A DNA stretch of 63,641 nt from an uncultured Bacteroides sp. (GTDB lineage Bacteria; Bacteroidota; Bacteroidia; Bacteroidales; JACABE01), in contig CAZYEM010000001.1 of assembly GCA_964646395.1 (NCBI GenBank), positions 1 through 63,641 on the forward strand, in the 5' to 3' direction. Positions 1 to 63,641 of the stretch are shown here, one piece after another. Numbering within the stretch: the first letter of the stretch is position 1; the number at the start of each line of letters is the position of its first letter. The notes under the pieces are model-generated. The model worked only from the letters and a program-made list of their open reading frames with translations. It did not search any database and was not told the origin of the DNA. The position numbers and the translations under genes are program-made.

Positions 1-55
1 GTGGTCAGGTCAGGCAGTTGTATGTATGTGGTTAGGGGGATGTGTTGGTATTGGT
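1..55. repeat. Left terminal inverted repeat (55 bp), exact reverse complement of 63587..63641
   Basis: Reverse-complementing the last 55 nt reproduces nt 1-55 exactly. Identity breaks at nt 56-57. By my count the top strand has 24 G, 20 T, 8 A and 3 C (80% G+T, 49% G+C), unlike the AT-rich interior. Confidence 0.9.
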
Positions 56-98
56 TAGAATGTGATAAGCGGTAATATAACTTGATGAATGGTAGCTT

Positions 99-134
99 AT
101 TATTTTGCGGTATCAAAATTACGTCTTATCTTTG
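99..134 (+). promoter_or_regulatory. Bacteroidota-type early promoter (conserved 21-nt box with -33 TTTG, plus -7 TATCTTTG)
   Basis: TTTG at 104-107, a 19-nt spacer, then TAnnTTTG (TATCTTTG) at 127-134. The 21-nt box ATTATTTTGC[G/A]GTATCAAAAT at 99-119 recurs at 3819-3839. The first ORF follows 34 nt downstream. Confidence 0.55.
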
Positions 135-167
135 TGTTATATTAATTAATCAAAATATTAAAAAGAC

Positions 168-377
168 ATGAAAAACATTTTTAAAATCAATTATGACGGA
201 ATGTACTCAAGTATTGAAGAAATAAGCCCAATTAACTTGCTAGGAGAGACAATAAAATTTGACAACTACAATTATTTTCCGACCAAAGTAAAAGCAAAAA
301 AACAATTGATACAAGAATTGACAAACCGAATGAACCATTTAAAGGAAGCTATTAAATATATTAAACAATCATATTAA
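168..377 (+). CDS. hypothetical early protein (69 aa), first gene after the left end
   Basis: ATG ORF directly downstream of the promoter box and followed by a hairpin terminator. No recognisable motif. Confidence 0.55.
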   Translation: MKNIFKINYDGMYSSIEEISPINLLGETIKFDNYNYFPTKVKAKKQLIQELTNRMNHLKEAIKYIKQSY

Positions 378-382
378 TAAAA

Positions 383-408
383 GGGGCTTGAAATATAGCC
401 CCACTTTT
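383..408 (+). terminator. intrinsic terminator-like hairpin
   Basis: GGGGCT (383-388), an 8-nt loop, AGCCCC (397-402), then ACTTTT. It lies 6 nt after the stop codon of 168..377. Confidence 0.5.
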
Positions 409-444
409 AAAAACCTCAATTTGCTTAAACAAAATAAAACAACA

Positions 445-1020
445 ATGAAAAACACAACTACAACAATCGCAAGAAACTCAAGTTACTTTAACCCTTATTT
501 TTTTGAAGGGAAACAAATTAGCCGTTTAGTATTTTTTAAGGACGGCAATGAACTTGCTAGGGTTAATTGGTTTACGTTAAACGTATCAAATAACCGAGTG
601 CCATTAATTGATTTTGAAACCCCTATTTTGAACAAAAGAAAAATAGACTTAAATACAAAGCAAGTTTACTATTTTTCGGGTAATATATATATTCACGCCG
701 ATATCGTGGAATTTAAATTCGTGGAAAGCGAAACCATTGATATGGAAAACGAATATAGAATAAGACACAAATTTCAAATAAATGTACTTTGTCAAATTGA
801 AGAAGGTTACATTAATGAACAAGAGCAATACCGCACAAGATTGACAGACCTACAAAAGCGAGATTTAGTAGAAAGCTATGCCGTAGATTTTGAACCTAAA
901 CCGCAACAAATTCAAGCAAATAAATTAGCAGAAGAATTTAAAAGCGTTTTAAATGTAGATATAAGCAAATACGATATTTATAAGCTACTAAACAAGTACC
1001 AAATCATTAATAAAATATAA
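445..1020 (+). CDS. hypothetical early protein (191 aa from the ATG at 445)
   Basis: The ORF-track start at 388 is a TTG inside the terminator hairpin. The first in-frame ATG is at 445 (MKNTTTT...). Confidence 0.55.
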   Translation: MKNTTTTIARNSSYFNPYFFEGKQISRLVFFKDGNELARVNWFTLNVSNNRVPLIDFETPILNKRKIDLNTKQVYYFSGNIYIHADIVEFKFVESETIDMENEYRIRHKFQINVLCQIEEGYINEQEQYRTRLTDLQKRDLVESYAVDFEPKPQQIQANKLAEEFKSVLNVDISKYDIYKLLNKYQIINKI

Positions 1021-1036
1021 ACCCCAAAGGACGTTT

Positions 1037-1064
1037 GGCGGTAACGTATAACCGCCCATTTTTT
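1037..1064 (+). terminator. rho-independent terminator
   Basis: GGCGGT (1037-1042), an 8-nt loop, ACCGCC (1051-1056), then CATTTTTT. It lies 17 nt after the stop at 1020. Confidence 0.6.
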
Positions 1065-1082
1065 AAATTTAAATCTAATCAA

Positions 1083-1373
1083 ATGCAAGTAAAAGTAAAA
1101 TTTTTGTACCACGAAGGAAATAGCGACCTATATGCCTATTTTCCAGAATTAAATTGGAACAACACCTCAAAGAGATGCTATTCGGGTAATGAACAACACG
1201 CCGGATGCAGTCCTTTCTATGCAATGGAAAGTAGAGAAGCCACGAAAGATGAATGTAGAAGCCTAAAAATTGAGTTAATTCATATCGGTTACCAATTGGA
1301 TATACTTAATAATTGGGACGAGCCAACGCAATTTGAAAGAGATATAAACGAAATTTATTTTAATATTATTTAA
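1083..1373 (+). CDS. hypothetical early protein (96 aa from the ATG at 1083)
   Basis: The ORF-track TTG start at 1035 overlaps the terminator hairpin. The in-frame ATG at 1083 (MQVKVKF...) is more plausible. Confidence 0.5.
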   Translation: MQVKVKFLYHEGNSDLYAYFPELNWNNTSKRCYSGNEQHAGCSPFYAMESREATKDECRSLKIELIHIGYQLDILNNWDEPTQFERDINEIYFNII

Positions 1374-1385
1374 AAATTTAATACA

Positions 1386-1577
1386 ATGAAAAAATATTCA
1401 CTTTGGACGATTGAACACGAAAGTGTTTATATGGTAATGGCATATAAAGTAAAAGACACCAATAGCAGTAAAGAAGTAGATAAATGGCTAGATGAAAGTC
1501 TTGACAATGGTGCATCCTTTTATAGAGAAGAAAACGAAGTAAATGCAAATTATATTCAATTATTTCAAAATTATTAA
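1386..1577 (+). CDS. hypothetical early protein (63 aa)
   Basis: ATG ORF, co-oriented and tightly packed with its neighbours. Confidence 0.45.
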   Translation: MKKYSLWTIEHESVYMVMAYKVKDTNSSKEVDKWLDESLDNGASFYREENEVNANYIQLFQNY

Positions 1578-1578
1578 T

Positions 1579-1743
1579 ATGAAAAATAAACTATACAAAA
1601 TAGCTTTTTATATCCTTTGCTTTATGCTCGGATGCCTGATATTAATTAGCTTGGCAATGCCTGAAAATGGCAAAATATATGCCGTAATTATAGCCATAAT
1701 ATCGGTAACTTTTTTAACAATATTAAAATTTGATGAAAATTAA
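1579..1743 (+). CDS. small membrane protein (54 aa, two hydrophobic helices)
   Basis: The ATG at 1579 lies 1 nt after the upstream stop. The sequence MKNKLYKIAFYILCFMLGCLILISLAM...YAVIIAIISVTFLTIL has two TM-like segments. Confidence 0.45.
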   Translation: MKNKLYKIAFYILCFMLGCLILISLAMPENGKIYAVIIAIISVTFLTILKFDEN

Positions 1744-1785
1744 TTTGCTTAATCAAAATAATATAATTAACTTTAATTTGCTATA

Positions 1786-1941
1786 ATGAAAAAGACCGAC
1801 CACATACGCAACCAAATTAGGGCAATAGAACGCCAAATTACGCTAGGCAAATTTAAAAACATATATGCCACGCAAAACAAGTTAAAAACCCTTAAAATAA
1901 GGCTAGAACAGGCAAAACAATATGAATTTTTAGCACAATAA
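1786..1941 (+). CDS. hypothetical small basic protein (51 aa)
   Basis: Hand-translated ORF MKKTDHIRNQIRAIERQITLGKFKN...EFLAQ, below the track cutoff. It fills an otherwise empty gap in the operon. Confidence 0.35.
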   Translation: MKKTDHIRNQIRAIERQITLGKFKNIYATQNKLKTLKIRLEQAKQYEFLAQ

Positions 1942-1968
1942 TTATAAACAAAAAAACAAACAAATCTT

Positions 1969-2469
1969 ATGAAAATTGAATTAAAAAACTTTAAACACTA
2001 TGACCGATTGAGTGAAGAAACTTTATGCTTTGTCGGTAACATTTGGGTAAATGGGATTAAATGTGGATATGCCGAAAATTCGGGTAAAGGTGGATGCAGT
2101 AGTTACCACCACGAAGGAACTGAAATAAGCAGGGAACTAATTAGAGATGCAGAAGGATTTTGTGAATCTAATGGAACTACCTTATGGGATTTTTTAGACC
2201 AATTAGCTTGTGAAATAGCATCCAAAAAAGAAAAGGATGCCATTGCTAAAAAACTAAATAAAGAGATGCAGAAAGCTATTTTAATAGGGATTGATAATGG
2301 CAGTGAAATTGCATACCAAACAATAACCTTTAAATTACCATTGAGAGATATGTGGGAAAAACACCCCGATTTTTTCAAAAAAACTTTGGTTGAAAAACTT
2401 GACAAGTACAAGCCTAAAGGATATAAGCTACTTAATACTAACATACCACAACAATTTTTAAACTTTTAA
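1969..2469 (+). CDS. hypothetical early protein (166 aa)
   Basis: ATG ORF, co-oriented with the operon. No motif recognised. Confidence 0.55.
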   Translation: MKIELKNFKHYDRLSEETLCFVGNIWVNGIKCGYAENSGKGGCSSYHHEGTEISRELIRDAEGFCESNGTTLWDFLDQLACEIASKKEKDAIAKKLNKEMQKAILIGIDNGSEIAYQTITFKLPLRDMWEKHPDFFKKTLVEKLDKYKPKGYKLLNTNIPQQFLNF

Positions 2470-2479
2470 ATTAAATTTT

Positions 2480-2653
2480 ATGCAACAAAAATTTCTTACA
2501 ATTTATCCTGATGATTTCAGGAATATAAACGATTGGTATGCAGTATGCGACCAATTAAAAATTGATTACAACGCCCTTGTAATTGATATTTACTACAATA
2601 AAGTGGTATATGAAACACAAAAAGAAACTAACATTTTAGAACAATTAAATTAA
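2480..2653 (+). CDS. hypothetical small protein (57 aa)
   Basis: Hand-translated ORF (MQQKFLTIYPDDFRNINDWYAV...). It is preceded by the same TTAAATTTTATG leader seen before 2659, 2956 and 3228. Confidence 0.35.
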   Translation: MQQKFLTIYPDDFRNINDWYAVCDQLKIDYNALVIDIYYNKVVYETQKETNILEQLN

Positions 2654-2658
2654 ATTTT

Positions 2659-2949
2659 ATGAACGATTACAACGCAACATTATTACAAGATGAACAACGC
2701 TACGAAATGAAGAAAGAATTTAAACTTGAAAGAACTTATGATGCCTATATTACTATTGAAATAGTTGAAAGGAATGGCAGGTACTATGCAGAAGTAGATA
2801 GAAATATAGACGATTTATGGCAAGAAAATGATGAATATGAATGTTGGATTGATGAACCTGATAATTTAATGACTGAAGAAAATTTGAATGAAGAAGAATA
2901 TGATGCAATCATTGAAACATTTATACAATATCTTAAAACTAAAAAATAA
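2659..2949 (+). CDS. highly acidic early protein (96 aa), DNA-mimic candidate
   Basis: By my count 27 D/E against 11 K/R residues. It has acidic runs such as NLMTEENLNEEEYD. Confidence 0.5.
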   Translation: MNDYNATLLQDEQRYEMKKEFKLERTYDAYITIEIVERNGRYYAEVDRNIDDLWQENDEYECWIDEPDNLMTEENLNEEEYDAIIETFIQYLKTKK

Positions 2950-2955
2950 AAATTT

Positions 2956-3216
2956 ATGAGATTTAATTTAACATTTGAAAGCCACACAAATTTAACACCA
3001 ACTTGCAAAACTTATATTAAAAACAATATAAATCCAACATTTTGGAATGATGATGAAGAAGTATATTCTTTATCATATACCCTTGAAATGCTTGAAGAAG
3101 AAATTGCATTAAACTTTGGAAACGAAATTTTTGGAATAACCAACAACGACATTGATTTGCTTAAAAAATTAAGTGATGAAAATGTAGATTATATAACCTT
3201 ATACAATAAACTATAA
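2956..3216 (+). CDS. acidic hypothetical early protein (86 aa)
   Basis: ATG ORF, co-oriented, with acidic stretches (WNDDEEVY, LEMLEEE). Confidence 0.5.
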   Translation: MRFNLTFESHTNLTPTCKTYIKNNINPTFWNDDEEVYSLSYTLEMLEEEIALNFGNEIFGITNNDIDLLKKLSDENVDYITLYNKL

Positions 3217-3227
3217 AACTAAATTTT

Positions 3228-3806
3228 ATGCCAAATTGGTGCAGTAACACCCTACAAATTAGTGGGGACAAAGAACAACTTGAAATGTTCAAGCAAAAGT
3301 CAATCATTAAAAGTGGAATGGATGTAGATATATTTGTTATGGACGGATGTATCCCTATGCCCAAAGAACTTAATACAATGGAAGGGATAAGTGATGAAGT
3401 AAAAGCCGAAAGGATACAAAAATATGGCTATTGTGGTTGGTACGATTGGCGATATCATAATTGGGGAACAAGAACGGATGCACACGATAGCGAAATAATA
3501 GAAGAAGATGAAAATGGTATGTCTATTGTTTTTACAACCTCTTGGTGCAGTCCGATAGATTATGTTGAAAAAGTAGCTTTGATGTATCCCGACCTTATTT
3601 TTGACCTCTATTATATGGAAACAGGTGAATGGTTTGCCGGAAGATTAACCGCCAAAGGTGAGCATATAAACCACGAAGTAGGTGAGCCAAAAATGGTAGA
3701 CGAATGGGGAAACGAAGTCGAATATGATGATGAAAAAGATATGTACAAACGTATGGATGCCGAAGAATGGACGGAAGATGCCTATGAAATTAACCCATTT
3801 GAATAA
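3228..3806 (+). CDS. DUF1281 / Api92-like ferredoxin-domain family protein
   Basis: The N-terminus is MPNWCSN. The motifs GWYDWRYHNWGTRTDA and FTTSWCSP match the MPNWC...WY.W...NWGTKWDA...F.TAWSPP pattern I recall for this plasmid/phage family. Confidence 0.55.
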   Translation: MPNWCSNTLQISGDKEQLEMFKQKSIIKSGMDVDIFVMDGCIPMPKELNTMEGISDEVKAERIQKYGYCGWYDWRYHNWGTRTDAHDSEIIEEDENGMSIVFTTSWCSPIDYVEKVALMYPDLIFDLYYMETGEWFAGRLTAKGEHINHEVGEPKMVDEWGNEVEYDDEKDMYKRMDAEEWTEDAYEINPFE

Positions 3807-3818
3807 TAATTAAATTAA

Positions 3819-3854
3819 ATTATTTTGCAGTATCAAAATAGTTTTATACTTTTA
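3819..3854 (+). promoter_or_regulatory. second copy of the early promoter box (-33 TTTG, -7 TACTTTTA)
   Basis: The 21-nt box ATTATTTTGCAGTATCAAAAT at 3819-3839 matches 99-119 at 20 of 21 positions. TTTG is at 3824-3827, followed by a 19-nt spacer and TACTTTTA at 3847-3854. The ATG at 3874 follows. Confidence 0.5.
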
Positions 3855-3873
3855 AATTCTAAAACATTAACAA

Positions 3874-4455
3874 ATGAACAACACAACAAACTTGTTTGCA
3901 ACCGCAACAAAAGTAAAAGAAACAATTAAAAAGACCGACAAGAAGGTCATTAAAGCGCCTTTACTAACCGATAAGGTTAAAAGGTATGCAGAACTTAAAC
4001 AAGCTATTGACACCGCAACGGGAGAGCTTAAAATGATTGAAGGCGACATTAAAAATGTAGGCAAAGACTTGTTTATGAAAGAATATAGACAAGTAAAAAG
4101 CACACCTGATAATTTTAAGATACAAGATGAAGCCGGTTTTACTTGTATGTTTATAGTAATGGATAAGTACACTAGTGTAGATGAAACTAAAGCGGGTATT
4201 TTAAGCCAATTTGAAGGGTTATTATCCGAGAATGTAGTTTACAAGTTCAATGCCGACCTAGTTGAGAAATATGGCGCAGTATTGAGTGAATTGATACTTA
4301 ATTGTCCTGATATTGAAGAAGAAGATAAAGGTAACCTGATTAGTGGAGAAAAGACTTTTTCAGTAACTAAAGGAAGTATTGACCGCCTGATGCAGTATGA
4401 TAGTCCTGAAGCAGTATTTGAATTAATTAACCCTATTGTAGCACTTAAAAAATAA
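3874..4455 (+). CDS. hypothetical protein (193 aa)
   Basis: ATG ORF directly downstream of the second promoter box. No motif recognised. Confidence 0.55.
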   Translation: MNNTTNLFATATKVKETIKKTDKKVIKAPLLTDKVKRYAELKQAIDTATGELKMIEGDIKNVGKDLFMKEYRQVKSTPDNFKIQDEAGFTCMFIVMDKYTSVDETKAGILSQFEGLLSENVVYKFNADLVEKYGAVLSELILNCPDIEEEDKGNLISGEKTFSVTKGSIDRLMQYDSPEAVFELINPIVALKK

Positions 4456-4459
4456 AGTT

Positions 4460-4627
4460 ATGCTTATAAATACTTGTTGTGGATATGGAAGCCATATAGC
4501 ACACGAACTATGCCCTGATTGTAAAGAACATTGCGATTGGGAAGTAATTGATAGTGAGGAATGGGAATTGCGAGATGAAGCAGAAAATCAAATTGATGAA
4601 TTATTAATAAACTCAAAAAATAACTAA
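4460..4627 (+). CDS. small Cys-rich protein (55 aa), possible zinc ribbon
   Basis: Hand-translated as MLINTCCGYGSHIAHELCPDCKEHCDWEV..., with a CC...CxxCxxxC pattern. Confidence 0.35.
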   Translation: MLINTCCGYGSHIAHELCPDCKEHCDWEVIDSEEWELRDEAENQIDELLINSKNN

Positions 4628-4629
4628 AA

Positions 4630-4827
4630 ATGAAAGTTAAAGAATTAATACAAGCGCTTTATGAATTTAATGATGACGATTATGTTGTATTGTCCGCTTG
4701 TGATGAAAATGGGGATGAAACCGACCTATTTAATTTCTACATTGATACACTTGCAAGTGAAGATATGGACGGTATACCATTTACCGAAGTAAGAATATGT
4801 CAATTACCTAACCAAAAAATAGATTAA
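4630..4827 (+). CDS. acidic hypothetical protein (65 aa)
   Basis: ATG ORF 3 nt after the upstream stop. It is rich in D/E (FNDDDYVV, CDENGDETD). Confidence 0.45.
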   Translation: MKVKELIQALYEFNDDDYVVLSACDENGDETDLFNFYIDTLASEDMDGIPFTEVRICQLPNQKID

Positions 4828-4829
4828 AA

Positions 4830-4982
4830 ATGAACGAATTAACTAAAAGGGAATTTATTGCTACGGAACTAATGAAAGCATTAATATCAAAGTACACGTT
4901 AAATAAACCAGCAGACCAAGTAACCCTTGCTGAATTGTCTATTCAATTAGCAGATACATTGTTAAACCAATTAAATGATTAA
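4830..4982 (+). CDS. hypothetical small protein (50 aa)
   Basis: Hand-translated as MNELTKREFIATELMKALISKYTLNKPADQ.... It fills the gap between flanking ORFs. Confidence 0.3.
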   Translation: MNELTKREFIATELMKALISKYTLNKPADQVTLAELSIQLADTLLNQLND

Positions 4983-4984
4983 TT

Positions 4985-5218
4985 ATGCCTGAAGTAACTA
5001 AAACAAGAATGTTAAGAGAAACTATGTATCATATGTTTAAGAATGATACTTTGCCATACCTTGATATGGAAGATTTTATCCTAATGTGGGAAACATTAGC
5101 AGATAGTTGGAATGTCCGTATGATTGATAACAATTGGGAAGATTTTGCTGAAGAAATCAATAGTCAAGCATCCAATAGAGAATCTGTTTTTAATGAAATT
5201 TTTGACAAATATTTTTAA
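4985..5218 (+). CDS. acidic hypothetical protein (77 aa)
   Basis: ATG ORF, co-oriented with the operon. Confidence 0.45.
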   Translation: MPEVTKTRMLRETMYHMFKNDTLPYLDMEDFILMWETLADSWNVRMIDNNWEDFAEEINSQASNRESVFNEIFDKYF

Positions 5219-5219
5219 T

Positions 5220-5879
5220 ATGATACCATACTTGAATTTTAATTACATATATCCACCAAGACCTGAATTTAAAATACCGCACACCGAATTGCATAAATTT
5301 GAAGGTCAGGAGTACCTAGCACAACCAAAGTACAATGGAACTTGTTGCCTTGTTTTTACCAATGGAGATGATGTTTATGTATATAATAGGCATAAGAATC
5401 CATTAAGTAATTTAGATGTAAACATTGAATTTAACCAATTAGCTAAAACTAACCAATGGTATGTCTATGCGGGAGAATATTTAAACAAAGGAAAGATAGG
5501 TGAAAATGGAATTAAAGAGAAAGACAAATTTATTATATGGGATGTCCTTGTATGGCAAGATATGTACCTGATAGGTGAAACCCTTGCAGATAGACTGATA
5601 CTACTTGAAGAAGAATACCCGTCAAATAGAATGATAGTTACACCTGAAGGAGTAGAAAGCTATGAACATATATGTTTTACCAATATAGATAACATATACA
5701 AAGCCCCAACATATACGGGTGGATTTACTAAACTATATAATGAAATAGTAGAGGTAGACCTATATGAAGGATTGGTGCTTAAAAAAGCACACTCTAAACT
5801 AAATTTTGGCTTTAACGAATTAAACAACAACGATTGGCAAGTAAAATGCCGTAAAGAAACTAAAATATATAAATTTTAA
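5220..5879 (+). CDS. ATP-dependent nucleic-acid ligase, nucleotidyltransferase domain only (219 aa)
   Basis: Motif I is AQPKYNGT (the KxxG adenylation lysine). Motif III is VYAGEYL. FIIWDVL is also present. Motif IV is EGLVLKK and a motif V-like WQVKCRK follows. The ATG at 5220 avoids overlap with 4985..5218. The protein is too short to hold an OB domain. Confidence 0.7.
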   Translation: MIPYLNFNYIYPPRPEFKIPHTELHKFEGQEYLAQPKYNGTCCLVFTNGDDVYVYNRHKNPLSNLDVNIEFNQLAKTNQWYVYAGEYLNKGKIGENGIKEKDKFIIWDVLVWQDMYLIGETLADRLILLEEEYPSNRMIVTPEGVESYEHICFTNIDNIYKAPTYTGGFTKLYNEIVEVDLYEGLVLKKAHSKLNFGFNELNNNDWQVKCRKETKIYKF

Positions 5880-5882
5880 AAT

Positions 5883-6065
5883 GTGTTAAAAAAAATATTT
5901 GCCTTATTTAAACAAGACGAGTACACAAAATCAATTAAAAACAACCTAAAACAAATAGACAAAAAGATAGCAAGATCAAAAAATTATGATGAAATAGTAT
6001 CATTAACTAAAGAATATAACTTGCTACAAAAAAAATTAAAGCAGTATGAAAACCAAACAAATTAG
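5883..6065 (+). CDS. hypothetical protein (60 aa, GTG start)
   Basis: ORF with a non-ATG start. It is lysine-rich and helical. Confidence 0.3.
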   Translation: MLKKIFALFKQDEYTKSIKNNLKQIDKKIARSKNYDEIVSLTKEYNLLQKKLKQYENQTN

Positions 6066-6249
6066 CCTACAAGAGTATGCAGACAAAGTAGATAGAGATT
6101 ATTTTAGACTAAACAAAAAGAACCCTTATGAAAAAATAACCCAACAAGCAATCAAATACCGAATTAAAACAGGTTTGCCATTGCCAGAAGTTATAAAGCA
6201 TAATAAAGTAGGTAGAATTCATGTATTAGTCGTAAGACATGATTTTTAA
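6046..6249 (+). CDS. hypothetical protein, possible small DNA-binding protein (67 aa)
   Basis: ATG ORF. The stretch ITQQAIKYRIKTGLPLPEV weakly resembles an excisionase/MerR-type HTH. Confidence 0.4.
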   Translation: MKTKQISLQEYADKVDRDYFRLNKKNPYEKITQQAIKYRIKTGLPLPEVIKHNKVGRIHVLVVRHDF

Positions 6250-6267
6250 ACAAACTAAATAACCCAA

Positions 6268-6498
6268 ATGGAAACACAAACTATTAGAGAATTACCAGCT
6301 TTTGAAAGACAATTGCTATTGGCTAGAGTATATCATTTTTCTTGGTATTCGGATGAAGCGTATGCTGAATTATTAGAGTACATTAACAAATGGGAAAATG
6401 AATGTGAAGTAAAAGCAATACTTGCTCAACCTGAGGAACAAACGGAAGAAGAAAAAGAAGCAATGAAAGAAATTATTAGTAAAATTAAAACAATTTAA
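6268..6498 (+). CDS. acidic hypothetical protein (76 aa)
   Basis: ATG ORF with an EEQTEEEKEAMKE tract. Confidence 0.45.
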   Translation: METQTIRELPAFERQLLLARVYHFSWYSDEAYAELLEYINKWENECEVKAILAQPEEQTEEEKEAMKEIISKIKTI

Positions 6499-6499
6499 A

Positions 6500-6610
6500 A
6501 TGTATTTACCTGAATGGCTAGAAATTATAGTTAAAATAATGATTTTTGCACTTTGTATAGTAGCAAATAAATATATTTATCAACTTATTAAAATTTTTAA
6601 AAATGATTAA
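6500..6610 (+). CDS. mini-ORF, single-pass membrane peptide (36 aa)
   Basis: Hand-translated as MYLPEWLEIIVKIMIFALCIVANKYIYQLIKIFKND. The start lies 2 nt after the upstream stop. Confidence 0.35.
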   Translation: MYLPEWLEIIVKIMIFALCIVANKYIYQLIKIFKND

Positions 6611-6725
6611 AGAAACACTTATTTTCATATATGAATTATTATATTTTATTTTAATATCCCTTCCGTTAGCTATAACTATTTATTTAATTGCAATAACTAT
6701 AAGTAAATTTAAAAAAAATGTATGA
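6603..6725 (+). CDS. mini-ORF, membrane peptide (40 aa)
   Basis: Hand-translated as MIKETLIFIYELLYFILISLPLAITIYLIAITISKFKKNV. Its start overlaps the previous stop (AATGATTAA). Confidence 0.35.
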   Translation: MIKETLIFIYELLYFILISLPLAITIYLIAITISKFKKNV

Positions 6726-6855
6726 ACTGAAACAGTCCACAATACTTGAATGTGAAATTGAAGTATTAAGAGAAAAAATTAAAAAACTTAACCAAGAAAT
6801 TAAAGAATTAAAAGAAAAGATATGCGAAAGAGAACAACAAAAAATGGCAAATTAG
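6718..6855 (+). CDS. mini-ORF, coiled-coil peptide (45 aa)
   Basis: Hand-translated as MYELKQSTILECEIEVLREKIKKLNQEIKELKEKICEREQQKMAN. Its start overlaps the previous stop (AATGTATGA). Confidence 0.35.
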   Translation: MYELKQSTILECEIEVLREKIKKLNQEIKELKEKICEREQQKMAN

Positions 6856-6919
6856 TCGTTTCTGCTAATAGCAATGAACAACAGAAAGTAAAGTTTTACG
6901 ATAAGAAAGCAATAAAAAA

Positions 6920-6940
6920 GGAGGACGTTTTAAGTCCTCC
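6920..6940. terminator. bidirectional terminator hairpin between convergent blocks
   Basis: GGAGGAC (6920-6926), a 7-nt loop, GTCCTCC (6934-6940). It is flanked by an A-run upstream. It sits between the end of the rightward early block (6855) and the end of the leftward block (6968). Confidence 0.55.
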
Positions 6941-6967
6941 AATTATCGCTTATAAACCAAAAAAAAA

Positions 6968-7270
6968 TTAACCAAAAACTTTTAAAACAAATTGTATTAA
7001 TATAGCTAATGCAGTACCTACTGAAATAACACCTAACCAAAACCATTTTACTTTTTTTAAGGATTGGTCGTGGTCGTCAACCTTTTCTTTCATTGACTTA
7101 ACATCCTCTACAAGACCATTACTTTTGGTCAAAGGATTGCCTATTAATGCTTCTATTACTTGATTCAATTTTTTATCCATTGAGTCTAATTTTGACTCAA
7201 CATCATCAAGTTTATTTTCCATAATTGATAGTCTTTGATCCATCAGGCTTATTTCGGTTTGTATATCCAT
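6968..7270 (-). CDS. tail-anchored coiled-coil membrane protein (100 aa)
   Basis: The N-terminal heptad-like region is LSIMENKLDDVESKLDSMDKKLNQV. The C-terminal TM segment is WFWLGVISVGTALAILIQFVLKVFG. It lies adjacent to the endolysin. Confidence 0.5.
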   Translation of the reverse strand: MDIQTEISLMDQRLSIMENKLDDVESKLDSMDKKLNQVIEALIGNPLTKSNGLVEDVKSMKEKVDDHDQSLKKVKWFWLGVISVGTALAILIQFVLKVFG

Positions 7271-7346
7271 TTTAGAACCATTAATATTTAGATAAAATTA
7301 ACTAACTATTTCAATTAATTAATTATTTTTTTTTACACATATATAA

Positions 7347-7853
7347 TTAGATTAATACAAAACCATTCTTGTCAACTTTACCTGCTTTATGTAATGCTTG
7401 TAATTCTGCAATAGATTTACCAAGTGTTTTTTGGAAATGAGGTGCATCATTAAACTTCCAGTCGCCACCCCACTCGTAGCCATATCTTTTAAAAATAGCT
7501 ACAATCTCTTGCCAATCACTCTTGCCATCGCCATCAAAGTCAGTCTTTAAGTCCCAACTTGCAGTTTCAAAAGTGCCATTCTTATCCTTATCAACTAACA
7601 AAACAATATCAATAGCTAACCCGTAATTATGATATGACTGACCGCCTTTAGCCTTAGTAACAATAGCACCCGGCTTCGTTCTGCCTTGTGCAAACAATCC
7701 GTCTTGTTCTGCAAATGTTCTTAGGGTGTAAGCAAAACGACAAGCTGCTGTGCCTGTTAAAGCTGCAACAATCTCATCATACATAGTTAACGCTTCTTCT
7801 CTTAATTTAGGGTGGAGCAATTGTATTCTCTCCAACGTTTTTTGGTCTTTCAT
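7347..7853 (-). CDS. endolysin, peptidase M15 (VanY / L-alanyl-D-glutamate peptidase-like)
   Basis: SYHNYGLAIDIV matches the SxHxxGxAxD zinc motif. YEWGGDWKFNDAPHF matches the WGGxW...D.PHF motif. Confidence 0.85.
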   Translation of the reverse strand: MKDQKTLERIQLLHPKLREEALTMYDEIVAALTGTAACRFAYTLRTFAEQDGLFAQGRTKPGAIVTKAKGGQSYHNYGLAIDIVLLVDKDKNGTFETASWDLKTDFDGDGKSDWQEIVAIFKRYGYEWGGDWKFNDAPHFQKTLGKSIAELQALHKAGKVDKNGFVLI

Positions 7854-7931
7854 TTTTATAACATTTTAATTGTAAAATATGTCAATAATATTACCCAGAG
7901 GGTTGCCCCTATAAGTAATGCTCTTTTTTCA

Positions 7932-8156
7932 TTATTCGGCATTTTCTTTCTTTTTAAATATCTTTTCAACTGATGTTAAGCCTAAAGTGCCAAAGGCTAA
8001 CAAAGATACCGCTTCTACAAGTACTGTACTTGGAGCTATGTGTTCTTCACTAAAGCTATTGTGGTACATGGTAGCACATAAAGTTACTACACATAATAAA
8101 CCACATAAACGCTTCATACTAAATCTGCCATTGTCTTCTTGAAAAAATTGTTTCAT
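7932..8156 (-). CDS. holin-like protein (74 aa, two TM segments, charged C-terminus)
   Basis: Two TM-like segments (LCGLLCVVTLCATMY and VLVEAVSLLAFGTLGLT) and a KKKENAE tail. It sits immediately upstream of the endolysin. Confidence 0.5.
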   Translation of the reverse strand: MKQFFQEDNGRFSMKRLCGLLCVVTLCATMYHNSFSEEHIAPSTVLVEAVSLLAFGTLGLTSVEKIFKKKENAE

Positions 8157-8157
8157 A

Positions 8158-8559
8158 TTATTTTGCTATTTGTGTGAATTGTAAAATTATAACTCCGATG
8201 AGGATGATTTTTTGGAGGAGGTGGAACGCTTCTTCTTTTTCGTAGTTGATATTTCTGTATCCGGTATAAAGCTCTCTACTTGCTTCGTATTTACCTTTCC
8301 AATAAAAGATTGTATCATTTTTAACAAGTAATTTTTTATAAAGTTCTTCATTTGTTTTGTTTTTAATTGCTACTGAATCGGTTAGTGAATCTATTTTTTG
8401 AGAATAAAACTTGTAAAGCATATTGATTGTATCTGCTTGTGATACTTTCATTATAACCACCGAATCACCTCTAAATATCCTTTTTACGGGGTACTGGCAA
8501 TAAGACGTATGGCACAAGAGTATCAAGACTGATGCTATCAAACTTTGCTTTAGTTTCAT
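8158..8559 (-). CDS. secreted/membrane protein (133 aa), N-terminal signal peptide and C-terminal TM
   Basis: The signal-like N-terminus is MKLKQSLIASVLILLCHTSYCQ. The C-terminal TM is LLQKIILIGVIILQF. The 5-prime 89 nt overlap the upstream lipoprotein gene in another frame. Confidence 0.45.
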   Translation of the reverse strand: MKLKQSLIASVLILLCHTSYCQYPVKRIFRGDSVVIMKVSQADTINMLYKFYSQKIDSLTDSVAIKNKTNEELYKKLLVKNDTIFYWKGKYEASRELYTGYRNINYEKEEAFHLLQKIILIGVIILQFTQIAK

Positions 8560-8797
8560 TTAATTCTATTTTTAATTCTTTGTTTTCTTCTTTTAATCCT
8601 ACTATTTGGCTTATAGTTTGCGTTACTATCTTCTTTTGTTCTTTTGTAGCGGCATCTTGCAATGTGGCTTGGACTTGGATATTGGACTGCGCCTTTTTTA
8701 AAAGCATATCCAATTCTTGATCTTCTTTAGACTCCTCACTTACACCTTGAGCCGTAACACCACAACCAAATAAAAATATGAATACTAAGTATTTCAT
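8471..8797 (-). CDS. lipoprotein, o-spanin-like (108 aa)
   Basis: MKYLVFIFLFGCGVTAQ carries a lipobox (LFGC). The rest is helical and charged. The start codon overlaps the upstream stop (TAATG). Confidence 0.5.
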   Translation of the reverse strand: MKYLVFIFLFGCGVTAQGVSEESKEDQELDMLLKKAQSNIQVQATLQDAATKEQKKIVTQTISQIVGLKEENKELKIELNETKAKFDSISLDTLVPYVLLPVPRKKDI

Positions 8798-9117
8798 TAT
8801 TTAAGGGATTTTATAGCTCCTAAATCATTTAACATTTTTAATTGAGATGCCGTTACTGCGCCTGATGAATCGCTTCTTCTCAATGCATCTTGCACTGCGT
8901 CTAATCTTGTTTCCACTTTATCAACCCTTCTGTCTTGCTTATCTGCATTTGTCTGGAATGTGCTTCTTATATCTACATACAAATATCCCATAGCTATAAT
9001 AGCTAAAAATGCAATTGCTTCTTTTGGATGCTTGACAAAATCTTTAAAGCTGACCGGCAATGGATTTGCAGATACATTTACATCTTTTTTTTCATCTGTC
9101 TTTTTTGTTGTTGCCAT
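8797..9117 (-). CDS. type II membrane coiled-coil protein, i-spanin-like (106 aa)
   Basis: One TM segment (AIAFLAIIAMGYLYV) is followed by a helical region (DKQDRRVDKVETRLDAVQDALRR). It sits directly upstream of the lipoprotein gene. Confidence 0.45.
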   Translation of the reverse strand: MATTKKTDEKKDVNVSANPLPVSFKDFVKHPKEAIAFLAIIAMGYLYVDIRSTFQTNADKQDRRVDKVETRLDAVQDALRRSDSSGAVTASQLKMLNDLGAIKSLK

Positions 9118-9119
9118 TG

Positions 9120-9677
9120 TTAAAATATTTTAGAGTAGTATCCTAATTGGAACTGTTTGTTGTTAGTAATATTTAATTGGATAATTCCTTTGTTAGCTGA
9201 TTTGTAAATCAAGCCTCCTCCGTATCCAAAATTGTTTTCTTGCTTTGTTGCCATTACTCCCCAATACAATGATGCTTTTGGTGGTGGCGGTGGCGTGCGT
9301 ATCTCTCTTACCTTCACAATAGTTTTTTGTGTTAAGCTAGCGTTAAAACTTCTGCCATATATCTTGTTTTGTGATATAGTGTCATTTATAGCTACTATTC
9401 CCTCTGGTAATGATAAAGTATCTTTGAATACATTCTTGGCAAAGAAATCTTTTAAAATAGCGCTGGTATCTACATTTAGAAAACTGATTGTTGTATCGTA
9501 TATTGTAGTATCATGCACTATGTCTTTTCCTTTCTTCCATTTATATATGGTGGTATCTTGTCTTAAAGTATCTACCTTTTCTATTACGACAGGCTGTATG
9601 TCTTTTAAAGAAATAGCAGATTTTGTCATTAAAAAAATGATAAACAATAATACGACTATAAATATGTTCTTATACAT
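9120..9677 (-). CDS. exported protein with beta-barrel-like C-terminus ending in Phe (185 aa)
   Basis: The signal/TM N-terminus is MYKNIFIVVLLFIIFLMTKSA. A PPPPP linker is present. The C-terminal alternating-hydrophobic strands GIIQLNITNNKQFQLGYYSKIF end in F, as in OMP barrels. Confidence 0.45.
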   Translation of the reverse strand: MYKNIFIVVLLFIIFLMTKSAISLKDIQPVVIEKVDTLRQDTTIYKWKKGKDIVHDTTIYDTTISFLNVDTSAILKDFFAKNVFKDTLSLPEGIVAINDTISQNKIYGRSFNASLTQKTIVKVREIRTPPPPPKASLYWGVMATKQENNFGYGGGLIYKSANKGIIQLNITNNKQFQLGYYSKIF

Positions 9678-9765
9678 ATGTCAAATATACTGATGTTTGA
9701 TATTTTTTATGCGATTTTTTACGTTAACTTTTTTATATTAATTTTTTAAATTAAATTTATTAATA

Positions 9766-9773
9766 TAAATTTG
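9766..9773 (+). promoter_or_regulatory. candidate -7 promoter element (TAAATTTG) for the glycosyltransferase gene
   Basis: It matches TAnnTTTG and lies 20 nt upstream of the ATG at 9794. It sits in the 116-bp divergent intergenic region. No clear -33 TTTG was found. Confidence 0.3.
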
Positions 9774-9793
9774 CTGAATACTAAAATCGGATT

Positions 9794-12667
9794 ATGAAAA
9801 TATTATATCTAATGTCGCATATCTCAACGGGCGGTATGCCTCAATTTGTACTTAAACGTATTCAAACTTTACTTGACTATGCTGAATCGTTTGAAATTTT
9901 TGTTGTGGAATACGAGGATTATGGAAAGTTATTCCCGGTACAAAGGGATCAAATAATCTCTTTATTGGGTAATAACTTTTATAGTCTTGATAGCGACAAA
10001 ATGCGAGCTATGGATATAATTAGGGATAACGGAATAGATATTGTTCATTTGGATGAAATGCCAGAATCAATGGGCAATGACACACTTTTTAATGAATTGT
10101 ATTGCAATGATAGGACTTGGCGCATAGTAGAAACTTGTCATAACTCTAATTTTAGACCTCTTGATAGTAAACGATACCATCCTGATATGTATGCTTTTTG
10201 CACCTCTTGGCACGAAGATATATTTGCAGGGATGGATAGTAAGTTTGTAACCATACCTTACCCAATAGATTTAAAGCTTAATTTATGGATAGAAAAAATA
10301 CACGCTAAGAAGGATTTAGGCATGGATTTAAAGAAGAAGCATGTTATAAATGTAGGGCTTTGGACTTCGGGCAAGAATCAAGCTGAAGGGTTAGAAATTG
10401 CTCGTAAGTACCCTGATATGATGTTTCATTTTATCGGCAATCAAGCGGGGAACTTTATGGACTATTGGGAGCCACTAATGAAGGATTTACCTAGCAATGT
10501 GAAAGTGTGGGGGGAAAGGACTGATATATCTACCTTTATGTCTGCGGCTGATATTTTTATGTTTAATTCTACTTGGGAGCTAAATCCATTGGTACTTCGT
10601 GAAGCTATTGGTTACAAACTGCCCATTATTGCCCGTAATTTGCCTCAATATGATGGTATGTATGATAAGTATATTAATCCAATAGATACTGATTTAAGTA
10701 CCTTAGAATGTAATTACAACGTACCTACCGATAACAATTCATTGATTTTTGGATTAAGGCATGAAGAAGCCTATTTAAAGTTACTTGAACTACCAATTAA
10801 GGAGCAAAAGCCTATTATAATACAACATTTTGTAGATAATCCATACTTGGAGATTAAAGGAATTAATGTTAGTGCTAAAAAAGATAAGGATTCTGTATCA
10901 ATTGTTTTAGCCCACCCTAATAACGATTTCAGGAAACAACTGCTTAAAAATTGCTTATCTAGTTTAAACACGAATATCATTTTGTCTGCGAATTTTCCAA
11001 TAGAGGAAGATGCACAAGAGCTTTGTGATTATGTTATTTATACAAAAGAGAATCCTTTGTTGTTTAAGAGTGAATTTGCTAAATACAATGTGGCATATTA
11101 TCATTGGTTTACAAATAAAAAAGGAGAAAAAGAGTACCAATTATTTGAAAAAGAACATGGGTATTGCGTGTATACCTTAATGCGTAATGGAATAGAATTG
11201 GCTAAAAAACTAGGCTATAAGAAGGTAAACATAATCAATTACGACTACCAGCTTACTAAAGCAACAATAAACAACAATTTAAAGGAATTAGATACAAATG
11301 ATTTTGTAGTCTATAAATACACTAACCTGTCTTATGAAGAAGATTCATATTGCTCTGCTTTTTTATCAGCCAAAACAGATGCTATCTTATCATTTGTAAC
11401 CAAATTTAAAGACAAAAAAGATTACTACACAAATGGCACATCTTTCAATATACTTGAAGTTAAGTTCTATAACTTTTTAAAAGAAAACAACTACAAGGTT
11501 AAAGAGTTGTTAATGGCTGACTTGAAAAAGGATAACAAAGTTGACATTGAAGGAATAGACTATACAAATGATGTCCAACGAGATAAGGTTCTTTTAGACA
11601 AAAGATTTTATGTTGAATTTTACGAAAATGGTAATTGTGTCTATAATAATCATTTAGATGTTAATAATTGGGTAAAACTAAATAGACAATGGTTTACTGA
11701 ATGGGAGGTTAAAATATGGGATCAAGGTAATTTGATATTTGAAAACAAGCTAAACCTTGAAAGCAAGAGAGTCTTTATAACGCTTGAAAGTAAATCACTA
11801 GGGGACACTTTAGCTTGGATGCCATATGCTTTGGAGTTTAAAAAGAAACATAATTGCCATGTCATTGTATCTACTTTCTGGAATCATATGTTTGATTACC
11901 CTGAATTAGAATTTGTAAGTCCGGGTGATGTGGTTCAAAACGTATATGCTTTATACAGAGTCGGGTGGTTTTATGATGAAAATAAAGAACCTGAAGTGCC
12001 TCATACAATTTCAATGCAAAAGGCTGCTACTAACATACTAGGGTTAGAGTACAAGGAGGTAAGACCTAGATTAAAGATAAAACCTGTTGAAAAAATTAAG
12101 CAAGTAGTCATTGCTATACATTCTACCGCACAAGCTAAATATTGGAATAATCCAAAAGGATGGCAAGAAGTGGTAGACTATTTGATTAGCAAAGGATATG
12201 TGGTTAAACTTATATCCAAAGAAGGCGTTGACTATATGGGCAATATAGCCCCAAATGGCGTAGTTGTCCACCCGAATGGTAGTATTGAGTCAGTTATGGA
12301 AGAAATGCTTAAATCGGAGTTCTTTATAGGTATAGGGAGCGGTTTAAGTTGGCTATCTTGGTCTTTAAATATCCCAACCGTTATTATTAGTGGTTTTTCT
12401 GAACCTTTTGCTGAGATGGAAGATTGTATAAGAGTATCTGCACCTCAAGGAAAGTGTAGTGGTTGCTTTAATAGGCATAGATTAAACGCAGGAGATTGGA
12501 ATTGGTGTCCTGATCATAAAGGGACTGAAAGACAATTTGAATGCACTAAATCAATTACTGCACAAATGGTTATAGATAAAATAAAAGATTTTATGGGCAA
12601 GATCCATCAATGGCAACTATTGGGGAAAACTGCGCCATCTAACAATTTCCATCACCAGATTCAATAA
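9794..12667 (+). CDS. three-domain glycosyltransferase: N-terminal GT-B (GT4-like, EX7E), central unknown domain, C-terminal TibC/Aah-like (BAHT family) protein O-glycosyltransferase domain
   Basis: The N-terminal domain has KKHVINVGLWTSGKN and STWELNPLVLREAIGYKLPIIA, which carries the EX7E motif. In the C-terminal domain, EWEVKIWDQGNLIF and VFITLESKSLGDTLAWMPYALEFKKKHNCHV resemble the TibC/Aah N-terminal beta-domain and the TLGDxxAWxxYAExF segment. A CX2CX13CX11C cluster (C888, C891, C905, C917; nt 12455-12544) resembles the BAHT iron-finger. Confidence 0.7.
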   Translation: MKILYLMSHISTGGMPQFVLKRIQTLLDYAESFEIFVVEYEDYGKLFPVQRDQIISLLGNNFYSLDSDKMRAMDIIRDNGIDIVHLDEMPESMGNDTLFNELYCNDRTWRIVETCHNSNFRPLDSKRYHPDMYAFCTSWHEDIFAGMDSKFVTIPYPIDLKLNLWIEKIHAKKDLGMDLKKKHVINVGLWTSGKNQAEGLEIARKYPDMMFHFIGNQAGNFMDYWEPLMKDLPSNVKVWGERTDISTFMSAADIFMFNSTWELNPLVLREAIGYKLPIIARNLPQYDGMYDKYINPIDTDLSTLECNYNVPTDNNSLIFGLRHEEAYLKLLELPIKEQKPIIIQHFVDNPYLEIKGINVSAKKDKDSVSIVLAHPNNDFRKQLLKNCLSSLNTNIILSANFPIEEDAQELCDYVIYTKENPLLFKSEFAKYNVAYYHWFTNKKGEKEYQLFEKEHGYCVYTLMRNGIELAKKLGYKKVNIINYDYQLTKATINNNLKELDTNDFVVYKYTNLSYEEDSYCSAFLSAKTDAILSFVTKFKDKKDYYTNGTSFNILEVKFYNFLKENNYKVKELLMADLKKDNKVDIEGIDYTNDVQRDKVLLDKRFYVEFYENGNCVYNNHLDVNNWVKLNRQWFTEWEVKIWDQGNLIFENKLNLESKRVFITLESKSLGDTLAWMPYALEFKKKHNCHVIVSTFWNHMFDYPELEFVSPGDVVQNVYALYRVGWFYDENKEPEVPHTISMQKAATNILGLEYKEVRPRLKIKPVEKIKQVVIAIHSTAQAKYWNNPKGWQEVVDYLISKGYVVKLISKEGVDYMGNIAPNGVVVHPNGSIESVMEEMLKSEFFIGIGSGLSWLSWSLNIPTVIISGFSEPFAEMEDCIRVSAPQGKCSGCFNRHRLNAGDWNWCPDHKGTERQFECTKSITAQMVIDKIKDFMGKIHQWQLLGKTAPSNNFHHQIQ

Positions 12668-13196
12668 CAACACCAACACTTGTATTGATTACTTGACTTG
12701 AGAATGTTACATAATAAGGTCCTGGACCTAATGAAGAAAATCCATCTATACAGGCAGTATTATATTCAGAATCTTCTATACGCATATAATTGTCAAGGTT
12801 AGTAGCATCTGCATAATAAACCAATATATCGTATGTACCTATTTGTGTAGTGTAACCTGTTGTGCCATTACCTATATCTAATGGGAATGAAGCACCTGTA
12901 ATACTAACTCCATTAACTGTAACGTTTGTTATAGTTCCTGTAAAGAAATTATTTGTAATGTATAAAGTGGCTTCATTATTTTGTAAATCTTGTTTTACAA
13001 CTAATTGATTATCTGCTTTTGCTGCAAAAGAAGGATATGAGGGGTTTACAGTTACATACGTATTACAAGCAGACTTTGTAGCCATTTTGTTGGTAGAGGG
13101 TATAGTAGTTTTTGCACTAAAGTATCCTTGAGACACTCCACTGATTAAGCTATTAAAAGATACACCTTGATTATTTGCTAAGTCACTATATGCCAT
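12639..13196 (-). CDS. hypothetical virion/fibre-associated protein (185 aa)
   Basis: It is the last gene of the leftward late block, directly after a fibre gene. It is Ser/Thr/Asn-rich and beta-type in composition. The 3-prime 29 nt overlap the convergent GT gene. Confidence 0.5.
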   Translation of the reverse strand: MAYSDLANNQGVSFNSLISGVSQGYFSAKTTIPSTNKMATKSACNTYVTVNPSYPSFAAKADNQLVVKQDLQNNEATLYITNNFFTGTITNVTVNGVSITGASFPLDIGNGTTGYTTQIGTYDILVYYADATNLDNYMRIEDSEYNTACIDGFSSLGPGPYYVTFSSQVINTSVGVVIESGDGNC

Positions 13197-13198
13197 GT

Positions 13199-14725
13199 TT
13201 ATTTTAATTTAGCTTCTAATTCTGCAATACGTTTTTCTAATGCTGCTATTTTTAATGTATGAACATCCATGTAATTTACGGATAACTTTTCACCACCTGA
13301 AACTGCCTCTGGAAGATATGATTGCACTTGTTGAGCCGAATAACCATATCTTACTGCATTGTTATCATCATCTGTTCTAGTAAATTTAATTACATCTATT
13401 GGTAAGTCTATTGATGGATTTGTTTCTAATACATTCTTAAATCTTATATCTGAACTTTCAAAAAATGCAGCAGCAGTTAGATTAGAACCGCTAATTGTTA
13501 CTCCTGTATTTGCTGTTGCACTATTAGATGTACCATTGGCTGTAAGCACAGCTCCTGCAGTTGTTGGAGAAATAGAATTAAATCCAGTTCCATTTACCCC
13601 ACTTGTGCCTGAAGAACCATTGCCTCCGTTTGCACCTGAAGTACCTGACGAACCCGAAACACCACTTGTACCATTACCACCTTGCGCGCCACTTGTACCT
13701 GACGAACCGGCACCTCCGTTTACTCCTGAAGAACCTGATGAGCCAGAAACGCCGCTTGTACCTGACGAGCCATTTGCGCCAGATGTGCCACTAATACCAG
13801 CCGTTCCGTTTACTCCACTTGTTCCAGAAGATCCGTTATTCCCATTTACACCGCTTGTGCCTGAAGATCCGTTATTCCCATTTACACCGCTTGAACCGCT
13901 TGAGCCACTTGTTCCGTTCACTCCGCTTGAGCCGCTTGAGCCGCTTGAACCGCTTGAACCGCTTGAGCCACTTGTACCATTTGCGCCAGATGTGCCATTT
14001 ATTCCCGATGTGCCATTTGCCCCCGAAGTCCCTGAACTACCATCGCCACCACTAGCACCGGCTAGGTTTACTAACCATGCATTGTATGTGCCTGAACCAA
14101 CTGTTGTGATTGGCGCACCAAATACTAAACTGCCTGTGCCGTTGTTATAAGATGTTACAACTGATTCTTGATAGTTGCTAGGATTAAAAGATATGATAAC
14201 TGTTTGACTAGGACTATAAGCTAATCCAACGCCGACAGTAATAGTTCCAGCATTGCCTAATGTGAATGAAGTAGCTGATGATGTTAAATATCTGTCCCCG
14301 CTAATGCCGCTTGTACCTGAAGTACCAGTAGTTCCTGAAGTTCCAGTAGTACCGCTTGTACCGGTAGTTCCTGAAGATCCTGATGAACCTGAAGATCCTG
14401 AAGATCCTGACGAGCCAGAAGATCCTGATGTTCCCGTAGTACCACTTGAGCCTGACGAGCCAGAAGATCCACTACTACCACTTGATCCAGAAGATCCACT
14501 ATTACCACTAGTACCTGAAGTACCCGTAGTACCACTTGATCCATAAATAGGTATATTTAATACATTGCTACTAAAAGTAGCCGGTCCAGTTGTGCCAAAT
14601 GTGGTTAAGCTAATTGGTAGTTGATAATCCACATTAGGGGTTGCAGTTGCAAAACCACTTGTACCAACTTGCTTTATTATGCCTGATACATTAGGTATTT
14701 CACTAAGGACTGTATTTTTGCTCAT
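13199..14725 (-). CDS. collagen-like tail fibre with C-terminal intramolecular-chaperone (peptidase S74-like) domain
   Basis: Two uninterrupted Gly-X-Y tracts of 28 and 53 triplets. The C-terminus is SDIRFKNV...YGYSAQQVQSYLPEAV...LKIAALEKRIAELEAKLK, typical of endosialidase-chaperone domains. Confidence 0.8.
   Translation of the reverse strand: MSKNTVLSEIPNVSGIIKQVGTSGFATATPNVDYQLPISLTTFGTTGPATFSSNVLNIPIYGSSGTTGTSGTSGNSGSSGSSGSSGSSGSSGSSGTTGTSGSSGSSGSSGSSGSSGSSGTTGTSGTTGTSGTTGTSGTSGISGDRYLTSSATSFTLGNAGTITVGVGLAYSPSQTVIISFNPSNYQESVVTSYNNGTGSLVFGAPITTVGSGTYNAWLVNLAGASGGDGSSGTSGANGTSGINGTSGANGTSGSSGSSGSSGSSGSSGVNGTSGSSGSSGVNGNNGSSGTSGVNGNNGSSGTSGVNGTAGISGTSGANGSSGTSGVSGSSGSSGVNGGAGSSGTSGAQGGNGTSGVSGSSGTSGANGGNGSSGTSGVNGTGFNSISPTTAGAVLTANGTSNSATANTGVTISGSNLTAAAFFESSDIRFKNVLETNPSIDLPIDVIKFTRTDDDNNAVRYGYSAQQVQSYLPEAVSGGEKLSVNYMDVHTLKIAALEKRIAELEAKLK
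13583..14059 (-). repeat. collagen-like tract (53 Gly-X-Y triplets, proline-free)
   Basis: I counted the triplets GAS GGD GSS GTS GAN ... GVN GTG (aa 223-381 of the 508-aa fibre). The degenerate 9-nt DNA periodicity creates long shadow ORFs on the opposite strand. Confidence 0.85.
14291..14542 (-). repeat. collagen-like tract (28 Gly-X-Y triplets, proline-free)
   Basis: The triplets GSS GTT GTS ... GIS GDR cover aa 62-145 of the 508-aa fibre. Confidence 0.85.
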
Positions 14726-14735
14726 TTTCTATTTT

Positions 14736-14915
14736 TTATTCTGTTTCAACAGGAACTTCTTTTGCTTTTTCTAATTCAATAGCTATTTTTTCAATAAATC
14801 CTAGTATCTCTTTGCCATATTTTGTTGGCAATTGCTCATTAGCATAATTCATTAATACTTGAACTTGTTCAGCGTTCAATGATGGTACCGGTAGTTGTTT
14901 TGTTTCTTGGTTCAT
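14736..14915 (-). CDS. hypothetical small protein (59 aa)
   Basis: Hand-translated as MNQETKQLPVPSLNAEQVQVLMNYANEQLPTKYGKEILGFIEKIAIELEKAKEVPVETE. It fills the gap upstream of the fibre gene. Confidence 0.35.
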   Translation of the reverse strand: MNQETKQLPVPSLNAEQVQVLMNYANEQLPTKYGKEILGFIEKIAIELEKAKEVPVETE

Positions 14916-14938
14916 TTTTTTAGTTTTTATTTTATATA

Positions 14939-14946
14939 CAAATATA
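14939..14946 (-). promoter_or_regulatory. candidate internal -7 promoter element (TATATTTG on the minus strand)
   Basis: The reverse complement of CAAATATA is TATATTTG, which matches TAnnTTTG. It lies about 24 nt upstream of the ATG at 14915. Confidence 0.25.
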
Positions 14947-14965
14947 GTTAAATACTTGAAATTTC

Positions 14966-15292
14966 CTATGGGTTAGAAAAAGGTAGCGGAAGTACCACAA
15001 TAGGAGGGTTAACTTGATTCTCTATTTGAGCATCTAAATTAAGGTCTAAAGCTGCAACATCTATTGAAGCATCAAGCCAACCACAAACGATTTCATAAGT
15101 TAAGTCCTCATAAGGGATAAAGTTTGTAACATCATCCTTTGAGAAGGATTGAGTACTATATACACTTGCGGTGTATTCTTTATCATTTACTACTTCATTT
15201 GCGATTCTTGACCAATGTGCAACCACAACAAAGTCAGTTAAATTTCCGTCTTGTGGAACGCAGTCTAATTGATTGATAAAAAAATACTTCAT
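14966..15292 (-). CDS. hypothetical protein (108 aa)
   Basis: ATG ORF, co-oriented, lying between the homing endonuclease and the fibre genes. Confidence 0.5.
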   Translation of the reverse strand: MKYFFINQLDCVPQDGNLTDFVVVAHWSRIANEVVNDKEYTASVYSTQSFSKDDVTNFIPYEDLTYEIVCGWLDASIDVAALDLNLDAQIENQVNPPIVVLPLPFSNP

Positions 15293-15298
15293 ACTATT

Positions 15299-15988
15299 TT
15301 AAATTTTATATTTCCAAATACATTTTCTATGTGTTTTACCTAAGCCATTGCAACATTTCCATATATTGCTTTCATTATATCCATTTTTAGCAGCTTCTTT
15401 CTTAGAAGACCACTCTTTTATAAAGTTCCCATCTAAATCAAATTGTAAAATTGCTCGTTTAATCTTTGATTCAGACATTTTCTTTTTTCTTTCTTCGCTA
15501 TATTTCTGACCATAATTAGCACTATTAACACCAGAATATTTTAACCTTTTATACATTTTTTGTTCTTCAGTCCTTTTCTTACCAGTATTGGCTAAAGATA
15601 TTTTTCTTTTCATTTCCTCAGTAACAACTCTATTCTTCCAATTTGTATTACCCTTTTGAGAATTACTCATTTTTTGTCTTGCAGCATCTGATAATTTATA
15701 ACCATCAAATCCTTCGCCTCCATTAGTTAAATTACAAAGCGTACCTGTTTTCAAGTCCCTTCTGCCATATAATGATATAAACTCTCTTTCTTTGGCTTGT
15801 GCTTCCTCCCAAGTCAATTCTTGAATTAGAATTTCAACTTCAAATTCAGTCTTGTTTGTAATCCTTTTCCATTGAGTACTTCTATCGTATGTAGAATATG
15901 CTCTCTTATATTCATCATTAGTATTGCTTATGCCAATATAAAAAGGCATATTTGTATCAATTCTTATATGTCTATAAATGTAAGCCAT
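15299..15988 (-). CDS. free-standing GIY-YIG homing endonuclease with NUMOD3 repeats and a NUMOD1-like C-terminal DNA-binding domain
   Basis: The N-terminus is YIYRHIRIDTNMPFYIGIS (GIY...YIG). Repeated basic motifs follow (ARQKMSNSQKG, EEMKRKISLANTGKK, EERKKKMSESK). The C-terminus is ILQFDLDGNFIKEWSSKKEAAK...CIWKYK. Confidence 0.8.
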   Translation of the reverse strand: MAYIYRHIRIDTNMPFYIGISNTNDEYKRAYSTYDRSTQWKRITNKTEFEVEILIQELTWEEAQAKEREFISLYGRRDLKTGTLCNLTNGGEGFDGYKLSDAARQKMSNSQKGNTNWKNRVVTEEMKRKISLANTGKKRTEEQKMYKRLKYSGVNSANYGQKYSEERKKKMSESKIKRAILQFDLDGNFIKEWSSKKEAAKNGYNESNIWKCCNGLGKTHRKCIWKYKI

Positions 15989-16003
15989 ACTACAAATTTA
16001 ACA

Positions 16004-17410
16004 TTATTTAGCTGCAATCATTGCTTTTAATTCTTCTATTTGTGCTTGTTGCTCTTGAATACACTTTGTCAAAATAGCAAACTCCATTCCAACCTTTAAA
16101 CCTAATGAATCTTCATACCCACTTATTAAGTTTCCGTCATCATCATATTTTCTTGTGTCATTTTGATATACAAAAGATGGGAATACCTCCTGCATTTCTT
16201 GTGCTATAAATCCTATGTGCTTGTCCTCATTACCTATCAAATTAAAATTTACCACATTCAACCTCATTATGTCATAAAGTTTAGGTGTAGCAGATACGAT
16301 GTTTTCTTTTAATCTTCTATCAGATGCAAGTGTACCATAAGAACCATTAGTGTTTACTATATTTCCATTACCATAAACAAACATTCTGTCTGACCCATCT
16401 GTGACTGCTATGTAATGATAATTAGATGCATTATTACTTGTACTTCCTAATACAGTGATTATTGCAACATTATCAGTAGCGCTTGTATTTGTATTTCTAA
16501 ATTCGTGATACGCACCATTTACTCCAATATAACTACCGTTATTACTTGCCTTAATAAAACCCCCCGATGTGATTCTCATTCGTTCGGTAGGTCCAGTATA
16601 AAAACTTAAAAATCCAGTACTAGTAAATGATTGTTGCATTCTAAACTCTTCAGTTTGAGCATCACTATATAATCTTGGACCATTAGTTGATTCATTAAAT
16701 CTTAAACTTGATTGATATGTAGATTCAGCTTTAAATATTAAATTTTGATATGCACCAATATAAACATCTAATTTACCTGCAGGGCTACTCGTTCCGATTC
16801 CAACGTTACCTGAAGCGTCAAGACGCATTTTAGCAGTAGGAGTAGTTGAGCCACTATTTGATGTTCTAAAATCAATATAACCTCCATCTGCTCCTGTTGT
16901 TGTTTGCTCAATATGAATAGCACCTAAAGAACCTCTATTGCTTTGACCCGTAAATCTTCCACCTGCCGTTGCAACGTCTAATGCTTGTTTAGAAATAACT
17001 TGTCCATTGGTATCTATTAAAAAAGAACCTCCTGTTTGTGTAAATGTAGCAGCACCGGTATAAGCTAATGCTAAGCCAGATGTTCCATTAGGCATAATAT
17101 TTAATCCTGCATCTGTTCCTTCTGCAGCAGTTGAAATTGTCCATAAAGGAGTACCAGCAGTTAATTTAAAATCTAACGCTTTAATTTGATTAGATGCATT
17201 TCTACCAGACATTCTTATAACTGTCTGTACTGCATCTTGCGTAAGACCACTAAACGTAGCACTTGTACCACTTAAAGCACCAGTAAGGTTAGTAGCTCCT
17301 GTTACTTGTAGTTTAAATGAGGCATTGGCTGCTGCACCTATACCCACATTATTAGAGGAGTCTGTAAAGACGCAATTATTTAAAAAACCGGTATCCCTTG
17401 TTTTGCCCAT
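16004..17410 (-). CDS. tail fibre protein with C-terminal intramolecular-chaperone (S74-like) domain (468 aa)
   Basis: It has NVGIGAAANASFKLQVTG and GNVGIGTSSPAGKLDV repeats and the ERMRITSGG module. The C-terminus is SDRRLKENI...HIGFIAQEMQEVFPSFV...IEELKAMIAAK. Confidence 0.75.
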   Translation of the reverse strand: MGKTRDTGFLNNCVFTDSSNNVGIGAAANASFKLQVTGATNLTGALSGTSATFSGLTQDAVQTVIRMSGRNASNQIKALDFKLTAGTPLWTISTAAEGTDAGLNIMPNGTSGLALAYTGAATFTQTGGSFLIDTNGQVISKQALDVATAGGRFTGQSNRGSLGAIHIEQTTTGADGGYIDFRTSNSGSTTPTAKMRLDASGNVGIGTSSPAGKLDVYIGAYQNLIFKAESTYQSSLRFNESTNGPRLYSDAQTEEFRMQQSFTSTGFLSFYTGPTERMRITSGGFIKASNNGSYIGVNGAYHEFRNTNTSATDNVAIITVLGSTSNNASNYHYIAVTDGSDRMFVYGNGNIVNTNGSYGTLASDRRLKENIVSATPKLYDIMRLNVVNFNLIGNEDKHIGFIAQEMQEVFPSFVYQNDTRKYDDDGNLISGYEDSLGLKVGMEFAILTKCIQEQQAQIEELKAMIAAK

Positions 17411-17415
17411 GATCT

Positions 17416-18933
17416 TTATCTATTAATAAGTGAGTTTATTGTTTGTTGTTGTTCGTTTACTTTTTGGTTTAGTTCTTGGATTGCTTTAACTAATAAAGAT
17501 ACCATATTTGCATAATAAATGGCATCTGGAGTTTTATCTTCTGCATATTGTACAAATTCAACCAAGCCTAAATCATTTATTTCCTCTGCTATTAAACCTG
17601 CATATTGTGTATCTCCATCATTTTTGCCTTTATAATAAACAGGTCTTAATTGCATTACCTTCTCTAAGCCTTTATCATAATTTCTTACATCGGTTTTATA
17701 TTTTATTGATGAAGTTGACCTTTGTAAAGTTCCGTCATTAGCAAATATTGCATTTGCCCCTGCTCCTGTTGTATTGTTATAAGGTGAATTTGGTCTTGTT
17801 CCTGTACTTGTTAATCCATCATTTCTTACATAAAACAAATCTTGAACATTTGAGTTTGCTATCCCTAATGCAAAAGCTGTACTATCCGATGTTGCTGCAG
17901 TTATTTGTAGCCTAAAATTAGAATAACCAGTTGAGCCTATCCCAACCATACCCCCCGATGTGATTACCATTCTTGCAGCAGCAGCAGTTTCATCATATAT
18001 TATATAACTATTTGAAAAGTCAAAAGATAATCCAGTAATATATGATTTAGCAGTACTTTTAAAAACAGCATAAGCATTTGCATTTGCAATTGAAGATTCT
18101 AAAACTAATGTTTGAGTATTTGCTGCGCCACCTAAAACGTGCAACTTTTGACTTGGACTACTCGTTCCAATTCCAACGTTACCACCTAATGGTTGTAATA
18201 ATAAATTATAAGCAGCCGTATTTCCATCTGTTCTTTGGCTTTGTAAATATGTATTACCATTTGTTAAAACGTCTGCCACCATTCCATAAACGCCACCATT
18301 CAATAACTGAAATTTTGCAGTTGATGTTCCTAATGCAGCCGGTGAGCCTGAATTATTACTTCCATAAACTATAATACCACCACTTGCCGTTATATTACCC
18401 GAAAAATTAGCAGCACCAGTATTGGCTAATGTAAATAATGTAGCAGTATCTGCTTGGTTAAGAATTGTAAGATTTGTTGAGCCAGTATATAAATAATTTA
18501 TAGAGCCGCTTGCAGCAGCAAAAAATCTATTTGCACCAATAAAATTATATACACCACCCGCAAAAGTTACACCACCCGTCAAAGTTCCACCCGCTAAAGG
18601 TAAGTAAGCAGATAGGTTACTTGTAAGGGCTATTGTACCACTTGCATCTGGTAATGTATATGTTCTATCTACTGATAAGGCAGCTGGTTGAATAAACCCA
18701 TTTGAACCATTTCTTAAATTTAATACACCAAATCCTGAACCAGTTAAATCTCTTGATAACGAGGCCAATAAACCATAACCAGTTGGTTGAATAATAAAAT
18801 TATCTGCATTTACATTTCCAGTAACTTGTAATTTATAACTACCAGAAGCTGCTCCTCCTATACCTACATTATAAGATGAATTTACTGCTATTGCATTTGA
18901 TAAAATTGCGTTACCTGTATTTAATGATGGCAT
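17416..18933 (-). CDS. tail fibre protein with C-terminal intramolecular-chaperone (S74-like) domain (505 aa)
   Basis: It has NVGIGGAASGSYKLQVTG and GNVGIGTSSPSQKLHV repeats and an ARMVITSGG module. The C-terminus is SSIKYKTDV...YAGLIAEEINDLGLVEFV... Confidence 0.75.
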   Translation of the reverse strand: MPSLNTGNAILSNAIAVNSSYNVGIGGAASGSYKLQVTGNVNADNFIIQPTGYGLLASLSRDLTGSGFGVLNLRNGSNGFIQPAALSVDRTYTLPDASGTIALTSNLSAYLPLAGGTLTGGVTFAGGVYNFIGANRFFAAASGSINYLYTGSTNLTILNQADTATLFTLANTGAANFSGNITASGGIIVYGSNNSGSPAALGTSTAKFQLLNGGVYGMVADVLTNGNTYLQSQRTDGNTAAYNLLLQPLGGNVGIGTSSPSQKLHVLGGAANTQTLVLESSIANANAYAVFKSTAKSYITGLSFDFSNSYIIYDETAAAARMVITSGGMVGIGSTGYSNFRLQITAATSDSTAFALGIANSNVQDLFYVRNDGLTSTGTRPNSPYNNTTGAGANAIFANDGTLQRSTSSIKYKTDVRNYDKGLEKVMQLRPVYYKGKNDGDTQYAGLIAEEINDLGLVEFVQYAEDKTPDAIYYANMVSLLVKAIQELNQKVNEQQQTINSLINR

Positions 18934-18945
18934 TTTACTTTTGTT

Positions 18946-19689
18946 TTATTCGTTACGTTTTTTTCTTTTAACTACCTTTTCTGGATGTTTATACTTCCAA
19001 ATATACCCACATACTTCTTTTAATTTACCTTGACAACACTTTGTAATATTTGTTGATGTCCCATATTGCTTAACAGCATCAATTATTCCTTCCCATTCTT
19101 TGATAAAGTTACCGTTTAAATCGTATTGTAAAATAATGGTTTTTTTACATTTAGACATCCTATTCTTTGTTTCATCAGTAATAACACGATTTTTGTTATT
19201 TTCAGATATTTTAATCCTATGTTCCAAAGACATTGGATTTTTATGCTTTATGCCAATTCTTGATTCTTTATGCTTTTTAAGCATTTCTGGGTCTTGCAAT
19301 CTTTTTTTGTGATATTCTGATAGCCTTTTTTTACATTCTTCAGTATGTTTTTTACCTTTATGAGAATCTGACATCTTTTTTGCTACTTCTTTAGTTATAA
19401 TTTTATTCAAACAGCCATCTCCGCCATCTGTTAAATTAACCAAACATCCTGTTCCTAAATCAACTCTACCATACAATTTAATAAATTCTATTTCTTTTGC
19501 CCTTGCGCTGTCATCATCAAGATTATCAAACAAAATATCAACTTCGTAATTCGTATTTTTTACAATATTATGCCAATGTTTGTTTCTATTATCTTTTCCA
19601 TAAGCCCTATAGTAATTTTTAGCACTACCAATACCTATGTAAAACGGTTCGTTTTTGTCTAATCTGATATGTCTATAAACGTATGGCAT
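18946..19689 (-). CDS. free-standing GIY-YIG homing endonuclease (paralogue of 15299..15988)
   Basis: The N-terminus is YVYRHIRLDKNEPFYIGIG. NUMOD3-like repeats follow (AKKMSDSHKGKKHTEE, SLEHRIKISENNKN). The C-terminus is ILQYDLNGNFIKEWEGIIDAVK...GYIWKYK. The start overlaps the stop of the upstream fibre gene (TAATG). Confidence 0.8.
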   Translation of the reverse strand: MPYVYRHIRLDKNEPFYIGIGSAKNYYRAYGKDNRNKHWHNIVKNTNYEVDILFDNLDDDSARAKEIEFIKLYGRVDLGTGCLVNLTDGGDGCLNKIITKEVAKKMSDSHKGKKHTEECKKRLSEYHKKRLQDPEMLKKHKESRIGIKHKNPMSLEHRIKISENNKNRVITDETKNRMSKCKKTIILQYDLNGNFIKEWEGIIDAVKQYGTSTNITKCCQGKLKEVCGYIWKYKHPEKVVKRKKRNE

Positions 19690-22600
19690 TATTTTGTAGC
19701 TACAATTTTATGAAGTTCGTCTATTTCTGCTTTTAACTCTTGTATTGCTTTTACTAAAACTGCAGTTAATTGTCCATAAGATAATCCCTTCATACCTCTA
19801 TTGTCTGTTGATACTAATTCTTTAATTACTTCTTCAACTTCCTGTGCTATAAAACCAACTTGTTCTAAATTATCTTCTTTCATTTTATAACTTCTTGGCT
19901 TTAACTTTAATACTGCATCTAAGCCATATTCAATATCCTTAACATCTTTTTTAATAGAAATATCTGATGCATCAGTCCATACCCCTGCACTTGATAAAGT
20001 TCCTTGATTACTACCATTCCACCATGCCATTGTGCTACCATTCATATAGCATTGTCTATAATTACCACCATCATAAACTGCCATACCAATTGCATCAAGT
20101 GCTAATCTTGCACTTGCAGAATTTGTTCCAATTCCCATTAATACACTACCCCCCGATGTGATTCTCATTCTTTCTGAATTGCCTGTTCTTATACTAAAAT
20201 CACTTGCACTTGTTGTTCCTACAAAAGAATCACTACTAACTCCACACTCAAGCATCACTGTTGTACCAGCAGGATTTGTTATTTTTACACCTTTCGTTCC
20301 ATCTACTGCTGCATTTGCAACCGCTAAATGTAATAAAGCACTTGGACTTGCAGTTCCAATTGCAACTGATCCTCCTAATGGTTGTAATAAAATAGGGTAA
20401 TTAATATTACTATTATTAGCATCTTTAACTTGTAACCACATACCATAAGATGCACCATTATAACCACCGATATTTAATTGTGGCCCTAAATTACCCGTAA
20501 TTGAAAATAAGTTATTTGTATCAGCAGTCATTGATGGATTACCAGAAGTTCCAAATACACTTAATCTTGCTATGTCATTTGCATTATTAACTCTTACACT
20601 ACTTGAGAATGTAGCAGCACCAGTAGTGCCTATTGTAAGTCTTGCAGTAGCATTTGTGCCTAAAATTAATTCTTTTGAATTTGGGGTATATATTTCTAAT
20701 CCTTCAGCACCCGTTGCACTTATTATTTGTGCCATAAAATTAGTTCCACTTATACCAGCAGATGCACCTTTTTGTCTAACTGCAACTGCATATAAATCAG
20801 CAGAATATCCAGTTATAGTATTATTTGCAGATGTTGAATTTGTGCCAACAACAGTTAATGCTTGATTACTATTAAACGTAGCACTTGTACCAGCTAAAGC
20901 TCTAGATACTAAAGTAACAGTTGTTCCATCATCTGTAATTGCACTATCTCCTATTGATGCGGATGCGGTGAACTTTGGTATGGTATTAATTGTACCACTA
21001 CCAGCAATACCACTATAAGCTCCTACTGCATAAGAATAAGCATATACTACTACTATATCATTTACTTGACAAGCAGTAGCTAATATTATACTTGTACCAT
21101 TGGTCGCAGTATATTCTGATTGAGCTAAATTAGAACCATTATAAAATACATCTATTAACCCTTGAGTATATGTAACTGCAAATGTGGTCTGACCAGCAGT
21201 CGCAGTAAATGTAGTTATTGTTCTAAGTGCATTGGTTGGTAAAAATGCAGTCAAATAGTTATCAATTTCAACAATCTGACCAACTGTTAAAGCATCTGTT
21301 AATACCACAGTAGTACCATTGGTTGCCGTATAATCCACGCCATTAACCAATTTAACTCCATTTACAAACACATCTACCATTCCTACGCTATAACCATTGG
21401 TTACAGTGAAAGTTGTTTGACTTGCTGTTGCAGTAAATACTTGAACTGCTCTTGCAGAAGTGGTTGCGTTACCCGAAGTGCCTGATGAACCAGAAGTACC
21501 TTGCGCCCCTGATGTACCTGAAAGACCGCTAGTACCTGACGTACCAGTTTCGCCTGACGAACCAGTGCCGCCAGATGTACCAGAGCTACCGCTAGTTGCA
21601 CTTGTTCCAGAAGAACCGGAAGTACCAGTTTCCCCTGATGAACCGGTTGCGCCAGATGTTCCACTTGATCCGCTAGTACCTGATGAACCAGAAGTGCCTG
21701 CTATTTGACCTACTGAAGTTATTACATAAGAATAGTTTGTTGATCCTTCGGTATACCAATTTATATTGTGAGTTCCTGATCCAAAATTTGTAACGTAAAT
21801 CTTTACAATAATGCGATCTGTATCAAGAATCGCAGTTGTTGGAAGCACTAAGTCTGTAAGTACCTCAACCGGTGTTGAAGCATCTAAAAAGTCTACTTCT
21901 GAAGCATTTGTAGGTATTATTGTACCATAACCAACGCCCGCAGAGTTTGCTAATTCTATTGTTACATATGCTTCAAAAGCGTTACCATTTGCTTGTTTTA
22001 GAAAATGTAAATGAAATCTTTGTACTCCGCCCGGTATAATGGTAAATCCTAATTCTGGAGTTAGAAATGAACTAACTAAAGCAGTTGATCCTGAACTTAC
22101 CCCAGAAACAGTTACAGTTTGCTGTGCTGCTGTTGAAGGTTCGGTAGCTAATACCTTATAAGGAGATACATCAGAAGATGCACTTTGGTTAAAATAATAA
22201 GTCTGTCCTGCTGAAATGCCGCTTACTCCGCTTGTTCCTGCTGTTCCTGAAGTACCCGTTGTTCCACTTGTGCCTGTTGTACCACTTGTACCGCTTGAAC
22301 CAGAGGTGCCTGCCGTTGCAGAAGTACCTGATGTACCTGCTGTTGCAGAAGTACCAGAAGTACCGCTTGAACCATCGCCACCACTCGCGCCATCCAAGTT
22401 CACTGTCCATGCGCTATAAGTACCACTACCCACTGTTCTAGTAGGGGCTAAAAATGTTAAAGAACCTGTATTTGCATCATATGATACTACCTCGCACTCT
22501 TGAAAGTTTGAAGCATCATAAACTATAATTATTGATTGAGCAGGGCTATATCCCAATAGTGTTCCTATTGTTATAGTACCTGCATTGCCTAAAGTAAATG

Positions 22601-23702
22601 TTGTAGTAGATGTTGTTCTATATCTATCTCCTGAAAGACCTGATGTACCTGTTGTACCCGAAGTGCCACTAGTTCCAGTTGTACCGCTAGTTGCGCTTGT
22701 ACCTGATGAACCACTAGTACCTGTTGTGCCTGAAGTACCATTTATACCTGAAGTACCTGACGAACCGCTTGAACCACTGCTTCCACTTGTTGCAGATGTT
22801 CCGGAGGAGCCGGAAGTACCACTAGAACCGCTTGAACCACTTGAGCCAGATGAACCGCTAGAGCCACTTGAACCTGAGCTTCCTGAACTACCAGAAGTAC
22901 CAGTAGTACCGCTAGTACCACTTGTAGCAGAGCTACCACTTGAACCAGAGCTTCCACTTGTACCAGAAGAACCATCACCACCAGAAGCTCCATCTAAGTT
23001 CACTACCCAATTAGAGAATGTTCCACCGCCTACAACTCTATTAGGATCACCAAATACTAATTCTCCTGTAACAACATTATAAGAAACTACCTCACATTCT
23101 TGAAAGTGAGTATTATCATGTACTACAATAATTGATTGAGCAGGAGAGTATGATAAGCCGGGAGAAACCATAAGATATCCACCAGTTCCTAATGTAAAAA
23201 TAGATACAGATATTGTATAATACTTATCCCCACCAATACCTGAAGTACCAGTTGTTCCAGAAGTTCCTGCGGTGCCTGCCGTCCCTGATGAACCAGAAGA
23301 AGAAACATAGCTAGATACAAAATTATCTATCTCTACATTATCGCCTACTTTTAAAGGATTATTAAGTATTACATTAAATCCATCTGTGGCTGTAAAATCG
23401 CTTGGGAATAATTTTACTCCATTAACAAAAACATCCACCATCCCATTATCATATCCGCTAGGAATATAAAAAGTAGTTTGTCCTGCTGTTGCTACAAAAT
23501 TATTTACAAGTCTACCTGCCGTACCTGCAAAACCAGAAGTACCAGCAGAGCCGGAAGTACCAGCAGTGCCAGATGAACCAGAAGTACCGGCTGTTCCTGA
23601 AGTAATATTACCAACAGAATCTACAACACCATTGGCGGCAATTAACACACCATTTAATTCTCTTATTTTTACTTCACCCGTAAAAAGACCTTGTATTGCC
23701 AT
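19689..23702 (-). CDS. large modular collagen-like tail fibre (1337 aa) with S74-like C-terminal chaperone domain
   Basis: It has at least five Gly-X-Y tracts. A roughly 60-aa F(V/T)ATAGQTTF...VDVFVNGVKL domain occurs three times. A roughly 77-aa GD(R/K)Y...W.VNL(D/A)GASGGDGSSG domain occurs twice. The C-terminus is SDISIKKDV...QVGFIAQEVEEVIKELV... Confidence 0.8.
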   Translation of the reverse strand: MAIQGLFTGEVKIRELNGVLIAANGVVDSVGNITSGTAGTSGSSGTAGTSGSAGTSGFAGTAGRLVNNFVATAGQTTFYIPSGYDNGMVDVFVNGVKLFPSDFTATDGFNVILNNPLKVGDNVEIDNFVSSYVSSSGSSGTAGTAGTSGTTGTSGIGGDKYYTISVSIFTLGTGGYLMVSPGLSYSPAQSIIVVHDNTHFQECEVVSYNVVTGELVFGDPNRVVGGGTFSNWVVNLDGASGGDGSSGTSGSSGSSGSSATSGTSGTTGTSGSSGSSGSSGSSGSSGSSGSSGSSGTSGSSGTSATSGSSGSSGSSGTSGINGTSGTTGTSGSSGTSATSGTTGTSGTSGTTGTSGLSGDRYRTTSTTTFTLGNAGTITIGTLLGYSPAQSIIIVYDASNFQECEVVSYDANTGSLTFLAPTRTVGSGTYSAWTVNLDGASGGDGSSGTSGTSATAGTSGTSATAGTSGSSGTSGTTGTSGTTGTSGTAGTSGVSGISAGQTYYFNQSASSDVSPYKVLATEPSTAAQQTVTVSGVSSGSTALVSSFLTPELGFTIIPGGVQRFHLHFLKQANGNAFEAYVTIELANSAGVGYGTIIPTNASEVDFLDASTPVEVLTDLVLPTTAILDTDRIIVKIYVTNFGSGTHNINWYTEGSTNYSYVITSVGQIAGTSGSSGTSGSSGTSGATGSSGETGTSGSSGTSATSGSSGTSGGTGSSGETGTSGTSGLSGTSGAQGTSGSSGTSGNATTSARAVQVFTATASQTTFTVTNGYSVGMVDVFVNGVKLVNGVDYTATNGTTVVLTDALTVGQIVEIDNYLTAFLPTNALRTITTFTATAGQTTFAVTYTQGLIDVFYNGSNLAQSEYTATNGTSIILATACQVNDIVVVYAYSYAVGAYSGIAGSGTINTIPKFTASASIGDSAITDDGTTVTLVSRALAGTSATFNSNQALTVVGTNSTSANNTITGYSADLYAVAVRQKGASAGISGTNFMAQIISATGAEGLEIYTPNSKELILGTNATARLTIGTTGAATFSSSVRVNNANDIARLSVFGTSGNPSMTADTNNLFSITGNLGPQLNIGGYNGASYGMWLQVKDANNSNINYPILLQPLGGSVAIGTASPSALLHLAVANAAVDGTKGVKITNPAGTTVMLECGVSSDSFVGTTSASDFSIRTGNSERMRITSGGSVLMGIGTNSASARLALDAIGMAVYDGGNYRQCYMNGSTMAWWNGSNQGTLSSAGVWTDASDISIKKDVKDIEYGLDAVLKLKPRSYKMKEDNLEQVGFIAQEVEEVIKELVSTDNRGMKGLSYGQLTAVLVKAIQELKAEIDELHKIVATK
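21465..21705 (-). repeat. collagen-like tract in the 1337-aa fibre (approximate limits)
   Basis: The region translates as GTSGSSGTSGSSGTSGATGSSGETGTSGSS...GAQGTSGSSGTSG. Limits are estimated from the extent of the shadow ORF. Confidence 0.6.
22212..22391 (-). repeat. collagen-like tract (about 20 triplets, with Gly-to-Ala interruptions)
   Basis: Covers aa 438-497: GAS GGD GSS GTS GTS ATA GTS GTS ATA GTS ... GIS. Confidence 0.7.
22623..22991 (-). repeat. collagen-like tract (about 41 triplets, three ATS interruptions)
   Basis: Covers aa 238-360: GAS GGD GSS GTS GSS GSS GSS ATS GTS ... GLS GDR. Confidence 0.7.
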
Positions 23703-23721
23703 CTGATTATTTTTATGTGTT

Positions 23722-24240
23722 TTAGTACACTAATATTTTAACATATTCTCCTGTAACAAACGGAACGGCTGAAGCCACCGTTAAAGTTGCAGTTGCACTA
23801 TCCCATTTAACTTGATTTAAAACCGGAACACCTGATGTTATAATTTCTCCAACATCAATACCACCTCTACTCGCATACAACAATGATTTATTTAACGCTT
23901 GACTAAATGAAATTACAACAGAACCACTACTAGCAAATTTGCCAAATTGTTCTGGGAATCTTCCGTTGCCACCACTTGAAGGATTTACAACAACACCAGC
24001 AACACCCATCAATGCTTCAGCCTCAAACGCATACCCACCGCACATTCCATACACATAGTCTGTAAATCCATTTAAATTTATTCCTGTGTATCCTGTTGTG
24101 TTCACCCACTCTAATGCATTTGCTTCAATGCGAATTTTATTAGGCAATTCAAGATCATTTTCTTGATTTTGTTCAATTGCTTTTATAACAACTGCAACAG
24201 TTACTCTTGCTATATCAATTACCTCTGCTGTCGTTGGCAT
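23722..24240 (-). CDS. hypothetical virion protein (172 aa)
   Basis: ATG ORF lying between the capsid-proximal genes and the fibre genes, abutting its neighbour. Confidence 0.5.
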   Translation of the reverse strand: MPTTAEVIDIARVTVAVVIKAIEQNQENDLELPNKIRIEANALEWVNTTGYTGINLNGFTDYVYGMCGGYAFEAEALMGVAGVVVNPSSGGNGRFPEQFGKFASSGSVVISFSQALNKSLLYASRGGIDVGEIITSGVPVLNQVKWDSATATLTVASAVPFVTGEYVKILVY

Positions 24241-24759
24241 CTAGAATACTAATTTAGGATTATCAATAATAAATTTTGCTTTGTTTAATGATAATTGCGC
24301 AATTGTAATTCCTGCACCTAAAGCGACAGCGTTATCGGCTGCATCAATGTATGTATTTAAATTACATTTTGTACTTAACCAATTATCTCTATCTAACAAA
24401 CTTGGACTTGATACTTGTGCTTTTGATAATTTTACATTATATATTTTAGCATAAGTTGAAAAACAATAAGACACAGTTTTATTATATAATACTGCGCTAT
24501 TACTTCTCCACTCAACCGTAATTGTTAATGCATAATCTTTATCTAAAACATTTAAACTAATTGTATTACCAGAAGCCAATGTCCATATTTCATAATTAGT
24601 TGTTGTTCCTTCTTCAACTAAATATGATCCATCTGCTTTTTGCAAATAAACATATCTTACTGTAATACCTGCATCACTTCCTGTGCTTGTATCATCCAAT
24701 ACAAGTAAATTTGGAGTAGCTACATATTGTGTGGCGGTAAAATTTTCTACTAAAGGCAT
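24241..24759 (-). CDS. hypothetical virion protein (172 aa from the ATG at 24759)
   Basis: The ORF-track start at 24816 lies inside a terminator hairpin. The internal start MPLVENFTATQ at 24759 is preferred. Confidence 0.45.
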   Translation of the reverse strand: MPLVENFTATQYVATPNLLVLDDTSTGSDAGITVRYVYLQKADGSYLVEEGTTTNYEIWTLASGNTISLNVLDKDYALTITVEWRSNSAVLYNKTVSYCFSTYAKIYNVKLSKAQVSSPSLLDRDNWLSTKCNLNTYIDAADNAVALGAGITIAQLSLNKAKFIIDNPKLVF

Positions 24760-24808
24760 AAAAAAACGTTTATCAAAAATACCAATAAATAATAACACAA
24801 ATACAAAA

Positions 24809-24834
24809 AGCCCCATTATTTTTTTAATGGAGCT
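24809..24834 (-). terminator. rho-independent terminator after the 295-aa gene
   Basis: On the minus strand: AGCTCCATTA, a 6-nt A loop, TAATGGGGCT (10 bp with one G-U pair), followed by TTTTTGT. Confidence 0.6.
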
Positions 24835-24857
24835 TTTTTGCTAAAAATTAAATTAAA

Positions 24858-25745
24858 TTATTTTAACTGACTCTTGATGTTTTCCAAGACTTCTTTTCCG
24901 TTTTTAGCGGACAAAATGAATTGTGTTAGAGCATCAGTTACATTACCTCTGTCTTGTTTTGCAATAGTTGTAATCTCCTGACTGCCTATGTTTACCTTAC
25001 CGGTTGCCATGTCAAAATTTAAAATATTAGTATCTAAAGCCTTTCTAATGGCTGCCTTTGTTTCTAAATTTGGATCTTTATAAACCTTCAAAAATTCTTC
25101 TGGATTTGATCTTGCCAAGTTTGCCGCTTCAGCCAAAATAGCATCATCATCAGTAAATTCGTTCCAGTTTAGAGCTGCGCCAATTTTTCTTGCTTCTGCT
25201 GCTGTCAATGTAGAAATAATGCTTACTGCTTCTTTCAATGTAGCAAATCCTGTCAAGGTTTTTTGGCTTGCTGCCTTTGTATTTACCAACTTAAATAAAG
25301 GTATTTTGCTTGTATCTCTACCTTCGCCTAAGATTGAATCTTGATTGAAATTTGTAATCATTAAGTACTCGTACAACTCCTCATCTCTTTGATTACCACC
25401 GACTAATGAGAATTTACCTCCAAATTGGAAGTTAGTAACTCCATCACTTAATCCGGGTACAAAAAGTCTTTCAATAGGTCTTTCCTTATCCCAATAATCC
25501 GCTACCACGATTTCTACCCACGCATCTTTGCCTTGCTTGGCTAAGTATGGATCTTTGATTCTATCTCTTGTAGGAATGTTTGCTTTTGGATAAAGCACTG
25601 GGTTTCTTTGTCTTTCTTTTTCATCTGGATCATTGTTTTTAACCCCTGTAAGCATTTCAAACGTAACCGCTTGACCTACCTCTAGTTGTGGGATTGATTT
25701 CATCAGATCTTCAGAAATTGTGTTAAATTTTCCGACTGTTTGCAT
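24858..25745 (-). CDS. abundant virion protein candidate (295 aa; decoration or second major structural protein)
   Basis: It lies immediately downstream of the capsid gene and is bracketed by two intrinsic terminators. No motif recognised. Confidence 0.5.
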   Translation of the reverse strand: MQTVGKFNTISEDLMKSIPQLEVGQAVTFEMLTGVKNNDPDEKERQRNPVLYPKANIPTRDRIKDPYLAKQGKDAWVEIVVADYWDKERPIERLFVPGLSDGVTNFQFGGKFSLVGGNQRDEELYEYLMITNFNQDSILGEGRDTSKIPLFKLVNTKAASQKTLTGFATLKEAVSIISTLTAAEARKIGAALNWNEFTDDDAILAEAANLARSNPEEFLKVYKDPNLETKAAIRKALDTNILNFDMATGKVNIGSQEITTIAKQDRGNVTDALTQFILSAKNGKEVLENIKSQLK

Positions 25746-25772
25746 TTTTTGTTGTTTTAGTTATGAAAAGAA

Positions 25773-25792
25773 AGGGTGGCCGAAACCACCCT
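25773..25792 (-). terminator. rho-independent terminator after the major capsid gene
   Basis: AGGGTGG (25773-25779), a 6-nt loop, CCACCCT (25786-25792). On the minus strand it is followed by TTCTTTTC. Confidence 0.65.
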
Positions 25793-25811
25793 CTCATAAT
25801 TGTTGCAAATT

Positions 25812-27164
25812 TTATGCCAAAACTTGTTGACGAAGGAAATGCTGTACTCCCAAACACTCAAGGCCTTGCGCAGTAGTCCAAGAACATGTCCAGTTCATTG
25901 CATCTCCGTTAGGGTTAACTGGAGATAATGCACCTGTATGGATTTCTCCGATCATGTCATTACCATACTTAGTTTGAGTTGGTACATAACGTACTCTCAT
26001 TGCAGAATCAAACCCACCACCTTCAACTTTTACTCTGTTGTTGTACGGGATGTAGTAAACAGACTTGTTGATAGTTGTTTGGCTAAACAACACTGGTTGG
26101 TCTTGGATTGGCATTGCCATGTAATGCAATTGGAATCCGCCGTAAGATACTTTATCTACTGTCAAATCTAATTCTTTACCGTCTACAACGATACGAACTG
26201 ATTGAACACCAGAAGAACCTAAAGCCTTCCAATATGTATCATGCGCACGCTTAGCTGCACTTGATCCAAACACTAAATAATCTTTAGGAGAACGGTTAGC
26301 AATTAACACGTCTAAAGCGTTATCAATGTTTGTTTGTTGTACTGTACCTAAAGTACCATTAACTAATGTAGAACCAAACATTTCAATGTATTTGTTCAAA
26401 CCACGAGTTGTTTGTACCGGTCCACCACCATTTGAACCTTCTGTGTTAGCATCAGTTAAGATAGGGTTAGTATCGCTGAATGTTGTAACAGACATATCAC
26501 CAGCAATAAATGCTGCGTTGATTTGACCTTTCAAACGGATTGCTTTCTCTAAGTGATCCTTAACGATAAATTTGTTTTGACCGTTAAATTCTACTTCGAT
26601 TGTTGCTGCGTTTTGAACGTCAGTGATCTTAGAGATTTCTCTAAAGATTTGATACTTGTTAGTATACTTAGTTAAACCGAAACGTAAGTTACTTTGAGAA
26701 ACTGAGTTCTCACCTACTGCTACTGAGAACAAACTTAATTTGTCGCCAGCAGTTAAAGTAGCGTTAGCGCCAGATACAGTCTTAATATAAACTGTGTCAA
26801 CGCCTGAAGTTGTTACTACGTTAGTTACGATTGCAGAAATAGCACCAGTTGGAACCAACACTAAATCATCTTTACGAGCTTGACCTGAAGTCGCTGCTGT
26901 ACAAGTGAAGTTTAATGAAGTTGTACCAGAACCGTTTACTGAACCGCCAGTTGTATCTAACAACTTAAATAAACTTTCGTTTACAAAAGTGTAGTACAAA
27001 GGTTGACCAGTTGCGATTGGTTTTTTTCTATCGCCTAACCATAAGATGTCTGTAAGAGCATCTTCGTTTTGAATGTCAGTCACTAATTTATTGATCTCTC
27101 TTGTATCTAATACTGGATCAATAGAGCTGACGTAGGATTTACTAATTGCACCTATGCTTGCCAT
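25812..27164 (-). CDS. major capsid protein (450 aa)
   Basis: It follows the portal and scaffold genes. Its G+C content and codon bias are visibly higher than those of neighbouring genes. A strong terminator lies downstream. Size is typical of an HK97-fold coat protein. No motif-level proof. Confidence 0.7.
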   Translation of the reverse strand: MASIGAISKSYVSSIDPVLDTREINKLVTDIQNEDALTDILWLGDRKKPIATGQPLYYTFVNESLFKLLDTTGGSVNGSGTTSLNFTCTAATSGQARKDDLVLVPTGAISAIVTNVVTTSGVDTVYIKTVSGANATLTAGDKLSLFSVAVGENSVSQSNLRFGLTKYTNKYQIFREISKITDVQNAATIEVEFNGQNKFIVKDHLEKAIRLKGQINAAFIAGDMSVTTFSDTNPILTDANTEGSNGGGPVQTTRGLNKYIEMFGSTLVNGTLGTVQQTNIDNALDVLIANRSPKDYLVFGSSAAKRAHDTYWKALGSSGVQSVRIVVDGKELDLTVDKVSYGGFQLHYMAMPIQDQPVLFSQTTINKSVYYIPYNNRVKVEGGGFDSAMRVRYVPTQTKYGNDMIGEIHTGALSPVNPNGDAMNWTCSWTTAQGLECLGVQHFLRQQVLA

Positions 27165-27195
27165 TGTTTTATTTTTTTATTGTGGTAAAATATTT

Positions 27196-28344
27196 TTACC
27201 TGCCTAATACACCCACCTTAGCCCTGTTTTTAATAGCTTCGGCGAATGATTCATTAGGTTGGGCAGGTGTGCTACCGACAGGTCTGCGAGCATTTTGCCC
27301 TTCCTCTACGATAGTTTTCAATCCTAATGATTTGCCATAGTTCACCAAGTCTTTTTCATAGTTTGGATTCAAAGCTACTAATGCAATTTTTTGCAATTTT
27401 GCGACATCTGGAATCAATTTGCTTGGATCTGCCTCTTGCGGATTAACAGCTATTGCCCTTTGCCATTTCTCTGAATCTAAAGCTACTGCCATCAAATTTT
27501 CAGGCTTATCAACAGTGAAGTTGAATTTACCATTATCGCCTAAATCAATAGCAACTCTCTTGCTTTCCATTAGGTTTCTAGTGGCTTCATGTTCCTTGAA
27601 AAATTGAAGTGCTTGTTGAACTTGTTGGACTTGTTGAGCTTGTATTTCTTGCTGTTCTGCCATCCTGTTCTGAGTATCAATCGCCTCTTGCGATCTAGCC
27701 ACGTCTGGAATCTGAAAAGCCTTCTGTTCTACAATTCTTTTTTGTCTTATTAATTCAGCATCAGCTTCTAATTGGATTAAACCAACCTCCTTATCTTCTT
27801 CAGATGCATATTCTGATAACTTATACTTTGCTTGGTATAATTTCTCAATCTTATCATCTGCTAAATGAGGGTATTGTAACTTTAATTCATCAAGAACTAA
27901 ATCTTGGTGATTTACCGTTTCCCAATCAAATGCCTTTGCTTCTAAATATTTGTAAGCATCTCCCCCATTCTTTCTAAATTCAGCAAATTCAGCTACAAAA
28001 TCATCATAGCCCAATTCCTTTAGAATATCTTTTGGATTTGCCTTTTTTAATTCTTCTTTCCAATCTATAATGTTTGCTGCGGCTTCGCCTTCTTCACCTT
28101 CATTACTTTCACCATCAAATGATGGCATAGAAAAAGATGCTTGATTTTCTTCTAATGGGGCTGGCTCGCCTTGAACTTGATCATTACTTTGTTCTTGCGC
28201 TTCAACCGGCTCTGCCTCTACGGGTGCAGGTGCAAACGATTGTGCTTCATATTCTTCCGGTGTTGGAATGCCAGAACTAACCTTATAGGTTGGTCTAGCT
28301 GGTTCTTGTTGTTGCTCTTGTTGTCCGTTTTGTTCTTCTGTCAT
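27196..28344 (-). CDS. scaffolding protein (382 aa)
   Basis: It is very acidic and Gln-rich, with low-complexity helical composition (QQEQQQEP..., QEIQAQQVQQVQQALQ). It sits directly upstream of the capsid gene. Confidence 0.6.
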   Translation of the reverse strand: MTEEQNGQQEQQQEPARPTYKVSSGIPTPEEYEAQSFAPAPVEAEPVEAQEQSNDQVQGEPAPLEENQASFSMPSFDGESNEGEEGEAAANIIDWKEELKKANPKDILKELGYDDFVAEFAEFRKNGGDAYKYLEAKAFDWETVNHQDLVLDELKLQYPHLADDKIEKLYQAKYKLSEYASEEDKEVGLIQLEADAELIRQKRIVEQKAFQIPDVARSQEAIDTQNRMAEQQEIQAQQVQQVQQALQFFKEHEATRNLMESKRVAIDLGDNGKFNFTVDKPENLMAVALDSEKWQRAIAVNPQEADPSKLIPDVAKLQKIALVALNPNYEKDLVNYGKSLGLKTIVEEGQNARRPVGSTPAQPNESFAEAIKNRAKVGVLGR

Positions 28345-28399
28345 ATAGTTGATTTTCGTTTACGAAATTATGTAAAATTAATTAAAAAAATAAATTTAA

Positions 28400-28885
28400 T
28401 TAATTAATGTGTTGATCAAATTCTAAAAGCTCTTTAGTGTATTCAGCAACTTTATACTTAGCTAACAAATCTCCGTAATGACCGACTGCTTTTACTTGAA
28501 TTGTAACGAATTGTTGTAAGAAAATGCCAACTGCGCAATCTTCTTCTTGGGCTTTCTTTTGTAGCTCTTTGTACATATTTAATACATCTAGCTCTGTTTC
28601 GTACCCAATTTCTAATGCATCGCCAATTGATTCAACTTTATCCTTCATTGCTTCAATTTCAGGCAAACTAGCGCAATCCCCCATATCATTCATAAAATCA
28701 ACGATAATTTGGTAATGCGTCAATTCTTCCGCACTTTCATCTAAAAAATATTTCTGACTACCAAAGTAACCTAATCTTTGTAATTGATTAGCTAAGTGCT
28801 TCCAAAGGTTAGATTGATATAATTCCATTTGAAGTGCCTCTTGCAAACCTTTTCTCAAGTTTGCTGACAATAAAGACTTTACCAT
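28400..28885 (-). CDS. ferritin-like protein (161 aa) with conserved ferroxidase-centre ligands
   Basis: It aligns by eye to FtnA/H-ferritin. ALQMELYQS supplies the E17 equivalent. ESAEELTHYQ supplies the ExxH pair. GYETELDVL supplies the E94 equivalent. FLQQFVTIQ supplies the Q127/Q141 equivalent. The FtnA site-C glutamates are absent, and the conserved Tyr is replaced by Trp. Confidence 0.75.
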   Translation of the reverse strand: MVKSLLSANLRKGLQEALQMELYQSNLWKHLANQLQRLGYFGSQKYFLDESAEELTHYQIIVDFMNDMGDCASLPEIEAMKDKVESIGDALEIGYETELDVLNMYKELQKKAQEEDCAVGIFLQQFVTIQVKAVGHYGDLLAKYKVAEYTKELLEFDQHIN

Positions 28886-28886
28886 T

Positions 28887-31241
28887 TTATTTTTCTGTTT
28901 TTGGTGTTTGTAATTGTTTCTTTTCGCTTACTACTATTCTAGCATCTGCTTGTATTCTTTGAGCAATAACTTTTGCTTCTTTTTGAATTTCTGCTTCTTG
29001 AATATCTTTATCCTTCTTGCCCATTTGGATAATGTAATCCCATTGCTTTTCAGCATTGATACGGGCAACATCGACTTCTAATTGAGTTTGTAATGTAACA
29101 CGCTTCTCTTGCTCTGCAACCTGTACTGCCATAGCATTACCTTGAGATGCTTCCTGAATTTTTTGTAATTCAAATTCTTGCAATTTCTCTCTGCGCTTTT
29201 TAATTCTATAAGCTAGAATCATAGAAGCCATTTTTAAATTTTTGGTACTCATTACCAAAATCTTATCTTCTGGCTCTATCAATCCTTGACTATCTCTTAT
29301 GTTTAATTCTTGAATTAACTGTTGTCTTTCAAAGTCAGATGGCACATCTTCAATAAAGATACCGAACTCATGAATTGAAATATCAGGATTAATTTGGAAA
29401 AATTTAACAGTTTCTTCACCTAATGATCTAGCGTAACCTTCTACCTTGCCTAATTTAACTGCAATTTGAACTTTGCTAACAATGGCATCTGCTAAATCTT
29501 GTATTAATTGTTTATCTGCAAAACTTAATAGATACAAAGCATTATTTGTACTTTCCATTGCTGCATTTGCAACTGGTACTAATGTTTTAGCATTTGGAGT
29601 AGATCCGTCTGTTAATTCATTTAATCCAGATACTTGGCGCATCATATCCAAAGTGTTTTGCAACTCTTGATATAATTGACCAAACACGGCTAACTGACCT
29701 GATGCTTCAATAGATACAGGCTTATAATTAGGATTTTGACTTAGTAAGTCTGTTGATCTGTAAGGCACAACAAAGTTTGAGAAAATAAAATCCATAACTT
29801 TTGTAGGATTCATTTTTTCTCCACCACCACCAAAGTCAACTCCTTCAAGTGCATTTAAGTCTATGTTAATCAAATAAGGGATTAGCTTATTTGACATATT
29901 TTGTAATTTAAACCAAGTAAGGCTAGCTTTATCTTCAAGCGGGATTAGCCTTTCAGTGATTCCAGCAAAACGCATTTTATAAAAATTCCAAGAATAAAGC
30001 TGAATATTCAATTTAGTATCCCACCAAGATGATGGTTTTCTAATTTGATTCTCTGACATACCCCAATCATACATATAGTCTGTTTGGATAAGCCACTTGC
30101 ACTTATAAACTACCTTACGAGTAACCGGCATAAAAATAGGTTCTGCTTGACCTTTCATGCTAAAATCTATCATGTTAGGTATAGTCCCCATTTTATCAAT
30201 AACACCTTCTTTGGTTACAGATAGTTTAGTTGCGTCTTGGTATTTTGTCTTACCAAATCTTACATTACCTCTATTGTCGACTTCTTCTTTGTATGTATAA
30301 TCGTTCCAAGATAAAAATTCAAAATCTAAAACAAGTACTTTGAATCTATTCCAATATTTAGAATAATCAGTACCATACATAAAGTTTGATGGATTACCAA
30401 AACGACCTGCTACGCTTTGTACGATTTGATTCATTTGCTCTACTGTAAACCATGGCGCAAGATCTCCTACATATACTTCTCTAACTTCGCCCCAATGTAC
30501 TAAATCTGAAAAATCATTTTTAGCACAATAAGATAACACCATGTTTTCAGGGTTAATCTCTCTTAATTTTACTTGACCATTTTCATCAATATATTCTGTA
30601 TAACCGCCCATTCCAAAATCAAAAAGATTTTCTATTGTGCGTTTTCTTTTTTCTTCAAATTTATTTTGATACATAGCTAAAGATGCTGCCATCTCTGCTT
30701 CCATAGACATAACGTGCTTGTATCCAAATTGCTCCTCCATCTTTAATTGCTCTAAGTCTTGAGCTTCGCCCGGCTGAGGCGCTAACACTGGGCTGTTAAG
30801 TAATTCTTGATTACCTGCCTTTTGTGCCGCTTCTCTCATTAAAATCTTTACCTTCATTTCGGTAAAGTAATTATCTTCTTCACTTTTAGCAATTGGATCT
30901 ACTGCAAATGCATTTATCGCATATCTTCTTTGAACTAATTTTGATATTGCTATCTCTCTAAACTTTGTTAAAAAAGATGGCGGAGTCCAATCAATGTTCA
31001 ACCAAGTTTTATCTTGTTGCTCATCTACGTTTAAAAGTTTTTTATATTTAGTTGTACTTTGTCTACCTAATGCATATTCTCTAATTTCGTTCATTTTGGA
31101 TTGACCAAAATTTAACATATTGTTAGGAACATACCCTCTTGAATCACCCCAAGCAGCTTTGCAGTATTGTAGTATCCAATCGTATCCTTTTTCTCTAGGA
31201 TCTATCTGCTGGTTAGGGTATGTGTTGGTGGCCTGTTGCAT
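28887..31241 (-). CDS. portal protein (784 aa)
   Basis: The call rests on size and on position upstream of the scaffold and capsid genes. The C-terminus is a charged helical tail. No specific motif was verified. Confidence 0.6.
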   Translation of the reverse strand: MQQATNTYPNQQIDPREKGYDWILQYCKAAWGDSRGYVPNNMLNFGQSKMNEIREYALGRQSTTKYKKLLNVDEQQDKTWLNIDWTPPSFLTKFREIAISKLVQRRYAINAFAVDPIAKSEEDNYFTEMKVKILMREAAQKAGNQELLNSPVLAPQPGEAQDLEQLKMEEQFGYKHVMSMEAEMAASLAMYQNKFEEKRKRTIENLFDFGMGGYTEYIDENGQVKLREINPENMVLSYCAKNDFSDLVHWGEVREVYVGDLAPWFTVEQMNQIVQSVAGRFGNPSNFMYGTDYSKYWNRFKVLVLDFEFLSWNDYTYKEEVDNRGNVRFGKTKYQDATKLSVTKEGVIDKMGTIPNMIDFSMKGQAEPIFMPVTRKVVYKCKWLIQTDYMYDWGMSENQIRKPSSWWDTKLNIQLYSWNFYKMRFAGITERLIPLEDKASLTWFKLQNMSNKLIPYLINIDLNALEGVDFGGGGEKMNPTKVMDFIFSNFVVPYRSTDLLSQNPNYKPVSIEASGQLAVFGQLYQELQNTLDMMRQVSGLNELTDGSTPNAKTLVPVANAAMESTNNALYLLSFADKQLIQDLADAIVSKVQIAVKLGKVEGYARSLGEETVKFFQINPDISIHEFGIFIEDVPSDFERQQLIQELNIRDSQGLIEPEDKILVMSTKNLKMASMILAYRIKKRREKLQEFELQKIQEASQGNAMAVQVAEQEKRVTLQTQLEVDVARINAEKQWDYIIQMGKKDKDIQEAEIQKEAKVIAQRIQADARIVVSEKKQLQTPKTEK

Positions 31242-31317
31242 TATACTAATGAAGATTTAATTAACCAAAATTAATTAAAAGTAAATAAAAAAAACAAATT
31301 AAATTATATTAATTAAT

Positions 31318-31863
31318 TTAATATAATTTTCTGCCTTCCAATAAACTATCATAATTCATTTCCATTTTTGTGTTATATGAAAATCCGTTGTATTGAATAG
31401 CAATAAAAGGATCGGAAACCACATACTTCCCTAACCCCCCTAACGCACGGTCTATATGCTCATCTAAAGGCGTATTTAGGTATGTATCGTAAAACTTGCT
31501 GTTGACTATGTAGCAATGAAAACCAGTAAAATTATCTACTGTTTGATCTTCACGAATCTCCCCAATGTATATGCCACTCAAATAAATATCAAAATCTAAT
31601 GGCTTATTTCTTAAAAAGTACGAAAAACTATCCGGATTGGTAAAATGAACGTCATCCTCCATTATGCATATTTCAGGCAAACCTGTGTCTTTGGCATACT
31701 GAACGCATTGTTTATGAGCTAAATTAATTGCTTTTTTAACTGAATGAGAATCATATACGGCAGGGAAAAAAGAAAAGTCTTTGATGCCCTGCTCTTTAAA
31801 TTCATTCATTAACCTGTCAAATCGATCACCAGCATCAAAATTATGAATTACCGCTATCTTCAT
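31318..31863 (-). CDS. glycosyltransferase, GT25-like (181 aa)
   Basis: MKIAVIHNFDAGDRFDRL...ICIMEDDVHF shows the family-25 pattern of an N-terminal beta-strand, an R-rich helix and an EDD motif. Confidence 0.45.
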   Translation of the reverse strand: MKIAVIHNFDAGDRFDRLMNEFKEQGIKDFSFFPAVYDSHSVKKAINLAHKQCVQYAKDTGLPEICIMEDDVHFTNPDSFSYFLRNKPLDFDIYLSGIYIGEIREDQTVDNFTGFHCYIVNSKFYDTYLNTPLDEHIDRALGGLGKYVVSDPFIAIQYNGFSYNTKMEMNYDSLLEGRKLY

Positions 31864-32662
31864 TTAGATTCTGTATTATGTTGTTTAAAGCCCCTTGGTA
31901 AGTATAATACTTATTGTATATTTCTTTTATTTTTAGTTGCTTTTCAACTATGTCTATACTTGGGATACTGTTTAAAATTGGTACTATCCTATGAGCATCT
32001 TCAGCTTTTATGACTACCCCATAATCTTCAAAATTGGCATCAAAGCAATTAATAAACTCATCGCTAATATACACAGGTATAGTTTCGTACTGGATGCACT
32101 CGGCGATTCTAAAGCTGTTTAAACCATACCCTCTAGGGCATAATCCGAATATAGATTGACTAATAATACCACAAAACTTATTTACATCATGCTGCTCTTG
32201 GGATATGTAATAATCTGAATTTTGAATATTAAATACATAATTTCTTATTGGGTGAGTATTAGTGCCAATAAAAGAAGCAAAAATTGTTTTTTTACCATTC
32301 CATTTAAAACTATGTGGCATACAAAGCAAAGGTATCTCTATCCCTTCTTTCTTACTCATATTGAATACCAATATATCTAAATCTTTAAAGTCAACCAAAA
32401 CCCCATCATCGTATTGGCAAATTGTCCAATATCGTTGATTTCTAGGCAATGCATCTACATAGTCTTGCAGGCTTTTTCTAGCTACCGGATCATTCCCATA
32501 ATTGTTATTTACATGATATGATGTCCAATGGATTCTTAAATAAGCCCTCCCATTAAAATCTGGTATAAACCTAGAAGATACCCATTCTTCAAAAATAGTA
32601 TAATTTTCAAAAGGATAAACCGTGTTTATGGTAGGCATAAACTCCTTTGGTACGTCTATCAT
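31841..32662 (-). CDS. exostosin-like glycosyltransferase (GT47 family)
   Basis: GLCPRGYGLNSFRIAECIQYETIPVYISD matches the exostosin C-terminal motif CPxGxxxxSxRxxExxxxGxIPV. Confidence 0.65.
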   Translation of the reverse strand: MIDVPKEFMPTINTVYPFENYTIFEEWVSSRFIPDFNGRAYLRIHWTSYHVNNNYGNDPVARKSLQDYVDALPRNQRYWTICQYDDGVLVDFKDLDILVFNMSKKEGIEIPLLCMPHSFKWNGKKTIFASFIGTNTHPIRNYVFNIQNSDYYISQEQHDVNKFCGIISQSIFGLCPRGYGLNSFRIAECIQYETIPVYISDEFINCFDANFEDYGVVIKAEDAHRIVPILNSIPSIDIVEKQLKIKEIYNKYYTYQGALNNIIQNLNEDSGNS

Positions 32663-33294
32663 ATATTAAATTTTCTTACATAAAGGGCATCAGTCCACGT
32701 TTCGGCAACCCAATCGCCTGTTTCAACTCTTTCAAATCCGCGCTGCATCATGAAATAATCTAAATCAGGAATAAGCATACATCCTTTATAAGTTTCCTTC
32801 ATATTAACCTCTAGCAATGCGTAATCTATATTTTTAATCAAATCACCCATACCTTCAATAGCCAAATGCTCTGCACCTTGAAGATCTACGTTAAGAAAGT
32901 TTATATTTTTAAAACTATAACCCTTAAACAGAGTATCAACTCTCTTAGTTTTCATTGTTATCTGTTCTATGTAATGCACTTCTGGATGGATTAAAAGATG
33001 AGTACCAAGCTCAAACATTGATGAACTCTGGCTTTCATTATTTGATACATTAAAAACCACTTCTTCATTGTCTACATTACTTAGACAAGCGTTAAAAGCT
33101 CTTTGCTTTTCATAAGGTTCTATGTTTTTTACTAATTCTAAATAAACAGATGGTATTGCTTCGACCCACAAAACATCGCCCTTACAATAATTATCGTATT
33201 CTTTTCTTTCTTGCCCTGTTGATGCGCCTAAGTGAAGAACGCCTTTTATATCTAACTTATGCTTGCTGACTAAGTAATCAAATGATATCATCAT
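32659..33294 (-). CDS. FkbM-family SAM-dependent methyltransferase
   Basis: VLHLGASTGQE, VLWVEAIPSVY, VVFNVSNNESQSSSMF and NFLNVDLQGAEHLAIEG follow the FkbM (Methyltransf_21) pattern. Confidence 0.7.
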   Translation of the reverse strand: MMISFDYLVSKHKLDIKGVLHLGASTGQERKEYDNYCKGDVLWVEAIPSVYLELVKNIEPYEKQRAFNACLSNVDNEEVVFNVSNNESQSSSMFELGTHLLIHPEVHYIEQITMKTKRVDTLFKGYSFKNINFLNVDLQGAEHLAIEGMGDLIKNIDYALLEVNMKETYKGCMLIPDLDYFMMQRGFERVETGDWVAETWTDALYVRKFNI

Positions 33295-34304
33295 ATACTT
33301 TTGCTTTTATGTTTATTAACTTCTAATTCAATCCAATTATATAATTTAACCATGCCTTCCTCAAGTGGCTTTGTTGGACGCCAACCTGTTACCTTTTCTA
33401 CCAACTCATTGTTTGAATTTCTACCTCTAACACCTAATGCGTTTGATTCAACATTATTAATTGTTAAAGTTTTGCCTGAAATTTTAATAACCATTTTAGC
33501 CAAGTCATTAATTGATATCATTTCATCTGAGCCAATATTAACAGGATAAACATAATCCGATTGCATCAATGCTTTTATACCATCTAAACACTCGTCAATA
33601 AATAAAAAACTACGCTGTTGTAAACCATCACCAAATATTTCAATTTCTCCACCATCTGTTGCTTCTGCTACCTTTCTACACACTGCTGCTGGAGCTTTTT
33701 CTCTGCCGTCCTTGTAAGTACATTCAGGAGAAAATATGTTATGGAAACGACCAATTCTTACATCTAACCCTTTGTTTCTTCTGAAAGAATCATAAATCTG
33801 TTCTGATAGTAGCTTCTCAATGCCGTACACACTATCTGGCTTGCCATCCCAAGCTGAATCTTCTTTTAATGATGCGCTATCTAATGACTCTTGTAGTCTT
33901 TCGCTATAAGCACAAGCACTTGATGAAAAGAATAATTTCTTAACTCCACATTCTGACGCAGCCTTTGCCACATTTAAATTAATCATTGTTGAATCATAAA
34001 TAATATCTGCATCATTAACGCCTGTAAATACATACAAAGCGCCCCCCATATCGGCAGCTAATTGATACACTTCATCAAATGCATTAACGTTATCATGCCA
34101 TGTTGTTTGTTGGGGGTTCCATAAAGCCTTTGATACACTTGATGGATTACGCAAATCTAAAATAAATGCTTCATCTGCTTCAGACTTTGAAAATTCAGGC
34201 TGTTTGACATCTACTGATCTTACCCAATAACCTTCGCTTTTTAATCTTTTTACTAATTGCATCCCAATCATTCCATGACCGCCTAATACGCAAGCTGTTT
34301 TCAT
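33291..34304 (-). CDS. gme: GDP-mannose 3,5-epimerase-like SDR (GDP-L-galactose / GDP-L-gulose forming)
   Basis: There is a GGHGMIGMQL Rossmann motif and a YGIEK YxxxK motif. Long blocks match plant/bacterial GME as I recall it: LAADMGG, SSACAY, RIGRFHNIFSP, GREKAPAAVCRK, GDGLQQRSFLFIDECLDG, PVNIGSDEMISINDLAKMV and GVRGRNSNN. Confidence 0.8.
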   Translation of the reverse strand: MKTACVLGGHGMIGMQLVKRLKSEGYWVRSVDVKQPEFSKSEADEAFILDLRNPSSVSKALWNPQQTTWHDNVNAFDEVYQLAADMGGALYVFTGVNDADIIYDSTMINLNVAKAASECGVKKLFFSSSACAYSERLQESLDSASLKEDSAWDGKPDSVYGIEKLLSEQIYDSFRRNKGLDVRIGRFHNIFSPECTYKDGREKAPAAVCRKVAEATDGGEIEIFGDGLQQRSFLFIDECLDGIKALMQSDYVYPVNIGSDEMISINDLAKMVIKISGKTLTINNVESNALGVRGRNSNNELVEKVTGWRPTKPLEEGMVKLYNWIELEVNKHKSKSI

Positions 34305-34305
34305 A

Positions 34306-34908
34306 TTAAAATTTATTTAGTTTTAAATACCATTGTTTTTTAAACCACCATAATCCCCATCCGTTAGCAGTTTCTTCTGAATGTAAAACTTTTTCTGCCT
34401 CAAATTCTCTATCTGCAATATCTGATCTGATAAATATTTTTGGCACAATTTGACTTACTGCTCTATTTACTTCATCTGCATTAAAATCATGGCCTGCTAG
34501 TACGCCCTCATCTTTTACTTTATTATACCATTCAATTACTTCTTGCTTTGTTTCTTTGTATGTGTGTGATGAATCAATATAAACAAAATCTAAAAAACCA
34601 TCATTAAACATTTTAGCACACTCTAAACTTGGGTAAGGCATTACTTCTATATAATCACCCAAACCGCTTTTTATAATGTTTTCGTATATGGTTTTCATTT
34701 GGAAAAAACCACCGTAGCCCATATTATCTATTGCATAAATTTTAAAATCTTTACCCAAGTTTTTTAATTCTTGTGCTAGATATATAACACTATCGCCATT
34801 TGCAATACCGACTTCTGCTAGTCGTGCGTTGTTGGGTAACTCTTTTGCAATTCTTTGATAGAAATGCTGAAAATCAAACATAATTAAATCATTCATAATT
34901 TTATCCAT
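34306..34908 (-). CDS. class I SAM-dependent methyltransferase (Methyltransf_24 / CmcI-like sugar O-methyltransferase type)
   Basis: AEVGIANGDS is the SAM motif I. IYAIDN, FVYIDSSHTYKETKQE and GVLAGHDF are also present. Confidence 0.65.
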   Translation of the reverse strand: MDKIMNDLIMFDFQHFYQRIAKELPNNARLAEVGIANGDSVIYLAQELKNLGKDFKIYAIDNMGYGGFFQMKTIYENIIKSGLGDYIEVMPYPSLECAKMFNDGFLDFVYIDSSHTYKETKQEVIEWYNKVKDEGVLAGHDFNADEVNRAVSQIVPKIFIRSDIADREFEAEKVLHSEETANGWGLWWFKKQWYLKLNKF

Positions 34909-35630
34909 TCAGGTTTAACAATATCGCTAGTGTCTAATCCGCACCATCCTTCACTAAACCAAAACTGCGGAAAGATTACTTTTTTATCTTCATTTTTATT
35001 TAAATACGCACCCCACCAAGAGAATGTAGATGGAGAACATACTTGATGCTCACACCAGCTCATTTCTACAAGATCGGATTGCTCGTCTGTATTTCCAGAA
35101 TATTCACAATCGCTTCTATGCGCAAATGTTTCCATACACCAACTAATGTCATCTGAAAAGAATTTAAACTTATAGTTAGGGAACATAGCCATTGCCTTTT
35201 CATACCATTCTATTGTTACCTCCGGATGTTTATCTCTTAATGTTACATAATCGCCTCGTCTTACATGGATAGAAACATAGCCATCCATTTTTTTATATGG
35301 AAAATTTAACAAGTAAAGTATTTCATTACGATAGTTGTCAAAGTATTTAGCTGTTTGTCTGTACCCTTCAATTATTATATTCTTATCTTTCCATGATGAA
35401 TCGTATGGTAATTCTTCGTAAGAATGTTTTGTTTCCCATAAGTGAACTTTTTCAAGTCCGGGATTATAGCTATCATTAATTAAATGCGAGCAATAGATGG
35501 GGTTCCATTTTGGGTTGCTAGTTTCGTTTGGAACGGTAAAATTTAAGTCATGCCGTAACGCATAGGCCATAGCCGTAGCACACTCAAAAAGCCAGTTGCC
35601 CATTCTTCCCGCGTTGTTGAAGGTTACCAT
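34893..35630 (-). CDS. GT11 alpha-1,2-fucosyltransferase-family glycosyltransferase
   Basis: GRMGNWLFECATAMAYA corresponds to GGLGNQMFQYA. SIHVRRGDYV corresponds to HxRRGDY. FSDDISWC and SPSTFSWWGAYLN are the other family motifs. Confidence 0.8.
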   Translation of the reverse strand: MVTFNNAGRMGNWLFECATAMAYALRHDLNFTVPNETSNPKWNPIYCSHLINDSYNPGLEKVHLWETKHSYEELPYDSSWKDKNIIIEGYRQTAKYFDNYRNEILYLLNFPYKKMDGYVSIHVRRGDYVTLRDKHPEVTIEWYEKAMAMFPNYKFKFFSDDISWCMETFAHRSDCEYSGNTDEQSDLVEMSWCEHQVCSPSTFSWWGAYLNKNEDKKVIFPQFWFSEGWCGLDTSDIVKPEWIKL

Positions 35631-35650
35631 AGGGGATAAAGTTAATTAAT

Positions 35651-36346
35651 TTAATTTAATTCCCTAATTTTTTCTATTAATTTTTCTCTAAAATCTCCTG
35701 TTCTTTGCACATTATTTATATAATGCGATTGATTGTGGACTAAATGATTGTATCTTAACCCTTCAACTATATGGATAATTCGACCTGACATTAGCCAATT
35801 GTAATTCTGAAATAAGCTATCGCTGGTTACCGGATCTATTTCCGCATCCCATACTTCACAATAAGAATTTTTATTTACAAAATAGTTCATGCAATTCAAG
35901 CAAGTTTCAAACATTGACTTGTCTATATATTCCGGTAAGTTGTCTTTGGTTACAATTAGGTTAGCGTATTCTGTGTAATTAAACATTGGCATAGCCCAAT
36001 CTGGTGCCAATACCGTGTCTTTATCCCATTCTTGCTCATATATCTTGTCCAAATAGTCTGTGTCTATTTCATTGTCAGAATCAAGTATGATACAATAGTC
36101 TGTTGTTGATAGGCTTATAGCCACATACTTGTTTGCATAACAATCTCTGTTGCTTAGGTTTCTAAATAGTTTAACCTTTTTTAGCTTATCACATTCTTGC
36201 TTTAATTGGTTATAAATAGGCAAATCACTCATGTCGTCCACTATTACAATGTTTTTAACACGAGGATCGTCATATACCTTACTAAAACTTTTCAATGTCA
36301 TTTCTACCCTATTCCAAGTTGGTATACATATACAAATTTCTCTCAT
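35651..36346 (-). CDS. GT2-family glycosyltransferase
   Basis: ICICIPTWNRVEMT, VIVDDMSD and ILDSDNE (the DxD motif) are present. Confidence 0.7.
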   Translation of the reverse strand: MREICICIPTWNRVEMTLKSFSKVYDDPRVKNIVIVDDMSDLPIYNQLKQECDKLKKVKLFRNLSNRDCYANKYVAISLSTTDYCIILDSDNEIDTDYLDKIYEQEWDKDTVLAPDWAMPMFNYTEYANLIVTKDNLPEYIDKSMFETCLNCMNYFVNKNSYCEVWDAEIDPVTSDSLFQNYNWLMSGRIIHIVEGLRYNHLVHNQSHYINNVQRTGDFREKLIEKIRELN

Positions 36347-36963
36347 AAATTTCCTAGTTTTTGATAATATCTTTGTTCTATAAATGGCTGCCAGTCAATA
36401 AAGGTATTGCCTATATCTGATACGCCCGGCCTTTGAGTGCATAAAAGTGGATAAGTAATGTAAGTTGTGCCATGGCATTGTATCTTATTTACAATGCAAT
36501 TGTCTATTGGAGCTTCTAAAACTGCCATCAATATCTCCTTCATCCCATGTAATGATATTGCCCAAGCATGGGTGGCATATGCGTTTTCTACTAATAAAAG
36601 GTTAGGTGATGCTCTTAATTTAAACCCCGTAGTACATTGCGCCCCAAGATAAAGGATATCCCATGTAAGAGGCAATTGCTTTACAACTTCATTCATTGTA
36701 TCGTTAGGGTTACCACAAGAATCAACAAACATAGCGTCATCTTCAAATATCAAGACTGACTCCCATTCGTTCTTTATCGCTTCTCTAAATATGTTCTCTA
36801 CTGTAATGCGCAAGCCTTCTGCTCCATTTTCATGCTTTGTGGCATTAATCAATTCGTATGGGATATTCCATTTGTAAAGTTGTTCTGCAATCTCTATTAG
36901 TCTATCTGTTCTTTCCGGCAAGTTTATGACAAATATTTTAGTAAAAAAGTTAGTCCAAGACAT
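36343..36963 (-). CDS. GT25-family glycosyltransferase (LgtB/Lic2B-like)
   Basis: KIFVINLPERTDRL and VLIFEDDAMF are present. The start codon shares nt 36963 with the TerL stop. Confidence 0.7.
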   Translation of the reverse strand: MSWTNFFTKIFVINLPERTDRLIEIAEQLYKWNIPYELINATKHENGAEGLRITVENIFREAIKNEWESVLIFEDDAMFVDSCGNPNDTMNEVVKQLPLTWDILYLGAQCTTGFKLRASPNLLLVENAYATHAWAISLHGMKEILMAVLEAPIDNCIVNKIQCHGTTYITYPLLCTQRPGVSDIGNTFIDWQPFIEQRYYQKLGNL

Positions 36964-39011
36964 TACGCTAGTTTAGTTTGTGGGAAAAAGTCAGTCAGTT
37001 TGAATTTGGCTTCCGGTTTTTTAAAGTTTGCTCTTTTATAATAATCTGCAAATAAAGTCCATCCGCCTCCCATTACTAAGTCAGATACCTCTGTTTCGTT
37101 TACATTAAACTTAATCAATCCATCATATTTATCGTCTATTAATTCTGGGTATATTATCTTTCCTTCCTTACCATGCGTTAAAATGTATTGTTCCCAAAGG
37201 TTCACCATTAGGGCTTTATTGTCCGCATTAGGGTCTACCCCGTAATTTGATTTTTCTGGCAATCTTATCAGAAACGCTTCGCAATAATTGTCAACAAAAA
37301 ACTTTCGCAATCCGCCATCCATTTTCGCCTCTATTAGCATTTGGCCTCCATAAGCAAAGCATTGCAGTACCATATCCATATGGAAAAGCTCTACCATCTT
37401 AGGTCTTGCGTGATACTTGGAAACAAACATCATATTATAAACCGGATCGTTTATGCCTATATCATATCTATTCAAAACTAAGCTAGTTGCCTTTGAACCC
37501 TCTCCATGTTCAACCACTGAGTTTTGGAATGGATCGCATCCCATTATAAACTGCACTGAATTTTTAGGTAAAAATAAATTACCCCTTCTTGTGTATGTTT
37601 CGCCTTTTGTTATCTTAAAATTCTTAGCTCTAGTCCATCTTGCTGCTTCTTTGCTAGTCGTTTCCCATACTGCTTCTGTAAATGGCACTCCGTCTTTCCA
37701 AGTCCAATTACCATATTCAAGCACTTCTTTCTCATTAATTTTGGCTATTTCATAAAGGTCGTTAAGCAATACCGCATCAAAATGGCAATTGGTATTTCTA
37801 AGCATGAACATCTCCCTTTCATCAAAAGGATTCATTCTTATCTCCTCCTCTAACTGAACGGCTTCTAATTGCTTACGCTTGGCTAATAAGTATTCTTTAG
37901 CTCCCAACCTAACATCTTCTTCATTCAAATCGCCTGCACCAACGTAATTATCAACTAAATATTTATATTGTTCTTCTGTTGGTGGCCCGATTACACTCAT
38001 GCCATATCGATCAATAAAGCCCAGATAACCATCATACGCGGGCGAGAAATATTTAACCAAACGATTTGGCGTCTTGGGATATTTCAAATGATCGGCAGCA
38101 TCCCATACTATCTTGAACTCCTCACCCCCGCTAGTCATACTATTCGAGGTTGATGGACATTCAATAAATCCTACTCTCTTGGCACCTTTTACCAATGTTT
38201 TACTTACAATGGATAAGAATGTCGAGAATGGCGTTTCTTTTGCCCATTTTCCGCCTTCATCAAATAAACCACGACTAAGACGACCAGAGTCATAAGAGTT
38301 CAAGGAAGGCGCACGATAATCAATTCTAGACCTATGTCCGGTATCATTATCTATTGCATTGCCTTTTGTGCCTCTAATGTCTACTGACTTATGGGCAAAC
38401 ACAAGTTCGCTTACACTGTCCTTATTGTTTAATTGCTTGGGCTTTAGGAATACCGGGAGCTGTCTGTAACCAAATGAAATCATGTTGGTAAAGGCTGCCT
38501 TGGCATCTATCTGCGTTTTACTCGTCAAACCGCAAAAGCTGTTCTTATAGAAAATACACTCGTAAATTATATTTGATGTCGCTTGGGAGGTCGCACCCTC
38601 ACGGCGTTTCTTACCCCTGACAACACCTAAACACCACGGCGTCTTTTCCCAATGGTCTAAAAATAAAAAGTATCTTTTATCCGCATCCCTGAAATCACCA
38701 TAGATATCATCCTCTAGCTTCCACCATTGAAGGTAAAAATAATGCTTACCTGTAATATATGTGGCTTTACCATTGTTGTAAAACCAAAACCCTTTCTTGC
38801 ATCTATCTACTTCTCTTGTGGCAAAAGCTGCCTGTTGTGCATCAAGCAAAGCGTTGCCCTCCTTATCGTATTCTACTGCCTGAAAAATATTAGGCAGTTC
38901 TTTTCTTCTCCAATACTGCTCGGCAGGATTAGATTCACCCCAATCTTCTATTTCAGTATCACATTCAGGTAGGGTAATGTTGGTTCCGTATATACTTATT
39001 ACTTCAGCCAT
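36963..39011 (-). CDS. terL: terminase large subunit
   Basis: The protein is 682 aa. The N-terminal ATPase region has a Walker-B-like GLFDEGGKW. The C-terminal nuclease region has FIMGCDPFQ. It is preceded by a small helical protein whose stop overlaps the start. Confidence 0.7.
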   Translation of the reverse strand: MAEVISIYGTNITLPECDTEIEDWGESNPAEQYWRRKELPNIFQAVEYDKEGNALLDAQQAAFATREVDRCKKGFWFYNNGKATYITGKHYFYLQWWKLEDDIYGDFRDADKRYFLFLDHWEKTPWCLGVVRGKKRREGATSQATSNIIYECIFYKNSFCGLTSKTQIDAKAAFTNMISFGYRQLPVFLKPKQLNNKDSVSELVFAHKSVDIRGTKGNAIDNDTGHRSRIDYRAPSLNSYDSGRLSRGLFDEGGKWAKETPFSTFLSIVSKTLVKGAKRVGFIECPSTSNSMTSGGEEFKIVWDAADHLKYPKTPNRLVKYFSPAYDGYLGFIDRYGMSVIGPPTEEQYKYLVDNYVGAGDLNEEDVRLGAKEYLLAKRKQLEAVQLEEEIRMNPFDEREMFMLRNTNCHFDAVLLNDLYEIAKINEKEVLEYGNWTWKDGVPFTEAVWETTSKEAARWTRAKNFKITKGETYTRRGNLFLPKNSVQFIMGCDPFQNSVVEHGEGSKATSLVLNRYDIGINDPVYNMMFVSKYHARPKMVELFHMDMVLQCFAYGGQMLIEAKMDGGLRKFFVDNYCEAFLIRLPEKSNYGVDPNADNKALMVNLWEQYILTHGKEGKIIYPELIDDKYDGLIKFNVNETEVSDLVMGGGWTLFADYYKRANFKKPEAKFKLTDFFPQTKLA

Positions 39012-39322
39012 TATCTTCTAGATTCAGCTATACTTTCTACAAATGGCTTTTTGACTACATCCTTTTGCTCATCGCCAGTAACACCAGCAGATATACCTAG
39101 ATCCTTAATTGCCGTTGACAAAGCAGAGCTATCATTCCAAATAGCTTTTAATCTTTCAAAAGTCTTGTCTTTTGGATCTTCTAAAAGCAAATGGGACAAG
39201 TTGGTTTTGTTAAGCAAATCAGCCATTTCGTTTGCCTTTCTATTTAAAGCGTAAAACAACTTGGCAGCCCCGTTTTGTTCATATAGGGCTACCTTTTGTC
39301 TTAATTCTTCTAATGTTTCCAT
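39011..39322 (-). CDS. putative small terminase subunit (103 aa)
   Basis: It is a small all-helical protein immediately upstream of TerL and translationally coupled to it. The call is positional only. Confidence 0.35.
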   Translation of the reverse strand: METLEELRQKVALYEQNGAAKLFYALNRKANEMADLLNKTNLSHLLLEDPKDKTFERLKAIWNDSSALSTAIKDLGISAGVTGDEQKDVVKKPFVESIAESRR

Positions 39323-39352
39323 TATAAGTTAGTTTTAGTTGTAACAAAGATA

Positions 39353-42300
39353 TTATTCTTCATCTTCATTATCAAATTCTAATTCACTTTTGGCTTCTTT
39401 TGTTGCTTTACGCTTTATTAAAAGTATAGCTTTTGCAATTTCTTCATTAGTCAATTCCTTTAAAGGAGTATCATTGTAACCTTCTTCATATAATTCTTTC
39501 ATTTTTTCCTCAATCAAAGAATCTCTAAGTTTTACAAATTGCTTAAATTCATCTTTGGTAATATTCTTTTTAACTGATTCAGGATTCATTTCGTCAGAGT
39601 TTTTAGCTCTCATTATTATTTCATCCATAGGTTTTAAAGCGCTTTCTCTGTAATAACTAGAATAACCCAATCCAACTATATTTGGCAACAATACAGTAAG
39701 TAAAGAAATAAAACCATCTTCTTTTGCCGCCTCATATGCATCATCTGCATACATTGGGTATATTTTAACTATTTCCATTGGATCAAAATCTTCACCAATC
39801 GAATTTTTACCAACAATTGCGCTAACAACATATGAATTATTTGGAGCTAATTTGTTTCTAAAAAATCTCAATGTGCTATTCCAAGCAAATGATGCCGATT
39901 CGCTTGCCTCAAATTTACTTTTTGCTGCCCTTGCATATCCCGCTTCTACCAATCTTAAAAAAGTTCTAATATATGCAGCTTGACCAGATGTAATATCATA
40001 TACTTTTTTACCAAACCTAAGCTGTAAAAAATCAGGCTCATCCGGATCAAACGATATCTTAGCTCCTGCTGCTGCTGCTGCTAAACCCAATGCAAGTATT
40101 GTAGACGTATTTGCTGCTAAATCTCGAAATGCCATTTTTTGCACCTCTTTTGGCATTTTTAAAAAATAAACAGGGTTTAGCATGTTTATATTTGAAGCCA
40201 TTAATCTAGCACCATAAAAAACAGACGAAGCTACTTTTTCTCCAGATTTTGTTTCCAAAACTTTTAACATATTACCACTACCAGTCATGTTCATGACATA
40301 TTTTGCCATTTCTTTATATTCATTTGGATCTGACTCTCTGGTAATACCCTTGCTTAAAAGATTTTTTGTTAATTTCGTATAAAGCTCATATCTAGCTATG
40401 TTTAGCGAAGCATCGGCTAACCTTTGAGATACAAGCAATGGTTCTTTCAAAATAGGAATTTCGAAAATAAAACTCTTTGGCAAAAGTTCATTTACATTTT
40501 CTTTGTTAATATCGTTATATCTAATACCATCTTCAACAGAATCCTTATATTCAGGAGCCTGATTAAGATTATACATTAATCTGTCATAATTTTTTTGACT
40601 AAATGCAGATTTGCCACTAGCATTTAAAAATTTTAAAGCAACGTCCCAATGAAGTGGGTTAAAGGTAATTTTAGACAATTGTCTTAACCAAATAGAAGCA
40701 TCAATTGATGTTTGAATTATTCTTCTAATACCCAAAACACTTTGCGCTTTATCCCAACCTTTTTCCCATTTACTTAACTTTGATTGTCTATCCTTATATC
40801 TTTCTAAAGTAATTTTCTTTTCAAGATCAATTAATTTTTCATATAATTCTTTAGTTTTTTTAGACTCTTTGTACTTTGGTTTTTCTACTACTTCTTTTTC
40901 AAAGTTTTTATTTTTTAAATCATCTTCAAGTTTGGCAATTTTTTTTCTAATAAATTTCTGCCTTTTTTCATTATAAGTTTTATCAGAATCATCTTTACCA
41001 ATGCTCGGAGATTGCTCCGACACTCCTTCTTCTGCAACTTCTTTTGATCTGTTTAATTCTCTTACTTCTTTTATTTTTCTTTCAAGTTCAACTATTCTTC
41101 TGCTCTTTGTAGCTAATTCTTTTTCTGTTTTAGCTTCTTCTTCGCCTTTTCTTGCAAGTTCTAATTGACCTAGTAAATCTGCTTCTCTTTTCAATAATCT
41201 TAAACCAGCATTAATTGTGTTTTCTGTTCTTTTTTGAGTATTATACTTTCCTGCAATAACATCAATGACATCTCTTTTTGTAAGACCATCTATTATACTT
41301 GAAAATTCTTTTTGAATTTCTGTTACAATATCATCTAATTTAGAAACACCTTCAGAAAATAAACTTCTTGCATATTTATTAATATGTGGTGCCGCTGCAT
41401 ATAATTGAGGAACCCCAAAGGTAGGCACTGCAAACAACCCGTAATCTCCCCTATTAACCTTTTTTATGGCTTCTCTTGCTGCTTCTAAAGCCTCTTTTCT
41501 TTCTTTTGCATATTCTTCCTTAGTTTTTTTAGGCTCTTTTTTAGCTTCGTATGAAAGCTGTTTCTCAATATCTTGCTCTATTGAAATTTCAAGATCTTCT
41601 TTTGCTTTTTGAACTTTTTCAAATTTAGATGTTTCTACAGATATCATTTTATCTGTTAATGCGAAACCCTTATCTTCTTGCCTTGAAAGCAAGAAATTAG
41701 ACAACGTATTAGCTTCGTTTATTTTTTTTACTATTTGAAAACTTTGCAATGATTTACCTGATAATGATCCTGCAGTTTGAGAATTGTCAACAAATTCTTT
41801 TACTTTTTCAAGCAATTCTTTTGAAGGATTATTCTTTAATTCCAAATCTAAAGCAGCTCTATATTCAGCCATGAATGCTACTTCATAATTTTTAAGAGGC
41901 TGACCATTTCTGATTTTTTTGTACAGATTTTCTATGCTTGCTTTCTTTTTAATCATCTTAGCAGCAATTTCTCTTAACATTTCATGTGTTTCAATCTCTG
42001 TTCCAGTATATTCTGGCAATCCTAAAGATTCTCTTAATTGATTCAATTCTTTATTTGTAATACCAAGATAATCTACATCTTCATTATCTAAACCTACATT
42101 TTCAATTTCCTCAGAGATTTCCTCAAAATCTTCGGCTTGTGTTGTTTTACCTTCTCCGGCAACTGCTTGCCCTTCGATTCTTGGTTCCACTCGTCTACGT
42201 TCACCCCTTCTTTCTCCAATTTTGCGCGGTTGGCTTGGAAGTACCTCCTCTGCGCTTCGCTTTTGTACGGCATCTTTTATATTTTTAAATGTTTGTAAAT

Positions 42301-45300
42301 CATAATCTGCTTTGATTAACTTAACCATATCATCTATCTCAAAATCATCTATTGCTCTTTTATTAGCTTCTCCCCTTATCTTGTTTTTTACAAATTCTTT
42401 CTTTTTCTTTATTGATCTTGCAGCTTGGAACTGGTCTAAGTCATTCTCTACCCCTAAAATCTCCTTAACAGCCATTTTAGAAAATTCTTCAAATGTAAGA
42501 TCTTGAAACTCTTGATCTGTCAAATCTTTAAATCCTGTTAAACTTTTTATTTTAGTCCATAATGCTTTTAACCAATCCTTAAACGACTCTTTCTTAGACT
42601 CTACAACGAATTGCGCACCTTTATCTCCAATAGCCATAGCCAATGCCTCGTTCTTAAAATATTCCGCCTTTTCAGCATCATTCATATTTTCTGTTTGCTG
42701 CTGATAGAACTTGCTTTCTTTTGCTTTTGCTAAATATGGAGAACCTTCAACCAATTGCATACCTTTTGCATAAATCTTTGGATCGTTTGTTTTTGTCCAC
42801 TCAACCCATATATGCCCTGCTTCGTGTATTGGAGTATTTGGATTTAATTTTTCTCCATTTAAATACATTTTGTTTTTGTAAGTAAATCCAAGTATATCCG
42901 CATCAGGCGTAGCCATAAACTTTGTAAACTTATCTACGTCTTTATTTTCAATTTTTGCCTTTTTGCTTTTATTATAGATATCTCTAAATTCAGGATCACT
43001 TAATGGTTTTTGACCTTTAAATTTATCTAGCATTTGCAATCCACCAAATGAACCTCCATCTAAATGCAATGGCTGCCCGTCTTTTAATCCCCAATTTCGC
43101 TTAGCCTTAAAATCATTCCACAATAAATCGTAATTGAATATATCTGACATCTCGTATTCTTCAATTACTTCTTGCAATTCTGGAACATGGTTATCAAAGT
43201 CTTTTTGAGAGAACTTTTGTATTTTATTTAAAAGGTCATTTAACTTATCAGAACCTTTAGTTGCTTTCAATGGTGGCTCTATCTTTTCAACTACAACATA
43301 GTTTAATCCTCTTTCAAATACCTCTGGTATAATAGATCCTGACAAATAATAATCACCTTCATGTATATTTTGCTCTAATCCTCTAGGCGTTTTTGCAACT
43401 TTTAATACTTTACCATCACCAAGATCAAATACCACCCTGTCGCTTCCTGCACCTATTTGTTTTAATTTAGGTATATCAAATCTTTCTCTAGCCACTTTAT
43501 CTGTATCGTATCTATATGCAACTGGCATATCGTTTGTGCCTCTGAACCCTGCTTCAATTTGAAATCTCACATCATCTTTTATATCATTTAATTTTGCTTC
43601 TAACGCTTTTGAGTCTTTTGCTATAAAAGGCTTTTGAGCATCTTTTCCAAACATCTTTTTCAATGCGTTCCCAATTCTGCCAATAACACCGCTTGTTACT
43701 TCTGCCGGAGCTGCTTTTTTTGTTGCTGTGTATTTATTAAAAGCATCATCTATTGTCTGTCTTAGTTTCTTGGTATTGTATCCAAGTTCTTTAGCAATGG
43801 CTTTTTTAATTTCAGTTAAAGACGTAGTTCCATCATCAATATAGTCTTTTACTATATCTTGCATTTGGGCTACTTCTTCTGTTGTTGGTTCTTCTACTGC
43901 AAATGGCAAATCTTCTTCACCTTCTACAAATGGAACAAATCCGCCCTCAAATTCAATTGGAATCGTTTTAACTTCTGTTTCATAATCTTTACTAAAAATA
44001 AATGTTCTATCATCTGAAACCGGAACCTGATATCCGCCTTCTATTTCGCCTCTAGAATCAACTATTGGAATTGTTTTCATTTCTTCAATTCCCTTACCTT
44101 CTTCATATTTAGCCCTTTGTTGATCTAAACTTAAATCTTCTCCAGCATATTGAACAAGGGCTGCTGCTGCTGCTTTTTTAGTTGGATATTCAGAAATAAG
44201 CATTTCTAATTGATCTCTAATTTGAGAACTAGAAATTTTATCTTCTAACCCTTCTGGTAAATTATCCCAAATATTATCTGCAATTGTATCTATTTCTTGT
44301 CCTTGATTATCAACATAATCCCTTGTTGATGCTTCTTGTGTTTTTTTTGTTTTACCAACGTTAAGAGATGCCCTAAACGATCCAAGTAATTTATTTACTG
44401 AATCTGAACTTATCTTTTCACCACTATTGGCTAGCCAAGACAAAGCAAATCCTCGAGCATCCTTTGGCATTACCTTCCCGGCTTCTTCTTTAATTTTTCT
44501 AGTTTCTGCGCCTTTCGCACCACTTATTGAAACCTCTTTAGGCTGTGGAGCAAACTTAGTTTTAAACGCTTCTAATTTAGATTTAACTTCTGGCTTTGCT
44601 TCAGTTGGTTTAACTTCTGCTTGAGCTTTTGATAATCTTTCTTCGGCAATAGCCTTATATTTATTATAGTTATCTTGTAGTGCCTTTTGAGCATCCTCTT
44701 TTGAATCAAAAATTGTTGTTTCAACGGTAGCGGCTTTGGTCATTTTGCCATTTTCATCTACTTGAGCTGGCTCTATAATTTTAGAAATAACTACAACGCC
44801 TTCTGCGTTACGATTTGTTCTGTTATCTGTTGCATTGCTAACGATATATCTATTCCCGTCATTATGGACTTGCCCCACATTGAACAATGGGAATCCTGCA
44901 TCAGGATTAAGCCTTTCAACCCTTTCTAATTGTTTTTGCCTTTTATCTACTTCAGTTGGTTTAACTGCAACTTCAGGAGCTACATTAGCTTCTGGCATTA
45001 TAACAGAAGGAGCTTTGCCTTGTTGTTGTGCGCCTACTACTGTTGTTTCTGCTGCAATATTCCCCTCTGGCATGATAACGGCAGCGCCTTTGCTTGGCTC
45101 TACTACTTGAGGAGCTACGTTTTCTTCTGGCATTACAACAGCAGGTTTTGTTTCTTCTGCCTTTGTTTTTAACGCCTTTTCAATCTCTGTCTTGTTATTT
45201 TCGTAGAATTGTAAATCTTCAGGAGTTTGCATTCTTTCCCCTTCTACAATTCTATTTACAAATTGGTCAAACTGTTGCTTTTCTTTTACTTTATCTTCAT

Positions 45301-46984
45301 CACGAATAGACGTAGCTAAATCATAGGTTTCCTTATTTATAGGCGTTTCATTGCCTTCAGAATCTACTTTAAAGTACATTCCTCTTTTCTCTTTATATTC
45401 AGGTTTTTTACCACTTACAATGCCTTCTAAATAATCATTTGTTTCGTCTATCTTAGCCTGAATTAAATCAATTTGATCTTGCTTTTCTTTTTTAAATACA
45501 GGATCTAAATCAGTTAATTCTTCATATGCTTGTTGTTTTTTTATATTTAAAGCCTCTCTTTGTTCAATACCGCCAATAATCTTATACTTATCTTGAGGAG
45601 TTACTGTTGACGGTATTTTACTAGCTATATCTGCATATTGTTTTGCTGTAATATTTGCAGCTTGCGCTTCTTCTGGAGTTATATTTCCTTCTTCAACTTG
45701 TTTGTTTATTTCACTTTGAATAGTATTAACATCCTTTTCGTTTGCGATTTCTTCCCTAATTGCTTTTTTTGTATTTTGAAATGAGCCTACAAATCCTCCA
45801 CCAATAGCTCCGGGGCCGGTTGCCATTGCAGCAGAATTAATCATATTTTTACCTAAATTAGCAATTATATCTTCTTCATTAAAAACATCTGTTTTTGAAA
45901 TTTTATTTGTTAATAATTTAACCCCTTCTGCGGCACCTGTTTGCAATGCCTCTGTGCCGGGTTCTACCGCTGCTCCAGTTGCAGCTTTGATTCCAATTCT
46001 TTTTGCTTTAGACGCCATAGAGCTAGCCAATCGTATTGCTTCTTTTTCTACATCTTCAGCAGTTGCCTTAACACCTTTTGCAACAAATTTATCTACTATT
46101 TCATTGGCAATTTTTTGTTTTGCAGCTTTTCCTAATCCTGTATTTTTTAATATTAAATCTAAAGAAACCTTTTCTAAAGCATACTGAGCTGCTGCTTGCG
46201 TAAATATATAAGCCGCTTTTTGGCCATCATTTAATTTATTACCTTTATCTGTTTCATAAATTTCATTTGATGCATCACTAATTGACTGAGGTATATATGT
46301 AGTACCAGCAGTGTATGCCCCCATTATAAAACTTAATAATTGTCCCGGAGTTTGGAAAGCCATTGATTTTACATCTTTAGCGTCAACTCCACTGAAAATT
46401 GAAGATGGCTTTTCTTTTCCTTTATTTTTTACTAAAATTTCATTATATTTTTTTAATTGAATAGGAGTTAATTTTTCCGGATCAATCATTGTCAGCGTCA
46501 GTGCATCTTCTCTGGACATTTGATTTTCCTTCTGCACAGGTGTAACATCAAATTCTTTCGCTTGCTTTTGCTCGTATTCTTTTGATGATTTTTCAGATCT
46601 TAATTTATCAAAAAAAGATTCAGTTGATTTTTGAAATTCTCTTGCAGATGCAAGACGAGTAACCATAGCTTCTGGCCTACCCCCCAACACAGCTTCTGCC
46701 AAATATGCGGTTCCTCCTGCAAGGGATGATATAGGTTTAACAAGATTGTTATACATTCCAGCAAACCAATTATTGTCTTTTTGTGTATCTTTATTTACAG
46801 CAGAAGCTATTGGGCTTTTAGCCATAGCTAACCCTTGCTGAAACTTATCTTGAGATGGTAATGGTGTAACCGAAGATCCTAAAGGTGTAGATTCTTTTTT
46901 TTTTAAGATACCTAATGGATCTTGATCATTTTTAGGTTTTGACAATATACCTAAAGGATCGTTATTTAAAATTTCTTCTGCCAT
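39353..46984 (-). CDS. giant multidomain internal virion (ejection/core) protein, T7 gp16-analogue by position (2543 aa)
   Basis: It follows two smaller Gly/Ala/Gln-rich proteins in a gp14-gp15-gp16-like size series. It contains a kinase-like segment (aa about 1170-1330) and an HEAGH zinc motif (aa 1387-1391). It also has long Lys/Glu coiled coils and C-terminal hydrophobic segments (ANTSTILALGLAAAAAGA, GFISLLTVLLPNIVGLG). Confidence 0.5.
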   Translation of the reverse strand: MAEEILNNDPLGILSKPKNDQDPLGILKKKESTPLGSSVTPLPSQDKFQQGLAMAKSPIASAVNKDTQKDNNWFAGMYNNLVKPISSLAGGTAYLAEAVLGGRPEAMVTRLASAREFQKSTESFFDKLRSEKSSKEYEQKQAKEFDVTPVQKENQMSREDALTLTMIDPEKLTPIQLKKYNEILVKNKGKEKPSSIFSGVDAKDVKSMAFQTPGQLLSFIMGAYTAGTTYIPQSISDASNEIYETDKGNKLNDGQKAAYIFTQAAAQYALEKVSLDLILKNTGLGKAAKQKIANEIVDKFVAKGVKATAEDVEKEAIRLASSMASKAKRIGIKAATGAAVEPGTEALQTGAAEGVKLLTNKISKTDVFNEEDIIANLGKNMINSAAMATGPGAIGGGFVGSFQNTKKAIREEIANEKDVNTIQSEINKQVEEGNITPEEAQAANITAKQYADIASKIPSTVTPQDKYKIIGGIEQREALNIKKQQAYEELTDLDPVFKKEKQDQIDLIQAKIDETNDYLEGIVSGKKPEYKEKRGMYFKVDSEGNETPINKETYDLATSIRDEDKVKEKQQFDQFVNRIVEGERMQTPEDLQFYENNKTEIEKALKTKAEETKPAVVMPEENVAPQVVEPSKGAAVIMPEGNIAAETTVVGAQQQGKAPSVIMPEANVAPEVAVKPTEVDKRQKQLERVERLNPDAGFPLFNVGQVHNDGNRYIVSNATDNRTNRNAEGVVVISKIIEPAQVDENGKMTKAATVETTIFDSKEDAQKALQDNYNKYKAIAEERLSKAQAEVKPTEAKPEVKSKLEAFKTKFAPQPKEVSISGAKGAETRKIKEEAGKVMPKDARGFALSWLANSGEKISSDSVNKLLGSFRASLNVGKTKKTQEASTRDYVDNQGQEIDTIADNIWDNLPEGLEDKISSSQIRDQLEMLISEYPTKKAAAAALVQYAGEDLSLDQQRAKYEEGKGIEEMKTIPIVDSRGEIEGGYQVPVSDDRTFIFSKDYETEVKTIPIEFEGGFVPFVEGEEDLPFAVEEPTTEEVAQMQDIVKDYIDDGTTSLTEIKKAIAKELGYNTKKLRQTIDDAFNKYTATKKAAPAEVTSGVIGRIGNALKKMFGKDAQKPFIAKDSKALEAKLNDIKDDVRFQIEAGFRGTNDMPVAYRYDTDKVARERFDIPKLKQIGAGSDRVVFDLGDGKVLKVAKTPRGLEQNIHEGDYYLSGSIIPEVFERGLNYVVVEKIEPPLKATKGSDKLNDLLNKIQKFSQKDFDNHVPELQEVIEEYEMSDIFNYDLLWNDFKAKRNWGLKDGQPLHLDGGSFGGLQMLDKFKGQKPLSDPEFRDIYNKSKKAKIENKDVDKFTKFMATPDADILGFTYKNKMYLNGEKLNPNTPIHEAGHIWVEWTKTNDPKIYAKGMQLVEGSPYLAKAKESKFYQQQTENMNDAEKAEYFKNEALAMAIGDKGAQFVVESKKESFKDWLKALWTKIKSLTGFKDLTDQEFQDLTFEEFSKMAVKEILGVENDLDQFQAARSIKKKKEFVKNKIRGEANKRAIDDFEIDDMVKLIKADYDLQTFKNIKDAVQKRSAEEVLPSQPRKIGERRGERRRVEPRIEGQAVAGEGKTTQAEDFEEISEEIENVGLDNEDVDYLGITNKELNQLRESLGLPEYTGTEIETHEMLREIAAKMIKKKASIENLYKKIRNGQPLKNYEVAFMAEYRAALDLELKNNPSKELLEKVKEFVDNSQTAGSLSGKSLQSFQIVKKINEANTLSNFLLSRQEDKGFALTDKMISVETSKFEKVQKAKEDLEISIEQDIEKQLSYEAKKEPKKTKEEYAKERKEALEAAREAIKKVNRGDYGLFAVPTFGVPQLYAAAPHINKYARSLFSEGVSKLDDIVTEIQKEFSSIIDGLTKRDVIDVIAGKYNTQKRTENTINAGLRLLKREADLLGQLELARKGEEEAKTEKELATKSRRIVELERKIKEVRELNRSKEVAEEGVSEQSPSIGKDDSDKTYNEKRQKFIRKKIAKLEDDLKNKNFEKEVVEKPKYKESKKTKELYEKLIDLEKKITLERYKDRQSKLSKWEKGWDKAQSVLGIRRIIQTSIDASIWLRQLSKITFNPLHWDVALKFLNASGKSAFSQKNYDRLMYNLNQAPEYKDSVEDGIRYNDINKENVNELLPKSFIFEIPILKEPLLVSQRLADASLNIARYELYTKLTKNLLSKGITRESDPNEYKEMAKYVMNMTGSGNMLKVLETKSGEKVASSVFYGARLMASNINMLNPVYFLKMPKEVQKMAFRDLAANTSTILALGLAAAAAGAKISFDPDEPDFLQLRFGKKVYDITSGQAAYIRTFLRLVEAGYARAAKSKFEASESASFAWNSTLRFFRNKLAPNNSYVVSAIVGKNSIGEDFDPMEIVKIYPMYADDAYEAAKEDGFISLLTVLLPNIVGLGYSSYYRESALKPMDEIIMRAKNSDEMNPESVKKNITKDEFKQFVKLRDSLIEEKMKELYEEGYNDTPLKELTNEEIAKAILLIKRKATKEAKSELEFDNEDEE

Positions 46985-46986
46985 TA

Positions 46987-48513
46987 TTATTGTTTAATTG
47001 TACCTAATTTAATAGCCTCTTTTATTTGATCATCAGTATAACCCATCTTATTTAAATCAGATTTTGTATACTTTTTACCTCCTGCAATATAAGTTTTTTC
47101 ATCTGATTTTTCCCCTTTTCGAGCTATTTCTGTTTTCCCAGCAGCGGTTGCTTGTCCCTCTATATTCACATCCTGCTCATTCAGTGGAACAATCATATCA
47201 CCCAATAATTGCTTTTTACTATTATATTTATATATAGCTATTTCTCCTTGTGGATTTTTCTTTAAAACTATATTAGTTTGATTTAATTCATCTTTACCTT
47301 TTCCACTTGCATCTCTTGCAAAATCTAATAATATACCTTGAGTTTTTGCTGAAAGTTCATTAAAAGGTGTAGCAAATCCTTCTTTTGTAGATTCTACTAA
47401 ATTTTTAATACCAGACCATAAATCAACTGTTGGCGTACCTTCTTTTGGAATATTTATATTAGTATCTGCTTTTACCTTTCTTTCTTTGCTTGTAAAACCG
47501 CTTACATTTTTTTTGGTTATATAATCATAAAGTGCATTTTTTTGAGCATTATACTTTTCAACAGGTGTAAAATTTTTGTATGTAGGAAACTTTTGCTTTG
47601 CTAATGCAATGACATTTGTTTTCCCAATTGGATCGTCTGCGAAATTGCTATATACATCATCAGGAACTACTTTAAAATCAAGTCCTGTTAATTTTTTTAT
47701 TTCAGGAATGATTTCTGACTTAACCCTTGTTTCGGGTACAAATCCTTTTGGCAAATAATCCCCCTCTATATACCCTTCTGGTAATACCGCTTCAGCAAAA
47801 AATGGAACTTTACCTTCAAATGGAACAAAGTCTTTTGAAGAACCTACTGCCAAATTCATTTCTCTTACAGATTTGGGGCTTACTACTTGCTTTTCTAAAT
47901 CGCTTATATCTGTTAAATAATCACTTAAGTTATCCGGATCTAATAAGTTAGTAGCAAATTCAGATTGCTGAACCTCTAGTGGATTTTTAAATGAAACTCC
48001 ATCTTCTATTCTTCTATTAACTACATCTTTTCTATAATCTCGCAATATTCTTGGCGCATCTAATTTTGGCATTATCTGCTTCATATTTTTTAGTTCATTT
48101 TCAAAATTTTCGCCTTCCGCTTTTAATGCGTTCATTCCTTGTGCAGTAGAAGCTATTTCTTTATTAATTCCCTCAAAAATATCAGCATCGTTAACCTTAC
48201 CCTGCCTTGCAAGGTCTATATATTTTTTTCTTATTTCAAAAGCATTTTTATTTCCAATAGCATTTGCTACATCATTTGCTGTTTGATATTTTGACAAATC
48301 AGAAAGCTCTTGTATAGTTTGCATTTTTCTATACAATTGAGCTTCATCTCTTTCAGCTTTTCTTTCAGCAATTTCCTGTTGACGCATTTGCATTTGAGCA
48401 AGATTTTCACCTTGTCTTTGCACTTGTTCAGTTGCAGACTGCAAAGCCTGTCCCGGAGCTTGAAACACATTTGGAAGCGTTACCGCATAACTACCTAAAT
48501 TTCCGTTTGCCAT
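46987..48513 (-). CDS. internal virion protein candidate (508 aa, gp15-like by position)
   Basis: It is co-oriented and abuts the giant gene. The N-terminus is helical and Gln-rich. No motif recognised. Confidence 0.4.
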   Translation of the reverse strand: MANGNLGSYAVTLPNVFQAPGQALQSATEQVQRQGENLAQMQMRQQEIAERKAERDEAQLYRKMQTIQELSDLSKYQTANDVANAIGNKNAFEIRKKYIDLARQGKVNDADIFEGINKEIASTAQGMNALKAEGENFENELKNMKQIMPKLDAPRILRDYRKDVVNRRIEDGVSFKNPLEVQQSEFATNLLDPDNLSDYLTDISDLEKQVVSPKSVREMNLAVGSSKDFVPFEGKVPFFAEAVLPEGYIEGDYLPKGFVPETRVKSEIIPEIKKLTGLDFKVVPDDVYSNFADDPIGKTNVIALAKQKFPTYKNFTPVEKYNAQKNALYDYITKKNVSGFTSKERKVKADTNINIPKEGTPTVDLWSGIKNLVESTKEGFATPFNELSAKTQGILLDFARDASGKGKDELNQTNIVLKKNPQGEIAIYKYNSKKQLLGDMIVPLNEQDVNIEGQATAAGKTEIARKGEKSDEKTYIAGGKKYTKSDLNKMGYTDDQIKEAIKLGTIKQ

Positions 48514-48516
48514 TTG

Positions 48517-49215
48517 TTATTGATTTGAAAAATTTAAACCGTATGGGTTACCCATCATTCTATTTATTTGCTTTTGCGATAAATTGCTTCCTATTGTTGG
48601 AGCAACTGAACCAACCCCCTTCCCAATCAATCCGCGCAATGCCTCATTGTAATCCTGAGCATTTTGATAATTACCATATTGCATTAATCCTCCTGCGATA
48701 TCGCTTGCCCCACCGAATATATTACTAATACCAGATTGACGTAATGCATTTTGTGCATTTGCATCAAATTGGAATTTCATCATTTTATTTTGTTGTACTT
48801 TATCTCCTTCTCCAATAGACATTGCATATGCTCTACTTAAATTATCAAACATACCCATTTTTTGTTGAGCTTCTTGCGCTGCAAGGTTTGATAGTGCTGC
48901 ATTAGTTGCGCCTTGTGATCCTGCGCCTAGTGCTAATAATGTTGCAGAGTCAGTTGCGCCTCTTTGACCTGCTGCCAATTGATTTGCTTGAGCTGCTTGA
49001 ATATTGGCTTGAGCTTGACTCATGCCCGGCGTTCTGCCATAAAATAATTGTTGAGCTACACCTAAATTTTGTTTAGCTAAAGGATTTTCTTTATACTCTG
49101 CAAATTGAGGATTTAATCTGTTTGCTTTACTCATCTGAGTTGCACCGAATATCCCTTTACCTAAAGCGCTTACACCGCTTACTATGAGGCCAGCTGTCAT
49201 TGGATCTATTGGCAT
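48517..49215 (-). CDS. internal virion protein candidate (232 aa, gp14-like by position)
   Basis: The composition is Gly/Ala/Gln/Asn-rich (AGLIVSGVSALGKGIFGATQ, LALGAGSQGATNAALSNLAAQEAQQ), typical of ejected core proteins. Confidence 0.4.
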   Translation of the reverse strand: MPIDPMTAGLIVSGVSALGKGIFGATQMSKANRLNPQFAEYKENPLAKQNLGVAQQLFYGRTPGMSQAQANIQAAQANQLAAGQRGATDSATLLALGAGSQGATNAALSNLAAQEAQQKMGMFDNLSRAYAMSIGEGDKVQQNKMMKFQFDANAQNALRQSGISNIFGGASDIAGGLMQYGNYQNAQDYNEALRGLIGKGVGSVAPTIGSNLSQKQINRMMGNPYGLNFSNQ

Positions 49216-49245
49216 AATGTTCTATTTAAATTAAAATTAATACTT

Positions 49246-52200
49246 TTATTGATTACCTAAAATAAAATTTTGACCTCTTGACAGGTTAAATCCTACATCT
49301 ACAAAATTAACATAAATTATTGAGTCGTAAGACTGCCATTCAGCCATAATTTGAGGAATTTGAGAAAGAATTACATCTCCGTTTAACATCTTCTGATCCG
49401 GCGTACCTGTTGCATTGGGCGATAGTCTATCTCTCAAAAACCTTCCGTAGTATATTCCTTCTTGGCTTACAAACTCTGTTTCTGTCAAATCTGTAATTTG
49501 TGTGTTTGGAAGCGTAGTGTACAAAACCGTGTAATCTGGGGCTTGATTACCCTCAACTACCAATTCTGCCATATCTTTTAATCCGCTTAATGGTTGATTA
49601 ACCACCCAACAAATCCTAACGGGGTATTGAGTACCAAACCAAGTGTTCCACGTGGAAGTATTAGTATTAAACTCATATAAAGCCCCGTTTTTAAAGCCAA
49701 ACATTCTGTTTTCAAAATATTCGTATTGTTCAGCTATAAATTGATAGTCGCTTTTCCATTGGTTATCTTGCAAATGAAAAACTACGGTCTTAGACAAGTT
49801 ATCAGACATATCAAATCTATTTATAATAGAACTTGCGTATGCTGGTACAGTTGGATAACTAGGCAATGTGTCTGCATAGTTCTCATAAATCAAGCCCGGC
49901 AATGATATTCCAAATTCTTTATGGAATGGATCAATGTAGGTTGGAATATGATGAAATCCGTTTATATTATCTAAGTTATTAGAATTAGCTGCTAAATAGC
50001 CTTTTGCATAATTTTTAAATAGTCTTTCCATTTTGAAAGAACTAATTGGGAATACTCCATTTGAGCTATATTGAGCTATTTGGCCGTTATTAAGGTCATA
50101 CCAAAAAATAACCCCAAGATACTCAACTACCGTTTCTGGCTGTGTTGTGCCTAGCATACCCTTTAATACATTAATTGTACCTATTACAGCCACATCTTGA
50201 GCTAAGAAGGCATTTTGAGATGCTCCTACCACTTGAACCTCGCCAAGATAACAAGATGCCGTCTGGAACGATCCAATGGCTAACATAACAACCCCCTGCT
50301 CTGTTGTTTTAGATGCAAGTTGTAATTTTTGTATATTACCCATGCCAAGTGGCACTGTTTTAAAATTTAATACTTCAAACGTACTTAAGCCGTTGTTAGA
50401 TGCGCCGGTTGTATAAACATTAGAATATCTTATTTCATATTCATTTCTAGCTTGCCCTAAATTTGTTATAAAATTAGGCCATCCAGAATTTGTATTCCAA
50501 TATTGCCATGCTCTGTCAAATGGCGACATATTTTCAGTAAAATAATTTGTACTAGCCGCATCGATTCTTTGTAAAATATAAACATCCCCTATTAATTGTC
50601 CGTTAATTGTACTAAATTCCCTATTTGATTGAGTAGGATTTTCTATTTCATAAACCTGACTTACCTCATAATAAGGCTCTTGAGTAGAACTTTTTTTAGG
50701 CGTATATAATTCTATTATTTTATAATCCGAAGTAGAAACAGTACCAAAATCAAACGCTTCTATCAATACATATTCACCATCTTGGCCTAAGACTTGGACA
50801 TTGTAACTTGCACTTGTGTCTGTTATTCTGCACATATCTCCTTCTTTATAATTATACCCTAAACCCACAGATGTTAAACTTGAAATATTTAAGCCAATTG
50901 CATAAACACCTATTGAATATGTATTACCATAAGTATACCCGCCTCCAGAAGCAATATCTTGCTTTGTTGCATATTGAATACCATTTGTAGCTATTTGTAC
51001 AAAATCGGATTGTATTAAATTTTTAGTTTGAACTATTTGGTAATAATATGCCCAATTAGGTATTTCATTTATGGCATTTGTATTACTTAATGTCCAATTT
51101 AAATATTGAATAAAAGAATTTTGATCTTCTGTTAAATTAGCTAATGTGTAATTAATTGGTTTGTCAACTACACCAGATCTTCTTCTAAATCTATCATAAA
51201 ATACCACAGATATATTATATGTAGCACTACTTTTAAATACGGTTTGCGCACTAAAAGCGTCTACGTTATTAACTATTGTAACATAATAAGATGGAGTTGA
51301 TCCAGAGGTAAATGTAAATGCGGGATTACCAAAAAAAGGAGGATACCATTCATAATTTGTATTTGCTGGATTGTAATTTGCAACATACCATGTTAAAAAA
51401 TTACCTTCGTTCGCAAATTCCCCATCTGCATCAGACAAATCTAGTGTTGCTGGGAAACCATTATAATAACTATTTTTATAGGCATTGTAAAAATAAGTAG
51501 TATTTACCTCTCCTGCAGCGTAAAGATACCCTACAACTTCTGATCTTATATCTCCTGTATCATATTTATTTCTAATAGCGATGCTATATGTTTTAACAAC
51601 TGATATAAAACTATTACTTGAAGGTGTAGTTGATGTTGTGGACGCAATGGCTAAACTTGTAGTTAATGGGGTGTCATACCCTGCTAAATTATTTGCTAAA
51701 AATAACCTAGCTGTTGCTGTTTCCAATGTTGTACTTTTTAATGGTACTAAATCATACGGAACAGAAGTTTCACTTGAACTTAAAGGAATACCAACTATAT
51801 CATTATAAAAATCAAATTCAAGTTGATTTGTTCCTTCGTTATGTTCAAATATCGCTAAAGCATCATCCGGATTATTTCTATCAAATGTTTTTACAATATA
51901 AATAACATTAGTAACAACATCCTTAGCACAAATATTTATTTTTTCAATTTCGCTTTCTATGTATTCAGATAAAGGAACGCTACACGCTATGTAATTATTT
52001 GTTTCGCCCGGCGTATTAAAATTCATCAAATTACTAAAAGCAGATAGTCTAGATCTTTCATTATCTACAAAATCATAAAAATAACACATTTGAAATGCGG
52101 AATTTTCAATAAAATTATTATCAAAACTTACATTTTCGGCTTTATTTACATTTAATGCATAAAAAGGCGGACGTCTAATTATTGTAAAAGTAGTATATGG

Positions 52201-52719
52201 GATGCCGCCAGATGGAATTTCATACGCAGTTTCGTTTGTATTATATTCAGCTTGGTTGGTCTTAATCCCCTTATCAATGTTGATTTTCTTGGGTTCGTTG
52301 TAGTTGTCTGACCAATACAACACCCCATTTATTACCTTACAATTACGATCTATTCTGTAATCTTTATTAAAATTTAATCCGCCTTCTATTTGACTATCGT
52401 ATATTACTGCATAAACCTGATTTGCTACCATGTCATAACAATAAATACCATGATCTCCAATAGTATTATAAACAAACCACGCCATTCGTTCGTTTTCTAT
52501 ATCTATACAGCTTCCGATTGTAATATTTGATCCATATGGAGGATATTTTGATTGAGGTATTGAAGTTGTACCCGGCACACCCTCGACACGATTATTTCTA
52601 CCGTATTGAGTTACACCGACTCTGCCGTTCATTACTCTCAAATATTGAGCATCTTGAATTAAGTGTAAACTATCATCTTGATTTGCTCCTCCTGTAAAAA
52701 TCTTTTTGTTTCTGATCAT
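49246..52719 (-). CDS. large tail structural protein (1157 aa), tail-tubular-B/nozzle-like by position, beta-propeller-like N-terminus
   Basis: The N-terminal region has YWTD-like blades (GVLYWSDNYNEPKKINI, HGIYCYDMVANQVYAV). The call rests on size and on position upstream of the core proteins. Confidence 0.45.
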   Translation of the reverse strand: MIRNKKIFTGGANQDDSLHLIQDAQYLRVMNGRVGVTQYGRNNRVEGVPGTTSIPQSKYPPYGSNITIGSCIDIENERMAWFVYNTIGDHGIYCYDMVANQVYAVIYDSQIEGGLNFNKDYRIDRNCKVINGVLYWSDNYNEPKKINIDKGIKTNQAEYNTNETAYEIPSGGIPYTTFTIIRRPPFYALNVNKAENVSFDNNFIENSAFQMCYFYDFVDNERSRLSAFSNLMNFNTPGETNNYIACSVPLSEYIESEIEKINICAKDVVTNVIYIVKTFDRNNPDDALAIFEHNEGTNQLEFDFYNDIVGIPLSSSETSVPYDLVPLKSTTLETATARLFLANNLAGYDTPLTTSLAIASTTSTTPSSNSFISVVKTYSIAIRNKYDTGDIRSEVVGYLYAAGEVNTTYFYNAYKNSYYNGFPATLDLSDADGEFANEGNFLTWYVANYNPANTNYEWYPPFFGNPAFTFTSGSTPSYYVTIVNNVDAFSAQTVFKSSATYNISVVFYDRFRRRSGVVDKPINYTLANLTEDQNSFIQYLNWTLSNTNAINEIPNWAYYYQIVQTKNLIQSDFVQIATNGIQYATKQDIASGGGYTYGNTYSIGVYAIGLNISSLTSVGLGYNYKEGDMCRITDTSASYNVQVLGQDGEYVLIEAFDFGTVSTSDYKIIELYTPKKSSTQEPYYEVSQVYEIENPTQSNREFSTINGQLIGDVYILQRIDAASTNYFTENMSPFDRAWQYWNTNSGWPNFITNLGQARNEYEIRYSNVYTTGASNNGLSTFEVLNFKTVPLGMGNIQKLQLASKTTEQGVVMLAIGSFQTASCYLGEVQVVGASQNAFLAQDVAVIGTINVLKGMLGTTQPETVVEYLGVIFWYDLNNGQIAQYSSNGVFPISSFKMERLFKNYAKGYLAANSNNLDNINGFHHIPTYIDPFHKEFGISLPGLIYENYADTLPSYPTVPAYASSIINRFDMSDNLSKTVVFHLQDNQWKSDYQFIAEQYEYFENRMFGFKNGALYEFNTNTSTWNTWFGTQYPVRICWVVNQPLSGLKDMAELVVEGNQAPDYTVLYTTLPNTQITDLTETEFVSQEGIYYGRFLRDRLSPNATGTPDQKMLNGDVILSQIPQIMAEWQSYDSIIYVNFVDVGFNLSRGQNFILGNQ

Positions 52720-52724
52720 TTCAA

Positions 52725-53513
52725 TTATGATTTTGGTGCGCCCATTGTATTTTTCTGAACAATTCTCTTAATCTTCTCTACACTCCAATCTGATTTTCTA
52801 GCTCTTAATATTTTTCTTTCTTTAATATAATAATTTTCAGCTAATTGCCTTTCTCCCATATTGTAAGTTCTGTTATGAGCTTTCATTTGGTATTCAATAT
52901 AAGCCTGAATTGTTCTAATAGCATATGGATCTACTTGTGATGCGGCGTCTGCTGATTGACCATCAGAAACATATTGTAAAACAATATTTTCTACATAAAA
53001 TTTTTGATCTAATTGGATTTGGTTTCTTTCTTTAAATACTTGAAACGTATCCTCTTGATAGCCTGCTCCTAAACCAAAAAATCTACCAATGTTTTCACCA
53101 TAATCATTATACCTTACGGTAAACCATTGAGCATATGGCAAAGCTCCGTAATAAAGTTGATTTTCATTAGATCCGGGTGGCACCACATTGTCAGTCCATT
53201 CTTGCTCCGAAAAATTTTGATTTACATCTAAACTAATCAATGGGTTTAATGTACTTGTAGGTACTAGAGGTCTTATTCTTTGACCAATCATAACTCCAAC
53301 AGTTACATAATCTTGATAATCTTCTGGTAGCTCTGCTGCGTTAATTTTTTGATTTACTGGCAATATCTTTGTGTTAATTACTCTTAAGTCATCAAAAGTA
53401 ATTTCACGCAAGCAATCTGCCGCGTATACCATAAACTGCATATACCAATGAAGTGGGTATCCTTTTTTAAGTAAATAGTTTTTTACTATAAAATCTAAAC
53501 TAGCTGTTGTCAT
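52725..53513 (-). CDS. virion structural protein (262 aa), tail-tubular-A/adaptor-like by position
   Basis: Positional only. It is tightly packed in the late block. Confidence 0.35.
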   Translation of the reverse strand: MTTASLDFIVKNYLLKKGYPLHWYMQFMVYAADCLREITFDDLRVINTKILPVNQKINAAELPEDYQDYVTVGVMIGQRIRPLVPTSTLNPLISLDVNQNFSEQEWTDNVVPPGSNENQLYYGALPYAQWFTVRYNDYGENIGRFFGLGAGYQEDTFQVFKERNQIQLDQKFYVENIVLQYVSDGQSADAASQVDPYAIRTIQAYIEYQMKAHNRTYNMGERQLAENYYIKERKILRARKSDWSVEKIKRIVQKNTMGAPKS

Positions 53514-53515
53514 CT

Positions 53516-54157
53516 TTAATTAGTTTTGCTTTGTAATTCACTATAACTATTAACAATTCCTGTTTCTGGAACTATTGGAGCAAATTTAGCGAATACTTTT
53601 TCTATAATTTCTTCTTCCATATTAGCTGGTATTGGTAATGGATCTGTGTTTGAATATAATGATATATCCATAACAACTAAATACATATTTACCTCTGATA
53701 CATCAAGAAGTGTAATATCTTTTGAAAATATAACCTCATTCTTTCTTACCTCATAATAAACGCTTCCTAAAAGGTCATTTAACAATTTATCTGCTTTTAA
53801 TAATGCTCCTTGTCCTAATGGAACAGGAATAAAATCAATATCGTTTGTATTTACTACTCTATAAATACCCATGTTTCTTGGTAAGGAAATTGGAACTATT
53901 GGCAATTCTGCCTTTGCTCTATCGCCATACGAAGTAACCTGAATATTTTCGTAAAACGCCACCATTAAATTGTCTGGTATTGTTTCGCCGGTTGGCAATA
54001 CTGCGCTGTAATATTGCGTTTGAAACATGGTATTAATAACCTGCTCAATTGCTTTTACTACATCTTCCATTTGAACAGATTGAGCTACATCTCTGTAACC
54101 ACCTGCTAATCTTAGCAAAACCTGCTCGGCCATTAAAAATTTAGTACTATTAGCCAT
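53516..54157 (-). CDS. virion structural protein (213 aa)
   Basis: Positional only. Confidence 0.35.
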   Translation of the reverse strand: MANSTKFLMAEQVLLRLAGGYRDVAQSVQMEDVVKAIEQVINTMFQTQYYSAVLPTGETIPDNLMVAFYENIQVTSYGDRAKAELPIVPISLPRNMGIYRVVNTNDIDFIPVPLGQGALLKADKLLNDLLGSVYYEVRKNEVIFSKDITLLDVSEVNMYLVVMDISLYSNTDPLPIPANMEEEIIEKVFAKFAPIVPETGIVNSYSELQSKTN

Positions 54158-54159
54158 TT

Positions 54160-54801
54160 TTATTTAGTTTCTTGTGTTTGTAATTGAGCAAATTGCTGAA
54201 TGTCTTGTTCAGCCATATTAATACCCCAAAATTTCAATGCACGCGCTATAATGTTATTGATGTAAACATCTGTAAATTCTAATTGAGTGCTAGTGTTTGG
54301 ATTGTAAGTTATTGTTCTACCTGCCTGAGTATATCCTAAAACCGGAGTGGCTGGTCTGCGTAAATAATTGTAAAAGCCTGTTTGAGTTGATTGAGGATAT
54401 ATTTGAAATCCGACAGCCGTGTCTTTTGCAATTGGTTTGGCAGTTGAAACAGGTCTTAATTGACTTGTTAATGCAAAAGGTAATTCATCTTCGTTAACAA
54501 ATCTTACTGCGTTAATCGTGCTTCCTGTAACCGTATATGGGTTACCAATCATATGCAAATAATCAGATCCAAATGTTACCTGTCCGTCTGATGCAGATGT
54601 AAACTGAACCTGTGATCTTAGTTTCCTAATTGCATCATGAATTATTTGAGTAACGCCATATTGAGAAAACCAATCTTCGGTTGCCTCAAGCTGTGCGTTA
54701 TCAATAGTCTGCATCGCTTCGGGTATTGTTATAAATACCCCTCTTTCTTTTCTTACGATAAAGACTAAGAAATTATATACATCATTAATGTTGTATGCCA
54801 T
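54160..54801 (-). CDS. virion structural protein (213 aa)
   Basis: Positional only. Confidence 0.35.
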   Translation of the reverse strand: MAYNINDVYNFLVFIVRKERGVFITIPEAMQTIDNAQLEATEDWFSQYGVTQIIHDAIRKLRSQVQFTSASDGQVTFGSDYLHMIGNPYTVTGSTINAVRFVNEDELPFALTSQLRPVSTAKPIAKDTAVGFQIYPQSTQTGFYNYLRRPATPVLGYTQAGRTITYNPNTSTQLEFTDVYINNIIARALKFWGINMAEQDIQQFAQLQTQETK

Positions 54802-55651
54802 TGTTTGTGTCCTCCCAAATTCCTAAAGCTCGATAGGATTTTATTAAATAATATTGTTTATTGTTATATTCATATTTCTCAAGAAATTGTGGTTCAAAAC
54901 CAACAACATCTCCTTTTTTTAAATTCACCCCCTCTGGCACAGATAAAACTTTAGCTCTATCTCCTAGTCTTACTTTTGCATTGATTGTATCTACTACACC
55001 CATTTCTTTAATAACATCTTGTGGCAAATCAATATCAATTGGTTCAAGAATAATTCTATTGCCAACTGTTATTAATTCATCATTTTCTACTTTTGCAAAT
55101 ATATCTCTATAATCCGCTTTCCATACACCTTTTGTTCCTGTGTCAACAAGATTTTTAAAGAAAAAAGATTGAGTATTACCAAAGTTAAACTGAGCTTTCC
55201 ATCTACTAATATTATGTTCTGCTCCTTGGCAACCATCAATAAAATTTCCTCTTTTATCATGATAAGTACCTACCCAAATATGAGAAATCTTACCCGGCAT
55301 AGCAACAATCAATAATGATTCTCCTTTGCCATTAGTAAATTTTTGGTAATAAGGACTATCTTTTGTAATCTCAGTAAAATAATCTCCATCGGATTCAAAT
55401 TTTCTTTCAGCTACAACAGAATAATCAAATAACACCTTGTCCCCTTCTTTTAATTTAGAAACAACTTTGCCATCTGTGCCTTTTGGGTTTTTTGGCAAAG
55501 AATATACTTCCCCGACAACAGTTGCGTTCCATTCTGGTCGATACGATCCATCAAGATATAGCTCTAAATCTCCCAATTTTATAGTATCCTGAATTGGCTT
55601 TTCTAGATTAAGAAATATATGATTTATTGGTTTTGCTTTCATAGTTAGCAT
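54785..55651 (-). CDS. hypothetical protein with two GroES-like segments (288 aa)
   Basis: In the N-terminal half, KPINHIFLNLEKP...VVGEVYSLPKN...LKEGDKVLFDY resembles the GroES pattern KPL.DRVLV...G.VVAVG...VKVGD.VLF. In the C-terminal half, NRIILEPIDID...LGDRAKVLSVPEG..LKKGDVVGFE resembles the same pattern. Confidence 0.4.
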   Translation of the reverse strand: MLTMKAKPINHIFLNLEKPIQDTIKLGDLELYLDGSYRPEWNATVVGEVYSLPKNPKGTDGKVVSKLKEGDKVLFDYSVVAERKFESDGDYFTEITKDSPYYQKFTNGKGESLLIVAMPGKISHIWVGTYHDKRGNFIDGCQGAEHNISRWKAQFNFGNTQSFFFKNLVDTGTKGVWKADYRDIFAKVENDELITVGNRIILEPIDIDLPQDVIKEMGVVDTINAKVRLGDRAKVLSVPEGVNLKKGDVVGFEPQFLEKYEYNNKQYYLIKSYRALGIWEDTNNGIQH

Positions 55652-55681
55652 AAAATTAGGTTTTTTATAGTATTTAAATTA

Positions 55682-55711
55682 AAAATGCCCTCATATTTTT
55701 GAAGGCATTTT
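55682..55711 (-). terminator. terminator-like hairpin after the GroES-like gene
   Basis: AAAATGCC (55682-55689) pairs with GGCATTTT (55704-55711), with two extra inner pairs. Both flanks are T/A-rich. Confidence 0.45.
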
Positions 55712-55716
55712 AAAAA

Positions 55717-55977
55717 TTAAACGATTGCGTCAATATAGCCTTCGTCCGGAATTAACCTATAAGGGCTGCCATCGACCTCAATATCTACCCCAACACTGTG
55801 GGCAAACATGATTTTGTGATCAACTTTTACAAGCTCGGCTTCATCGCCAACCGCAACTACAACGCCTGTTGCAAAGTCCTTTTGAACCGATTCGGGTAAA
55901 AATATACCGGCATCGGTTTGTTTTTTCTCTTTATCTACTTTTACTAATACTCTTTTGTTTAGTGGCTTAAAATTCAT
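55717..55977 (-). CDS. groES: co-chaperonin GroES/Gp31-like (86 aa)
   Basis: It aligns along its full length with GroES: FKPLNKRVLVKVDKEKKQTDAGIFLPES...ATGVVVAVGDEAE.VKVDHKIMFAHSVGVDIEVDGSPYRLIPDEGYIDAIV. Confidence 0.75.
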   Translation of the reverse strand: MNFKPLNKRVLVKVDKEKKQTDAGIFLPESVQKDFATGVVVAVGDEAELVKVDHKIMFAHSVGVDIEVDGSPYRLIPDEGYIDAIV

Positions 55978-56262
55978 TTAATTTAATTTTTGTGTTTTTT
56001 TAATATAATCCTTCATTTTTTTTATTGCTTCCTTGTTTTTTGGATCTTTTGTATCTAATCTATACTTGTAATAAACCCCAACATGATTGTATCTTGACTT
56101 AAATGATACCTCCTGCCTTTCAACTGAAGCCCCAAACTTTCTTTCTACACCTCTGCCTATTTCTCTAGGCAAGTTAGTGCATCCAAAGTTATGGAAACCA
56201 TTCATTATTGATAATATTTCCCCTTTTAACAAAGATTGACAAATTGATGCTAATTGTGTCAT
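55978..56262 (-). CDS. hypothetical protein (94 aa)
   Basis: ATG ORF abutting the GroES-like gene. Confidence 0.45.
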   Translation of the reverse strand: MTQLASICQSLLKGEILSIMNGFHNFGCTNLPREIGRGVERKFGASVERQEVSFKSRYNHVGVYYKYRLDTKDPKNKEAIKKMKDYIKKTQKLN

Positions 56263-56265
56263 GAT

Positions 56266-56493
56266 TCATATTTTTGGTTTTTTAAAATAGTTGTGGTCGA
56301 TATTTCCTCCGTCCATTTTGTTGGGCAATACGAGGATGTCTGTGTCGTAAAAGTTCCGCACCATGCCAGATTCGTGCAATATGACCTTCCAAACAGTGTT
56401 AAGTTCTGTTCCGTAATCAATCCAAGCGATTGCTTTTCCGTTACCAAGCGGCGTTTTGACATAAATTATATTTCTTAATTCGTGAATATACAT
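56266..56493 (-). CDS. hypothetical protein (75 aa)
   Basis: I chose this over the two overlapping alternative ORFs because it begins 3 nt after the SSB stop and ends 3 nt before the next start. Confidence 0.4.
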   Translation of the reverse strand: MYIHELRNIIYVKTPLGNGKAIAWIDYGTELNTVWKVILHESGMVRNFYDTDILVLPNKMDGGNIDHNYFKKPKI

Positions 56494-56496
56494 ACA

Positions 56497-56883
56497 TTAC
56501 AACGGGTTTTCGTTTGTTGTTTCAAAACCATTTGGTTGGTTTAAAAAATCATCATTAGAGGCCGGTTTGCTACTTGACAGCAGGGTTAATGATGCTACTC
56601 TTATATTTAGTTGTGGCAACGTTTCGTTATTTTTGTTTGTGTAAGTTTTTGCTTCTGGCATTCCTTCTAAATACACTTGTGTTCCTTTTTTTAAATAAGG
56701 GGCAATAGCTGTTCTATCAGTCCAATAAGCTGCACTTACCCAAATAGACTTGTTTACTTCTAATCCATCTTTGTTTTTGTACTTTTCAGAATGGGCAACA
56801 GAAAAATTAATTACACTTTTGCCGTTTACATTGTTTACTGTGGCATCTTGTCCTAGATGCCCGATTACTTGCATTTTAATCAT
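56497..56883 (-). CDS. ssb: single-stranded DNA-binding protein
   Basis: OB-fold pattern: MQVIGHLGQDATV...INFSVA...WVSAAYW...APYLKKGTQVYLEG...LNIRVASLTLL. The tail is acidic/aromatic (NDDF). Confidence 0.8.
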   Translation of the reverse strand: MIKMQVIGHLGQDATVNNVNGKSVINFSVAHSEKYKNKDGLEVNKSIWVSAAYWTDRTAIAPYLKKGTQVYLEGMPEAKTYTNKNNETLPQLNIRVASLTLLSSSKPASNDDFLNQPNGFETTNENPL

Positions 56884-56900
56884 TGTTTATTGTTTTATAT

Positions 56901-58757
56901 TTAGAAAATTATTTCTTCTCCGTTTTCGTTTTCAAAAGGCACCCACCCTTGCGATGCTTCTTGTCCTGATTCGGTTTTAAATGTCATATTTTTTTCATTC
57001 AAAAGTTTTTGCATAGGATCTGAACCATTAAAAAAGAATCTTCTAGTTTTAAATAACATTTCAAATACAAAAAACCCCTTTTTACCAACTATTTTTTGTC
57101 TACGAATTTTTTTACTATGAAATTCGCAAGTGGGATTTTGAGGATCTGTTTGTCCAAATGGTCTATGATAAACTAAAATATTATCGAGTTTATTATTCCA
57201 TAATGCACCATCGGCAATGTCAAAAACATCAGGACAAGGATAGTTCCCATCTGTTGCTTTTTGCATTTTAACCGGATGTGCGATTATCCAAAAGTAAACA
57301 TTATTTGTTTGCGAAAATCTAGAAAATAAAGATAAAACCCATTCAAGATATTTATCTCTACCACCAAAGTTTTGGTAATTATTTGCTAATTGATTAAATG
57401 GATCAATGTCAACACCATCAACATTTTCCTTTACAATCAATTGTAAAAAAACTTCCATTATATACTGAGGAGTTGGAGTAACATTTTTAGGATAAACATA
57501 AAAAATGTGCTTACAAACAAAGTCGTATGTGTATTCGTAAATTTGTCTTGAAGGTCTATTTGGATTTGCAGGAGTACAATCGCAACCAAGTAAAATTTCT
57601 ACAAAATCGTGATAGTATTCTTCTGGTGGATTATCTTCTGGTGAGAAGGTAGCAAACTTTTCTCCATATAACAAAATTCGCATTGCCTGATACCATTTTT
57701 TCCAAGAAGATTTTCCGTAGTTACCTATACCGGTTAACACAGTTATCTCTCCCTTTTTTGGCTTGAAAGCAAAGTCCATTTCTTTTACGTTAATTCCACT
57801 CACTGCGGCGTAACCTTGCTCATACAATCCAAGTGCTTGCTCTTTTACATCAATTCCATAGATTACATCATTCAATCTTCCATCTTCGTCAATAACACCA
57901 TTTTCTACTTTAACTTCTAACTTAGAAGTCTTATCAACTAAAATTTCTTTATCAAAAGATGCACTGCTAAACCTACCCCTATTTGTTCTATAAGCAGATG
58001 AAATAGCATTATCTGATTCTCTTTTTGTAAACTCTGAATTACTTAAAAATTCATTGTTAATCATTGAATTAGCTGTCAATTCATCAATACCATAACGACA
58101 ACAAGCTGATGCTAATTTAAAAATAAAATTGTTTCTTTCTCCGGTTACAAATGCCTCGTTCTTGTTAGATAACCATGTTAAAAGTTTCTTAAAAATCTTG
58201 TCATCATCATCGGTTTTTTCATAAATAACAATTTTTTCGGTCTTTTTTATGGTTTTAAAAACCTCAGCTTTTTCGTTTATGTAAATATCGGGATCGTAGC
58301 TTTCGTAACATACTCTGCTTGGATTAACCCCACTTTTGTCAATATCGGGGAATATATCCTGCAATGCTTGAAAATGTTCTCTATGCTTACTACCATCTGC
58401 AATTTTAATCAAGGCTTTTAACCCATTACCTGAAGGGCTAACCCAACAAGCGTAAACGAATTTATTGCTGATAATCTCGGTTTGGCGATCTCTTAGTTCA
58501 AAAATGTTGTCAAAATCCAAGACTATGTATCCGCTATGCTGAATCAGGTCAGAATCCTTCCTTTCTGCACCAAATTTTCCAGAAAAACACACAGAGGGCA
58601 AATTCTTCTTTAAATTGGCAGATTTTTCTTTATCGATAGTATTCCTTATCTCGGACACAGATAGGCGACTCTTGCCCTCCCTAATGCGGTTTAAACCATA
58701 TTCTAGAGTTACATAGTTAGGCTCCTTGGAATAAATGTTTTTAAAGATCGTTATCAT
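56901..58757 (-). CDS. primase-helicase (BT4734/VirE-N-like AEP primase domain fused to a P-loop helicase)
   Basis: The N-terminal LPSVCFSGKFGAERKDSDLIQHSGYIVLDFDN is the VirE_N/BT4734 pattern. The Walker A motif is LTGIGNYGKSS. The Walker-B-like motif is VDGVDIDPFN. Confidence 0.75.
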   Translation of the reverse strand: MITIFKNIYSKEPNYVTLEYGLNRIREGKSRLSVSEIRNTIDKEKSANLKKNLPSVCFSGKFGAERKDSDLIQHSGYIVLDFDNIFELRDRQTEIISNKFVYACWVSPSGNGLKALIKIADGSKHREHFQALQDIFPDIDKSGVNPSRVCYESYDPDIYINEKAEVFKTIKKTEKIVIYEKTDDDDKIFKKLLTWLSNKNEAFVTGERNNFIFKLASACCRYGIDELTANSMINNEFLSNSEFTKRESDNAISSAYRTNRGRFSSASFDKEILVDKTSKLEVKVENGVIDEDGRLNDVIYGIDVKEQALGLYEQGYAAVSGINVKEMDFAFKPKKGEITVLTGIGNYGKSSWKKWYQAMRILLYGEKFATFSPEDNPPEEYYHDFVEILLGCDCTPANPNRPSRQIYEYTYDFVCKHIFYVYPKNVTPTPQYIMEVFLQLIVKENVDGVDIDPFNQLANNYQNFGGRDKYLEWVLSLFSRFSQTNNVYFWIIAHPVKMQKATDGNYPCPDVFDIADGALWNNKLDNILVYHRPFGQTDPQNPTCEFHSKKIRRQKIVGKKGFFVFEMLFKTRRFFFNGSDPMQKLLNEKNMTFKTESGQEASQGWVPFENENGEEIIF

Positions 58758-59466
58758 ACTGCTGAATTGGTTTAAATGCTTTTACGGCTTGGTTCACTTT
58801 ATCTTGATACGAATTACTAGTGGTAAGGCTTATTGGTTTTAAAAACGGAATAGTATTTCGTATTTTAGATTTCCATGATTTAATCGGCTTGTTATTCCCG
58901 TCTTTCCAATCATTTTCAACCCATGATAAAAATTTAGATTTTAACGAATACTCATACAAAGAAAAAATCATCCCGTTTTTTATCATATCATCCTTGCAAA
59001 AAGATAGAAACTCATCAATACTTGGTTTACTTTCTTTACTTTCCTTTCCTTTTATTTCCTTTCCTTTCCTTTCCTTTATAGCATTGCTATCGGATTGCGT
59101 TTGCAATGCGTTCGCATCAATTTTATTTTTATTCCATCTAGAATACGCGCTATCTCTAGCTTTTTGGCTTTTGTCTTGTCGGTTATTTATTCTATTTTGC
59201 ACAGATAAACTACCAAAATTATCACCATTAAAAACGAATAAATCAAAGTCGTGTAATACGCTTTTTATAATGTCGCTTTCCGTTCTTAAATCAAATGCAA
59301 TGCCATCGTAATCCAAATGCAATGCGTTCGCATTATTGTATAGTTCTTCCACAATAGCCCAAAAAATACCATACCCCTGCATCCCGTGTTTTCTAATTAG
59401 CTTTTTAATTTTTTCATCATTCCTACTATTGTAGTCATGTGAAAAATAAAATGTGTCCTTTGACAT
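58741..59466 (-). CDS. DUF4373 (Lin1244/Lin1753-like) replication-initiation-type protein
   Basis: FYFSHDYNSRNDEKIKKLIRKHGMQGYGIFWAIVEELY matches the DUF4373 N-terminal signature. It lies upstream of the primase-helicase and overlaps it. Confidence 0.7.
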   Translation of the reverse strand: MSKDTFYFSHDYNSRNDEKIKKLIRKHGMQGYGIFWAIVEELYNNANALHLDYDGIAFDLRTESDIIKSVLHDFDLFVFNGDNFGSLSVQNRINNRQDKSQKARDSAYSRWNKNKIDANALQTQSDSNAIKERKGKEIKGKESKESKPSIDEFLSFCKDDMIKNGMIFSLYEYSLKSKFLSWVENDWKDGNNKPIKSWKSKIRNTIPFLKPISLTTSNSYQDKVNQAVKAFKPIQQYDNDL

Positions 59467-59478
59467 TTTTTAGTTGAG

Positions 59479-59685
59479 TTATAAGTTTTTAAAATCAGTT
59501 CCAAGTACGTTGTTTATCTTGTCTAGATTTTTGTCAGACAAAGAAAAATGCTTCTGTTTAAACACAGAATAAAGAGTTGGATAAGGTATTTGCGTTTTCT
59601 CCGAAAGCCAAGATAAATTCCTCTCTATTTCTTCCAAATGTAATAAAACCGCATCTCTAGCGTCAAGCGTTGTTTCTTTTTCCAT
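59479..59685 (-). CDS. small HTH transcriptional regulator (68 aa), first gene of the leftward block
   Basis: NLSWLSEKTQIPYPTLYSVFKQK is an XRE/Cro-like helix-turn-helix. It faces a divergent promoter region. Confidence 0.55.
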   Translation of the reverse strand: MEKETTLDARDAVLLHLEEIERNLSWLSEKTQIPYPTLYSVFKQKHFSLSDKNLDKINNVLGTDFKNL

Positions 59686-59745
59686 AAATTTTAGTTGTTT
59701 ACAAGAGCAAAGTAAAAGTATTTAATTTAAATTCCAAAAATTTTT

Positions 59746-59775
59746 TTTGTTAAATTATTAAATTAATTATATTTG
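59746..59775 (+). promoter_or_regulatory. Bacteroidota-type promoter for the rightward right-end operon
   Basis: TTTG at 59746-59749, an 18-nt spacer, then TATATTTG at 59768-59775. The ATG at 59779 is only 3 nt downstream, so the transcript may be leaderless. Confidence 0.45.
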
Positions 59776-59778
59776 CCA

Positions 59779-59952
59779 ATGGAAAACAAAGAATTAATCT
59801 ATGAATTAGCCAAAAAACTTGATATGGTAATAGAGGTACATAAGAAAGGGGAGTATCAAGGAAAATATAGATTTATAGGCAATAAATTACATAAACTAAA
59901 AGAAAAACCAGAAAATGTCCCACAAAGAGAAAGCGGTAGAGATTTACACTAA
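59779..59952 (+). CDS. hypothetical small protein (57 aa)
   Basis: Hand-translated as MENKELIYELAKKLDMVIEVHKKGEYQGKYRFIGNKLHKLKEKPENVPQRESGRDLH. It overlaps the next ORF by 38 nt. Confidence 0.3.
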   Translation: MENKELIYELAKKLDMVIEVHKKGEYQGKYRFIGNKLHKLKEKPENVPQRESGRDLH

Positions 59953-60127
59953 GTTTTTTTTAAAATTAAAAAATATCCCATTTGAAGAACGTATAGACAA
60001 AGCAAAATTAGAAGCAGTTAAATATGCTGAAGATAAAATCTATAAATGTAAAGATCCAGATAATCATTTATACTGGGAATATGTAAAAGGATATATTAGT
60101 AAAATTAAAATAAAAAAAACACCATGA
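59915..60127 (+). CDS. hypothetical protein (70 aa)
   Basis: ATG ORF. Its stop overlaps the next start (ATGA). Confidence 0.45.
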   Translation: MSHKEKAVEIYTKFFLKLKNIPFEERIDKAKLEAVKYAEDKIYKCKDPDNHLYWEYVKGYISKIKIKKTP

Positions 60128-60744
60128 AATTAAATTCAAACATTCCAAGTTTTAAAGCATTTGTAAGAAAATCATATTTTACAAAAAATGAAGTTGATGC
60201 TGATGAGTTTTACAATGTATATGTATTTGCTTTACAATCTTGTGCAGGGAAAATAGTTACATTTCATGTTCTTACCGATTCTGGCATGCTAAGAAGCAGA
60301 GTACCTCTATCTGAAATTTACACTAAAATGCCAACAAAAGATATTCCTTATAATTACAAACAATTATGGGATTGTTTTAGTGAAAATGTATCTATAATTG
60401 AATATGATTTTTTAGCATTTCATAGATGTCAAGTTGTTTTAAGAGATAGCACAAAAGTTTGGGCAACATACATTTTTACAATTGATTGGTATAACAACCC
60501 ATATAGCGATGAGCCATCTGATTACAAGTGTGGACATGTTTTAGAGTCTGATGATGGGTACTTGTTATGTATGCCTAATAATAGAATATTTTGGAAAGAT
60601 TCTAATTGGGTAACAAAACAATTGCCAGAAGATTTAAAACAATTTAAGGTTGACACCAATTTAGATTCCGTTGAAAACCAGTCTGACAAATGGGTGGTAG
60701 AAGATACAAATTCTTTTTATTATGATATTAACGAAAATAAATGA
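60124..60744 (+). CDS. hypothetical protein (206 aa)
   Basis: ATG ORF coupled to both neighbours by ATGA overlaps. Confidence 0.55.
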   Translation: MKLNSNIPSFKAFVRKSYFTKNEVDADEFYNVYVFALQSCAGKIVTFHVLTDSGMLRSRVPLSEIYTKMPTKDIPYNYKQLWDCFSENVSIIEYDFLAFHRCQVVLRDSTKVWATYIFTIDWYNNPYSDEPSDYKCGHVLESDDGYLLCMPNNRIFWKDSNWVTKQLPEDLKQFKVDTNLDSVENQSDKWVVEDTNSFYYDINENK

Positions 60745-61289
60745 GAAACTCAACAATAATTGTAAAAAAGAAAAGATGCATTAATTGCAGTAAAATTGAT
60801 TATCATTTTTCAAAAAAAATGTGTAAACAATGCGCCACAATACATAGCACACAAAGGAGAATGGACGCACATGAAGAAGAAGATTTTGAAAGTTTCAAAA
60901 ATTTAACAGAAGATCTTGATCATGTTTTTAGCCAATACATTAGATGCAAATATGCTGATAAAGAAGGTATGGTTGAGTGTTTTACTTCAGGTAAAAAATA
61001 TCATTGGACTAAAATCCAAAATGGGCATTTTATCCCAAGAGCTAATTTAGGCACCAGATGGCTTGAGCAAAACTGTCGCCCGCAGTCTGAAAATGACAAT
61101 GTGTTTTTATCCGGTAATTTGGATGTATATGCTAAAAAATTAGACCAAGAAAGATCTGGGACAGTCGAATACCTTCAAGAATTAGCTAGGCAGGTTGCTA
61201 AACCAACAAAAGACGAGCTTAAAAGCCTAATTATTGAATATAGGGCTAAATTGGACTTGGTTAAAAAGAAATTTTTAAAAATAATTTAA
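60741..61289 (+). CDS. ninG: NinG/Rap-like recombination endonuclease
   Basis: There is an N-terminal CxxC...CxxC pair (CINCSK...CKQCA). FSQYIRCKYADKEGMVECFTSGKKYHWTKIQNGHFIPRANLGTRWLEQNCRPQS matches the NinG pattern (fs..iR.rD...C.tcG....w....aGHf.sR....R....N...QC). Confidence 0.65.
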   Translation: MRNSTIIVKKKRCINCSKIDYHFSKKMCKQCATIHSTQRRMDAHEEEDFESFKNLTEDLDHVFSQYIRCKYADKEGMVECFTSGKKYHWTKIQNGHFIPRANLGTRWLEQNCRPQSENDNVFLSGNLDVYAKKLDQERSGTVEYLQELARQVAKPTKDELKSLIIEYRAKLDLVKKKFLKII

Positions 61290-61345
61290 AAAACACATAA
61301 TTTTACATAGTTCCGTGTTTTTTTTTGGTTAGATTTTAGTTGAAG

Positions 61346-61373
61346 CCCCTGTTATTTATAACGGGGGTTTTTT
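61346..61373 (+). terminator. rho-independent terminator
   Basis: CCCCTGTT (61346-61353), loop ATTTAT, AACGGGGG (61360-61367) forms 8 bp including one G-U pair. TTTTTT follows. Confidence 0.7.
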
Positions 61374-61398
61374 GTAGTTTTAGTCTTAATTTTGAGAT

Positions 61399-62019
61399 AT
61401 GAGATACAATATCCCCGAAGAATATAAGCCTTTTATAACATCAGTAAAAAGACAATGTAAGAAATATGGGATAGAATTAATTTTATCGCCATCAAGGCGC
61501 GTAGTGCTAACAGATGATTATTTGCAAGAATGTAGTGGATATTTTTGTGATACAGACAAAGCGCTTGTGGTTGCTTGTGGGAAACCTTTTGAAGAATGGG
61601 TTGAAATACTTATCCATGAATTTTCACATATGGAACAATGGAAGTCTGACGAAAGGTGGAATGATTGGAATGATAATACAGGCAAAACATGGGATTGGCT
61701 AGCAGGTAATATTATGCTTAATAAAACACAAGTACTTAATATGCTTGACTCTATGGTTGAGCTAGAAAAAGATTGCGAAATAAGAGCTATTGAAAAAATA
61801 AAGAAATGGAATCTTCCAGTTAACCTAACTAGATATGTAAAAAAGGCAAATGTATATTTATACAGTTATCACATGATGCCTATTCTTAAAAGATTTCCTA
61901 CTGGAATATATACTGATAAAACTTTAATAGAAATGGCTCCCAAGGGTTTTAAAAAAACATATAGAAATGTTCCTAAAGATATGTCTGAATATATAATATT
62001 AAATTATTCTAAGAAATAA
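61399..62019 (+). CDS. HExxH-motif protein, putative zinc metallopeptidase-like (206 aa)
   Basis: The only recognisable motif is ILIHEFSHMEQW. Confidence 0.4.
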   Translation: MRYNIPEEYKPFITSVKRQCKKYGIELILSPSRRVVLTDDYLQECSGYFCDTDKALVVACGKPFEEWVEILIHEFSHMEQWKSDERWNDWNDNTGKTWDWLAGNIMLNKTQVLNMLDSMVELEKDCEIRAIEKIKKWNLPVNLTRYVKKANVYLYSYHMMPILKRFPTGIYTDKTLIEMAPKGFKKTYRNVPKDMSEYIILNYSKK

Positions 62020-62991
62020 TTATAAAATTTTATCATTAATAATTCTTTTATTTAGAACTTCAAATTCTCCATTTTTTTCTACCAAGATATGCGCGAATCC
62101 TACATTGTGTTTTGTATTGTGTGGATCATAGTCCGGAGCTAATGTGCATAAGCATCCAACACTCCAACAACTAATCTGTTCTTCTTTTATATTTGTTTCA
62201 GAATGATTTGAAGTAGCGTGAACATGACCAATAATCATTGAGCTTTTAGCTCTCATAAATACGCCTCTTGCAGCGTTTACGGGTGCCATGAATCCTCTCA
62301 CAATTGTGTGGCCATGTAGCATGTGCAACTTACCCGCGCGAACCACTACATGTTGTTCATAAAATTCTACGTTATATTTTTTTAAATCAAGTCTTTGCGG
62401 CAATCTGTAATATTCATCATTAAAAAATACAGGTGCTTTTTTCATTAAGTATCTTACATACCAATTATCATGATTTCCCTCTAGCCAAACTATATGTGCT
62501 TTTGGAAATTTTGTTCTTAAATGCGAAAGAAATATTTCACAATATTCAAACCACTCAACTACATCATCTTTTCCCGGAGGCGGTGCATCATGACTTGTAA
62601 ACGGGGTGTTGTCTAAAATATCTCCTCCCAATACAATACAATTAATTTTATTCTTAACCCCATACTCAATAGCTAACTTAATAGCATCGTTGTCTTGATT
62701 TGGAATGTGAATATCTGATAGCCAAAGAATATTATTAGAACTTGTTGGTAAATCTACAAATGCTCTGTTTTGCATTTTAGATGGAGGCAAATCCGGAGTA
62801 TGTGTAATTTTTATATATTTACTTGACTTTTTTCCGCAAGCACTTGAAACTCCTCTTATTGCAGTCCTTGCGTGTTCTACGCTGTTAAAAATATGTTCAT
62901 GATCATTGTAAAGTTTAGCCGCAATTGAGTGTTTACTAATAGACGGGAATTTTGCTAAATACTCGGCCGCTAGTTGCTGTTTTTGTGTCAT
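62020..62991 (-). CDS. calcineurin-like metallophosphoesterase
   Basis: All five signature blocks are present: LSDIHIP (DxH), GGDILDN (GDxxD), EGNHDNW (GNHD), LHGH and IGHVHAT (GHxH). Confidence 0.8.
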   Translation of the reverse strand: MTQKQQLAAEYLAKFPSISKHSIAAKLYNDHEHIFNSVEHARTAIRGVSSACGKKSSKYIKITHTPDLPPSKMQNRAFVDLPTSSNNILWLSDIHIPNQDNDAIKLAIEYGVKNKINCIVLGGDILDNTPFTSHDAPPPGKDDVVEWFEYCEIFLSHLRTKFPKAHIVWLEGNHDNWYVRYLMKKAPVFFNDEYYRLPQRLDLKKYNVEFYEQHVVVRAGKLHMLHGHTIVRGFMAPVNAARGVFMRAKSSMIIGHVHATSNHSETNIKEEQISCWSVGCLCTLAPDYDPHNTKHNVGFAHILVEKNGEFEVLNKRIINDKIL

Positions 62992-63218
62992 TAAAACATT
63001 TTAATATAAAATTAACAAATTAAATTGCTTTATTGAAAATAAATATCAAAATATTAACATTAAATTAATTTTTACCCCTAAAACCAATTACTACGCCCCA
63101 ATACCCCCATCTAATTGAAATTCCCATAAAATTTGAATTTTTTGATCTTATAAAAGACAAAGATGGAAATAAAAAAAACTCATTTGAATATTTACTTGAA
63201 TGAAAATCATTGAAAAAA

Positions 63219-63473
63219 CTAAACATAACCATATTTTTTTAAAATTTTAGATAATACTGTTTCGTGTTTTGGCGAAATAAGCCCCATTTTAAGACTTTTA
63301 TCAAAATTTGACCTATTGATACCCGCTTGCCTACAAAGTGCCGAAATATTGATTAATTCATGGGTTTTTAACCAATCTACCAAAGTATCCGCTTTGGCAA
63401 CTTCTTGTTTTGGCGACACATCAATTTTTACACTACCGCCAACTTCTTTTTTGTATAAAATCTCTCTTGACAT
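63219..63473 (-). CDS. small HTH DNA-binding protein (84 aa from the ATG at 63473)
   Basis: INISALCRQAGINRSNFDKSLK is HTH-like. The track start at 63500 is a TTG lying inside an operator-like TGGTACCA site, so the ATG at 63473 is preferred. Confidence 0.5.
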   Translation of the reverse strand: MSREILYKKEVGGSVKIDVSPKQEVAKADTLVDWLKTHELINISALCRQAGINRSNFDKSLKMGLISPKHETVLSKILKKYGYV

Positions 63474-63489
63474 ATCTATACCATTTTTT

Positions 63490-63539
63490 TGGTACCACAA
63501 ATATAGTATAAATAAAATATTGGTACCAAATATTTGGTA
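63490..63539. promoter_or_regulatory. operator-like palindromes (TGGTACCA twice; 16-bp TACCAAATATTTGGTA)
   Basis: TGGTACCA occurs at 63490-63497 and 63521-63528. A perfect 16-bp palindrome lies at 63524-63539. All sit upstream of the HTH gene, between it and the right ITR. Confidence 0.5.
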
Positions 63540-63586
63540 TGTTTTTTATATTATTAGCAAATCACCTACCCATTCCCCTCCTTCAT

Positions 63587-63641
63587 ACCAATACCAACAC
63601 ATCCCCCTAACCACATACATACAACTGCCTGACCTGACCAC
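63587..63641. repeat. Right terminal inverted repeat (55 bp)
   Basis: It is the exact reverse complement of nt 1-55. Confidence 0.9.

What the first reader, a model, noticed from the sequence alone, without database searches (positions are those of the whole stretch)
1..55. Perfect 55-bp, G/T-skewed terminal inverted repeats with no recognisable end-replication enzyme
Seen: nt 1-55 and 63587-63641 are exact reverse complements, and the match stops abruptly at nt 56. The repeat is compositionally foreign to the genome. One strand is 80% G+T and the repeat is 49% G+C, while the interior is AT-rich. It also contains short internal direct repeats (GGTCAGGTCAGG, TGTATGTATGTG, TTGGTATTGGT).

Established: ITR-ended phage and plasmid genomes normally use one of three routes. 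These are a protein-primed family-B polymerase with a terminal protein (phi29, PRD1), a protelomerase with hairpin ends (N15), or transposition (Mu).

Inference: I cannot find a polymerase, protelomerase or DDE transposase in any frame. The only replication proteins are a DUF4373 initiator, an AEP-type primase-helicase and SSB. The structural gene order is T7-like, and T7-like phages have direct terminal repeats, not inverted ones. The ends therefore either reflect an undescribed end-maintenance or packaging strategy, possibly involving the AEP primase-polymerase, or they are an assembly or library artefact.
Basis: partly seen in the sequence, partly recalled or inferred. Interest (0 to 1): 0.6.

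Follow-up and report, generated by a model that had tools for sequence, protein, structure and literature searches.

The report
Phage with long hairpin-tipped inverted ends
The 55-base inverted repeat is only the stub an assembler left of a real 4.2-kb inverted repeat at each end of a roughly 72-kb tailed-phage genome, and those repeats fold back on themselves at their tips like poxvirus or rudivirus hairpin telomeres, an end type not described for terminase-packaging phages.

Summary
In detail: nt 1-55 and 63587-63641 are exact reverse complements, 80% G+T and 49% G+C.

The length of 55 is an assembly artefact. The window is contig C1 of a 423-contig assembly. Its contigs overlap by exactly 55 nt (78 links at k=55, none at 33, 41, 77, 99 or 127).

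Both ends of C1 overlap the same end of a 4,248-nt phage contig, C321. The real repeat is therefore about 4.2 kb, and the inferred genome is 71,995 bp.

C321's outer end is a symmetry axis. A 98-99% identical metagenome contig reads 52 nt through it as exact reverse complement.

About 80 related contigs all have a RusA Holliday-junction resolvase gene as the last gene before this axis. At least 15 read through the axis, and two are whole-contig perfect palindromes.

Four long relatives show the same architecture, with ITRs from at least 1.3 kb to 4.7 kb.

The phage has a terminase. It has no protelomerase and no DNA polymerase of family A, family B or the protein-primed type.

The best reading is pox/rudivirus-like hairpin telomeres resolved by RusA plus a ligase.

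This scan has noted hairpin-type ends in two other tailed-phage lineages on other DNA.

The parts
1..55 (+). Left stub of the long ITR. It is the innermost 55 nt of the ~4.2-kb terminal inverted repeat and is identical to the last 55 nt of contig C321 (a k=55 graph overlap).
   Evidence: Exact match to C321:4194-4248. The assembly has 78 contig links of exactly 55 nt and none at other tested k apart from 2 link entries at k=31. In relative L095 the whole ITR runs into left-arm-like DNA.
63587..63641 (-). Right stub of the same ITR, the reverse complement of nt 1-55.
   Evidence: IMG/VR contigs L001 (99% identical) and L003 (100% identical) run from window 61821/60031-63641 straight on into C321 sequence for 4.2 kb and 1.8 kb.
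56..387 (.). Non-coding leader between the ITR boundary and the first left-arm ORF. Genes diverge from the G/T-rich ITR inner end here.
   Evidence: ORF list, sequence and comparison with L095.
5124..5879 (+). Small ATP-dependent ligase-like nucleotidyltransferase, a candidate for sealing nicked hairpins. The assignment is weak.
   Evidence: Pfam DNA_ligase_A_M E=1.1e-7, 32.2 bits against a cut-off of 26.2, covering residues 50-101 only. PHROG 114 (DNA ligase) 4.2e-7 and PHROG 548 (RNA ligase) 1.5e-6. All NCBIfam ligase models score far below cut-off. The putative motif I reads KYNG, not KxDG.
28887..31241 (-). Portal protein.
   Evidence: phrog_6547, E=1.5e-67.
36963..39011 (-). Terminase large subunit. 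It shows that this is a terminase-packaging tailed phage.
   Evidence: phrog_6681, E=3.8e-70. The closest isolates are only 29% identical: Flavobacterium elemo, Cellulophaga and Tenacibaculum phages.
56497..56883 (-). Single-strand DNA-binding protein.
   Evidence: phrog_44, E=9.6e-19.
56901..58757 (-). AEP-type primase/helicase.
   Evidence: phrog_18375, E=3.3e-56. Pfam BT4734-like_N and PriCT_1.
58741..59466 (-). Replication initiation protein (Lin1244/DUF4373 N-terminal domain).
   Evidence: Pfam Lin1244_N E=1.9e-10. phrog_2562 E=3.5e-18.
60741..61289 (+). NinG/Rap junction-specific endonuclease, a second branched-DNA nuclease.
   Evidence: phrog_5034 E=3.4e-16. Pfam NinG E=9.1e-9.
62020..62991 (-). 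Calcineurin-like metallophosphoesterase of unknown role. It has a weak match to a DNA-repair-exonuclease family.
   Evidence: Pfam Metallophos E=4.5e-8. phrog_221 E=2.1e-36 and phrog_7339 E=2.9e-5.

Best explanation
**Shown**
- The window is the unique central part (63,531 bp) of a linear-map tailed-phage genome.
- The 55-nt repeat is the k=55 overlap that a de Bruijn assembler leaves where a collapsed repeat contig (C321, 4,248 nt) joins both ends of C1.
- The real terminal inverted repeat is therefore about 4,232 nt. The map is tip-ITR-unique-ITR'-tip, about 71,995 bp.
- The outer tip of the ITR is a symmetry axis in an AT-rich palindrome. In near-identical and related phages, assemblies read through the axis into the exact reverse complement.

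**Inferred**
- The tips are covalently closed hairpin telomeres in at least one stage of the life cycle.
- Replication uses the host polymerase, loaded by the phage initiator, AEP primase-helicase and SSB. It runs round the hairpins and turns each tip into an inverted-repeat junction.
- The AT-rich centre extrudes as a cruciform, which is a four-way junction.
- The RusA resolvase, whose gene is the last one before every tip, nicks the junction symmetrically.
- A ligase, either the phage's ligase-like protein or the host's, seals the nicked hairpins.
- This is the poxvirus/rudivirus route, not the N15 protelomerase route.

**Open**
- How the terminase packages such DNA.
- What keeps the two ITR copies identical. 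Recombination using the ITR-encoded PD-(D/E)XK exonuclease is a guess.
For: **Assembly overlap**
- There are 78 contig-contig overlaps of exactly 55 nt and none at k = 21, 33, 41, 77, 99 or 127 (2 link entries at k=31).
- Both C1 ends overlap the right end of C321, and these two contigs form a closed graph component.
- C321 is phage DNA. It carries RusA (Pfam E=8.8e-15, phrog_140 E=5.4e-22), an Arc-like RHH protein, DUF6321 and an exonuclease (phrog_5715 E=5.1e-49).

**Both junctions exist with long ITR flanks**
- L001 and L003 cross from C321 into the right arm.
- L095, with an ITR 98-99% identical, crosses from the tip through the whole ITR into left-arm-like DNA.

**Tip**
- C321 begins CCCTAAATTATTTATA|TATAAATAATTTAGGG, that is 16 nt past the axis. 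This equals (33-1)/2, as expected from an earlier k=33 stage (inference).
- L095, with the same tip sequence, reads 52 nt past the axis with no mismatch.

**The wider lineage**
- 76 IMG/VR contigs and 4 contigs from MAGs carry this RusA.
- In 74 of the 76 IMG/VR contigs RusA lies within about 150 nt of a contig end or is cut by it (in the MAG contig L097, 278 nt from the end, which already lies past the axis). The other two, L016 (6,322 nt) and L062 (9,398 nt), are 100% whole-contig palindromes.
- Eleven IMG/VR contigs read 11-70 nt past the axis: ten exactly, one (L017, 70 nt) with a single mismatch. The extensions include 63, 63 and 70 nt, which equal (k-1)/2 for k = 127 and 141.
- L097 reads at least 120 nt past the axis, around a non-palindromic centre of about 20 nt.
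- No contig runs from the tip into foreign sequence.

**Long relatives**
- G005 (66,344 nt) has 1,295-nt ITRs with RusA at both ends.
- G001 carries a 99-nt stub, G004 a 99-nt stub and G003 a 311-nt stub (with 1 mismatch) of the ITR inner end at the far end of the contig.

**Missing enzymes and retained motif**
- No ResT/TelK domain was found anywhere in the assembly. No PolA, PolB or protein-primed PolB match lies on C1 or C321.
- The RusA catalytic motif PD-x-DNLxKA...ED is retained when aligned with phage HK639 Rus.

**Precedent**
- SIRV2 Hjr cuts hairpin four-way junctions into nicked hairpins that a ligase can seal (PMC3157427).
Against: - The 2:1 depth of C321 over C1, the read pairs across the own left junction and covalent closure of the ends are all untested.
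- **Same graph, other molecule.** A circular or concatemeric genome with an uncut 8.5-kb zero-spacer palindrome gives exactly the same assembly graph.
- **Terminase.** The phage has one, and a distant isolate (Gundel) was predicted to have short direct repeats (PMC8776804). No known terminase phage packages hairpin-ended DNA.
- **Own left junction.** For this phage it rests on the 55-nt overlap plus the variant contig L095.
- **RusA is common.** RusA and NinG occur in ordinary lambdoid phages. Position next to the tip is the only specific link.
- **One odd relative.** The G005 RusA has Asn in place of the second motif Asp.
- **Weak ligase.** The ligase assignment is weak.
Confidence: 0.6

Rival explanations
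1. The genome is circular, or circularly permuted and concatemeric. It carries an uncut, zero-spacer 8.5-kb perfect palindrome (ITR head-to-head with ITR'). Virion ends are made elsewhere by the terminase (direct repeat, cos or headful), and no hairpin telomere ever forms.
For: - This structure gives an identical de Bruijn graph: both C1 ends join C321, and C321 folds back on itself.
- A terminase is present.
- Distant isolates close as circles or have short direct repeats (PMC8776804).
Against: - Long perfect palindromes without a spacer extrude cruciforms and are attacked by SbcCD and by junction resolvases (established knowledge). The phage's own RusA gene sits at the axis, so cutting into hairpins is the expected fate.
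- There is no small single-copy segment. The read-through is direct in L095, L015, L018, L062 and L016. This differs from the plastid-like case.
- Among some 80 contigs, none has a direct terminal repeat or joins the tip to anything else.
Confidence: 0.2
2. The genome is linear with long ITRs but open (or protein-capped) ends at the palindrome. The read-through of the axis is made during library preparation, by snap-back synthesis at a terminal palindrome or by end-to-end joining.
For: C321 and L002 stop only 16 and 15 nt past the axis, at the edge of the 32-nt palindrome. Many relatives stop at or just before the axis.
Against: - Read-through of 34-120 nt, and of whole ITRs, recurs in contigs from many different metagenomes and assemblers. 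It always has its axis at the corresponding spot downstream of RusA.
- Several extensions equal (k-1)/2, as a graph gives when crossing reads are real.
- No protein-primed polymerase is present.
Confidence: 0.1
3. Hairpin telomeres are real but are made by an unrecognised protelomerase or another nicking-joining enzyme among the unannotated ORFs. RusA serves only general recombination.
For: Many early ORFs match no family: window 388-1020, 1035-1373, 1969-2469 and 3874-4455, and C321 1324-2124, 2174-2512 and 3239-3595. RusA is common in phages that lack hairpin ends.
Against: - No PF16684 match exists anywhere in the assembly.
- The unknown early ORFs are at most 266 aa, shorter than known protelomerases (my knowledge).
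- The axis sequence is not conserved among relatives: TTATATATAA, TTACATGTAA, TTAATTAATTAA, GTTAAC. That fits a structure-specific enzyme better than a sequence-specific one.
- RusA plus the small RHH gene are the only genes found in every ITR examined.
Confidence: 0.08
4. One reading: a true 55-bp terminal inverted repeat at the physical genome ends, maintained by a new mechanism such as the AEP primase-polymerase.
For: Only the exact 55-nt match itself.
Against: - 55 is the assembler's overlap length throughout this assembly.
- The sequence continues beyond both window ends in C321, L001, L003 and L095.
Confidence: 0.02

Closest known systems
Rudiviridae (SIRV1/SIRV2): linear dsDNA, kb-scale ITRs, covalently closed hairpin ends, virus-encoded Holliday-junction resolvase Hjr, host polymerase
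   Same: - Prokaryotic virus with kb-scale ITRs and a fold-back tip.
- A virus-encoded junction resolvase.
- No virus-encoded DNA polymerase.
- The proposed route is the same: extruded opposed ITRs form a hairpin four-way junction, which is cut symmetrically into nicked hairpins that a ligase seals (PMC3157427).
   Different: - This is a tailed bacteriophage with portal and terminase, not a rod-shaped archaeal virus.
- The resolvase is of the RusA family, not Hjc/Hjr.
- No HUH Rep nickase was found.
- Covalent closure of the ends is not shown.
Poxviridae, Asfarviridae and chloroviruses: long ITRs, hairpin telomeres, concatemer junction resolved by a RuvC-like resolvase (vaccinia A22) plus ligase
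   Same: - ITRs with an AT-rich fold-back tip.
- Some relatives have non-palindromic centres (4 nt in L011, about 20 nt in L097), which recall incompletely paired flip/flop loops.
- A conserved box lies at a short distance from the axis, like the poxvirus resolution sequence.
   Different: - Bacterial host.
- No own polymerase.
- Terminase packaging.
- Unrelated resolvase family.
N15-like telomere phages (N15, PY54, phiKO2, VP882, phiHAP-1) with a protelomerase
   Same: - Tailed phages with a terminase whose DNA can exist as a linear molecule with hairpin telomeres.
- The uncut tel site is a palindrome.
- They replicate with a primase-helicase and the host polymerase.
   Different: - No ResT/TelK catalytic domain.
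- kb-scale ITRs, where N15-type phages have only short telomere half-sites (my knowledge).
- The axis sequence is not conserved.
- No partition genes were seen, though I did not search for them exhaustively.
Collapsed inverted repeat in de Bruijn assemblies (plastid LSC/IR/SSC graph): contig ends that carry k-mer-sized inverted repeats
   Same: The 55-nt ITR is exactly this artefact. Its length equals k, and the repeat continues on a separate collapsed contig.
   Different: There is no small single-copy segment. The repeat contig folds back on itself at a symmetry axis.

Membership tests
de Bruijn k-mer overlap stub of a collapsed inverted repeat | Repeat length equals the assembler's k, and the same overlap length links other contigs of the assembly | tested here: met
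   78 links of exactly 55 nt; none at 21, 33, 41, 77, 99 or 127 (2 link entries at k=31).
de Bruijn k-mer overlap stub of a collapsed inverted repeat | The repeat continues on another contig that joins both ends | tested here: met
   The right end of C321 (4,248 nt) overlaps both C1 ends. L001, L003 and L095 extend across the junctions.
de Bruijn k-mer overlap stub of a collapsed inverted repeat | Plastid-like: a small single-copy segment lies between the two repeat copies | tested here: not met
   The read-through of the axis is direct. L095 reads 52 nt past it, and L062 and L016 are whole-contig palindromes.
Hairpin-ended linear dsDNA genomes with long ITRs (pox/asfar/chlorovirus/rudivirus type) | kb-scale terminal inverted repeats | tested here: met
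   About 4.2 kb here, from the graph plus L095, L001 and L003. Relatives: at least 1.3 kb (G005), about 1.95 kb (G001), and about 4.7 kb (G003, G004, L062).
Hairpin-ended linear dsDNA genomes with long ITRs (pox/asfar/chlorovirus/rudivirus type) | Covalently closed hairpin termini | tested here: inconclusive
   At least 15 contigs read past the axis as reverse complement, as hairpins would give. An uncut palindrome gives the same result.
Hairpin-ended linear dsDNA genomes with long ITRs (pox/asfar/chlorovirus/rudivirus type) | Virus-encoded Holliday-junction resolvase that resolves concatemer junctions | tested here: inconclusive
   The RusA gene is present with its catalytic motif, and it is the last gene before the tip in all ~80 contigs. 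Activity on the tip junction is not tested.
N15-like protelomerase telomere phages | Protelomerase (ResT/TelK/TelN catalytic domain) | tested here: not met
   PF16684 has no match at E<=1 in the whole 4.25-Mb assembly, including C1 and C321.
N15-like protelomerase telomere phages | Conserved sequence-specific palindromic target at the axis | tested here: not met
   The axis is always an AT-rich palindrome, but its sequence differs between relatives. What is conserved is a box 35-95 nt away.
Protein-primed ITR genomes (phi29, Cp-1, PRD1; invertrons) | Protein-primed family-B DNA polymerase | tested here: not met
   PF03175 gives only a sub-threshold hit on a host contig. PF00136 hits lie on host contig C151 only.
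Protein-primed ITR genomes (phi29, Cp-1, PRD1; invertrons) | Blunt protein-capped ends, so assemblies stop at the terminus | tested here: not met
   Contigs read through the tip into the complementary strand.
RusA family (PF05866) | Profile match above the curated cut-off and the Asp-x-Asp...Asp catalytic motif | tested here: met
   55.8 bits against a cut-off of 22.8. PDIDNLQKA...ED aligns with PDKDNLEKA...DD of phage HK639 Rus. Mapping to E. coli RusA D70/D72/D91 is from my own knowledge.

The most novel reading that the evidence does not exclude
A widespread, uncultured lineage of terminase-encoding tailed phages of Bacteroidota keeps its ~66-75-kb genome as a pox/rudivirus-style linear molecule, with kb-scale ITRs and covalently closed hairpin telomeres. 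It makes those telomeres with a RusA-type Holliday-junction resolvase plus a ligase instead of a protelomerase. That would be a second, independent way for bacteriophages to build hairpin telomeres, and an end type outside those recognised for terminase packaging.
Probability: 0.5. Interest if true: 0.85.

Novelty: new variant of a known kind. Interest (0 to 1): 0.68.

Why it matters
**Method.** k-mer-sized ITRs at contig ends are counted as evidence of a complete genome by tools such as CheckV and IMG/VR. Here the stub hides 8.5 kb of missing sequence, including the genes most relevant to end biology. Checking whether the ITR length equals the assembler's k is a cheap safeguard.

**Biology.** If the hairpin reading holds, tailed phages would share a genome architecture so far tied to poxviruses, ASFV, chloroviruses and archaeal rudiviruses.
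- It would give a tractable bacterial system for resolvase-made telomeres.
- It would raise the question of how a terminase packages hairpin-ended or head-to-head concatemeric DNA.
- It would raise the question of how such ends escape SbcCD.

**Recurrence.** This scan has noted hairpin-type ends in two other tailed-phage lineages on other DNA. That suggests the trait is recurrent and overlooked.

Tried and rejected
- **Read mapping.** Depth, read pairs and read-start pile-ups could not be obtained.
- **Own left junction.** An exact search found nothing in IMG/VR or in metagenome contigs. The first left-arm protein has no relative in IMG/VR. The left junction was recovered only through the variant contig L095.
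- **C321 against cultured phages.** The DNA search gave only short DUF6321 matches to Pelagibacter and Methylophilales phages. RusA has no close relative among cultured phages.
- **Solved structures.** Single-sequence and profile searches did not reach RusA structures. I aligned with annotated phage HK639 Rus instead.
- **Ligase.** No match to solved structures, and only sub-threshold NCBIfam hits.
- **RNA families.** Rfam found nothing in the ITR or at the window ends. The promoter and terminator scan of the G/T block did not exceed shuffles.
- **Host link.** There are no shared 22-mers between the phage contigs and the rest of the assembly, so no CRISPR spacer or second copy.
- **Separate palindromic replicon.** I considered C321 as a separate molecule that merely shares its end with the phage. 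I rejected this because contigs from several metagenomes run from ITR genes into both unique arms, and G005 holds both ITRs in one contig.
- **Chi-like role for the G/T block.** Considered and dropped. Its orientation would act on enzymes moving outward, not inward from the tip.

Full report
**1.
- Nt 1-55 and 63587-63641 are exact reverse complements, and the match breaks at nt 56-57.
- The 55-mer is 80% G+T and 49% G+C, with only 5% C, in a genome of 30-34% G+C.

**2. The length of 55 comes from the assembler.**
- The window is contig C1, the longest contig of a 423-contig, 4.25-Mb assembly of 32% G+C.
- Comparing all contig ends gave 78 contig-contig overlaps of exactly 55 nt. There were none at k = 21, 33, 41, 77, 99 or 127, and 2 link entries at k=31.
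- That is the signature of a k=55 de Bruijn graph in which neighbouring contigs share one k-mer.
- Both ends of C1 overlap the same (right) end of contig C321, which is 4,248 nt long. The two contigs form a closed component, and C1 is the only contig with such ends.
- So C321 is a collapsed repeat that flanks C1 on both sides in opposite orientation. Window nt 1 and nt 63641 are not genome ends.

**3. C321 is part of the phage.**
- All its genes point toward its outer end.
- It encodes a RusA Holliday-junction resolvase at C321 82-537 (Pfam 55.8 bits against a cut-off of 22.8; phrog_140 E=5.4e-22).
- A small Arc-like ribbon-helix-helix protein overlaps the RusA gene.
- It also encodes a DUF6321 protein, three unknown proteins and a PD-(D/E)XK exonuclease (phrog_5715 E=5.1e-49).
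- Its last 200-250 nt form the G/T-rich, C-poor block. The window's 55-mer is the inner end of that block.

**4. Both junctions are seen with long flanks.**
- IMG/VR contigs L003 (100% identical) and L001 (99% identical) run from the window's right arm through the 55-mer into C321, for 1.8 kb and about 4.2 kb.
- L002 is identical to C321 and also stops at the branch point.
- The exact left junction was not found in IMG/VR or in metagenome contigs.
- Metagenome contig L095 has an ITR 98-99% identical to C321. It runs from the tip through the entire ITR into DNA that matches the window's left arm: 87.6% identity to nt 1014-1391, with the same TTATTTTGCGGTATCAAA leader.
- The inferred map is a 4,232-nt ITR, 63,531 nt of unique sequence, then a 4,232-nt ITR. 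The total is 71,995 bp.

**5. The tip is a symmetry axis.**
- C321 starts CCCTAAATTATTTATA|TATAAATAATTTAGGG.
- L095 has the same tip sequence and continues 52 nt past the axis as exact reverse complement.
- A search with the RusA protein found 76 IMG/VR contigs at 70-100% identity and 4 contigs in Bacteroidota-type and other MAGs at 59-90%.
- In 74 of the 76 IMG/VR contigs, RusA lies within about 150 nt of a contig end or is cut by it. In the MAG contig L097 it lies 278 nt from the end, but that end already lies past the axis.
- The remaining two, L016 (6,322 nt) and L062 (9,398 nt), are 100% identical to their own reverse complement over their whole length. Each is an ITR read out to the axis and back.
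- Eleven IMG/VR contigs read 11-70 nt past the axis, ten of them exactly and one (L017, 70 nt) with a single mismatch.
- Extensions of 63, 63 and 70 nt equal (k-1)/2 for k = 127 and 141. That is where a unitig must stop in a palindrome.
- C321's own 16 nt equals (33-1)/2. This fits an earlier k=33 stage of the same assembler (inference).
- L097, whose RusA is 66% identical, reads at least 120 nt through the axis around a non-palindromic centre of about 20 nt. L011 has a 4-nt odd centre.
- No contig continues from the tip into any other sequence.

**6. Long relatives share the architecture.**

| Record | Length (nt) | ITR evidence | Inferred ITR |
|---|---|---|---|
| G005 | 66,344 | Exact ITRs of 1,295 nt with RusA at both ends; IMG/VR classes it as ITR | at least 1.3 kb |
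| G001 | 69,236 | Tip and ITR at one end; a 99-nt inverted stub of the ITR inner end at the other | about 1.95 kb |
| G004 | 67,524 | 99-nt stub at the far end | about 4.67 kb |
| G003 | 70,128 | 311-nt stub with one mismatch, so there are two physical copies | about 4.68 kb |

- In every case the inner end of the ITR is G/T-rich and C-poor. Several relatives have GGTTTTNG-type repeats and a GGTACGGGCAATTG motif there.
- RusA plus the small RHH gene are the only genes present in every ITR examined.

**7. Anatomy of the tip.**
- After the RusA stop codon comes a strongly conserved box, GCCAAAGACTCNGCGTYTRTGAGTATTATATAC.
- Then comes a variable stretch of 35-95 nt, and then the AT-rich axis.
- The axis sequence differs between relatives: TTATATATAA, TAATATATATTA, TTACATGTAA, TTAATTAATTAA, GTTAAC.
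- A conserved flanking box with a non-conserved palindromic centre fits a structure-specific cut better than a sequence-specific protelomerase site (inference).

**8. Gene content.**
- The window is a tailed phage. It has a terminase large subunit (36963-39011), a portal (28887-31241) and tail fibres.
- Replication genes are a Lin1244/DUF4373 initiator, an AEP primase-helicase and an SSB.
- It also carries a NinG/Rap junction nuclease, a metallophosphoesterase and a weak ligase-like gene.
- Whole-assembly scans found no ResT/TelK protelomerase domain. They found no family A, family B or protein-primed DNA polymerase on C1 or C321; those matches lie on host contigs.
- The RusA motif PDIDNLQKA...ED aligns with PDKDNLEKA...DD of phage HK639 Rus. 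From my own knowledge, these positions correspond to the catalytic D70, D72 and D91 of E. coli RusA.

**9. Interpretation.**
- Shown: the 55-nt ITR is an overlap stub, the true ITR is kb-scale, and the tip is a symmetry axis that reads cross.
- Inferred: the tips are hairpin telomeres. Replication round them creates inverted junctions, which extrude as four-way junctions. RusA nicks these symmetrically and a ligase seals the nicked hairpins.
- The same route is proposed for rudivirus SIRV2 Hjr and for poxviruses (PMC3157427).
- The main rival is an uncut 8.5-kb zero-spacer palindrome in a circular or concatemeric genome. It gives the same graph and can be separated only with reads or wet-lab tests.
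- The terminase is the chief difficulty for the hairpin model. The nearest isolates share only 29% TerL identity, and one of them, Gundel, was predicted to have short direct repeats.

**10. Comparison and novelty.**
- The closest analogues are Rudiviridae and poxvirus-type genomes.
- The phage fails the defining test for N15-like telomere phages, because it has no protelomerase. It also fails the test for protein-primed genomes, because it has no such polymerase and its ends are read through.
- Full-text searches found no description of a tailed phage with kb-scale ITRs and hairpin tips made without a protelomerase. That library holds only open-access papers and preprints.
- Earlier unverified notes of this scan describe a k-mer-sized ITR stub of an internal repeat in another phage (e1-3417602). 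They also describe hairpin-type ends in two other tailed-phage lineages (e1-3412677, e1-3107983). So the scan has seen this kind of thing before on other DNA.

**11. Verdict.**
- As written, the finding (a 55-bp ITR at genome ends) is an artefact.
- What it points to is real and unusual: a common uncultured phage lineage with long, fold-back-tipped ITRs and a resolvase gene at each tip.
- Confidence by layer: about 0.9 for the artefact plus a long ITR; about 0.65 for hairpin telomeres at some stage of the life cycle; about 0.45 for RusA as the resolving enzyme.

Noticed in passing
L007 (= contig C321) about 4020-4248, continuing into window 1-55 and 63557-63641: The G/T-rich, C-poor block of 200-250 nt always forms the inner end of the ITR, even in relatives whose ITR is only 1.3-2 kb. 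It contains GGTTTTNG-type short repeats and a GGTACGGGCAATTG motif shared with G003, G004 and L062. It lies between diverging gene sets. It could be an origin or a regulatory region, or it could mark where ITR homogenisation stops. It has no Rfam match.
   Followed up: partly
L007 about 33-75 (between the RusA stop codon and the axis): A box, GCCAAAGACTCNGCGTYTRTGAGTATTATATAC, is conserved in 36 distinct tip sequences, down to 66% RusA identity. The axis itself varies in sequence. The box is a candidate cis-element for telomere processing or for binding of the RHH protein.
   Followed up: partly
L007 518-727 (-), and the equivalent genes in L093 438-590 and L086 6210-6431: A 50-73-aa Arc/CopG-like ribbon-helix-helix gene overlaps the start of RusA in every ITR examined. 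It may target RusA or regulate the tip operon.
   Followed up: no
L001 3861-4420: A near-identical strain carries an insertion of about 560 nt in the ITR, relative to C321 position ~2155.
   Followed up: no
L097 (MAG contig JAFDXJ010000009.1) last 250 nt; L011 last 50 nt: These two tips have non-palindromic centres (about 20 nt and 4 nt) between perfect arms. They recall the incompletely paired flip/flop loops of poxvirus hairpins.
   Followed up: partly
L085-L094: first 60 nt inside the ITR boundary of G001, G003, G004 and G005: Copies of the palindrome TGTAGCTACA lie just inside the unique region on one arm of these relatives. The window has a single copy, far from the ends, at 19695-19704.
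   Followed up: partly
window 39353-46984 (-): This 2,543-aa ORF in the structural module matches no PHROG family at E<=0.001.
   Followed up: no
window 60124-60744 (+): An early gene matches phrog_3704 (E=7e-40), which PHROGs labels 'ferredoxin'.
   Followed up: no

Follow-up and report, generated by a model that had tools for sequence, protein, structure and literature searches.

What would a phage of flavobacteria glycosylate with a single 957-aa, three-domain glycosyltransferase whose last part resembles the bacterial autotransporter heptosyltransferases TibC and Aah? We first asked whether the gene is real, and confirmed an ATG-initiated ORF at 9794..12667 (+) of the 63,641-nt stretch of DNA that was analysed (hereafter the window). 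About 25 full-length homologues at 60-92% identity and more than 2700 partial homologues exist in metagenomes, and relatives occur in 257 IMG/VR contigs. It is the only real rightward gene between a lysis block and a tail-fibre block: its neighbours at 6968-9677 are leftward and form a lysis block with small membrane proteins, including an M15-family endolysin at 7347..7853 (-) (Peptidase_M15_4, 3.5e-17; PHROG endolysin, 1.6e-32), and leftward genes resume from 12639. The few other + strand ORFs in 7900-9700 lie inside leftward genes and look like shadow ORFs. The same order (lysis block, rightward glycosyltransferase, leftward fibres) recurs in L080, L096 and L097 (L numbers denote the individual loci compared). 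The convergent ORF at 12639..13196 (-) overlaps the 3' end of the gene by 29 nt (12639-12667), an overlap that comes from a roughly 20-aa C-terminal extension that relatives lack, as they align only to about residue 930-939. A promoter-like element, TAAATTTG, lies at 9766..9773 (+), exactly 20 nt before the ATG; however, TANNTTTG is not enriched in the window (98 matches against 107 +/- 9.5 expected) and is not conserved upstream of the gene in relatives, and it is therefore compatible with a Bacteroidota -7 promoter box but proves nothing.

Next, we examined the domains in turn. Domain 1 (9794..10831 (+); aa 1-346) is a GT4-type GT-B glycosyltransferase, as the first-pass annotation had proposed: Pfam Glycos_transf_1 (6.9e-9; 35.9 bits against a cutoff of 26.4) and Glyco_trans_1_4 (1.3e-7) both exceed their cutoffs, and its EX7E motif, ELNPLVLRE (E262 and E270), has both Glu invariant in 74/74 homologous GT4 modules. 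Foldseek matched it to the retaining GT4 enzymes BshA, MshA, PimB', WaaG and HepE at E about 1e-8 and TM 0.5-0.58, and it ends at a low-pLDDT linker (residues 347-360). Domain 2 (10874..11545 (+); aa 361-584) had no Pfam, NCBIfam or PHROG hit. Its AF2 model (pLDDT 85, pTM 0.83) matched KdsB, BoGT6a, hyaluronan synthases, ColGalT1 and glycogenin at E 2e-6 to 1e-4, TM 0.45-0.49 and at most 15% identity, suggesting a GT-A / nucleotide-diphospho-sugar-transferase fold without a canonical DxD motif. This region is thus 'GT-like', as first annotated, at fold level only, and the same fold includes sugar nucleotidyltransferases such as KdsB. Intriguingly, the module is mobile, being C-terminal or N-terminal in other homologues and absent from 680-aa fusions, and its invariant residues are H374, N400, N420-P421, H455-G456-Y457 and N482-Y483-D484-Y485.

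Domain 3 (11600..12616 (+); aa 603-941, with homology to stand-alone phage BAHTs starting near aa 558) is a complete TibC/Aah-type (BAHT) unit with an N-terminal beta-barrel, a GT9-like catalytic core, a thumb and a Cys4 finger, which supports the central claim of the first-pass annotation. TIGR04414 scored 1.1e-77 (261.5 bits against a trusted cutoff of 200), TibC (PDB 4RAP) matched at E 3.5e-52, and the predicted structure superposed on TibC with a TM-score of 0.72 (Foldseek E 3e-20; TM 0.71-0.74 over about 365 columns). The motifs EWEVKIWDQGNLIF and SLGDTLAWMPYALEFKKKHNC are present. D671 (codon at 11804..11806 (+)) aligns with the TibC catalytic base D110 (in SLGDTLAW), whose D110A mutant is inactive (PMC4358343), and the motif given in the first-pass annotation, TLGDxxAWxxYAExF, is approximately right, as TibC reads TLGDLLGWFPYAERF. 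The Cys4 'iron-finger' segment (12455..12544 (+)) contains C888-x2-C891-x13-C905-x11-C917, which aligns with TibC C339/C342/C358/C370. The positions corresponding to TibC D110, the phosphate ligands T226 and K230, the heptose-binding W305 and all four Cys are invariant in 79/79 phage domains, the window included, whereas the adenine-contacting Arg is not conserved.

We wondered whether the association of these modules was peculiar to this phage. It was not: the GT4+BAHT pair, fused or as adjacent genes, occurs in at least 567 viral contigs. The two are fused with a middle domain in the window, L001, L002, L004 and L005; fused directly in L006, L009, L015, L017, L027, L057 and L061 (end-truncated); and adjacent genes in about 65 loci, and a GT4 lies within the flank of 97 of 110 unique BAHT loci. 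This pattern fits the proposal in the first-pass annotation of a self-contained initiating and extending enzyme. About half of the 110 sampled loci also carry HldE-type heptose-activation genes. In L010, a CTP_transf_like gene (phrog_7878, HldE adenylyltransferase, 1e-36) and a PfkB kinase directly follow the BAHT gene, and these are present in 53 and 47 of the 110 loci respectively. Notably, the donor-contact residues of those BAHTs are identical to the window's.

To look for candidate acceptors, we turned to the neighbouring fibre genes. The first, at 13199..14725 (-), encodes a 508-aa collagen-like tail fibre (Pfam Collagen, 5.6e-31; PHROG tail-fibre families) with 69 G-X-Y triplets (GSS 27, GTS 18), Ser at Y in 50 of 69, and no Pro. 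The second, at 19689..23702 (-), encodes a 1337-aa collagen-like tail fibre with a C-terminal S74 chaperone domain (Pfam Collagen, 2.3e-31; Peptidase_S74, 1.4e-13; PHROG tail-fibre families) and 85 triplets (GTS 32, GSS 26), with Ser at Y in 62 of 85. Together, Ser occupies the Y position in 112 of 154 triplets. Two further tail-fibre genes within 16004..18933 (-) (468 and 505 aa), with S74 intramolecular-chaperone domains and 19-20% Ser+Thr, are possible additional acceptors. The convergent 185-aa protein (12639..13196 (-)) had no family hit; it has 22% Ser+Thr, is probably fibre-associated and is a short version of a 590-630-aa protein in relatives, its N-terminus matching by eye that of the 584-629-aa proteins of one protein cluster in L001, L002 and L004.

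Pro-free collagen-like ORFs with 64-92% Ser/Thr lie within a few kb in every close relative and in differently arranged loci: in L005 the ORF is immediately upstream on the same strand, and others are found in L018, L095 (a 259-kb jumbo phage), L096 and L097. In a reverse test, 8 of 120 viral stretches chosen only for such repeats (mean 8.7 kb) contained a BAHT. L201/L232, L236, L238 and L253 carry compact clusters of GT4, BAHT, HldE adenylyltransferase, HldE kinase and a collagen-like ORF, and L258 has the same cluster but with only the kinase half detected. Independently of phages, in 10 of 13 bacterial loci a stand-alone BAHT of the same subfamily lies next to a collagen-like protein made mostly of GTS triplets, small (105-377 aa) in nine and an 872-aa ORF about 1.2 kb away in L082. 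These bacterial enzymes share the phage signature Y265/M266, an aliphatic residue at 286, and G300.

Coupled with the domain data, these comparisons suggest, with moderate confidence, that the gene encodes a cytoplasmic, multi-step enzyme that O-heptosylates Ser in the (G-T/S-S)n repeats of the 508-aa and 1337-aa tail fibres before assembly, with the GT4 and GT-A modules then adding further sugars so that one polypeptide both starts and extends the glycan. The acceptor is inferred from gene neighbourhood only, without experimental evidence, and the donor supply and biological role are likewise inferred; in this phage the host must supply the donor, although we could not establish that a Flavobacteriia host makes ADP-heptose, and no close relative was found in Flavobacteriia isolate genomes. 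Phage genes cluster by module, so proximity to fibre genes is partly expected, and about 92% of the repeat-selected stretches showed no BAHT in the short DNA available, indicating that Ser/Thr-rich collagen-like fibres often exist without a nearby BAHT. Furthermore, TibC is described as recognising a folded beta-helix with strand-loop-strand motifs, and a collagen-like repeat is a very different acceptor. On the other hand, TibC and Aah modify Ser, not Thr, of repetitive partners (PMC4358343), and their genes probably sit next to their substrate genes (tibC-tibA, aah-aidA). The retained Cys4 finger and the hydrophobic thumb tip suggest a TibC-like ring oligomer that works along a repetitive rod. 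More speculatively, dense glycosylation might replace proline/hydroxyproline in stabilising the triple helix, and/or protect the fibre or tune its adhesion.

The alternative that survives best, though it remains doubtful, is that the acceptor is as proposed but the first sugar in this Flavobacteriia phage is not heptose, the BAHT-like domain having shifted to another nucleotide sugar that the host makes. R286, the adenine ligand that explains ADP specificity in TibC, is Val here, and P300 (heptose O4/O6 contact through the main chain) is Gly. The window encodes no heptose-pathway gene by tblastn (E above 0.7), nor was any such Pfam family found in the 10 ORFs of 166 aa or more scanned from its two ends (eight + strand, two - strand). 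None of the collagen-type loci of the window's own phage lineage show HldE genes in their flanks, and heptose is probably not a typical LPS-core sugar of Bacteroidota. However, the same Val/Gly substitutions occur in BAHTs that sit directly beside HldE-type genes and in BAHTs of heptose-producing Proteobacteria, and therefore mark the subfamily rather than a donor switch. W305 (heptose O4), T226 and K230 are invariant, and the phage nucleotidyltransferases lack the GRSTT arginine that is linked to CDP/UDP promiscuity. The hedged suggestion in the first-pass annotation that the donor may not be heptose finds no support in the donor-pocket residues.

It is also possible, but somewhat less likely, that the enzyme is a protein O-glycosyltransferase with a different acceptor, such as the non-collagen parts of the fibres, the 185-aa protein, the 468- and 505-aa fibres, capsid or tail-tube proteins as in mycobacteriophages, or a host protein. 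In about 65 split-gene loci no collagen-like ORF is nearby, the neighbour there being a giant 2300-2800-aa fibre with about 20% Ser+Thr and an S74 chaperone domain; L057, L080 and Mel-JY01 show no annotated collagen-like gene in the DNA available; and TibC's known acceptors are beta-helical, a fold common in tail fibres and spikes. Yet the recurrence of (G-T/S-S)n proteins next to this BAHT subfamily is hard to explain otherwise, as it is seen in unrelated phage lineages and, without any phage context, in the 10 of 13 bacterial loci where the collagen-like protein is the only non-housekeeping neighbour. The reverse enrichment also argues against this alternative.

Modification of a non-protein acceptor (host LPS, capsule or a lipid carrier), in the manner of the distant GT9 relatives WaaC and WaaF or of phage serotype-converting glycosyltransferases, is unlikely. 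GT4 enzymes commonly act on lipid-linked or polysaccharide acceptors and the C-terminal domain gives a weak GT9 (LPS heptosyltransferase) signal (Pfam 8.4e-6, RfaC 8.6e-6), but it scores only about 25 bits on the LPS heptosyltransferase models against 261 bits on the BAHT-specific model, it keeps the BAHT-specific beta-barrel, thumb and Cys4 finger, the gene sits among late lysis and fibre genes of an apparently lytic genome, and no membrane segments or Wzx/Wzy-type partners were seen. Weakest is the idea of catalytically dead domains with a structural or chaperone role in fibre assembly: although the middle domain lacks a canonical DxD motif and matches no family, and the full-length model has only moderate confidence, the BAHT catalytic and donor-binding residues and the GT4 EX7E motif are strictly conserved across 74-79 diverged homologues and the middle domain has 22 invariant positions across copies down to 38% identity, which indicates purifying selection on active sites.

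Among known systems, TibC and Aah (TIGR04414; PDB 4RAP/4RB4; Yao et al. 2014, PMC4358343) share with domain 3 the fold and domain order, 30-34% identity, and the catalytic Asp, beta-phosphate Thr/Lys and heptose-binding Trp; they are cytoplasmic and the phage enzyme, too, presumably acts many times on a repetitive Ser-rich partner encoded nearby. TibC and Aah, however, are stand-alone proteins of about 400 aa, whereas the phage domain is fused behind a GT4 domain and a GT-A-fold domain, has no autotransporter partner (the recurrent neighbour being a Pro-free (G-T/S-S)n collagen-like protein or a giant fibre), and carries a subfamily signature in which Arg286 is Val/Ile/Leu/Met, Pro300 is Gly, the thumb tip F-V is Y-M and the Cys spacing is x13 instead of x15. 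Chlorovirus PBCV-1 A064R, the analogy drawn in the first-pass annotation, is likewise a virus-encoded, multi-domain enzyme that carries out several steps of glycan assembly on a virion protein, but the analogy is loose: A064R appears to have no BAHT or GT4 domain, no specific sequence or fold relationship was found, and hits to giant-virus proteins were generic GT-A fold matches with TM 0.4-0.5. Mycobacteriophage-encoded glycosyltransferases also appear to O-glycosylate the phage's own structural proteins in the host cytoplasm (Freeman et al. 2023, Cell Host & Microbe), although those enzymes seem to belong to different families, none a BAHT, to act on C-terminal tails of capsid and tail-tube proteins, and to use different sugars without phage-encoded heptose genes. 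Collagen-like G-X-Thr/Ser repeats with O-linked glycans appear to have precedents in BclA of the Bacillus anthracis exosporium and in vent-worm cuticle collagen, where galactosylated Thr would stabilise a hydroxyproline-poor triple helix; these probably involve different glycosyltransferases and sugars, and BclA repeats are probably GPT and so contain Pro, whereas here the repeats are Pro-free with Ser at Y.

The stand-alone BAHTs of Proteobacteria, as far as we could find uncharacterised, are 46-57% identical to the window's BAHT domain. These cellular genes have no GT4 or GT-A partner, so probably a single sugar is added. In Methylobacter luteus IMV-B-3098 (L084), the BAHT and its collagen-like partner sit between mfd and csiV on the chromosome, and the partner has a signal-peptide-like N-terminus, so it is probably an exported surface protein rather than a virion fibre.

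The ORF at 9794..12667 (+) encodes 957 aa and lies between a leftward lysis block, which holds an M15 endolysin at 7347-7853 and small membrane proteins up to 9677, and a long leftward structural block that begins with tail-fibre genes. It overlaps the convergent ORF 12639..13196 by 29 nt, owing to a non-conserved C-terminal extension of about 20 residues. The first-pass annotation had also pointed to an upstream element, and TAAATTTG indeed lies 20 nt upstream of the gene; however, this motif class is not enriched in the window (98 found, 107 expected) and is not conserved in relatives, so that it is compatible with a Bacteroidota promoter box but is not evidence for one. All the peptide motifs that the first-pass annotation described are present, and the Cys pattern is C888-x2-C891-x13-C905-x11-C917.

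Low-confidence linkers at residues 347-360 and 585-602 separate three units, although the full-length AF2 model (pTM 0.43) says nothing reliable about how these pack against each other. No PHROG family matched the protein. Domain 1 (aa 1-346) is a GT4-type (retaining GT-B) glycosyltransferase: Pfam Glycos_transf_1 (PF00534) scores 35.9 bits against a gathering score of 26.4 and Glyco_trans_1_4 (PF13692) 32.4 against 27, and the EX7E glutamates E262 and E270 are invariant in 74/74 homologues. The modeled secondary structure alternates beta and alpha, and Foldseek matches the retaining GT4 enzymes BshA, MshA, PimB', WaaG and HepE at E 2e-8 to 3e-7 and TM 0.5-0.58, consistent with a two-Rossmann GT-B fold. 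Domain 2 (aa 361-584) matches no Pfam, NCBIfam or PHROG family. A confident model (pLDDT 85, pTM 0.83) predicts a GT-A / nucleotide-diphospho-sugar-transferase fold, but the PDB matches are moderate (TM 0.45-0.49) and include KdsB-type cytidylyltransferases as well as GT6, GT2, GT25 and GT8 enzymes. The domain carries invariant H374, N420-P421, H455-G456-Y457 and N482-Y483-D484-Y485; the motif at the expected place is N-Y-D-Y rather than DxD, and the domain may be either a transferase or a nucleotidyltransferase. It is a mobile module, central here, C-terminal in the 1000-1200-aa homologues, N-terminal in two others (P0042 and P0064) and absent from the 680-aa fusions.

Domain 3 (aa about 558/603-941) is a complete BAHT (TibC/Aah) unit. 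TIGR04414 matches aa 611-931 at E 1.1e-77 and 261.5 bits against a curated cutoff of 200, covering profile positions 37-372 of 374, and TibC (4RAP) scores E 3.5e-52. Foldseek of the AF2 model against 4RAP/4RB4 gave E 3e-20 and TM 0.71-0.74 normalised to TibC, with about 365 of 381-390 residues aligned, in agreement with the TibC protomer fold of N-terminal beta-barrel, atypical GT-B core, thumb and finger; local pLDDT is low in 623-636, 725-738 and 890-904. We are highly confident that this domain is a genuine enzyme of the BAHT lineage.

To test membership at the residue level, we took the functional residues of TibC from Yao et al. 2014 (PMC4358343) and aligned TibC with 79 phage BAHT domains. 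The catalytic base D110 (D671 here), the beta-phosphate ligands T226 and K230 (T778 and K782), the heptose-O4 ligand W305 (W853) and the four finger cysteines C339, C342, C358 and C370 (C888, C891, C905 and C917) are invariant in 79/79. Of the residues needed for the TibC dodecamer, F368 (F915) is kept in 77/79 and the thumb-tip pair F265-V266 is replaced by another two consecutive hydrophobic residues, Y814-M815 (Y-M in 74/79), which shows conservation of residue character only. By contrast, R286, which contacts adenine N1 and accounts for ADP specificity, is V834 in the window, Val in 73/79 phage domains and Ile, Leu or Met in the cellular collagen-associated BAHTs. Residue 300, the heptose stereoselectivity determinant (Pro in TibC, Ser in Aah), is G848 in the window, Gly in 74/79 and Ser in 5/79. 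Nor was any autotransporter found among the neighbors scanned in the window or in related loci; the neighbors are tail fibres and collagen-like proteins.

The protein has more than 2700 homologues among metagenome proteins, and a single-sequence scan found relatives in 257 IMG/VR contigs. Among 50,697 GenBank phage records, only huge metagenomic phages and Microcystis phage Mel-JY01 carry it. In Mel-JY01 (PP395634.1) it sits inside a 1226-aa protein annotated as 'methyltransferase FkbM' (4750-8430), which contains the GT-A module and a BAHT domain that the annotation does not mention. Within 1-3052 of the same record, the annotated CDS 739-2298 (-) translates to 33% Pro and overlaps a + strand reading frame with 176 Ser/Thr-rich G-X-Y triplets; the deposited annotation may be on the wrong strand of a collagen-like gene. 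UniProt automatically names one 924-aa uncultured-phage protein 'Glycosyltransferase Aah/TibC', but we found no paper that discusses phage BAHTs.

The architectures vary among phage loci (numbered with the prefix L). GT4, GT-A and BAHT occur in one protein in the window, L001, L002, L004 and L005, whereas GT4 is fused directly to BAHT in L006, L009, L015, L017, L027, L057 and the end-truncated L061. In about 65 loci, a roughly 723-aa protein (GT4, a Methyltransf_24/TylF-like methyltransferase and a weak GT25-like region) is immediately followed by a stand-alone 380-387-aa BAHT. GT4 is within reach of the BAHT in 97 of 110 unique loci; as contig ends truncate many loci, this and our other tallies are lower bounds. 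Such fusion and fission of the same two modules is classic evidence that they act in one pathway. Relatives that lack the middle domain have extra separate genes in the same cassette, including a GT2, methyltransferases (Methyltransf_21, 23 and 24), a GT92 and a second GT4. In the 259-kb jumbo-phage contig L095 (about 5600-21600), the GT4-BAHT-GT-A gene sits among a GT9, a GlcNAc-transferase, HtrL/YibB, a cytidylyltransferase-like gene, an APS kinase and a sulfotransferase, next to a 1619-aa collagen-like ORF with 325 triplets, suggesting a sulfated fibre glycan.

We next considered the sugar donor. In the split-gene lineage, the BAHT gene is directly followed by a 128-aa cytidylyltransferase-like protein (phrog_7878, 'heptose 7-phosphate kinase/heptose 1-phosphate adenyltransferase', 1e-36) and a 246-aa PfkB kinase, the two halves of HldE, which occur in 53 and 47 of 110 unique BAHT loci, respectively. 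The BAHTs next to them have exactly the same donor-pocket residues as the window's domain, including Val286 and Gly300, and the BAHTs of heptose-producing Proteobacteria share these residues too. The substitutions therefore mark a subfamily, not a change of sugar, and we rejected the loss of Arg286 as evidence for a non-ADP donor. We also looked in the phage nucleotidyltransferases for the STTR5 motif, (F/L)xxGRSTT, which marks enzymes that also make CDP- or UDP-heptose. There were 0 strict matches in 41, most having G(F/I/L/V)STT without the Arg, which gives no support for promiscuity but is not proof of ADP specificity. The window itself yielded no heptose genes: tblastn with phage HldE halves gave nothing, and Pfam scans of ten ORFs at its two ends (eight + strand, two - strand) found DNA ligase, NinG, metallophosphatase and similar, but no sugar-nucleotide enzymes. 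The host is inferred to be a member of the Flavobacteriia only from relatives of the primase/helicase, which belong to phages of Flavobacterium, Cellulophaga, Nonlabens, Tenacibaculum and Maribacter, and we could not establish that such a host makes ADP-heptose. NDP-heptose remains the most economical donor, but for this particular phage it is an inference.

As to the acceptor, two tail fibres close to the gene (508 aa and 1337 aa) contain 69 and 85 G-X-Y triplets, almost entirely GSS and GTS with no Pro, and Ser sits at the Y position in 112 of 154 triplets; TibC and Aah modify Ser and not Thr (PMC4358343). Every close relative has such Pro-free collagen-like ORFs, with 64-92% Ser/Thr, within a few kb, as do loci with quite different gene orders: L005, where the ORF is immediately upstream on the same strand, L018, the jumbo contig L095, L096 and L097. 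In the split-gene lineage the neighbor is usually a giant 2300-2800-aa fibre with about 20% Ser+Thr and an S74 chaperone domain, yet some of these loci (L201/L232, L236, L238 and L253) have compact clusters of GT4, BAHT, HldE adenylyltransferase, HldE kinase and a collagen-like ORF. L258 has the same layout, but only the kinase half was detected. As a reverse control, we picked 120 viral DNA stretches (1.04 Mb in total, mean 8.7 kb) only because they encode six consecutive G-[T/S]-S-like triplets. Eight of them contain a BAHT and four also contain GT4, whereas BAHT-encoding contigs number of the order of 567 in 2.9 million, a lower bound. The enrichment is therefore large, although Pro-free, Ser/Thr-rich collagen-like ORFs, some with more than 700 triplets, are very common in viral contigs and most have no BAHT in the short DNA available.

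The most telling result came from bacteria, because it is independent of phage genome organization. The 13 bacterial genome loci with the closest BAHTs include chromosomes of Methylobacter luteus and Methylobacter sp., and Methylomicrobium, Polaromonas and Rickettsiaceae MAGs. Ten of them have a Pro-free collagen-like gene right next to the BAHT gene, in either orientation, made mostly of GTS triplets (Ser/Thr 64-100% of X and Y) and small (105-377 aa) in nine of the ten; in L082 it is an 872-aa ORF about 1.2 kb away. In M. luteus the pair sits between mfd and csiV, and the collagen-like protein has Pfam Collagen at 4.8e-8 and a signal-peptide-like N-terminus. These enzymes are 46-57% identical to the window's domain, against 32-41% to TibC, and share its signature residues. 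We found no paper that links collagen-like proteins with heptosyltransferases.

Taken together, we have a catalytically intact BAHT domain fused to an intact GT4 domain and a conserved domain of predicted GT-A fold, and a conserved genomic partnership with heptose activation and with (G-T/S-S)n proteins or giant fibres. We infer, with moderate confidence, that in the cytoplasm of the infected cell the BAHT domain O-heptosylates Ser residues of the collagen-like segments of the tail fibres, and that GT4 and the GT-A module extend the heptose, so that the fibres carry short hetero-oligosaccharides. Support for Ser heptosylation is indirect, and everything about the acceptor, the donor and the biological role rests on gene neighborhood and residue conservation. 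The retained finger and thumb suggest a TibC-like ring that processes a repetitive rod, although the 560 extra N-terminal residues could alter assembly. More speculatively, the glycan may stabilize a triple helix that has no proline, or protect or functionalize the fibre.

Of the alternatives, a non-heptose donor acting on the same acceptor in this host is unlikely but not exclusive of our reading, whereas a different protein acceptor, which competes with it, is somewhat less likely still. We consider a non-protein acceptor or inactive domains, both of which also compete with it, very improbable.

The enzyme belongs to the TibC/Aah lineage and, we infer, works like these enzymes, but it lacks two family-defining features that we tested, an autotransporter partner among the neighbors scanned and Arg286, and comes in a new architecture and biological setting. 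We searched for resemblance to chlorovirus A064R, which the first-pass annotation had offered as an analogy, but no specific fold hit appeared. BAHTs are known only as virulence-associated modifiers of autotransporter adhesins in Gram-negative pathogens, and our data suggest that the family is much broader; a conserved partnership with (GTS)n collagen-like proteins would be a new acceptor class. Phage virion glycosylation as such is known from mycobacteriophages, where it appears so far to have been demonstrated for capsids and tail tubes. The same idea would now apply to tail fibres of abundant freshwater, marine and jumbo phages, with consequences for host recognition, fibre stability, protease and immune evasion, and phage engineering. 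The proposed acceptor class, the phage cassette and the link to viral heptose genes are, as far as we could find, undescribed.

A broader possibility, which we hold only tentatively, is that there is a previously unrecognized branch of the BAHT family, shared by Proteobacteria and many environmental phages, whose natural acceptor is a proline-free collagen-like repeat, (Gly-Thr/Ser-Ser)n, rather than an autotransporter. Phages would have expanded this branch into a portable fibre glycosylation cassette, with BAHT as the initiator, GT4, GT-A or GT2 modules as extenders, methyl- or sulfotransferases as tailoring enzymes and often their own HldE-type NDP-heptose synthesis; the window's 957-aa protein would compress the initiator and the two glycosyltransferase extender modules into a single polypeptide. 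This would give a concrete and testable use for the heptose-biosynthesis genes recently found in viruses, whose role was explicitly called an open question in 2024 (PMC11573728), and would define 'glyco-collagen' tail fibres in which dense Ser-O-heptosylation takes over the helix-stabilizing role of hydroxyproline. A single polypeptide that both starts and extends an O-glycan on a simple repeat could also be useful for glyco-engineering collagen-like biomaterials in E. coli.

In some split-gene phages (L019, 9104-9658 and 5770-7875; L047, 6031-8145 and 8187-9029; also L026, L028, L050 and L065) a P4H-type 2OG-Fe(II) oxygenase (PF13640, 2.8e-17) lies just upstream of the GT4+BAHT pair, together with proteins that have poly-Thr runs and long (Pro-Thr/Ala-Pro)n mucin-like linkers. 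This hints at a second modification system, proline hydroxylation plus O-glycosylation, on other virion proteins. In about 65 loci, a large, length-variable protein (780-1260 aa; 14897-17659 in locus L010) with an N-terminal cytidylyltransferase-like domain (HxGH-type motif) and a region with a KxDG ligase-like motif is conserved between the glycosylation genes and the terminase. In the window itself, two paralogous homing-endonuclease genes (PHROG 314; NUMOD3/NUMOD1 motifs) at 15299-15988 (-) and 18946-19689 (-) are interleaved with the tail-fibre genes and could promote shuffling of fibre modules. A 2543-aa ORF of ordinary composition (11% Ser+Thr) lies at 39353-46984 (-). Finally, a small DUF7936 protein (PF25590, 9.7e-19; phrog_7802) at 14966-15292 (-) lies between the collagen-like fibre gene and a homing-endonuclease gene, and its homologues recur next to fibre genes in related loci.

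Follow-up and report, generated by a model that had tools for sequence, protein, structure and literature searches.

Proline-free Gly-Thr-Ser collagen-like tracts in phage tail fibres and an adjoining TibC-type glycosyltransferase point to sugar-coated stalks

Two tail fibres encoded in the window (the whole 63,641-nucleotide stretch of DNA analysed here) carry long collagen-like Gly-X-Y tracts that are free of Pro and dominated by Thr and Ser, and a 957-aa glycosyltransferase with a TibC/Aah-type domain is encoded convergently with the fibre operon. Together, the tracts and the adjoining enzyme suggest that this bacterial virus has collagen-like fibres coated, and possibly stabilised, by sugar, and glycosylated, Pro-free stalks of collagen type are, with somewhat better than an even chance, the best overall explanation of the pairing. 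Collagen-like phage stalks, autotransporter protein heptosyltransferases, and glycosylated actinophage virions are individually known; no paper joining such stalks, such heptosyltransferases, and virion glycosylation was found in the literature searched. A near-identity DNA search with 12 kb gave no match among deposited phages, and the best relatives in a TerL protein search (Flavobacterium and Cellulophaga podophages) share only 29% identity, for which reason the host is loosely inferred to be Bacteroidota-like. The fibres and their parts are as follows.

13199..14725, minus strand: 508-aa tail fibre (ORF, translation, tracts, Pfam Collagen)
14291..14542, minus strand: Gly-X-Y tract 1 of the 508-aa fibre, residues 62-145, 28 triplets, Pro-free
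14039..14299, minus strand: beta-barrel spacer of the 508-aa fibre, residues 143-229, GDRY...W.VNLAGASGGDG (alignment, AlphaFold2)
13583..14059, minus strand: Gly-X-Y tract 2 of the 508-aa fibre, residues 223-381, 53 triplets, Pro-free, Asn at Y 15 times
13199..13453, minus strand: S74-type chaperone of the 508-aa fibre, from S425-D-I-R-F-K (alignment with three Pfam-positive S74 domains)
16004..17410, minus strand: 468-aa fibre without Gly-X-Y tracts, S74 C-terminus (S363)
17416..18933, minus strand: 505-aa fibre without Gly-X-Y tracts, S74 C-terminus (S408)
19689..23702, minus strand: 1337-aa tail fibre (ORF, tracts, Pfam, alignment)
23508..23597, minus strand: tract of the 1337-aa fibre, residues 36-65, 10 triplets
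23223..23294, minus strand: tract of the 1337-aa fibre, residues 137-160, 8 triplets
22971..23231, minus strand: beta-barrel spacer copy 1 of the 1337-aa fibre, residues 158-244
22623..22991, minus strand: tract of the 1337-aa fibre, residues 238-360, 41 triplets
22371..22631, minus strand: beta-barrel spacer copy 2 of the 1337-aa fibre, residues 358-444
22203..22391, minus strand: tract of the 1337-aa fibre, residues 438-500, 21 triplets
21465..21698, minus strand: tract of the 1337-aa fibre, residues 669-746, 26 triplets
19812..19967, minus strand: Peptidase_S74 core of the 1337-aa fibre, residues 1246-1297, S1246-D-I-S-I-K (Pfam PF13884, E 1.4e-13)

Translation of the 508-aa ORF gives, in order, an N-terminal region of 61 aa, tract 1, the beta-barrel, tract 2, a tip of ~43 aa, and the S74-like chaperone, with Gly in unbroken register over residues 62-145 and 223-381; the runs of 28 and 53 triplets reported in a preliminary description of this DNA are thereby borne out. 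The 1337-aa fibre holds five tracts (10, 8, 41, 21, and 26 triplets), in agreement with the earlier count of at least five of about 8 to 41 triplets, together with two beta-barrel spacers, three copies of a second repeat of ~65 aa, and a C-terminal S74 domain. The ATS and ATA interruptions described earlier were also recovered in this fibre: 'ATS' stands at residues 259, 304, and 337 of the 41-triplet tract and once, at residue 702, in the 26-triplet tract, and the 21-triplet tract has 'ATA' at residues 453 and 462 and 'AGQ' at 498. These breaks are exclusively Gly-to-Ala and keep the frame.

The composition of the tracts is as distinctive as their layout. Over the 187 triplets of both fibres, Pro occupies 0 of 374 X/Y positions (just as the preliminary description had it), against 13.5 expected from the 3.6% Pro in 12,602 aa of this window's other proteins (P ~1e-6), and the non-tract remainder of the two fibres has 2.9% Pro and 22% Ser+Thr. 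With charged residues at 12 of these positions (92 expected), the stabilisers sought in a collagen helix, namely Pro/Hyp at X/Y and Lys/Arg-Asp/Glu pairs, were not found in the tracts. Position X is taken by Thr (83), Ser (58), Ala (10), and Val (9), and position Y by Ser (130, or 70%), Thr (16), Asn (16), and Ala (13); the make-up given earlier as Ser, Thr, Asn, Ala, and Val thus names the right residues but hides how strongly position matters, Thr favouring X and Ser favouring Y. In host-guest peptides, Ser and Asn rank among the weaker triple-helix formers when placed at Y, and the triple helix discussed here is therefore putative.

A run of 53 consecutive in-register Gly has a chance probability of ~1e-64, no comparable Gly-X-Y tracts were found in the other reading frames of the window, and Pfam Collagen (PF01391, cut-off 27.2 bits) recognises the two fibres with 106.5 and 107.8 bits (E 5.6e-31 for the 508-aa fibre). 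Given that the tracts intermix every one of the four Gly and six Ser codons, and that tandem arrays at the DNA level match by only 67-91%, the Gly-X-Y periodicity has been selected at the protein level; recent slippage as its source was rejected in view of the codon diversity. Long ORFs on the opposite strand or in other frames over the tracts (e.g., 13359..14150, plus strand, 'PLVPEEP...') were set aside as repeat shadows, not genes. When the whole fibre was compared with PDB sequences, only animal collagens came back, through low-complexity matching, and PDB 8zxl ('spindlefibril') is a collagen assembly model that is irrelevant to these fibres.

The repeated globular domain claimed once for the 508-aa fibre and twice for the 1337-aa fibre was confirmed as a spacer of ~80 aa, its copies sharing 53-67% identity, and the single-chain AlphaFold2 prediction for the copy in the 508-aa fibre has six strands (mean pLDDT 89.4). 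No fold in the PDB matched this spacer at E<0.001; the top match was a phage Chi tail-tip chain (TMq 0.64), and a likeness to the barrels at the N-termini of F1/V1 ATPase subunits was discounted as generic. A word-indexed protein search with the spacer returned one match only, and an exhaustive profile search, used instead, detected the domain in 1749 protein clusters; at least 10 Gly-X-Y triplets occur in 123 of the best 150 of these, with Pro fractions of 0-0.35. As the spacer of other phages runs straight into Pro-containing repeats (e.g., ...VNLDGAVGIQG, GAPGKQG), the tracts can be regarded as a compositional variant of the ordinary collagen-like phage stalk, and it is very probable that they form a trimeric stalk of collagen type.

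All four fibres of the window share an S74 C-terminal domain. Pfam PF13884 reports it in the 1337-aa (E 1.4e-13), 468-aa (E 4.9e-14), and 505-aa (E 3.7e-6) fibres; the 508-aa fibre has no Pfam report at E<0.01, and its C-terminus can be aligned to the other S74 domains, including the Ser with a Lys five residues on (SDIRFK at S425, SDISIK at S1246, SDRRLK at S363, and SSIKYK at S408). Once the trimer has folded, the ~83 C-terminal aa of the 508-aa fibre are predicted to come off. Self-cleaving C-terminal chaperones with such a Ser...Lys arrangement are known from S74 fibres and spikes such as the K1F endosialidase and the T5 L-shaped fibre (PF13884); the classic S74 proteins fold triple beta-helices, whereas the chaperone here would nucleate a helix of collagen type.

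The neighbouring enzyme is built of the following parts.

9794..12667, plus strand: 957-aa multidomain glycosyltransferase (Pfam Glycos_transf_1, Glyco_transf_9; NCBIfam)
10304..10645, plus strand: GT4-type (Glycos_transf_1) domain, residues 171-284 of the 957-aa protein (Pfam)
11624..12586, plus strand: TibC/Aah-type protein O-heptosyltransferase domain, residues 611-931 (TIGR04414, TibC 4rap alignment)

The 3' end of its gene overlaps that of a 185-aa ORF (12639..13196). NCBIfam TIGR04414, named 'autotransporter strand-loop-strand O-heptosyltransferase', matches the protein with 261.5 bits (curated equivalog cut-off 200) over profile positions 37-372 of 374, and residues 611-931 align with TibC (PDB 4rap) at E 6.7e-53, LPS heptosyltransferases reaching only E 0.018. 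The catalytic Asp110 and the four Cys that form the iron finger of TibC (PMC4358343) have counterparts here: Asp110 corresponds to Asp671 (LGDTL aligned with LGDLL), precisely the column at which the sequence of the D110A TibC crystal differs, and Cys339/342/358/370 correspond to Cys888/891/905/917. The alignment begins at TibC residue 52, the N-terminal flattened beta-barrel of TibC comprising residues 1-97; a weak Pfam TibC_1st match, below cut-off (20.5 bits), was seen only in the homologue of Microcystis phage Mel-JY01. These matches place residues 611-931 with the enzymes that heptosylate protein serines, not with the LPS heptosyltransferases. The TibC/Aah family, using ADP-heptose as donor, O-heptosylates protein serines in the cytoplasm. 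TibC modifies Ser, not Thr, and acts on peptides too (PMC4358343). No autotransporter, the usual partner of TibC/Aah, is encoded in the window, where the neighbours of the enzyme are tail fibres. HldE-like heptose-activation genes were searched for in the window and none was found; in related phages, a PfkB kinase and a cytidylyltransferase adjoin the TibC-type enzyme.

The pairing of enzyme and tract recurs well beyond this window. For locus retrieval, a narrow subgroup alignment of the spacer was used, a 30-sequence alignment being too diverse, and at 37 viral loci with the fibre domain a collagen-like ORF and an enzyme homologue are 0-3.6 kb apart, usually in convergent orientation; what stays constant in the enzyme is its TibC-like part. 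With duplicates removed, flanks of 10 kb, and at least 4 kb of downstream sequence required (Pro-containing loci are shorter on average than Ser/Thr-rich ones), the enzyme is present at 25 of 31 loci whose tracts have at least 60% Ser/Thr at X/Y and at 0 of 20 with less, the latter being the loci with Pro- or charge-containing tracts (Fisher 3.7e-9, a figure that takes loci as unrelated although the two groups are two fibre-domain clades). Among loci of GC <0.40, with no filter for room, the counts are 30 of 55 Ser/Thr-rich loci and 0 of 17 others. Tracts associated with the enzyme have Thr at 61% of X and Ser at 70% of Y; those without it have Pro (27%) and Ala (26%) at X, and Thr (45%), Gln (27%), and only 3.8% Ser at Y. 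Half of the enzyme-bearing loci (15 of 30) have no other neighbouring gene in common with this window. Outside the fibre-domain family, G-T-S collagen-like ORFs that encode neither the beta-barrel domain nor S74 lie 1.7 kb (the cultured Mel-JY01, 190 kb) and 3.6 kb (a 735-kb uncultured phage) from a GT4-TibC-like fusion, as independent instances of the pairing.

The association is not confined to collagen-like genes. Of the best 79 enzyme loci, 66 lack any Gly-X-Y ORF within 10 kb, and there the enzyme follows non-collagen fibres of 1,700-3,070 aa with 21-23% Ser+Thr. The enzyme thus seems tied to fibres generally, and the tracts are not the sole possible acceptor. The preliminary description had proposed the tracts as acceptors for the phage's glycosylation genes; the TibC/Aah neighbour, the co-occurrence, and the Ser-at-Y signature lend this real, if indirect, support and narrow it to a particular enzyme, and the presence of the enzyme beside non-collagen fibres leaves room for other acceptors.

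From the sequence features, domain memberships, and co-occurrence observed here, we infer each biochemical step of the following model, the folding steps being drawn from known S74 behaviour and collagen zippering. The Pro-free, charge-poor (Gly-Thr-Ser)n segments would form the thin stalk of the two trimeric tail fibres, with the beta-barrel domains of ~80 aa as registration nodes between helical segments, and the C-terminal S74 chaperone would set each fibre in register and then cleave itself off. In the host cytoplasm, before or during assembly, the TibC/Aah-type domain would put heptose or a related sugar on fibre serines, those at the Y position of the tracts being the likeliest main acceptors, and the fused GT4 domain, perhaps with an eight-gene sugar cluster elsewhere in the window, would extend or methylate it. 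The glycan would then stabilise the stalk in place of Pro and charge pairs, shield the fibre, or both. The parts of this model differ in strength: glycosylation of the fibres by the 957-aa enzyme is probable, the chances that the Gly-X-Y tracts are the main sugar acceptor are evenly balanced, and a requirement of the sugar for folding is doubtful. A third, sugar-dependent way to a collagen helix, wherein heptosylated Y-serines replace Pro and charge in a widespread group of aquatic phages, is likewise a tentative idea that we consider unlikely; if true, it would supply the first sugar-dependent collagen-like helices in bacterial viruses and the first non-autotransporter substrates of the TibC-type enzyme family. 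Should the pairing work as modelled, it would offer a testable rule for Pro-free collagen helices, extend a virulence-associated enzyme family to phage assembly, and provide an alternative to the host-surface reading of fibre-adjacent glycosyltransferases; fibre glycans, besides sequence, may then influence how many uncultured aquatic phages recognise their hosts, withstand proteases, and are recognised by antibodies. The pairing also suggests a simple recombinant path to sugar-decorated collagen-like materials.

Several known systems share individual traits with this arrangement. BclA of the Bacillus anthracis exosporium and Riftia cuticle collagen are collagen-like helices with O-linked sugars, wherein glycosylation can stand in for hydroxyproline as a stabiliser. 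As there, a glycosyltransferase gene is linked here to a collagen-like gene, in this case as a convergent neighbour. Both proteins remain rich in Pro and are glycosylated on Thr at Y (within GPT in BclA), whereas Y is Ser in 130 of 187 triplets here and Thr in 16, Thr being placed at X (83 of 187); the precedent drawn earlier from these two proteins is accordingly a poor fit in detail. Mycobacteriophages encode glycosyltransferases among their structural genes that modify virion proteins; their acceptors are capsid and tail-tube proteins and their enzymes belong to other families, with neither a collagen-like acceptor nor a TibC-type enzyme known to take part. Mimivirus, a giant virus of eukaryotes, encodes collagen-like proteins together with a hydroxylase/glycosyltransferase that places glucose on hydroxylysine; protein and enzyme are virus-coded in both cases, but host type, chemistry, and enzyme family differ. 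EPclA and EPclB of E. coli O157:H7 prophages are trimeric and, like the proteins here, related to tail fibres, with Gly-X-Y regions flanked by separate trimerisation modules (PMC3368898). Their tracts are Pro-rich at X, charged (GPK, GPQ, GER), and PAS-negative, and fold without sugar (PMC3368898), in contrast to 0 Pro, 3% charged residues, and 77% Ser/Thr here. Collagen-like proteins run anomalously on gels even when they bear no sugar (PMC3368898), which makes a gap between apparent and predicted fibre mass, put forward earlier as a check, a weak sign of glycosylation. Lastly, TibC and Aah are cytoplasmic enzymes that modify many serines on a repetitive adhesin encoded next door (PMC4358343), TibA and AIDA-I being the partners, and the enzyme of this window is similarly encoded beside a repetitive, Ser-bearing fibre. 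In this case, however, a phage encodes the domain, which is joined to a GT4 domain and to an uncharacterised middle region, and its partner is a fibre of the phage instead of a beta-helical strand-loop-strand autotransporter.

The alternative that survives best, although we judge it improbable, is that the tracts are unglycosylated collagen-like spacers shaped by low GC and a cool habitat, the enzymes acting instead on other virion proteins or on host LPS/capsule, the latter change amounting to superinfection exclusion. Consistent with it, the Pro fraction climbs with locus GC (Spearman 0.39 and 0.26), fibre-adjacent glycosyltransferases have been read as host O-chain modifiers (PMC7029224), EPclA is stable without sugar (Tm 42 C, PAS-negative; PMC3368898), and flanking trimeric domains with an S74 chaperone could hold a weak helix. 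A mere effect of low GC is nevertheless insufficient to account for the loss of Pro, given that relatives of GC <0.40 without the enzyme keep 2-21% Pro or 20-25% charged residues and that Pro is missing from the tracts only (0 against 13.5 expected, with 2.9% in the rest of the fibres); nor does this alternative accommodate the 70% versus 3.8% Ser at Y or the family of the enzyme (261.5 bits, against E 0.018 for LPS-type enzymes).

Quite unlikely is the possibility that the 957-aa enzyme glycosylates beta-structured parts of the fibres (the beta-barrels, the tips, or the beta-helical stalks of the 468-, 505-, and 1337-aa fibres) and leaves the tracts unmodified or only incidentally modified. 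Most enzyme homologues do directly follow giant non-collagen fibres with 21-23% Ser+Thr, the non-tract regions of both tract-bearing fibres offer 22% Ser+Thr, and TibC and Aah recognise beta-helix, strand-loop-strand repeats (PMC4358343; NCBIfam name). Yet TibC also modifies free peptides, such that a folded beta-helix is not obligatory (PMC4358343), and the restriction of the enzyme to G-T-S fibres within one domain family, as well as its presence beside the unrelated G-T-S proteins of Mel-JY01 and the megaphage, would be left unexplained. That the tracts, whether or not they bear sugar, are mucin-like flexible linkers of Gly, Ser, and Thr, with a period of three from repeat expansion, is very improbable: Gly-Ser sequences are typical flexible linkers and, without Pro and with few charges, no classical helix stabiliser is present, but a perfect Gly register of 53 triplets with scrambled synonymous codons and degenerate DNA repeats, breaks that are solely Gly-to-Ala and in frame, Pro-containing collagen repeats at homologous positions in relatives, and S74 fibres predicted to be trimeric all argue otherwise.

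The window also encodes a cluster of sugar genes.

31318..36963, minus strand: eight-gene sugar cluster between portal and large terminase (Pfam, NCBIfam)

Its genes encode GT25-like, GT47-like, FkbM methyltransferase, NAD-dependent epimerase/reductase, Methyltransf_24, GT11, GT2, and GT25-like proteins, and the cluster is found in relatives with TerL identity of at least 65% and missing at 54% or below. It may elaborate a putative fibre glycan. The earlier proposal that the genome's glycosylation genes act on the tracts gains from the 957-aa enzyme; for this cluster, the link to the fibres is conjectural. Fusions of a Methyltransf_24 homologue with the GT4 module occur in other phages.

Among 50,697 deposited phage records, only 4 contain the TibC-type domain; three of these are without annotation, and one is annotated as 'methyltransferase FkbM'.

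Two fibre proteins on the minus strand, of 508 aa (13199..14725) and 1337 aa (19689..23702), carry the collagen-type Gly-X-Y tracts that the preliminary description attributed to them: 28 and 53 unbroken triplets in the former and five tracts in the latter (10, 8, 41, 21, and 26 triplets), whose breaks in the 1337-aa protein are all Gly-to-Ala ('ATS' four times, 'ATA' twice, and a terminal 'AGQ' once). The reported lack of proline was likewise confirmed, at 0/374 X/Y positions, where the composition of other proteins of the phage predicts 13.5 (P ~1e-6), and charged residues occupy 12/374 of these positions versus 92 expected. A positional rule absent from that description also emerged: Thr occupies X in 83 of 187 triplets and Ser occupies Y in 130 of 187, and the tract unit is thus G-T-S. 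Recent slippage as the source of the periodicity was ruled out, as the tracts mix Ser codons of both families and each of the four Gly codons, and Tandem Repeats Finder recovered from the tract DNA only degenerate arrays (67-91% match); long 'PLVPE...' ORFs on the opposite strand were dismissed as shadows of the repeat. Ser and Asn at Y are poor helix formers in host-guest peptide work, which renders a helper more plausible and a helix less certain.

Pfam Collagen matches the 508-aa and 1337-aa fibres with ~107 bits each. The Peptidase_S74 intramolecular-chaperone domain is present in the 1337-, 468-, and 505-aa fibres, and the C-terminus of the 508-aa fibre aligns with these three domains and has the same S-D-x-x-x-K motif. 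S74 domains are C-terminal chaperones that nucleate folding and then cleave themselves off; from the S74-type C-termini, the fibres are expected, by analogy, to be trimeric and to be released from their chaperone in this way. The repeated globular (spacer) domain between tracts occurs, as had been described, once in the 508-aa and twice in the 1337-aa fibre, with 53-67% identity between copies, and is predicted to form a six-stranded beta-barrel (mean pLDDT 89.4). A search of solved structures with this fold returned no significant relative, and the predicted viral structures that contain it belong to proteins named 'Collagen triple helix repeat [uncultured Caudovirales phage]'. In an exhaustive profile search, the domain was found in 1749 protein clusters; at least 10 Gly-X-Y triplets accompany it in 123 of the best 150 (Pro fraction 0-0.35), and Pro-containing repeats directly continue it in many of those 150. 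Because the spacer domain elsewhere abuts such repeats, the best evidence available, which is comparative, favors reading the tracts as a normal phage collagen-like stalk of altered composition over reading them as a disordered linker. The 1337-aa fibre also contains a second repeat (...TATAGQTTF...VDVFVNGVKL...(D/E)(Y/F)TATNG...), for which a Pfam search of this protein gave no named family:
Residues about 66-130, 752-815, and 826-890 of the 1337-aa fibre, minus strand: three copies of a repeat of ~65 aa

The candidate enzyme is encoded by a 957-aa gene (9794..12667), the sole plus-strand gene of its neighborhood, which converges with the fibre operon and overlaps by 29 bases at its 3' end (12639..12667) with a minus-strand 185-aa ORF that lies beyond the 508-aa fibre gene in the downstream direction; the convergent arrangement of enzyme and fibre recurs in most related loci. 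A GT4 domain forms the N-terminus, and the last 320 residues match NCBIfam TIGR04414, 'autotransporter strand-loop-strand O-heptosyltransferase', with 261.5 bits (curated cut-off 200 bits) and the sequence of the TibC crystal structure with E 6.7e-53, LPS heptosyltransferases reaching only E 0.018. The catalytic Asp110 of TibC is kept as Asp671, and its four iron-finger cysteines as Cys888/891/905/917. TibC and Aah are cytoplasmic, add many heptoses to Ser, not Thr, of a repetitive adhesin encoded alongside, and also modify synthetic peptides (PMC4358343). A glycosyltransferase that acts on proteins in the cytoplasm would be of a type able to gain access to phage fibres ahead of their assembly. 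Known substrates of this family are beta-helices, whereas the candidate acceptor here consists of collagen-type tracts; a search of the window for heptose-activation genes found none.

Three sets of viral loci were compared, comprising 79 loci that encode a homologue of the 957-aa enzyme, 78 that encode a close relative of the spacer domain, and 79 with a Pro-flanked subgroup of that domain. In the first set, a Gly-X-Y ORF lies 10 kb or less away in only 13/79 loci; in most others the enzyme directly follows a Ser/Thr-rich fibre of 1,700-3,070 aa, often S74-ended, and in these giant-fibre loci a PfkB sugar kinase and a cytidylyltransferase-like protein come after it. As most of these loci pair the enzyme with non-collagen fibres, it is linked to fibres in general. 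A different phage lineage conserves a module (L010, 2206..17662, and ~40 similar loci among L007-L079) in which a giant non-collagen fibre (1,700-3,070 aa) is followed by GT4-Methyltransf_24 and TibC-like proteins, a PfkB sugar kinase, and finally a protein of ~900-1,200 aa starting with a cytidylyltransferase-like domain; from its gene content, this module looks like a self-contained unit for sugar activation and transfer beside the fibre.

Among the 78 spacer-domain loci, tract Pro is 0-5% throughout, all but one are Ser/Thr-rich, and the enzyme lies 0-3.6 kb from the collagen-like ORF in 37, usually convergently, the TibC-like part being the constant element of its homologues. The Pro-flanked loci (medians of 15% Pro, 30% Ser/Thr, and 44.5% GC) were scanned for the enzyme, which was found in 0/79. 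With duplicates removed and only those loci kept that extend 4 kb or more downstream of the fibre, the enzyme is present in 25/31 Ser/Thr-rich loci versus 0/20 others (Fisher 3.7e-9). At GC <0.40, with no such room filter, the counts are 30/55 versus 0/17, and because low-GC fibres lacking the enzyme keep some Pro or have 20-25% charged residues, low GC alone is not enough to force G-T-S. Ser makes up 70% of Y positions in enzyme-associated tracts, which fits a serine-specific enzyme, and only 3.8% in tracts without it, where Thr (45%) and Gln (27%) prevail. Charge-rich (20-25%), Pro-poor Gly-X-Y tracts occur at low GC and without the enzyme in L154, L256, L258, L274, and L281; by their composition, these are a second Pro-poor strategy within the spacer-domain family.

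The loci in all these comparisons are not phylogenetically independent, and the groups compared coincide with two clades of the spacer domain. Concern over shared ancestry is reduced because 15/30 enzyme-bearing loci have no other neighboring gene in common with the window and because two unrelated phages repeat the pairing: a G-T-S collagen-like ORF, devoid of spacer domain and S74, lies 1.7 kb from a GT4-TibC-like fusion in Microcystis phage Mel-JY01 and 3.6 kb from one in an uncultured 735-kb phage. The Mel-JY01 deposit leaves the following gene unannotated:
635..3052 of PP395634.1 (L295), plus strand: long G-T-S collagen-like gene
Shadow ORFs ('PLVPEVP...'; CDS 1..651 and 739..2298, minus strand) are annotated there as hypothetical proteins, and the adjoining 1226-aa fusion is deposited as 'methyltransferase FkbM'.

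Collagen-like phage fibre proteins of the EPclA type fold without sugar through Pro and charge pairs (PMC3368898), whereas the present tracts have 0 Pro and 12/374 charged X/Y positions. The analogy previously drawn to BclA and Riftia collagen is sound in principle but fails in its details, as both retain Pro and are glycosylated on Thr at Y, where the window's Pro-free tracts mostly have Ser. Mycobacteriophage virion glycosylation differs in affecting capsid and tail-tube proteins and in employing enzymes other than the TibC type. Glycosyltransferases near marine-phage fibre genes have been interpreted as modifiers of the host O-chain (PMC7029224), and for archaeal viruses one paper merely suggests tail-protein glycosylation, on gene proximity. 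A literature search found no paper tying a TibC-type enzyme to phages and none describing glycosylated phage fibres.

The proposal that the tracts are acceptors for the phage's glycosylation genes is thus partly supported by these sequence comparisons and is narrowed to one enzyme, of the TibC type, and one acceptor residue, Ser at Y, although homologues of that enzyme also stand beside non-collagen fibres. We infer every biochemical step of the following mechanism. Folding of the fibre trimers would start at the S74 end, and the G-T-S segments would form a collagen-type helix with beta-barrel nodes in between; serines, those at Y being the most plausible, would receive sugar from the TibC-like domain; this sugar would be extended by the fused GT4 domain and perhaps by the methyltransferases and transferases of a cluster between terminase and portal; and the glycan would then stabilize and/or shield the stalk. 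The genes concerned are:
28887..31241: portal
31318..36963, minus strand: eight-gene sugar cluster
36963..39011: large terminase (TerL)

The cluster encodes GT25-like and GT47-like proteins, an FkbM methyltransferase, an epimerase/reductase, Methyltransf_24 (a homologue of which is fused to a GT4 module in other phages), GT11, GT2, and a further GT25-like protein. Across loci L080-L137, it is kept in relatives with at least 65% TerL identity and absent at 54% or below, where the portal directly follows the terminase; on this comparison, it is a lineage-specific insertion.

The window, a phage genome segment of ~33% GC, also encodes a primase/helicase and an M15 endolysin. Its best TerL identity, to Flavobacterium and Cellulophaga podophage terminases, is only 29%, and a DNA-level search of deposited phages gave no match; close uncultured relatives are found in IMG/VR (TerL identity up to 100%). 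The four minus-strand fibre genes (508, 468, 505, and 1337 aa) and the portal and terminase genes are accompanied by:
14966..15292, minus strand: DUF7936 small protein
15299..15988, minus strand: GIY-YIG/NUMOD homing endonuclease among the fibre genes (Pfam NUMOD3 and NUMOD1 motifs)
18946..19689, minus strand: second GIY-YIG-type homing endonuclease among the fibre genes (paralogue by eye, from the N-terminus)
28400..28885, minus strand: ferritin/Dps-like gene adjoining the portal (Pfam Ferritin, E 6.4e-17)
39353..46984, minus strand: 2543-aa ORF closely following the terminase gene, with a 103-aa ORF in between
The homing endonucleases could promote exchange of fibre cassettes. The DUF7936 protein, conserved beside the fibre genes of several relatives (L002, L003, L009, L015, and L017), may have a part in fibre assembly or an accessory role. 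The ferritin/Dps-like gene, unusual company for packaging genes, is kept at the same place in relatives.
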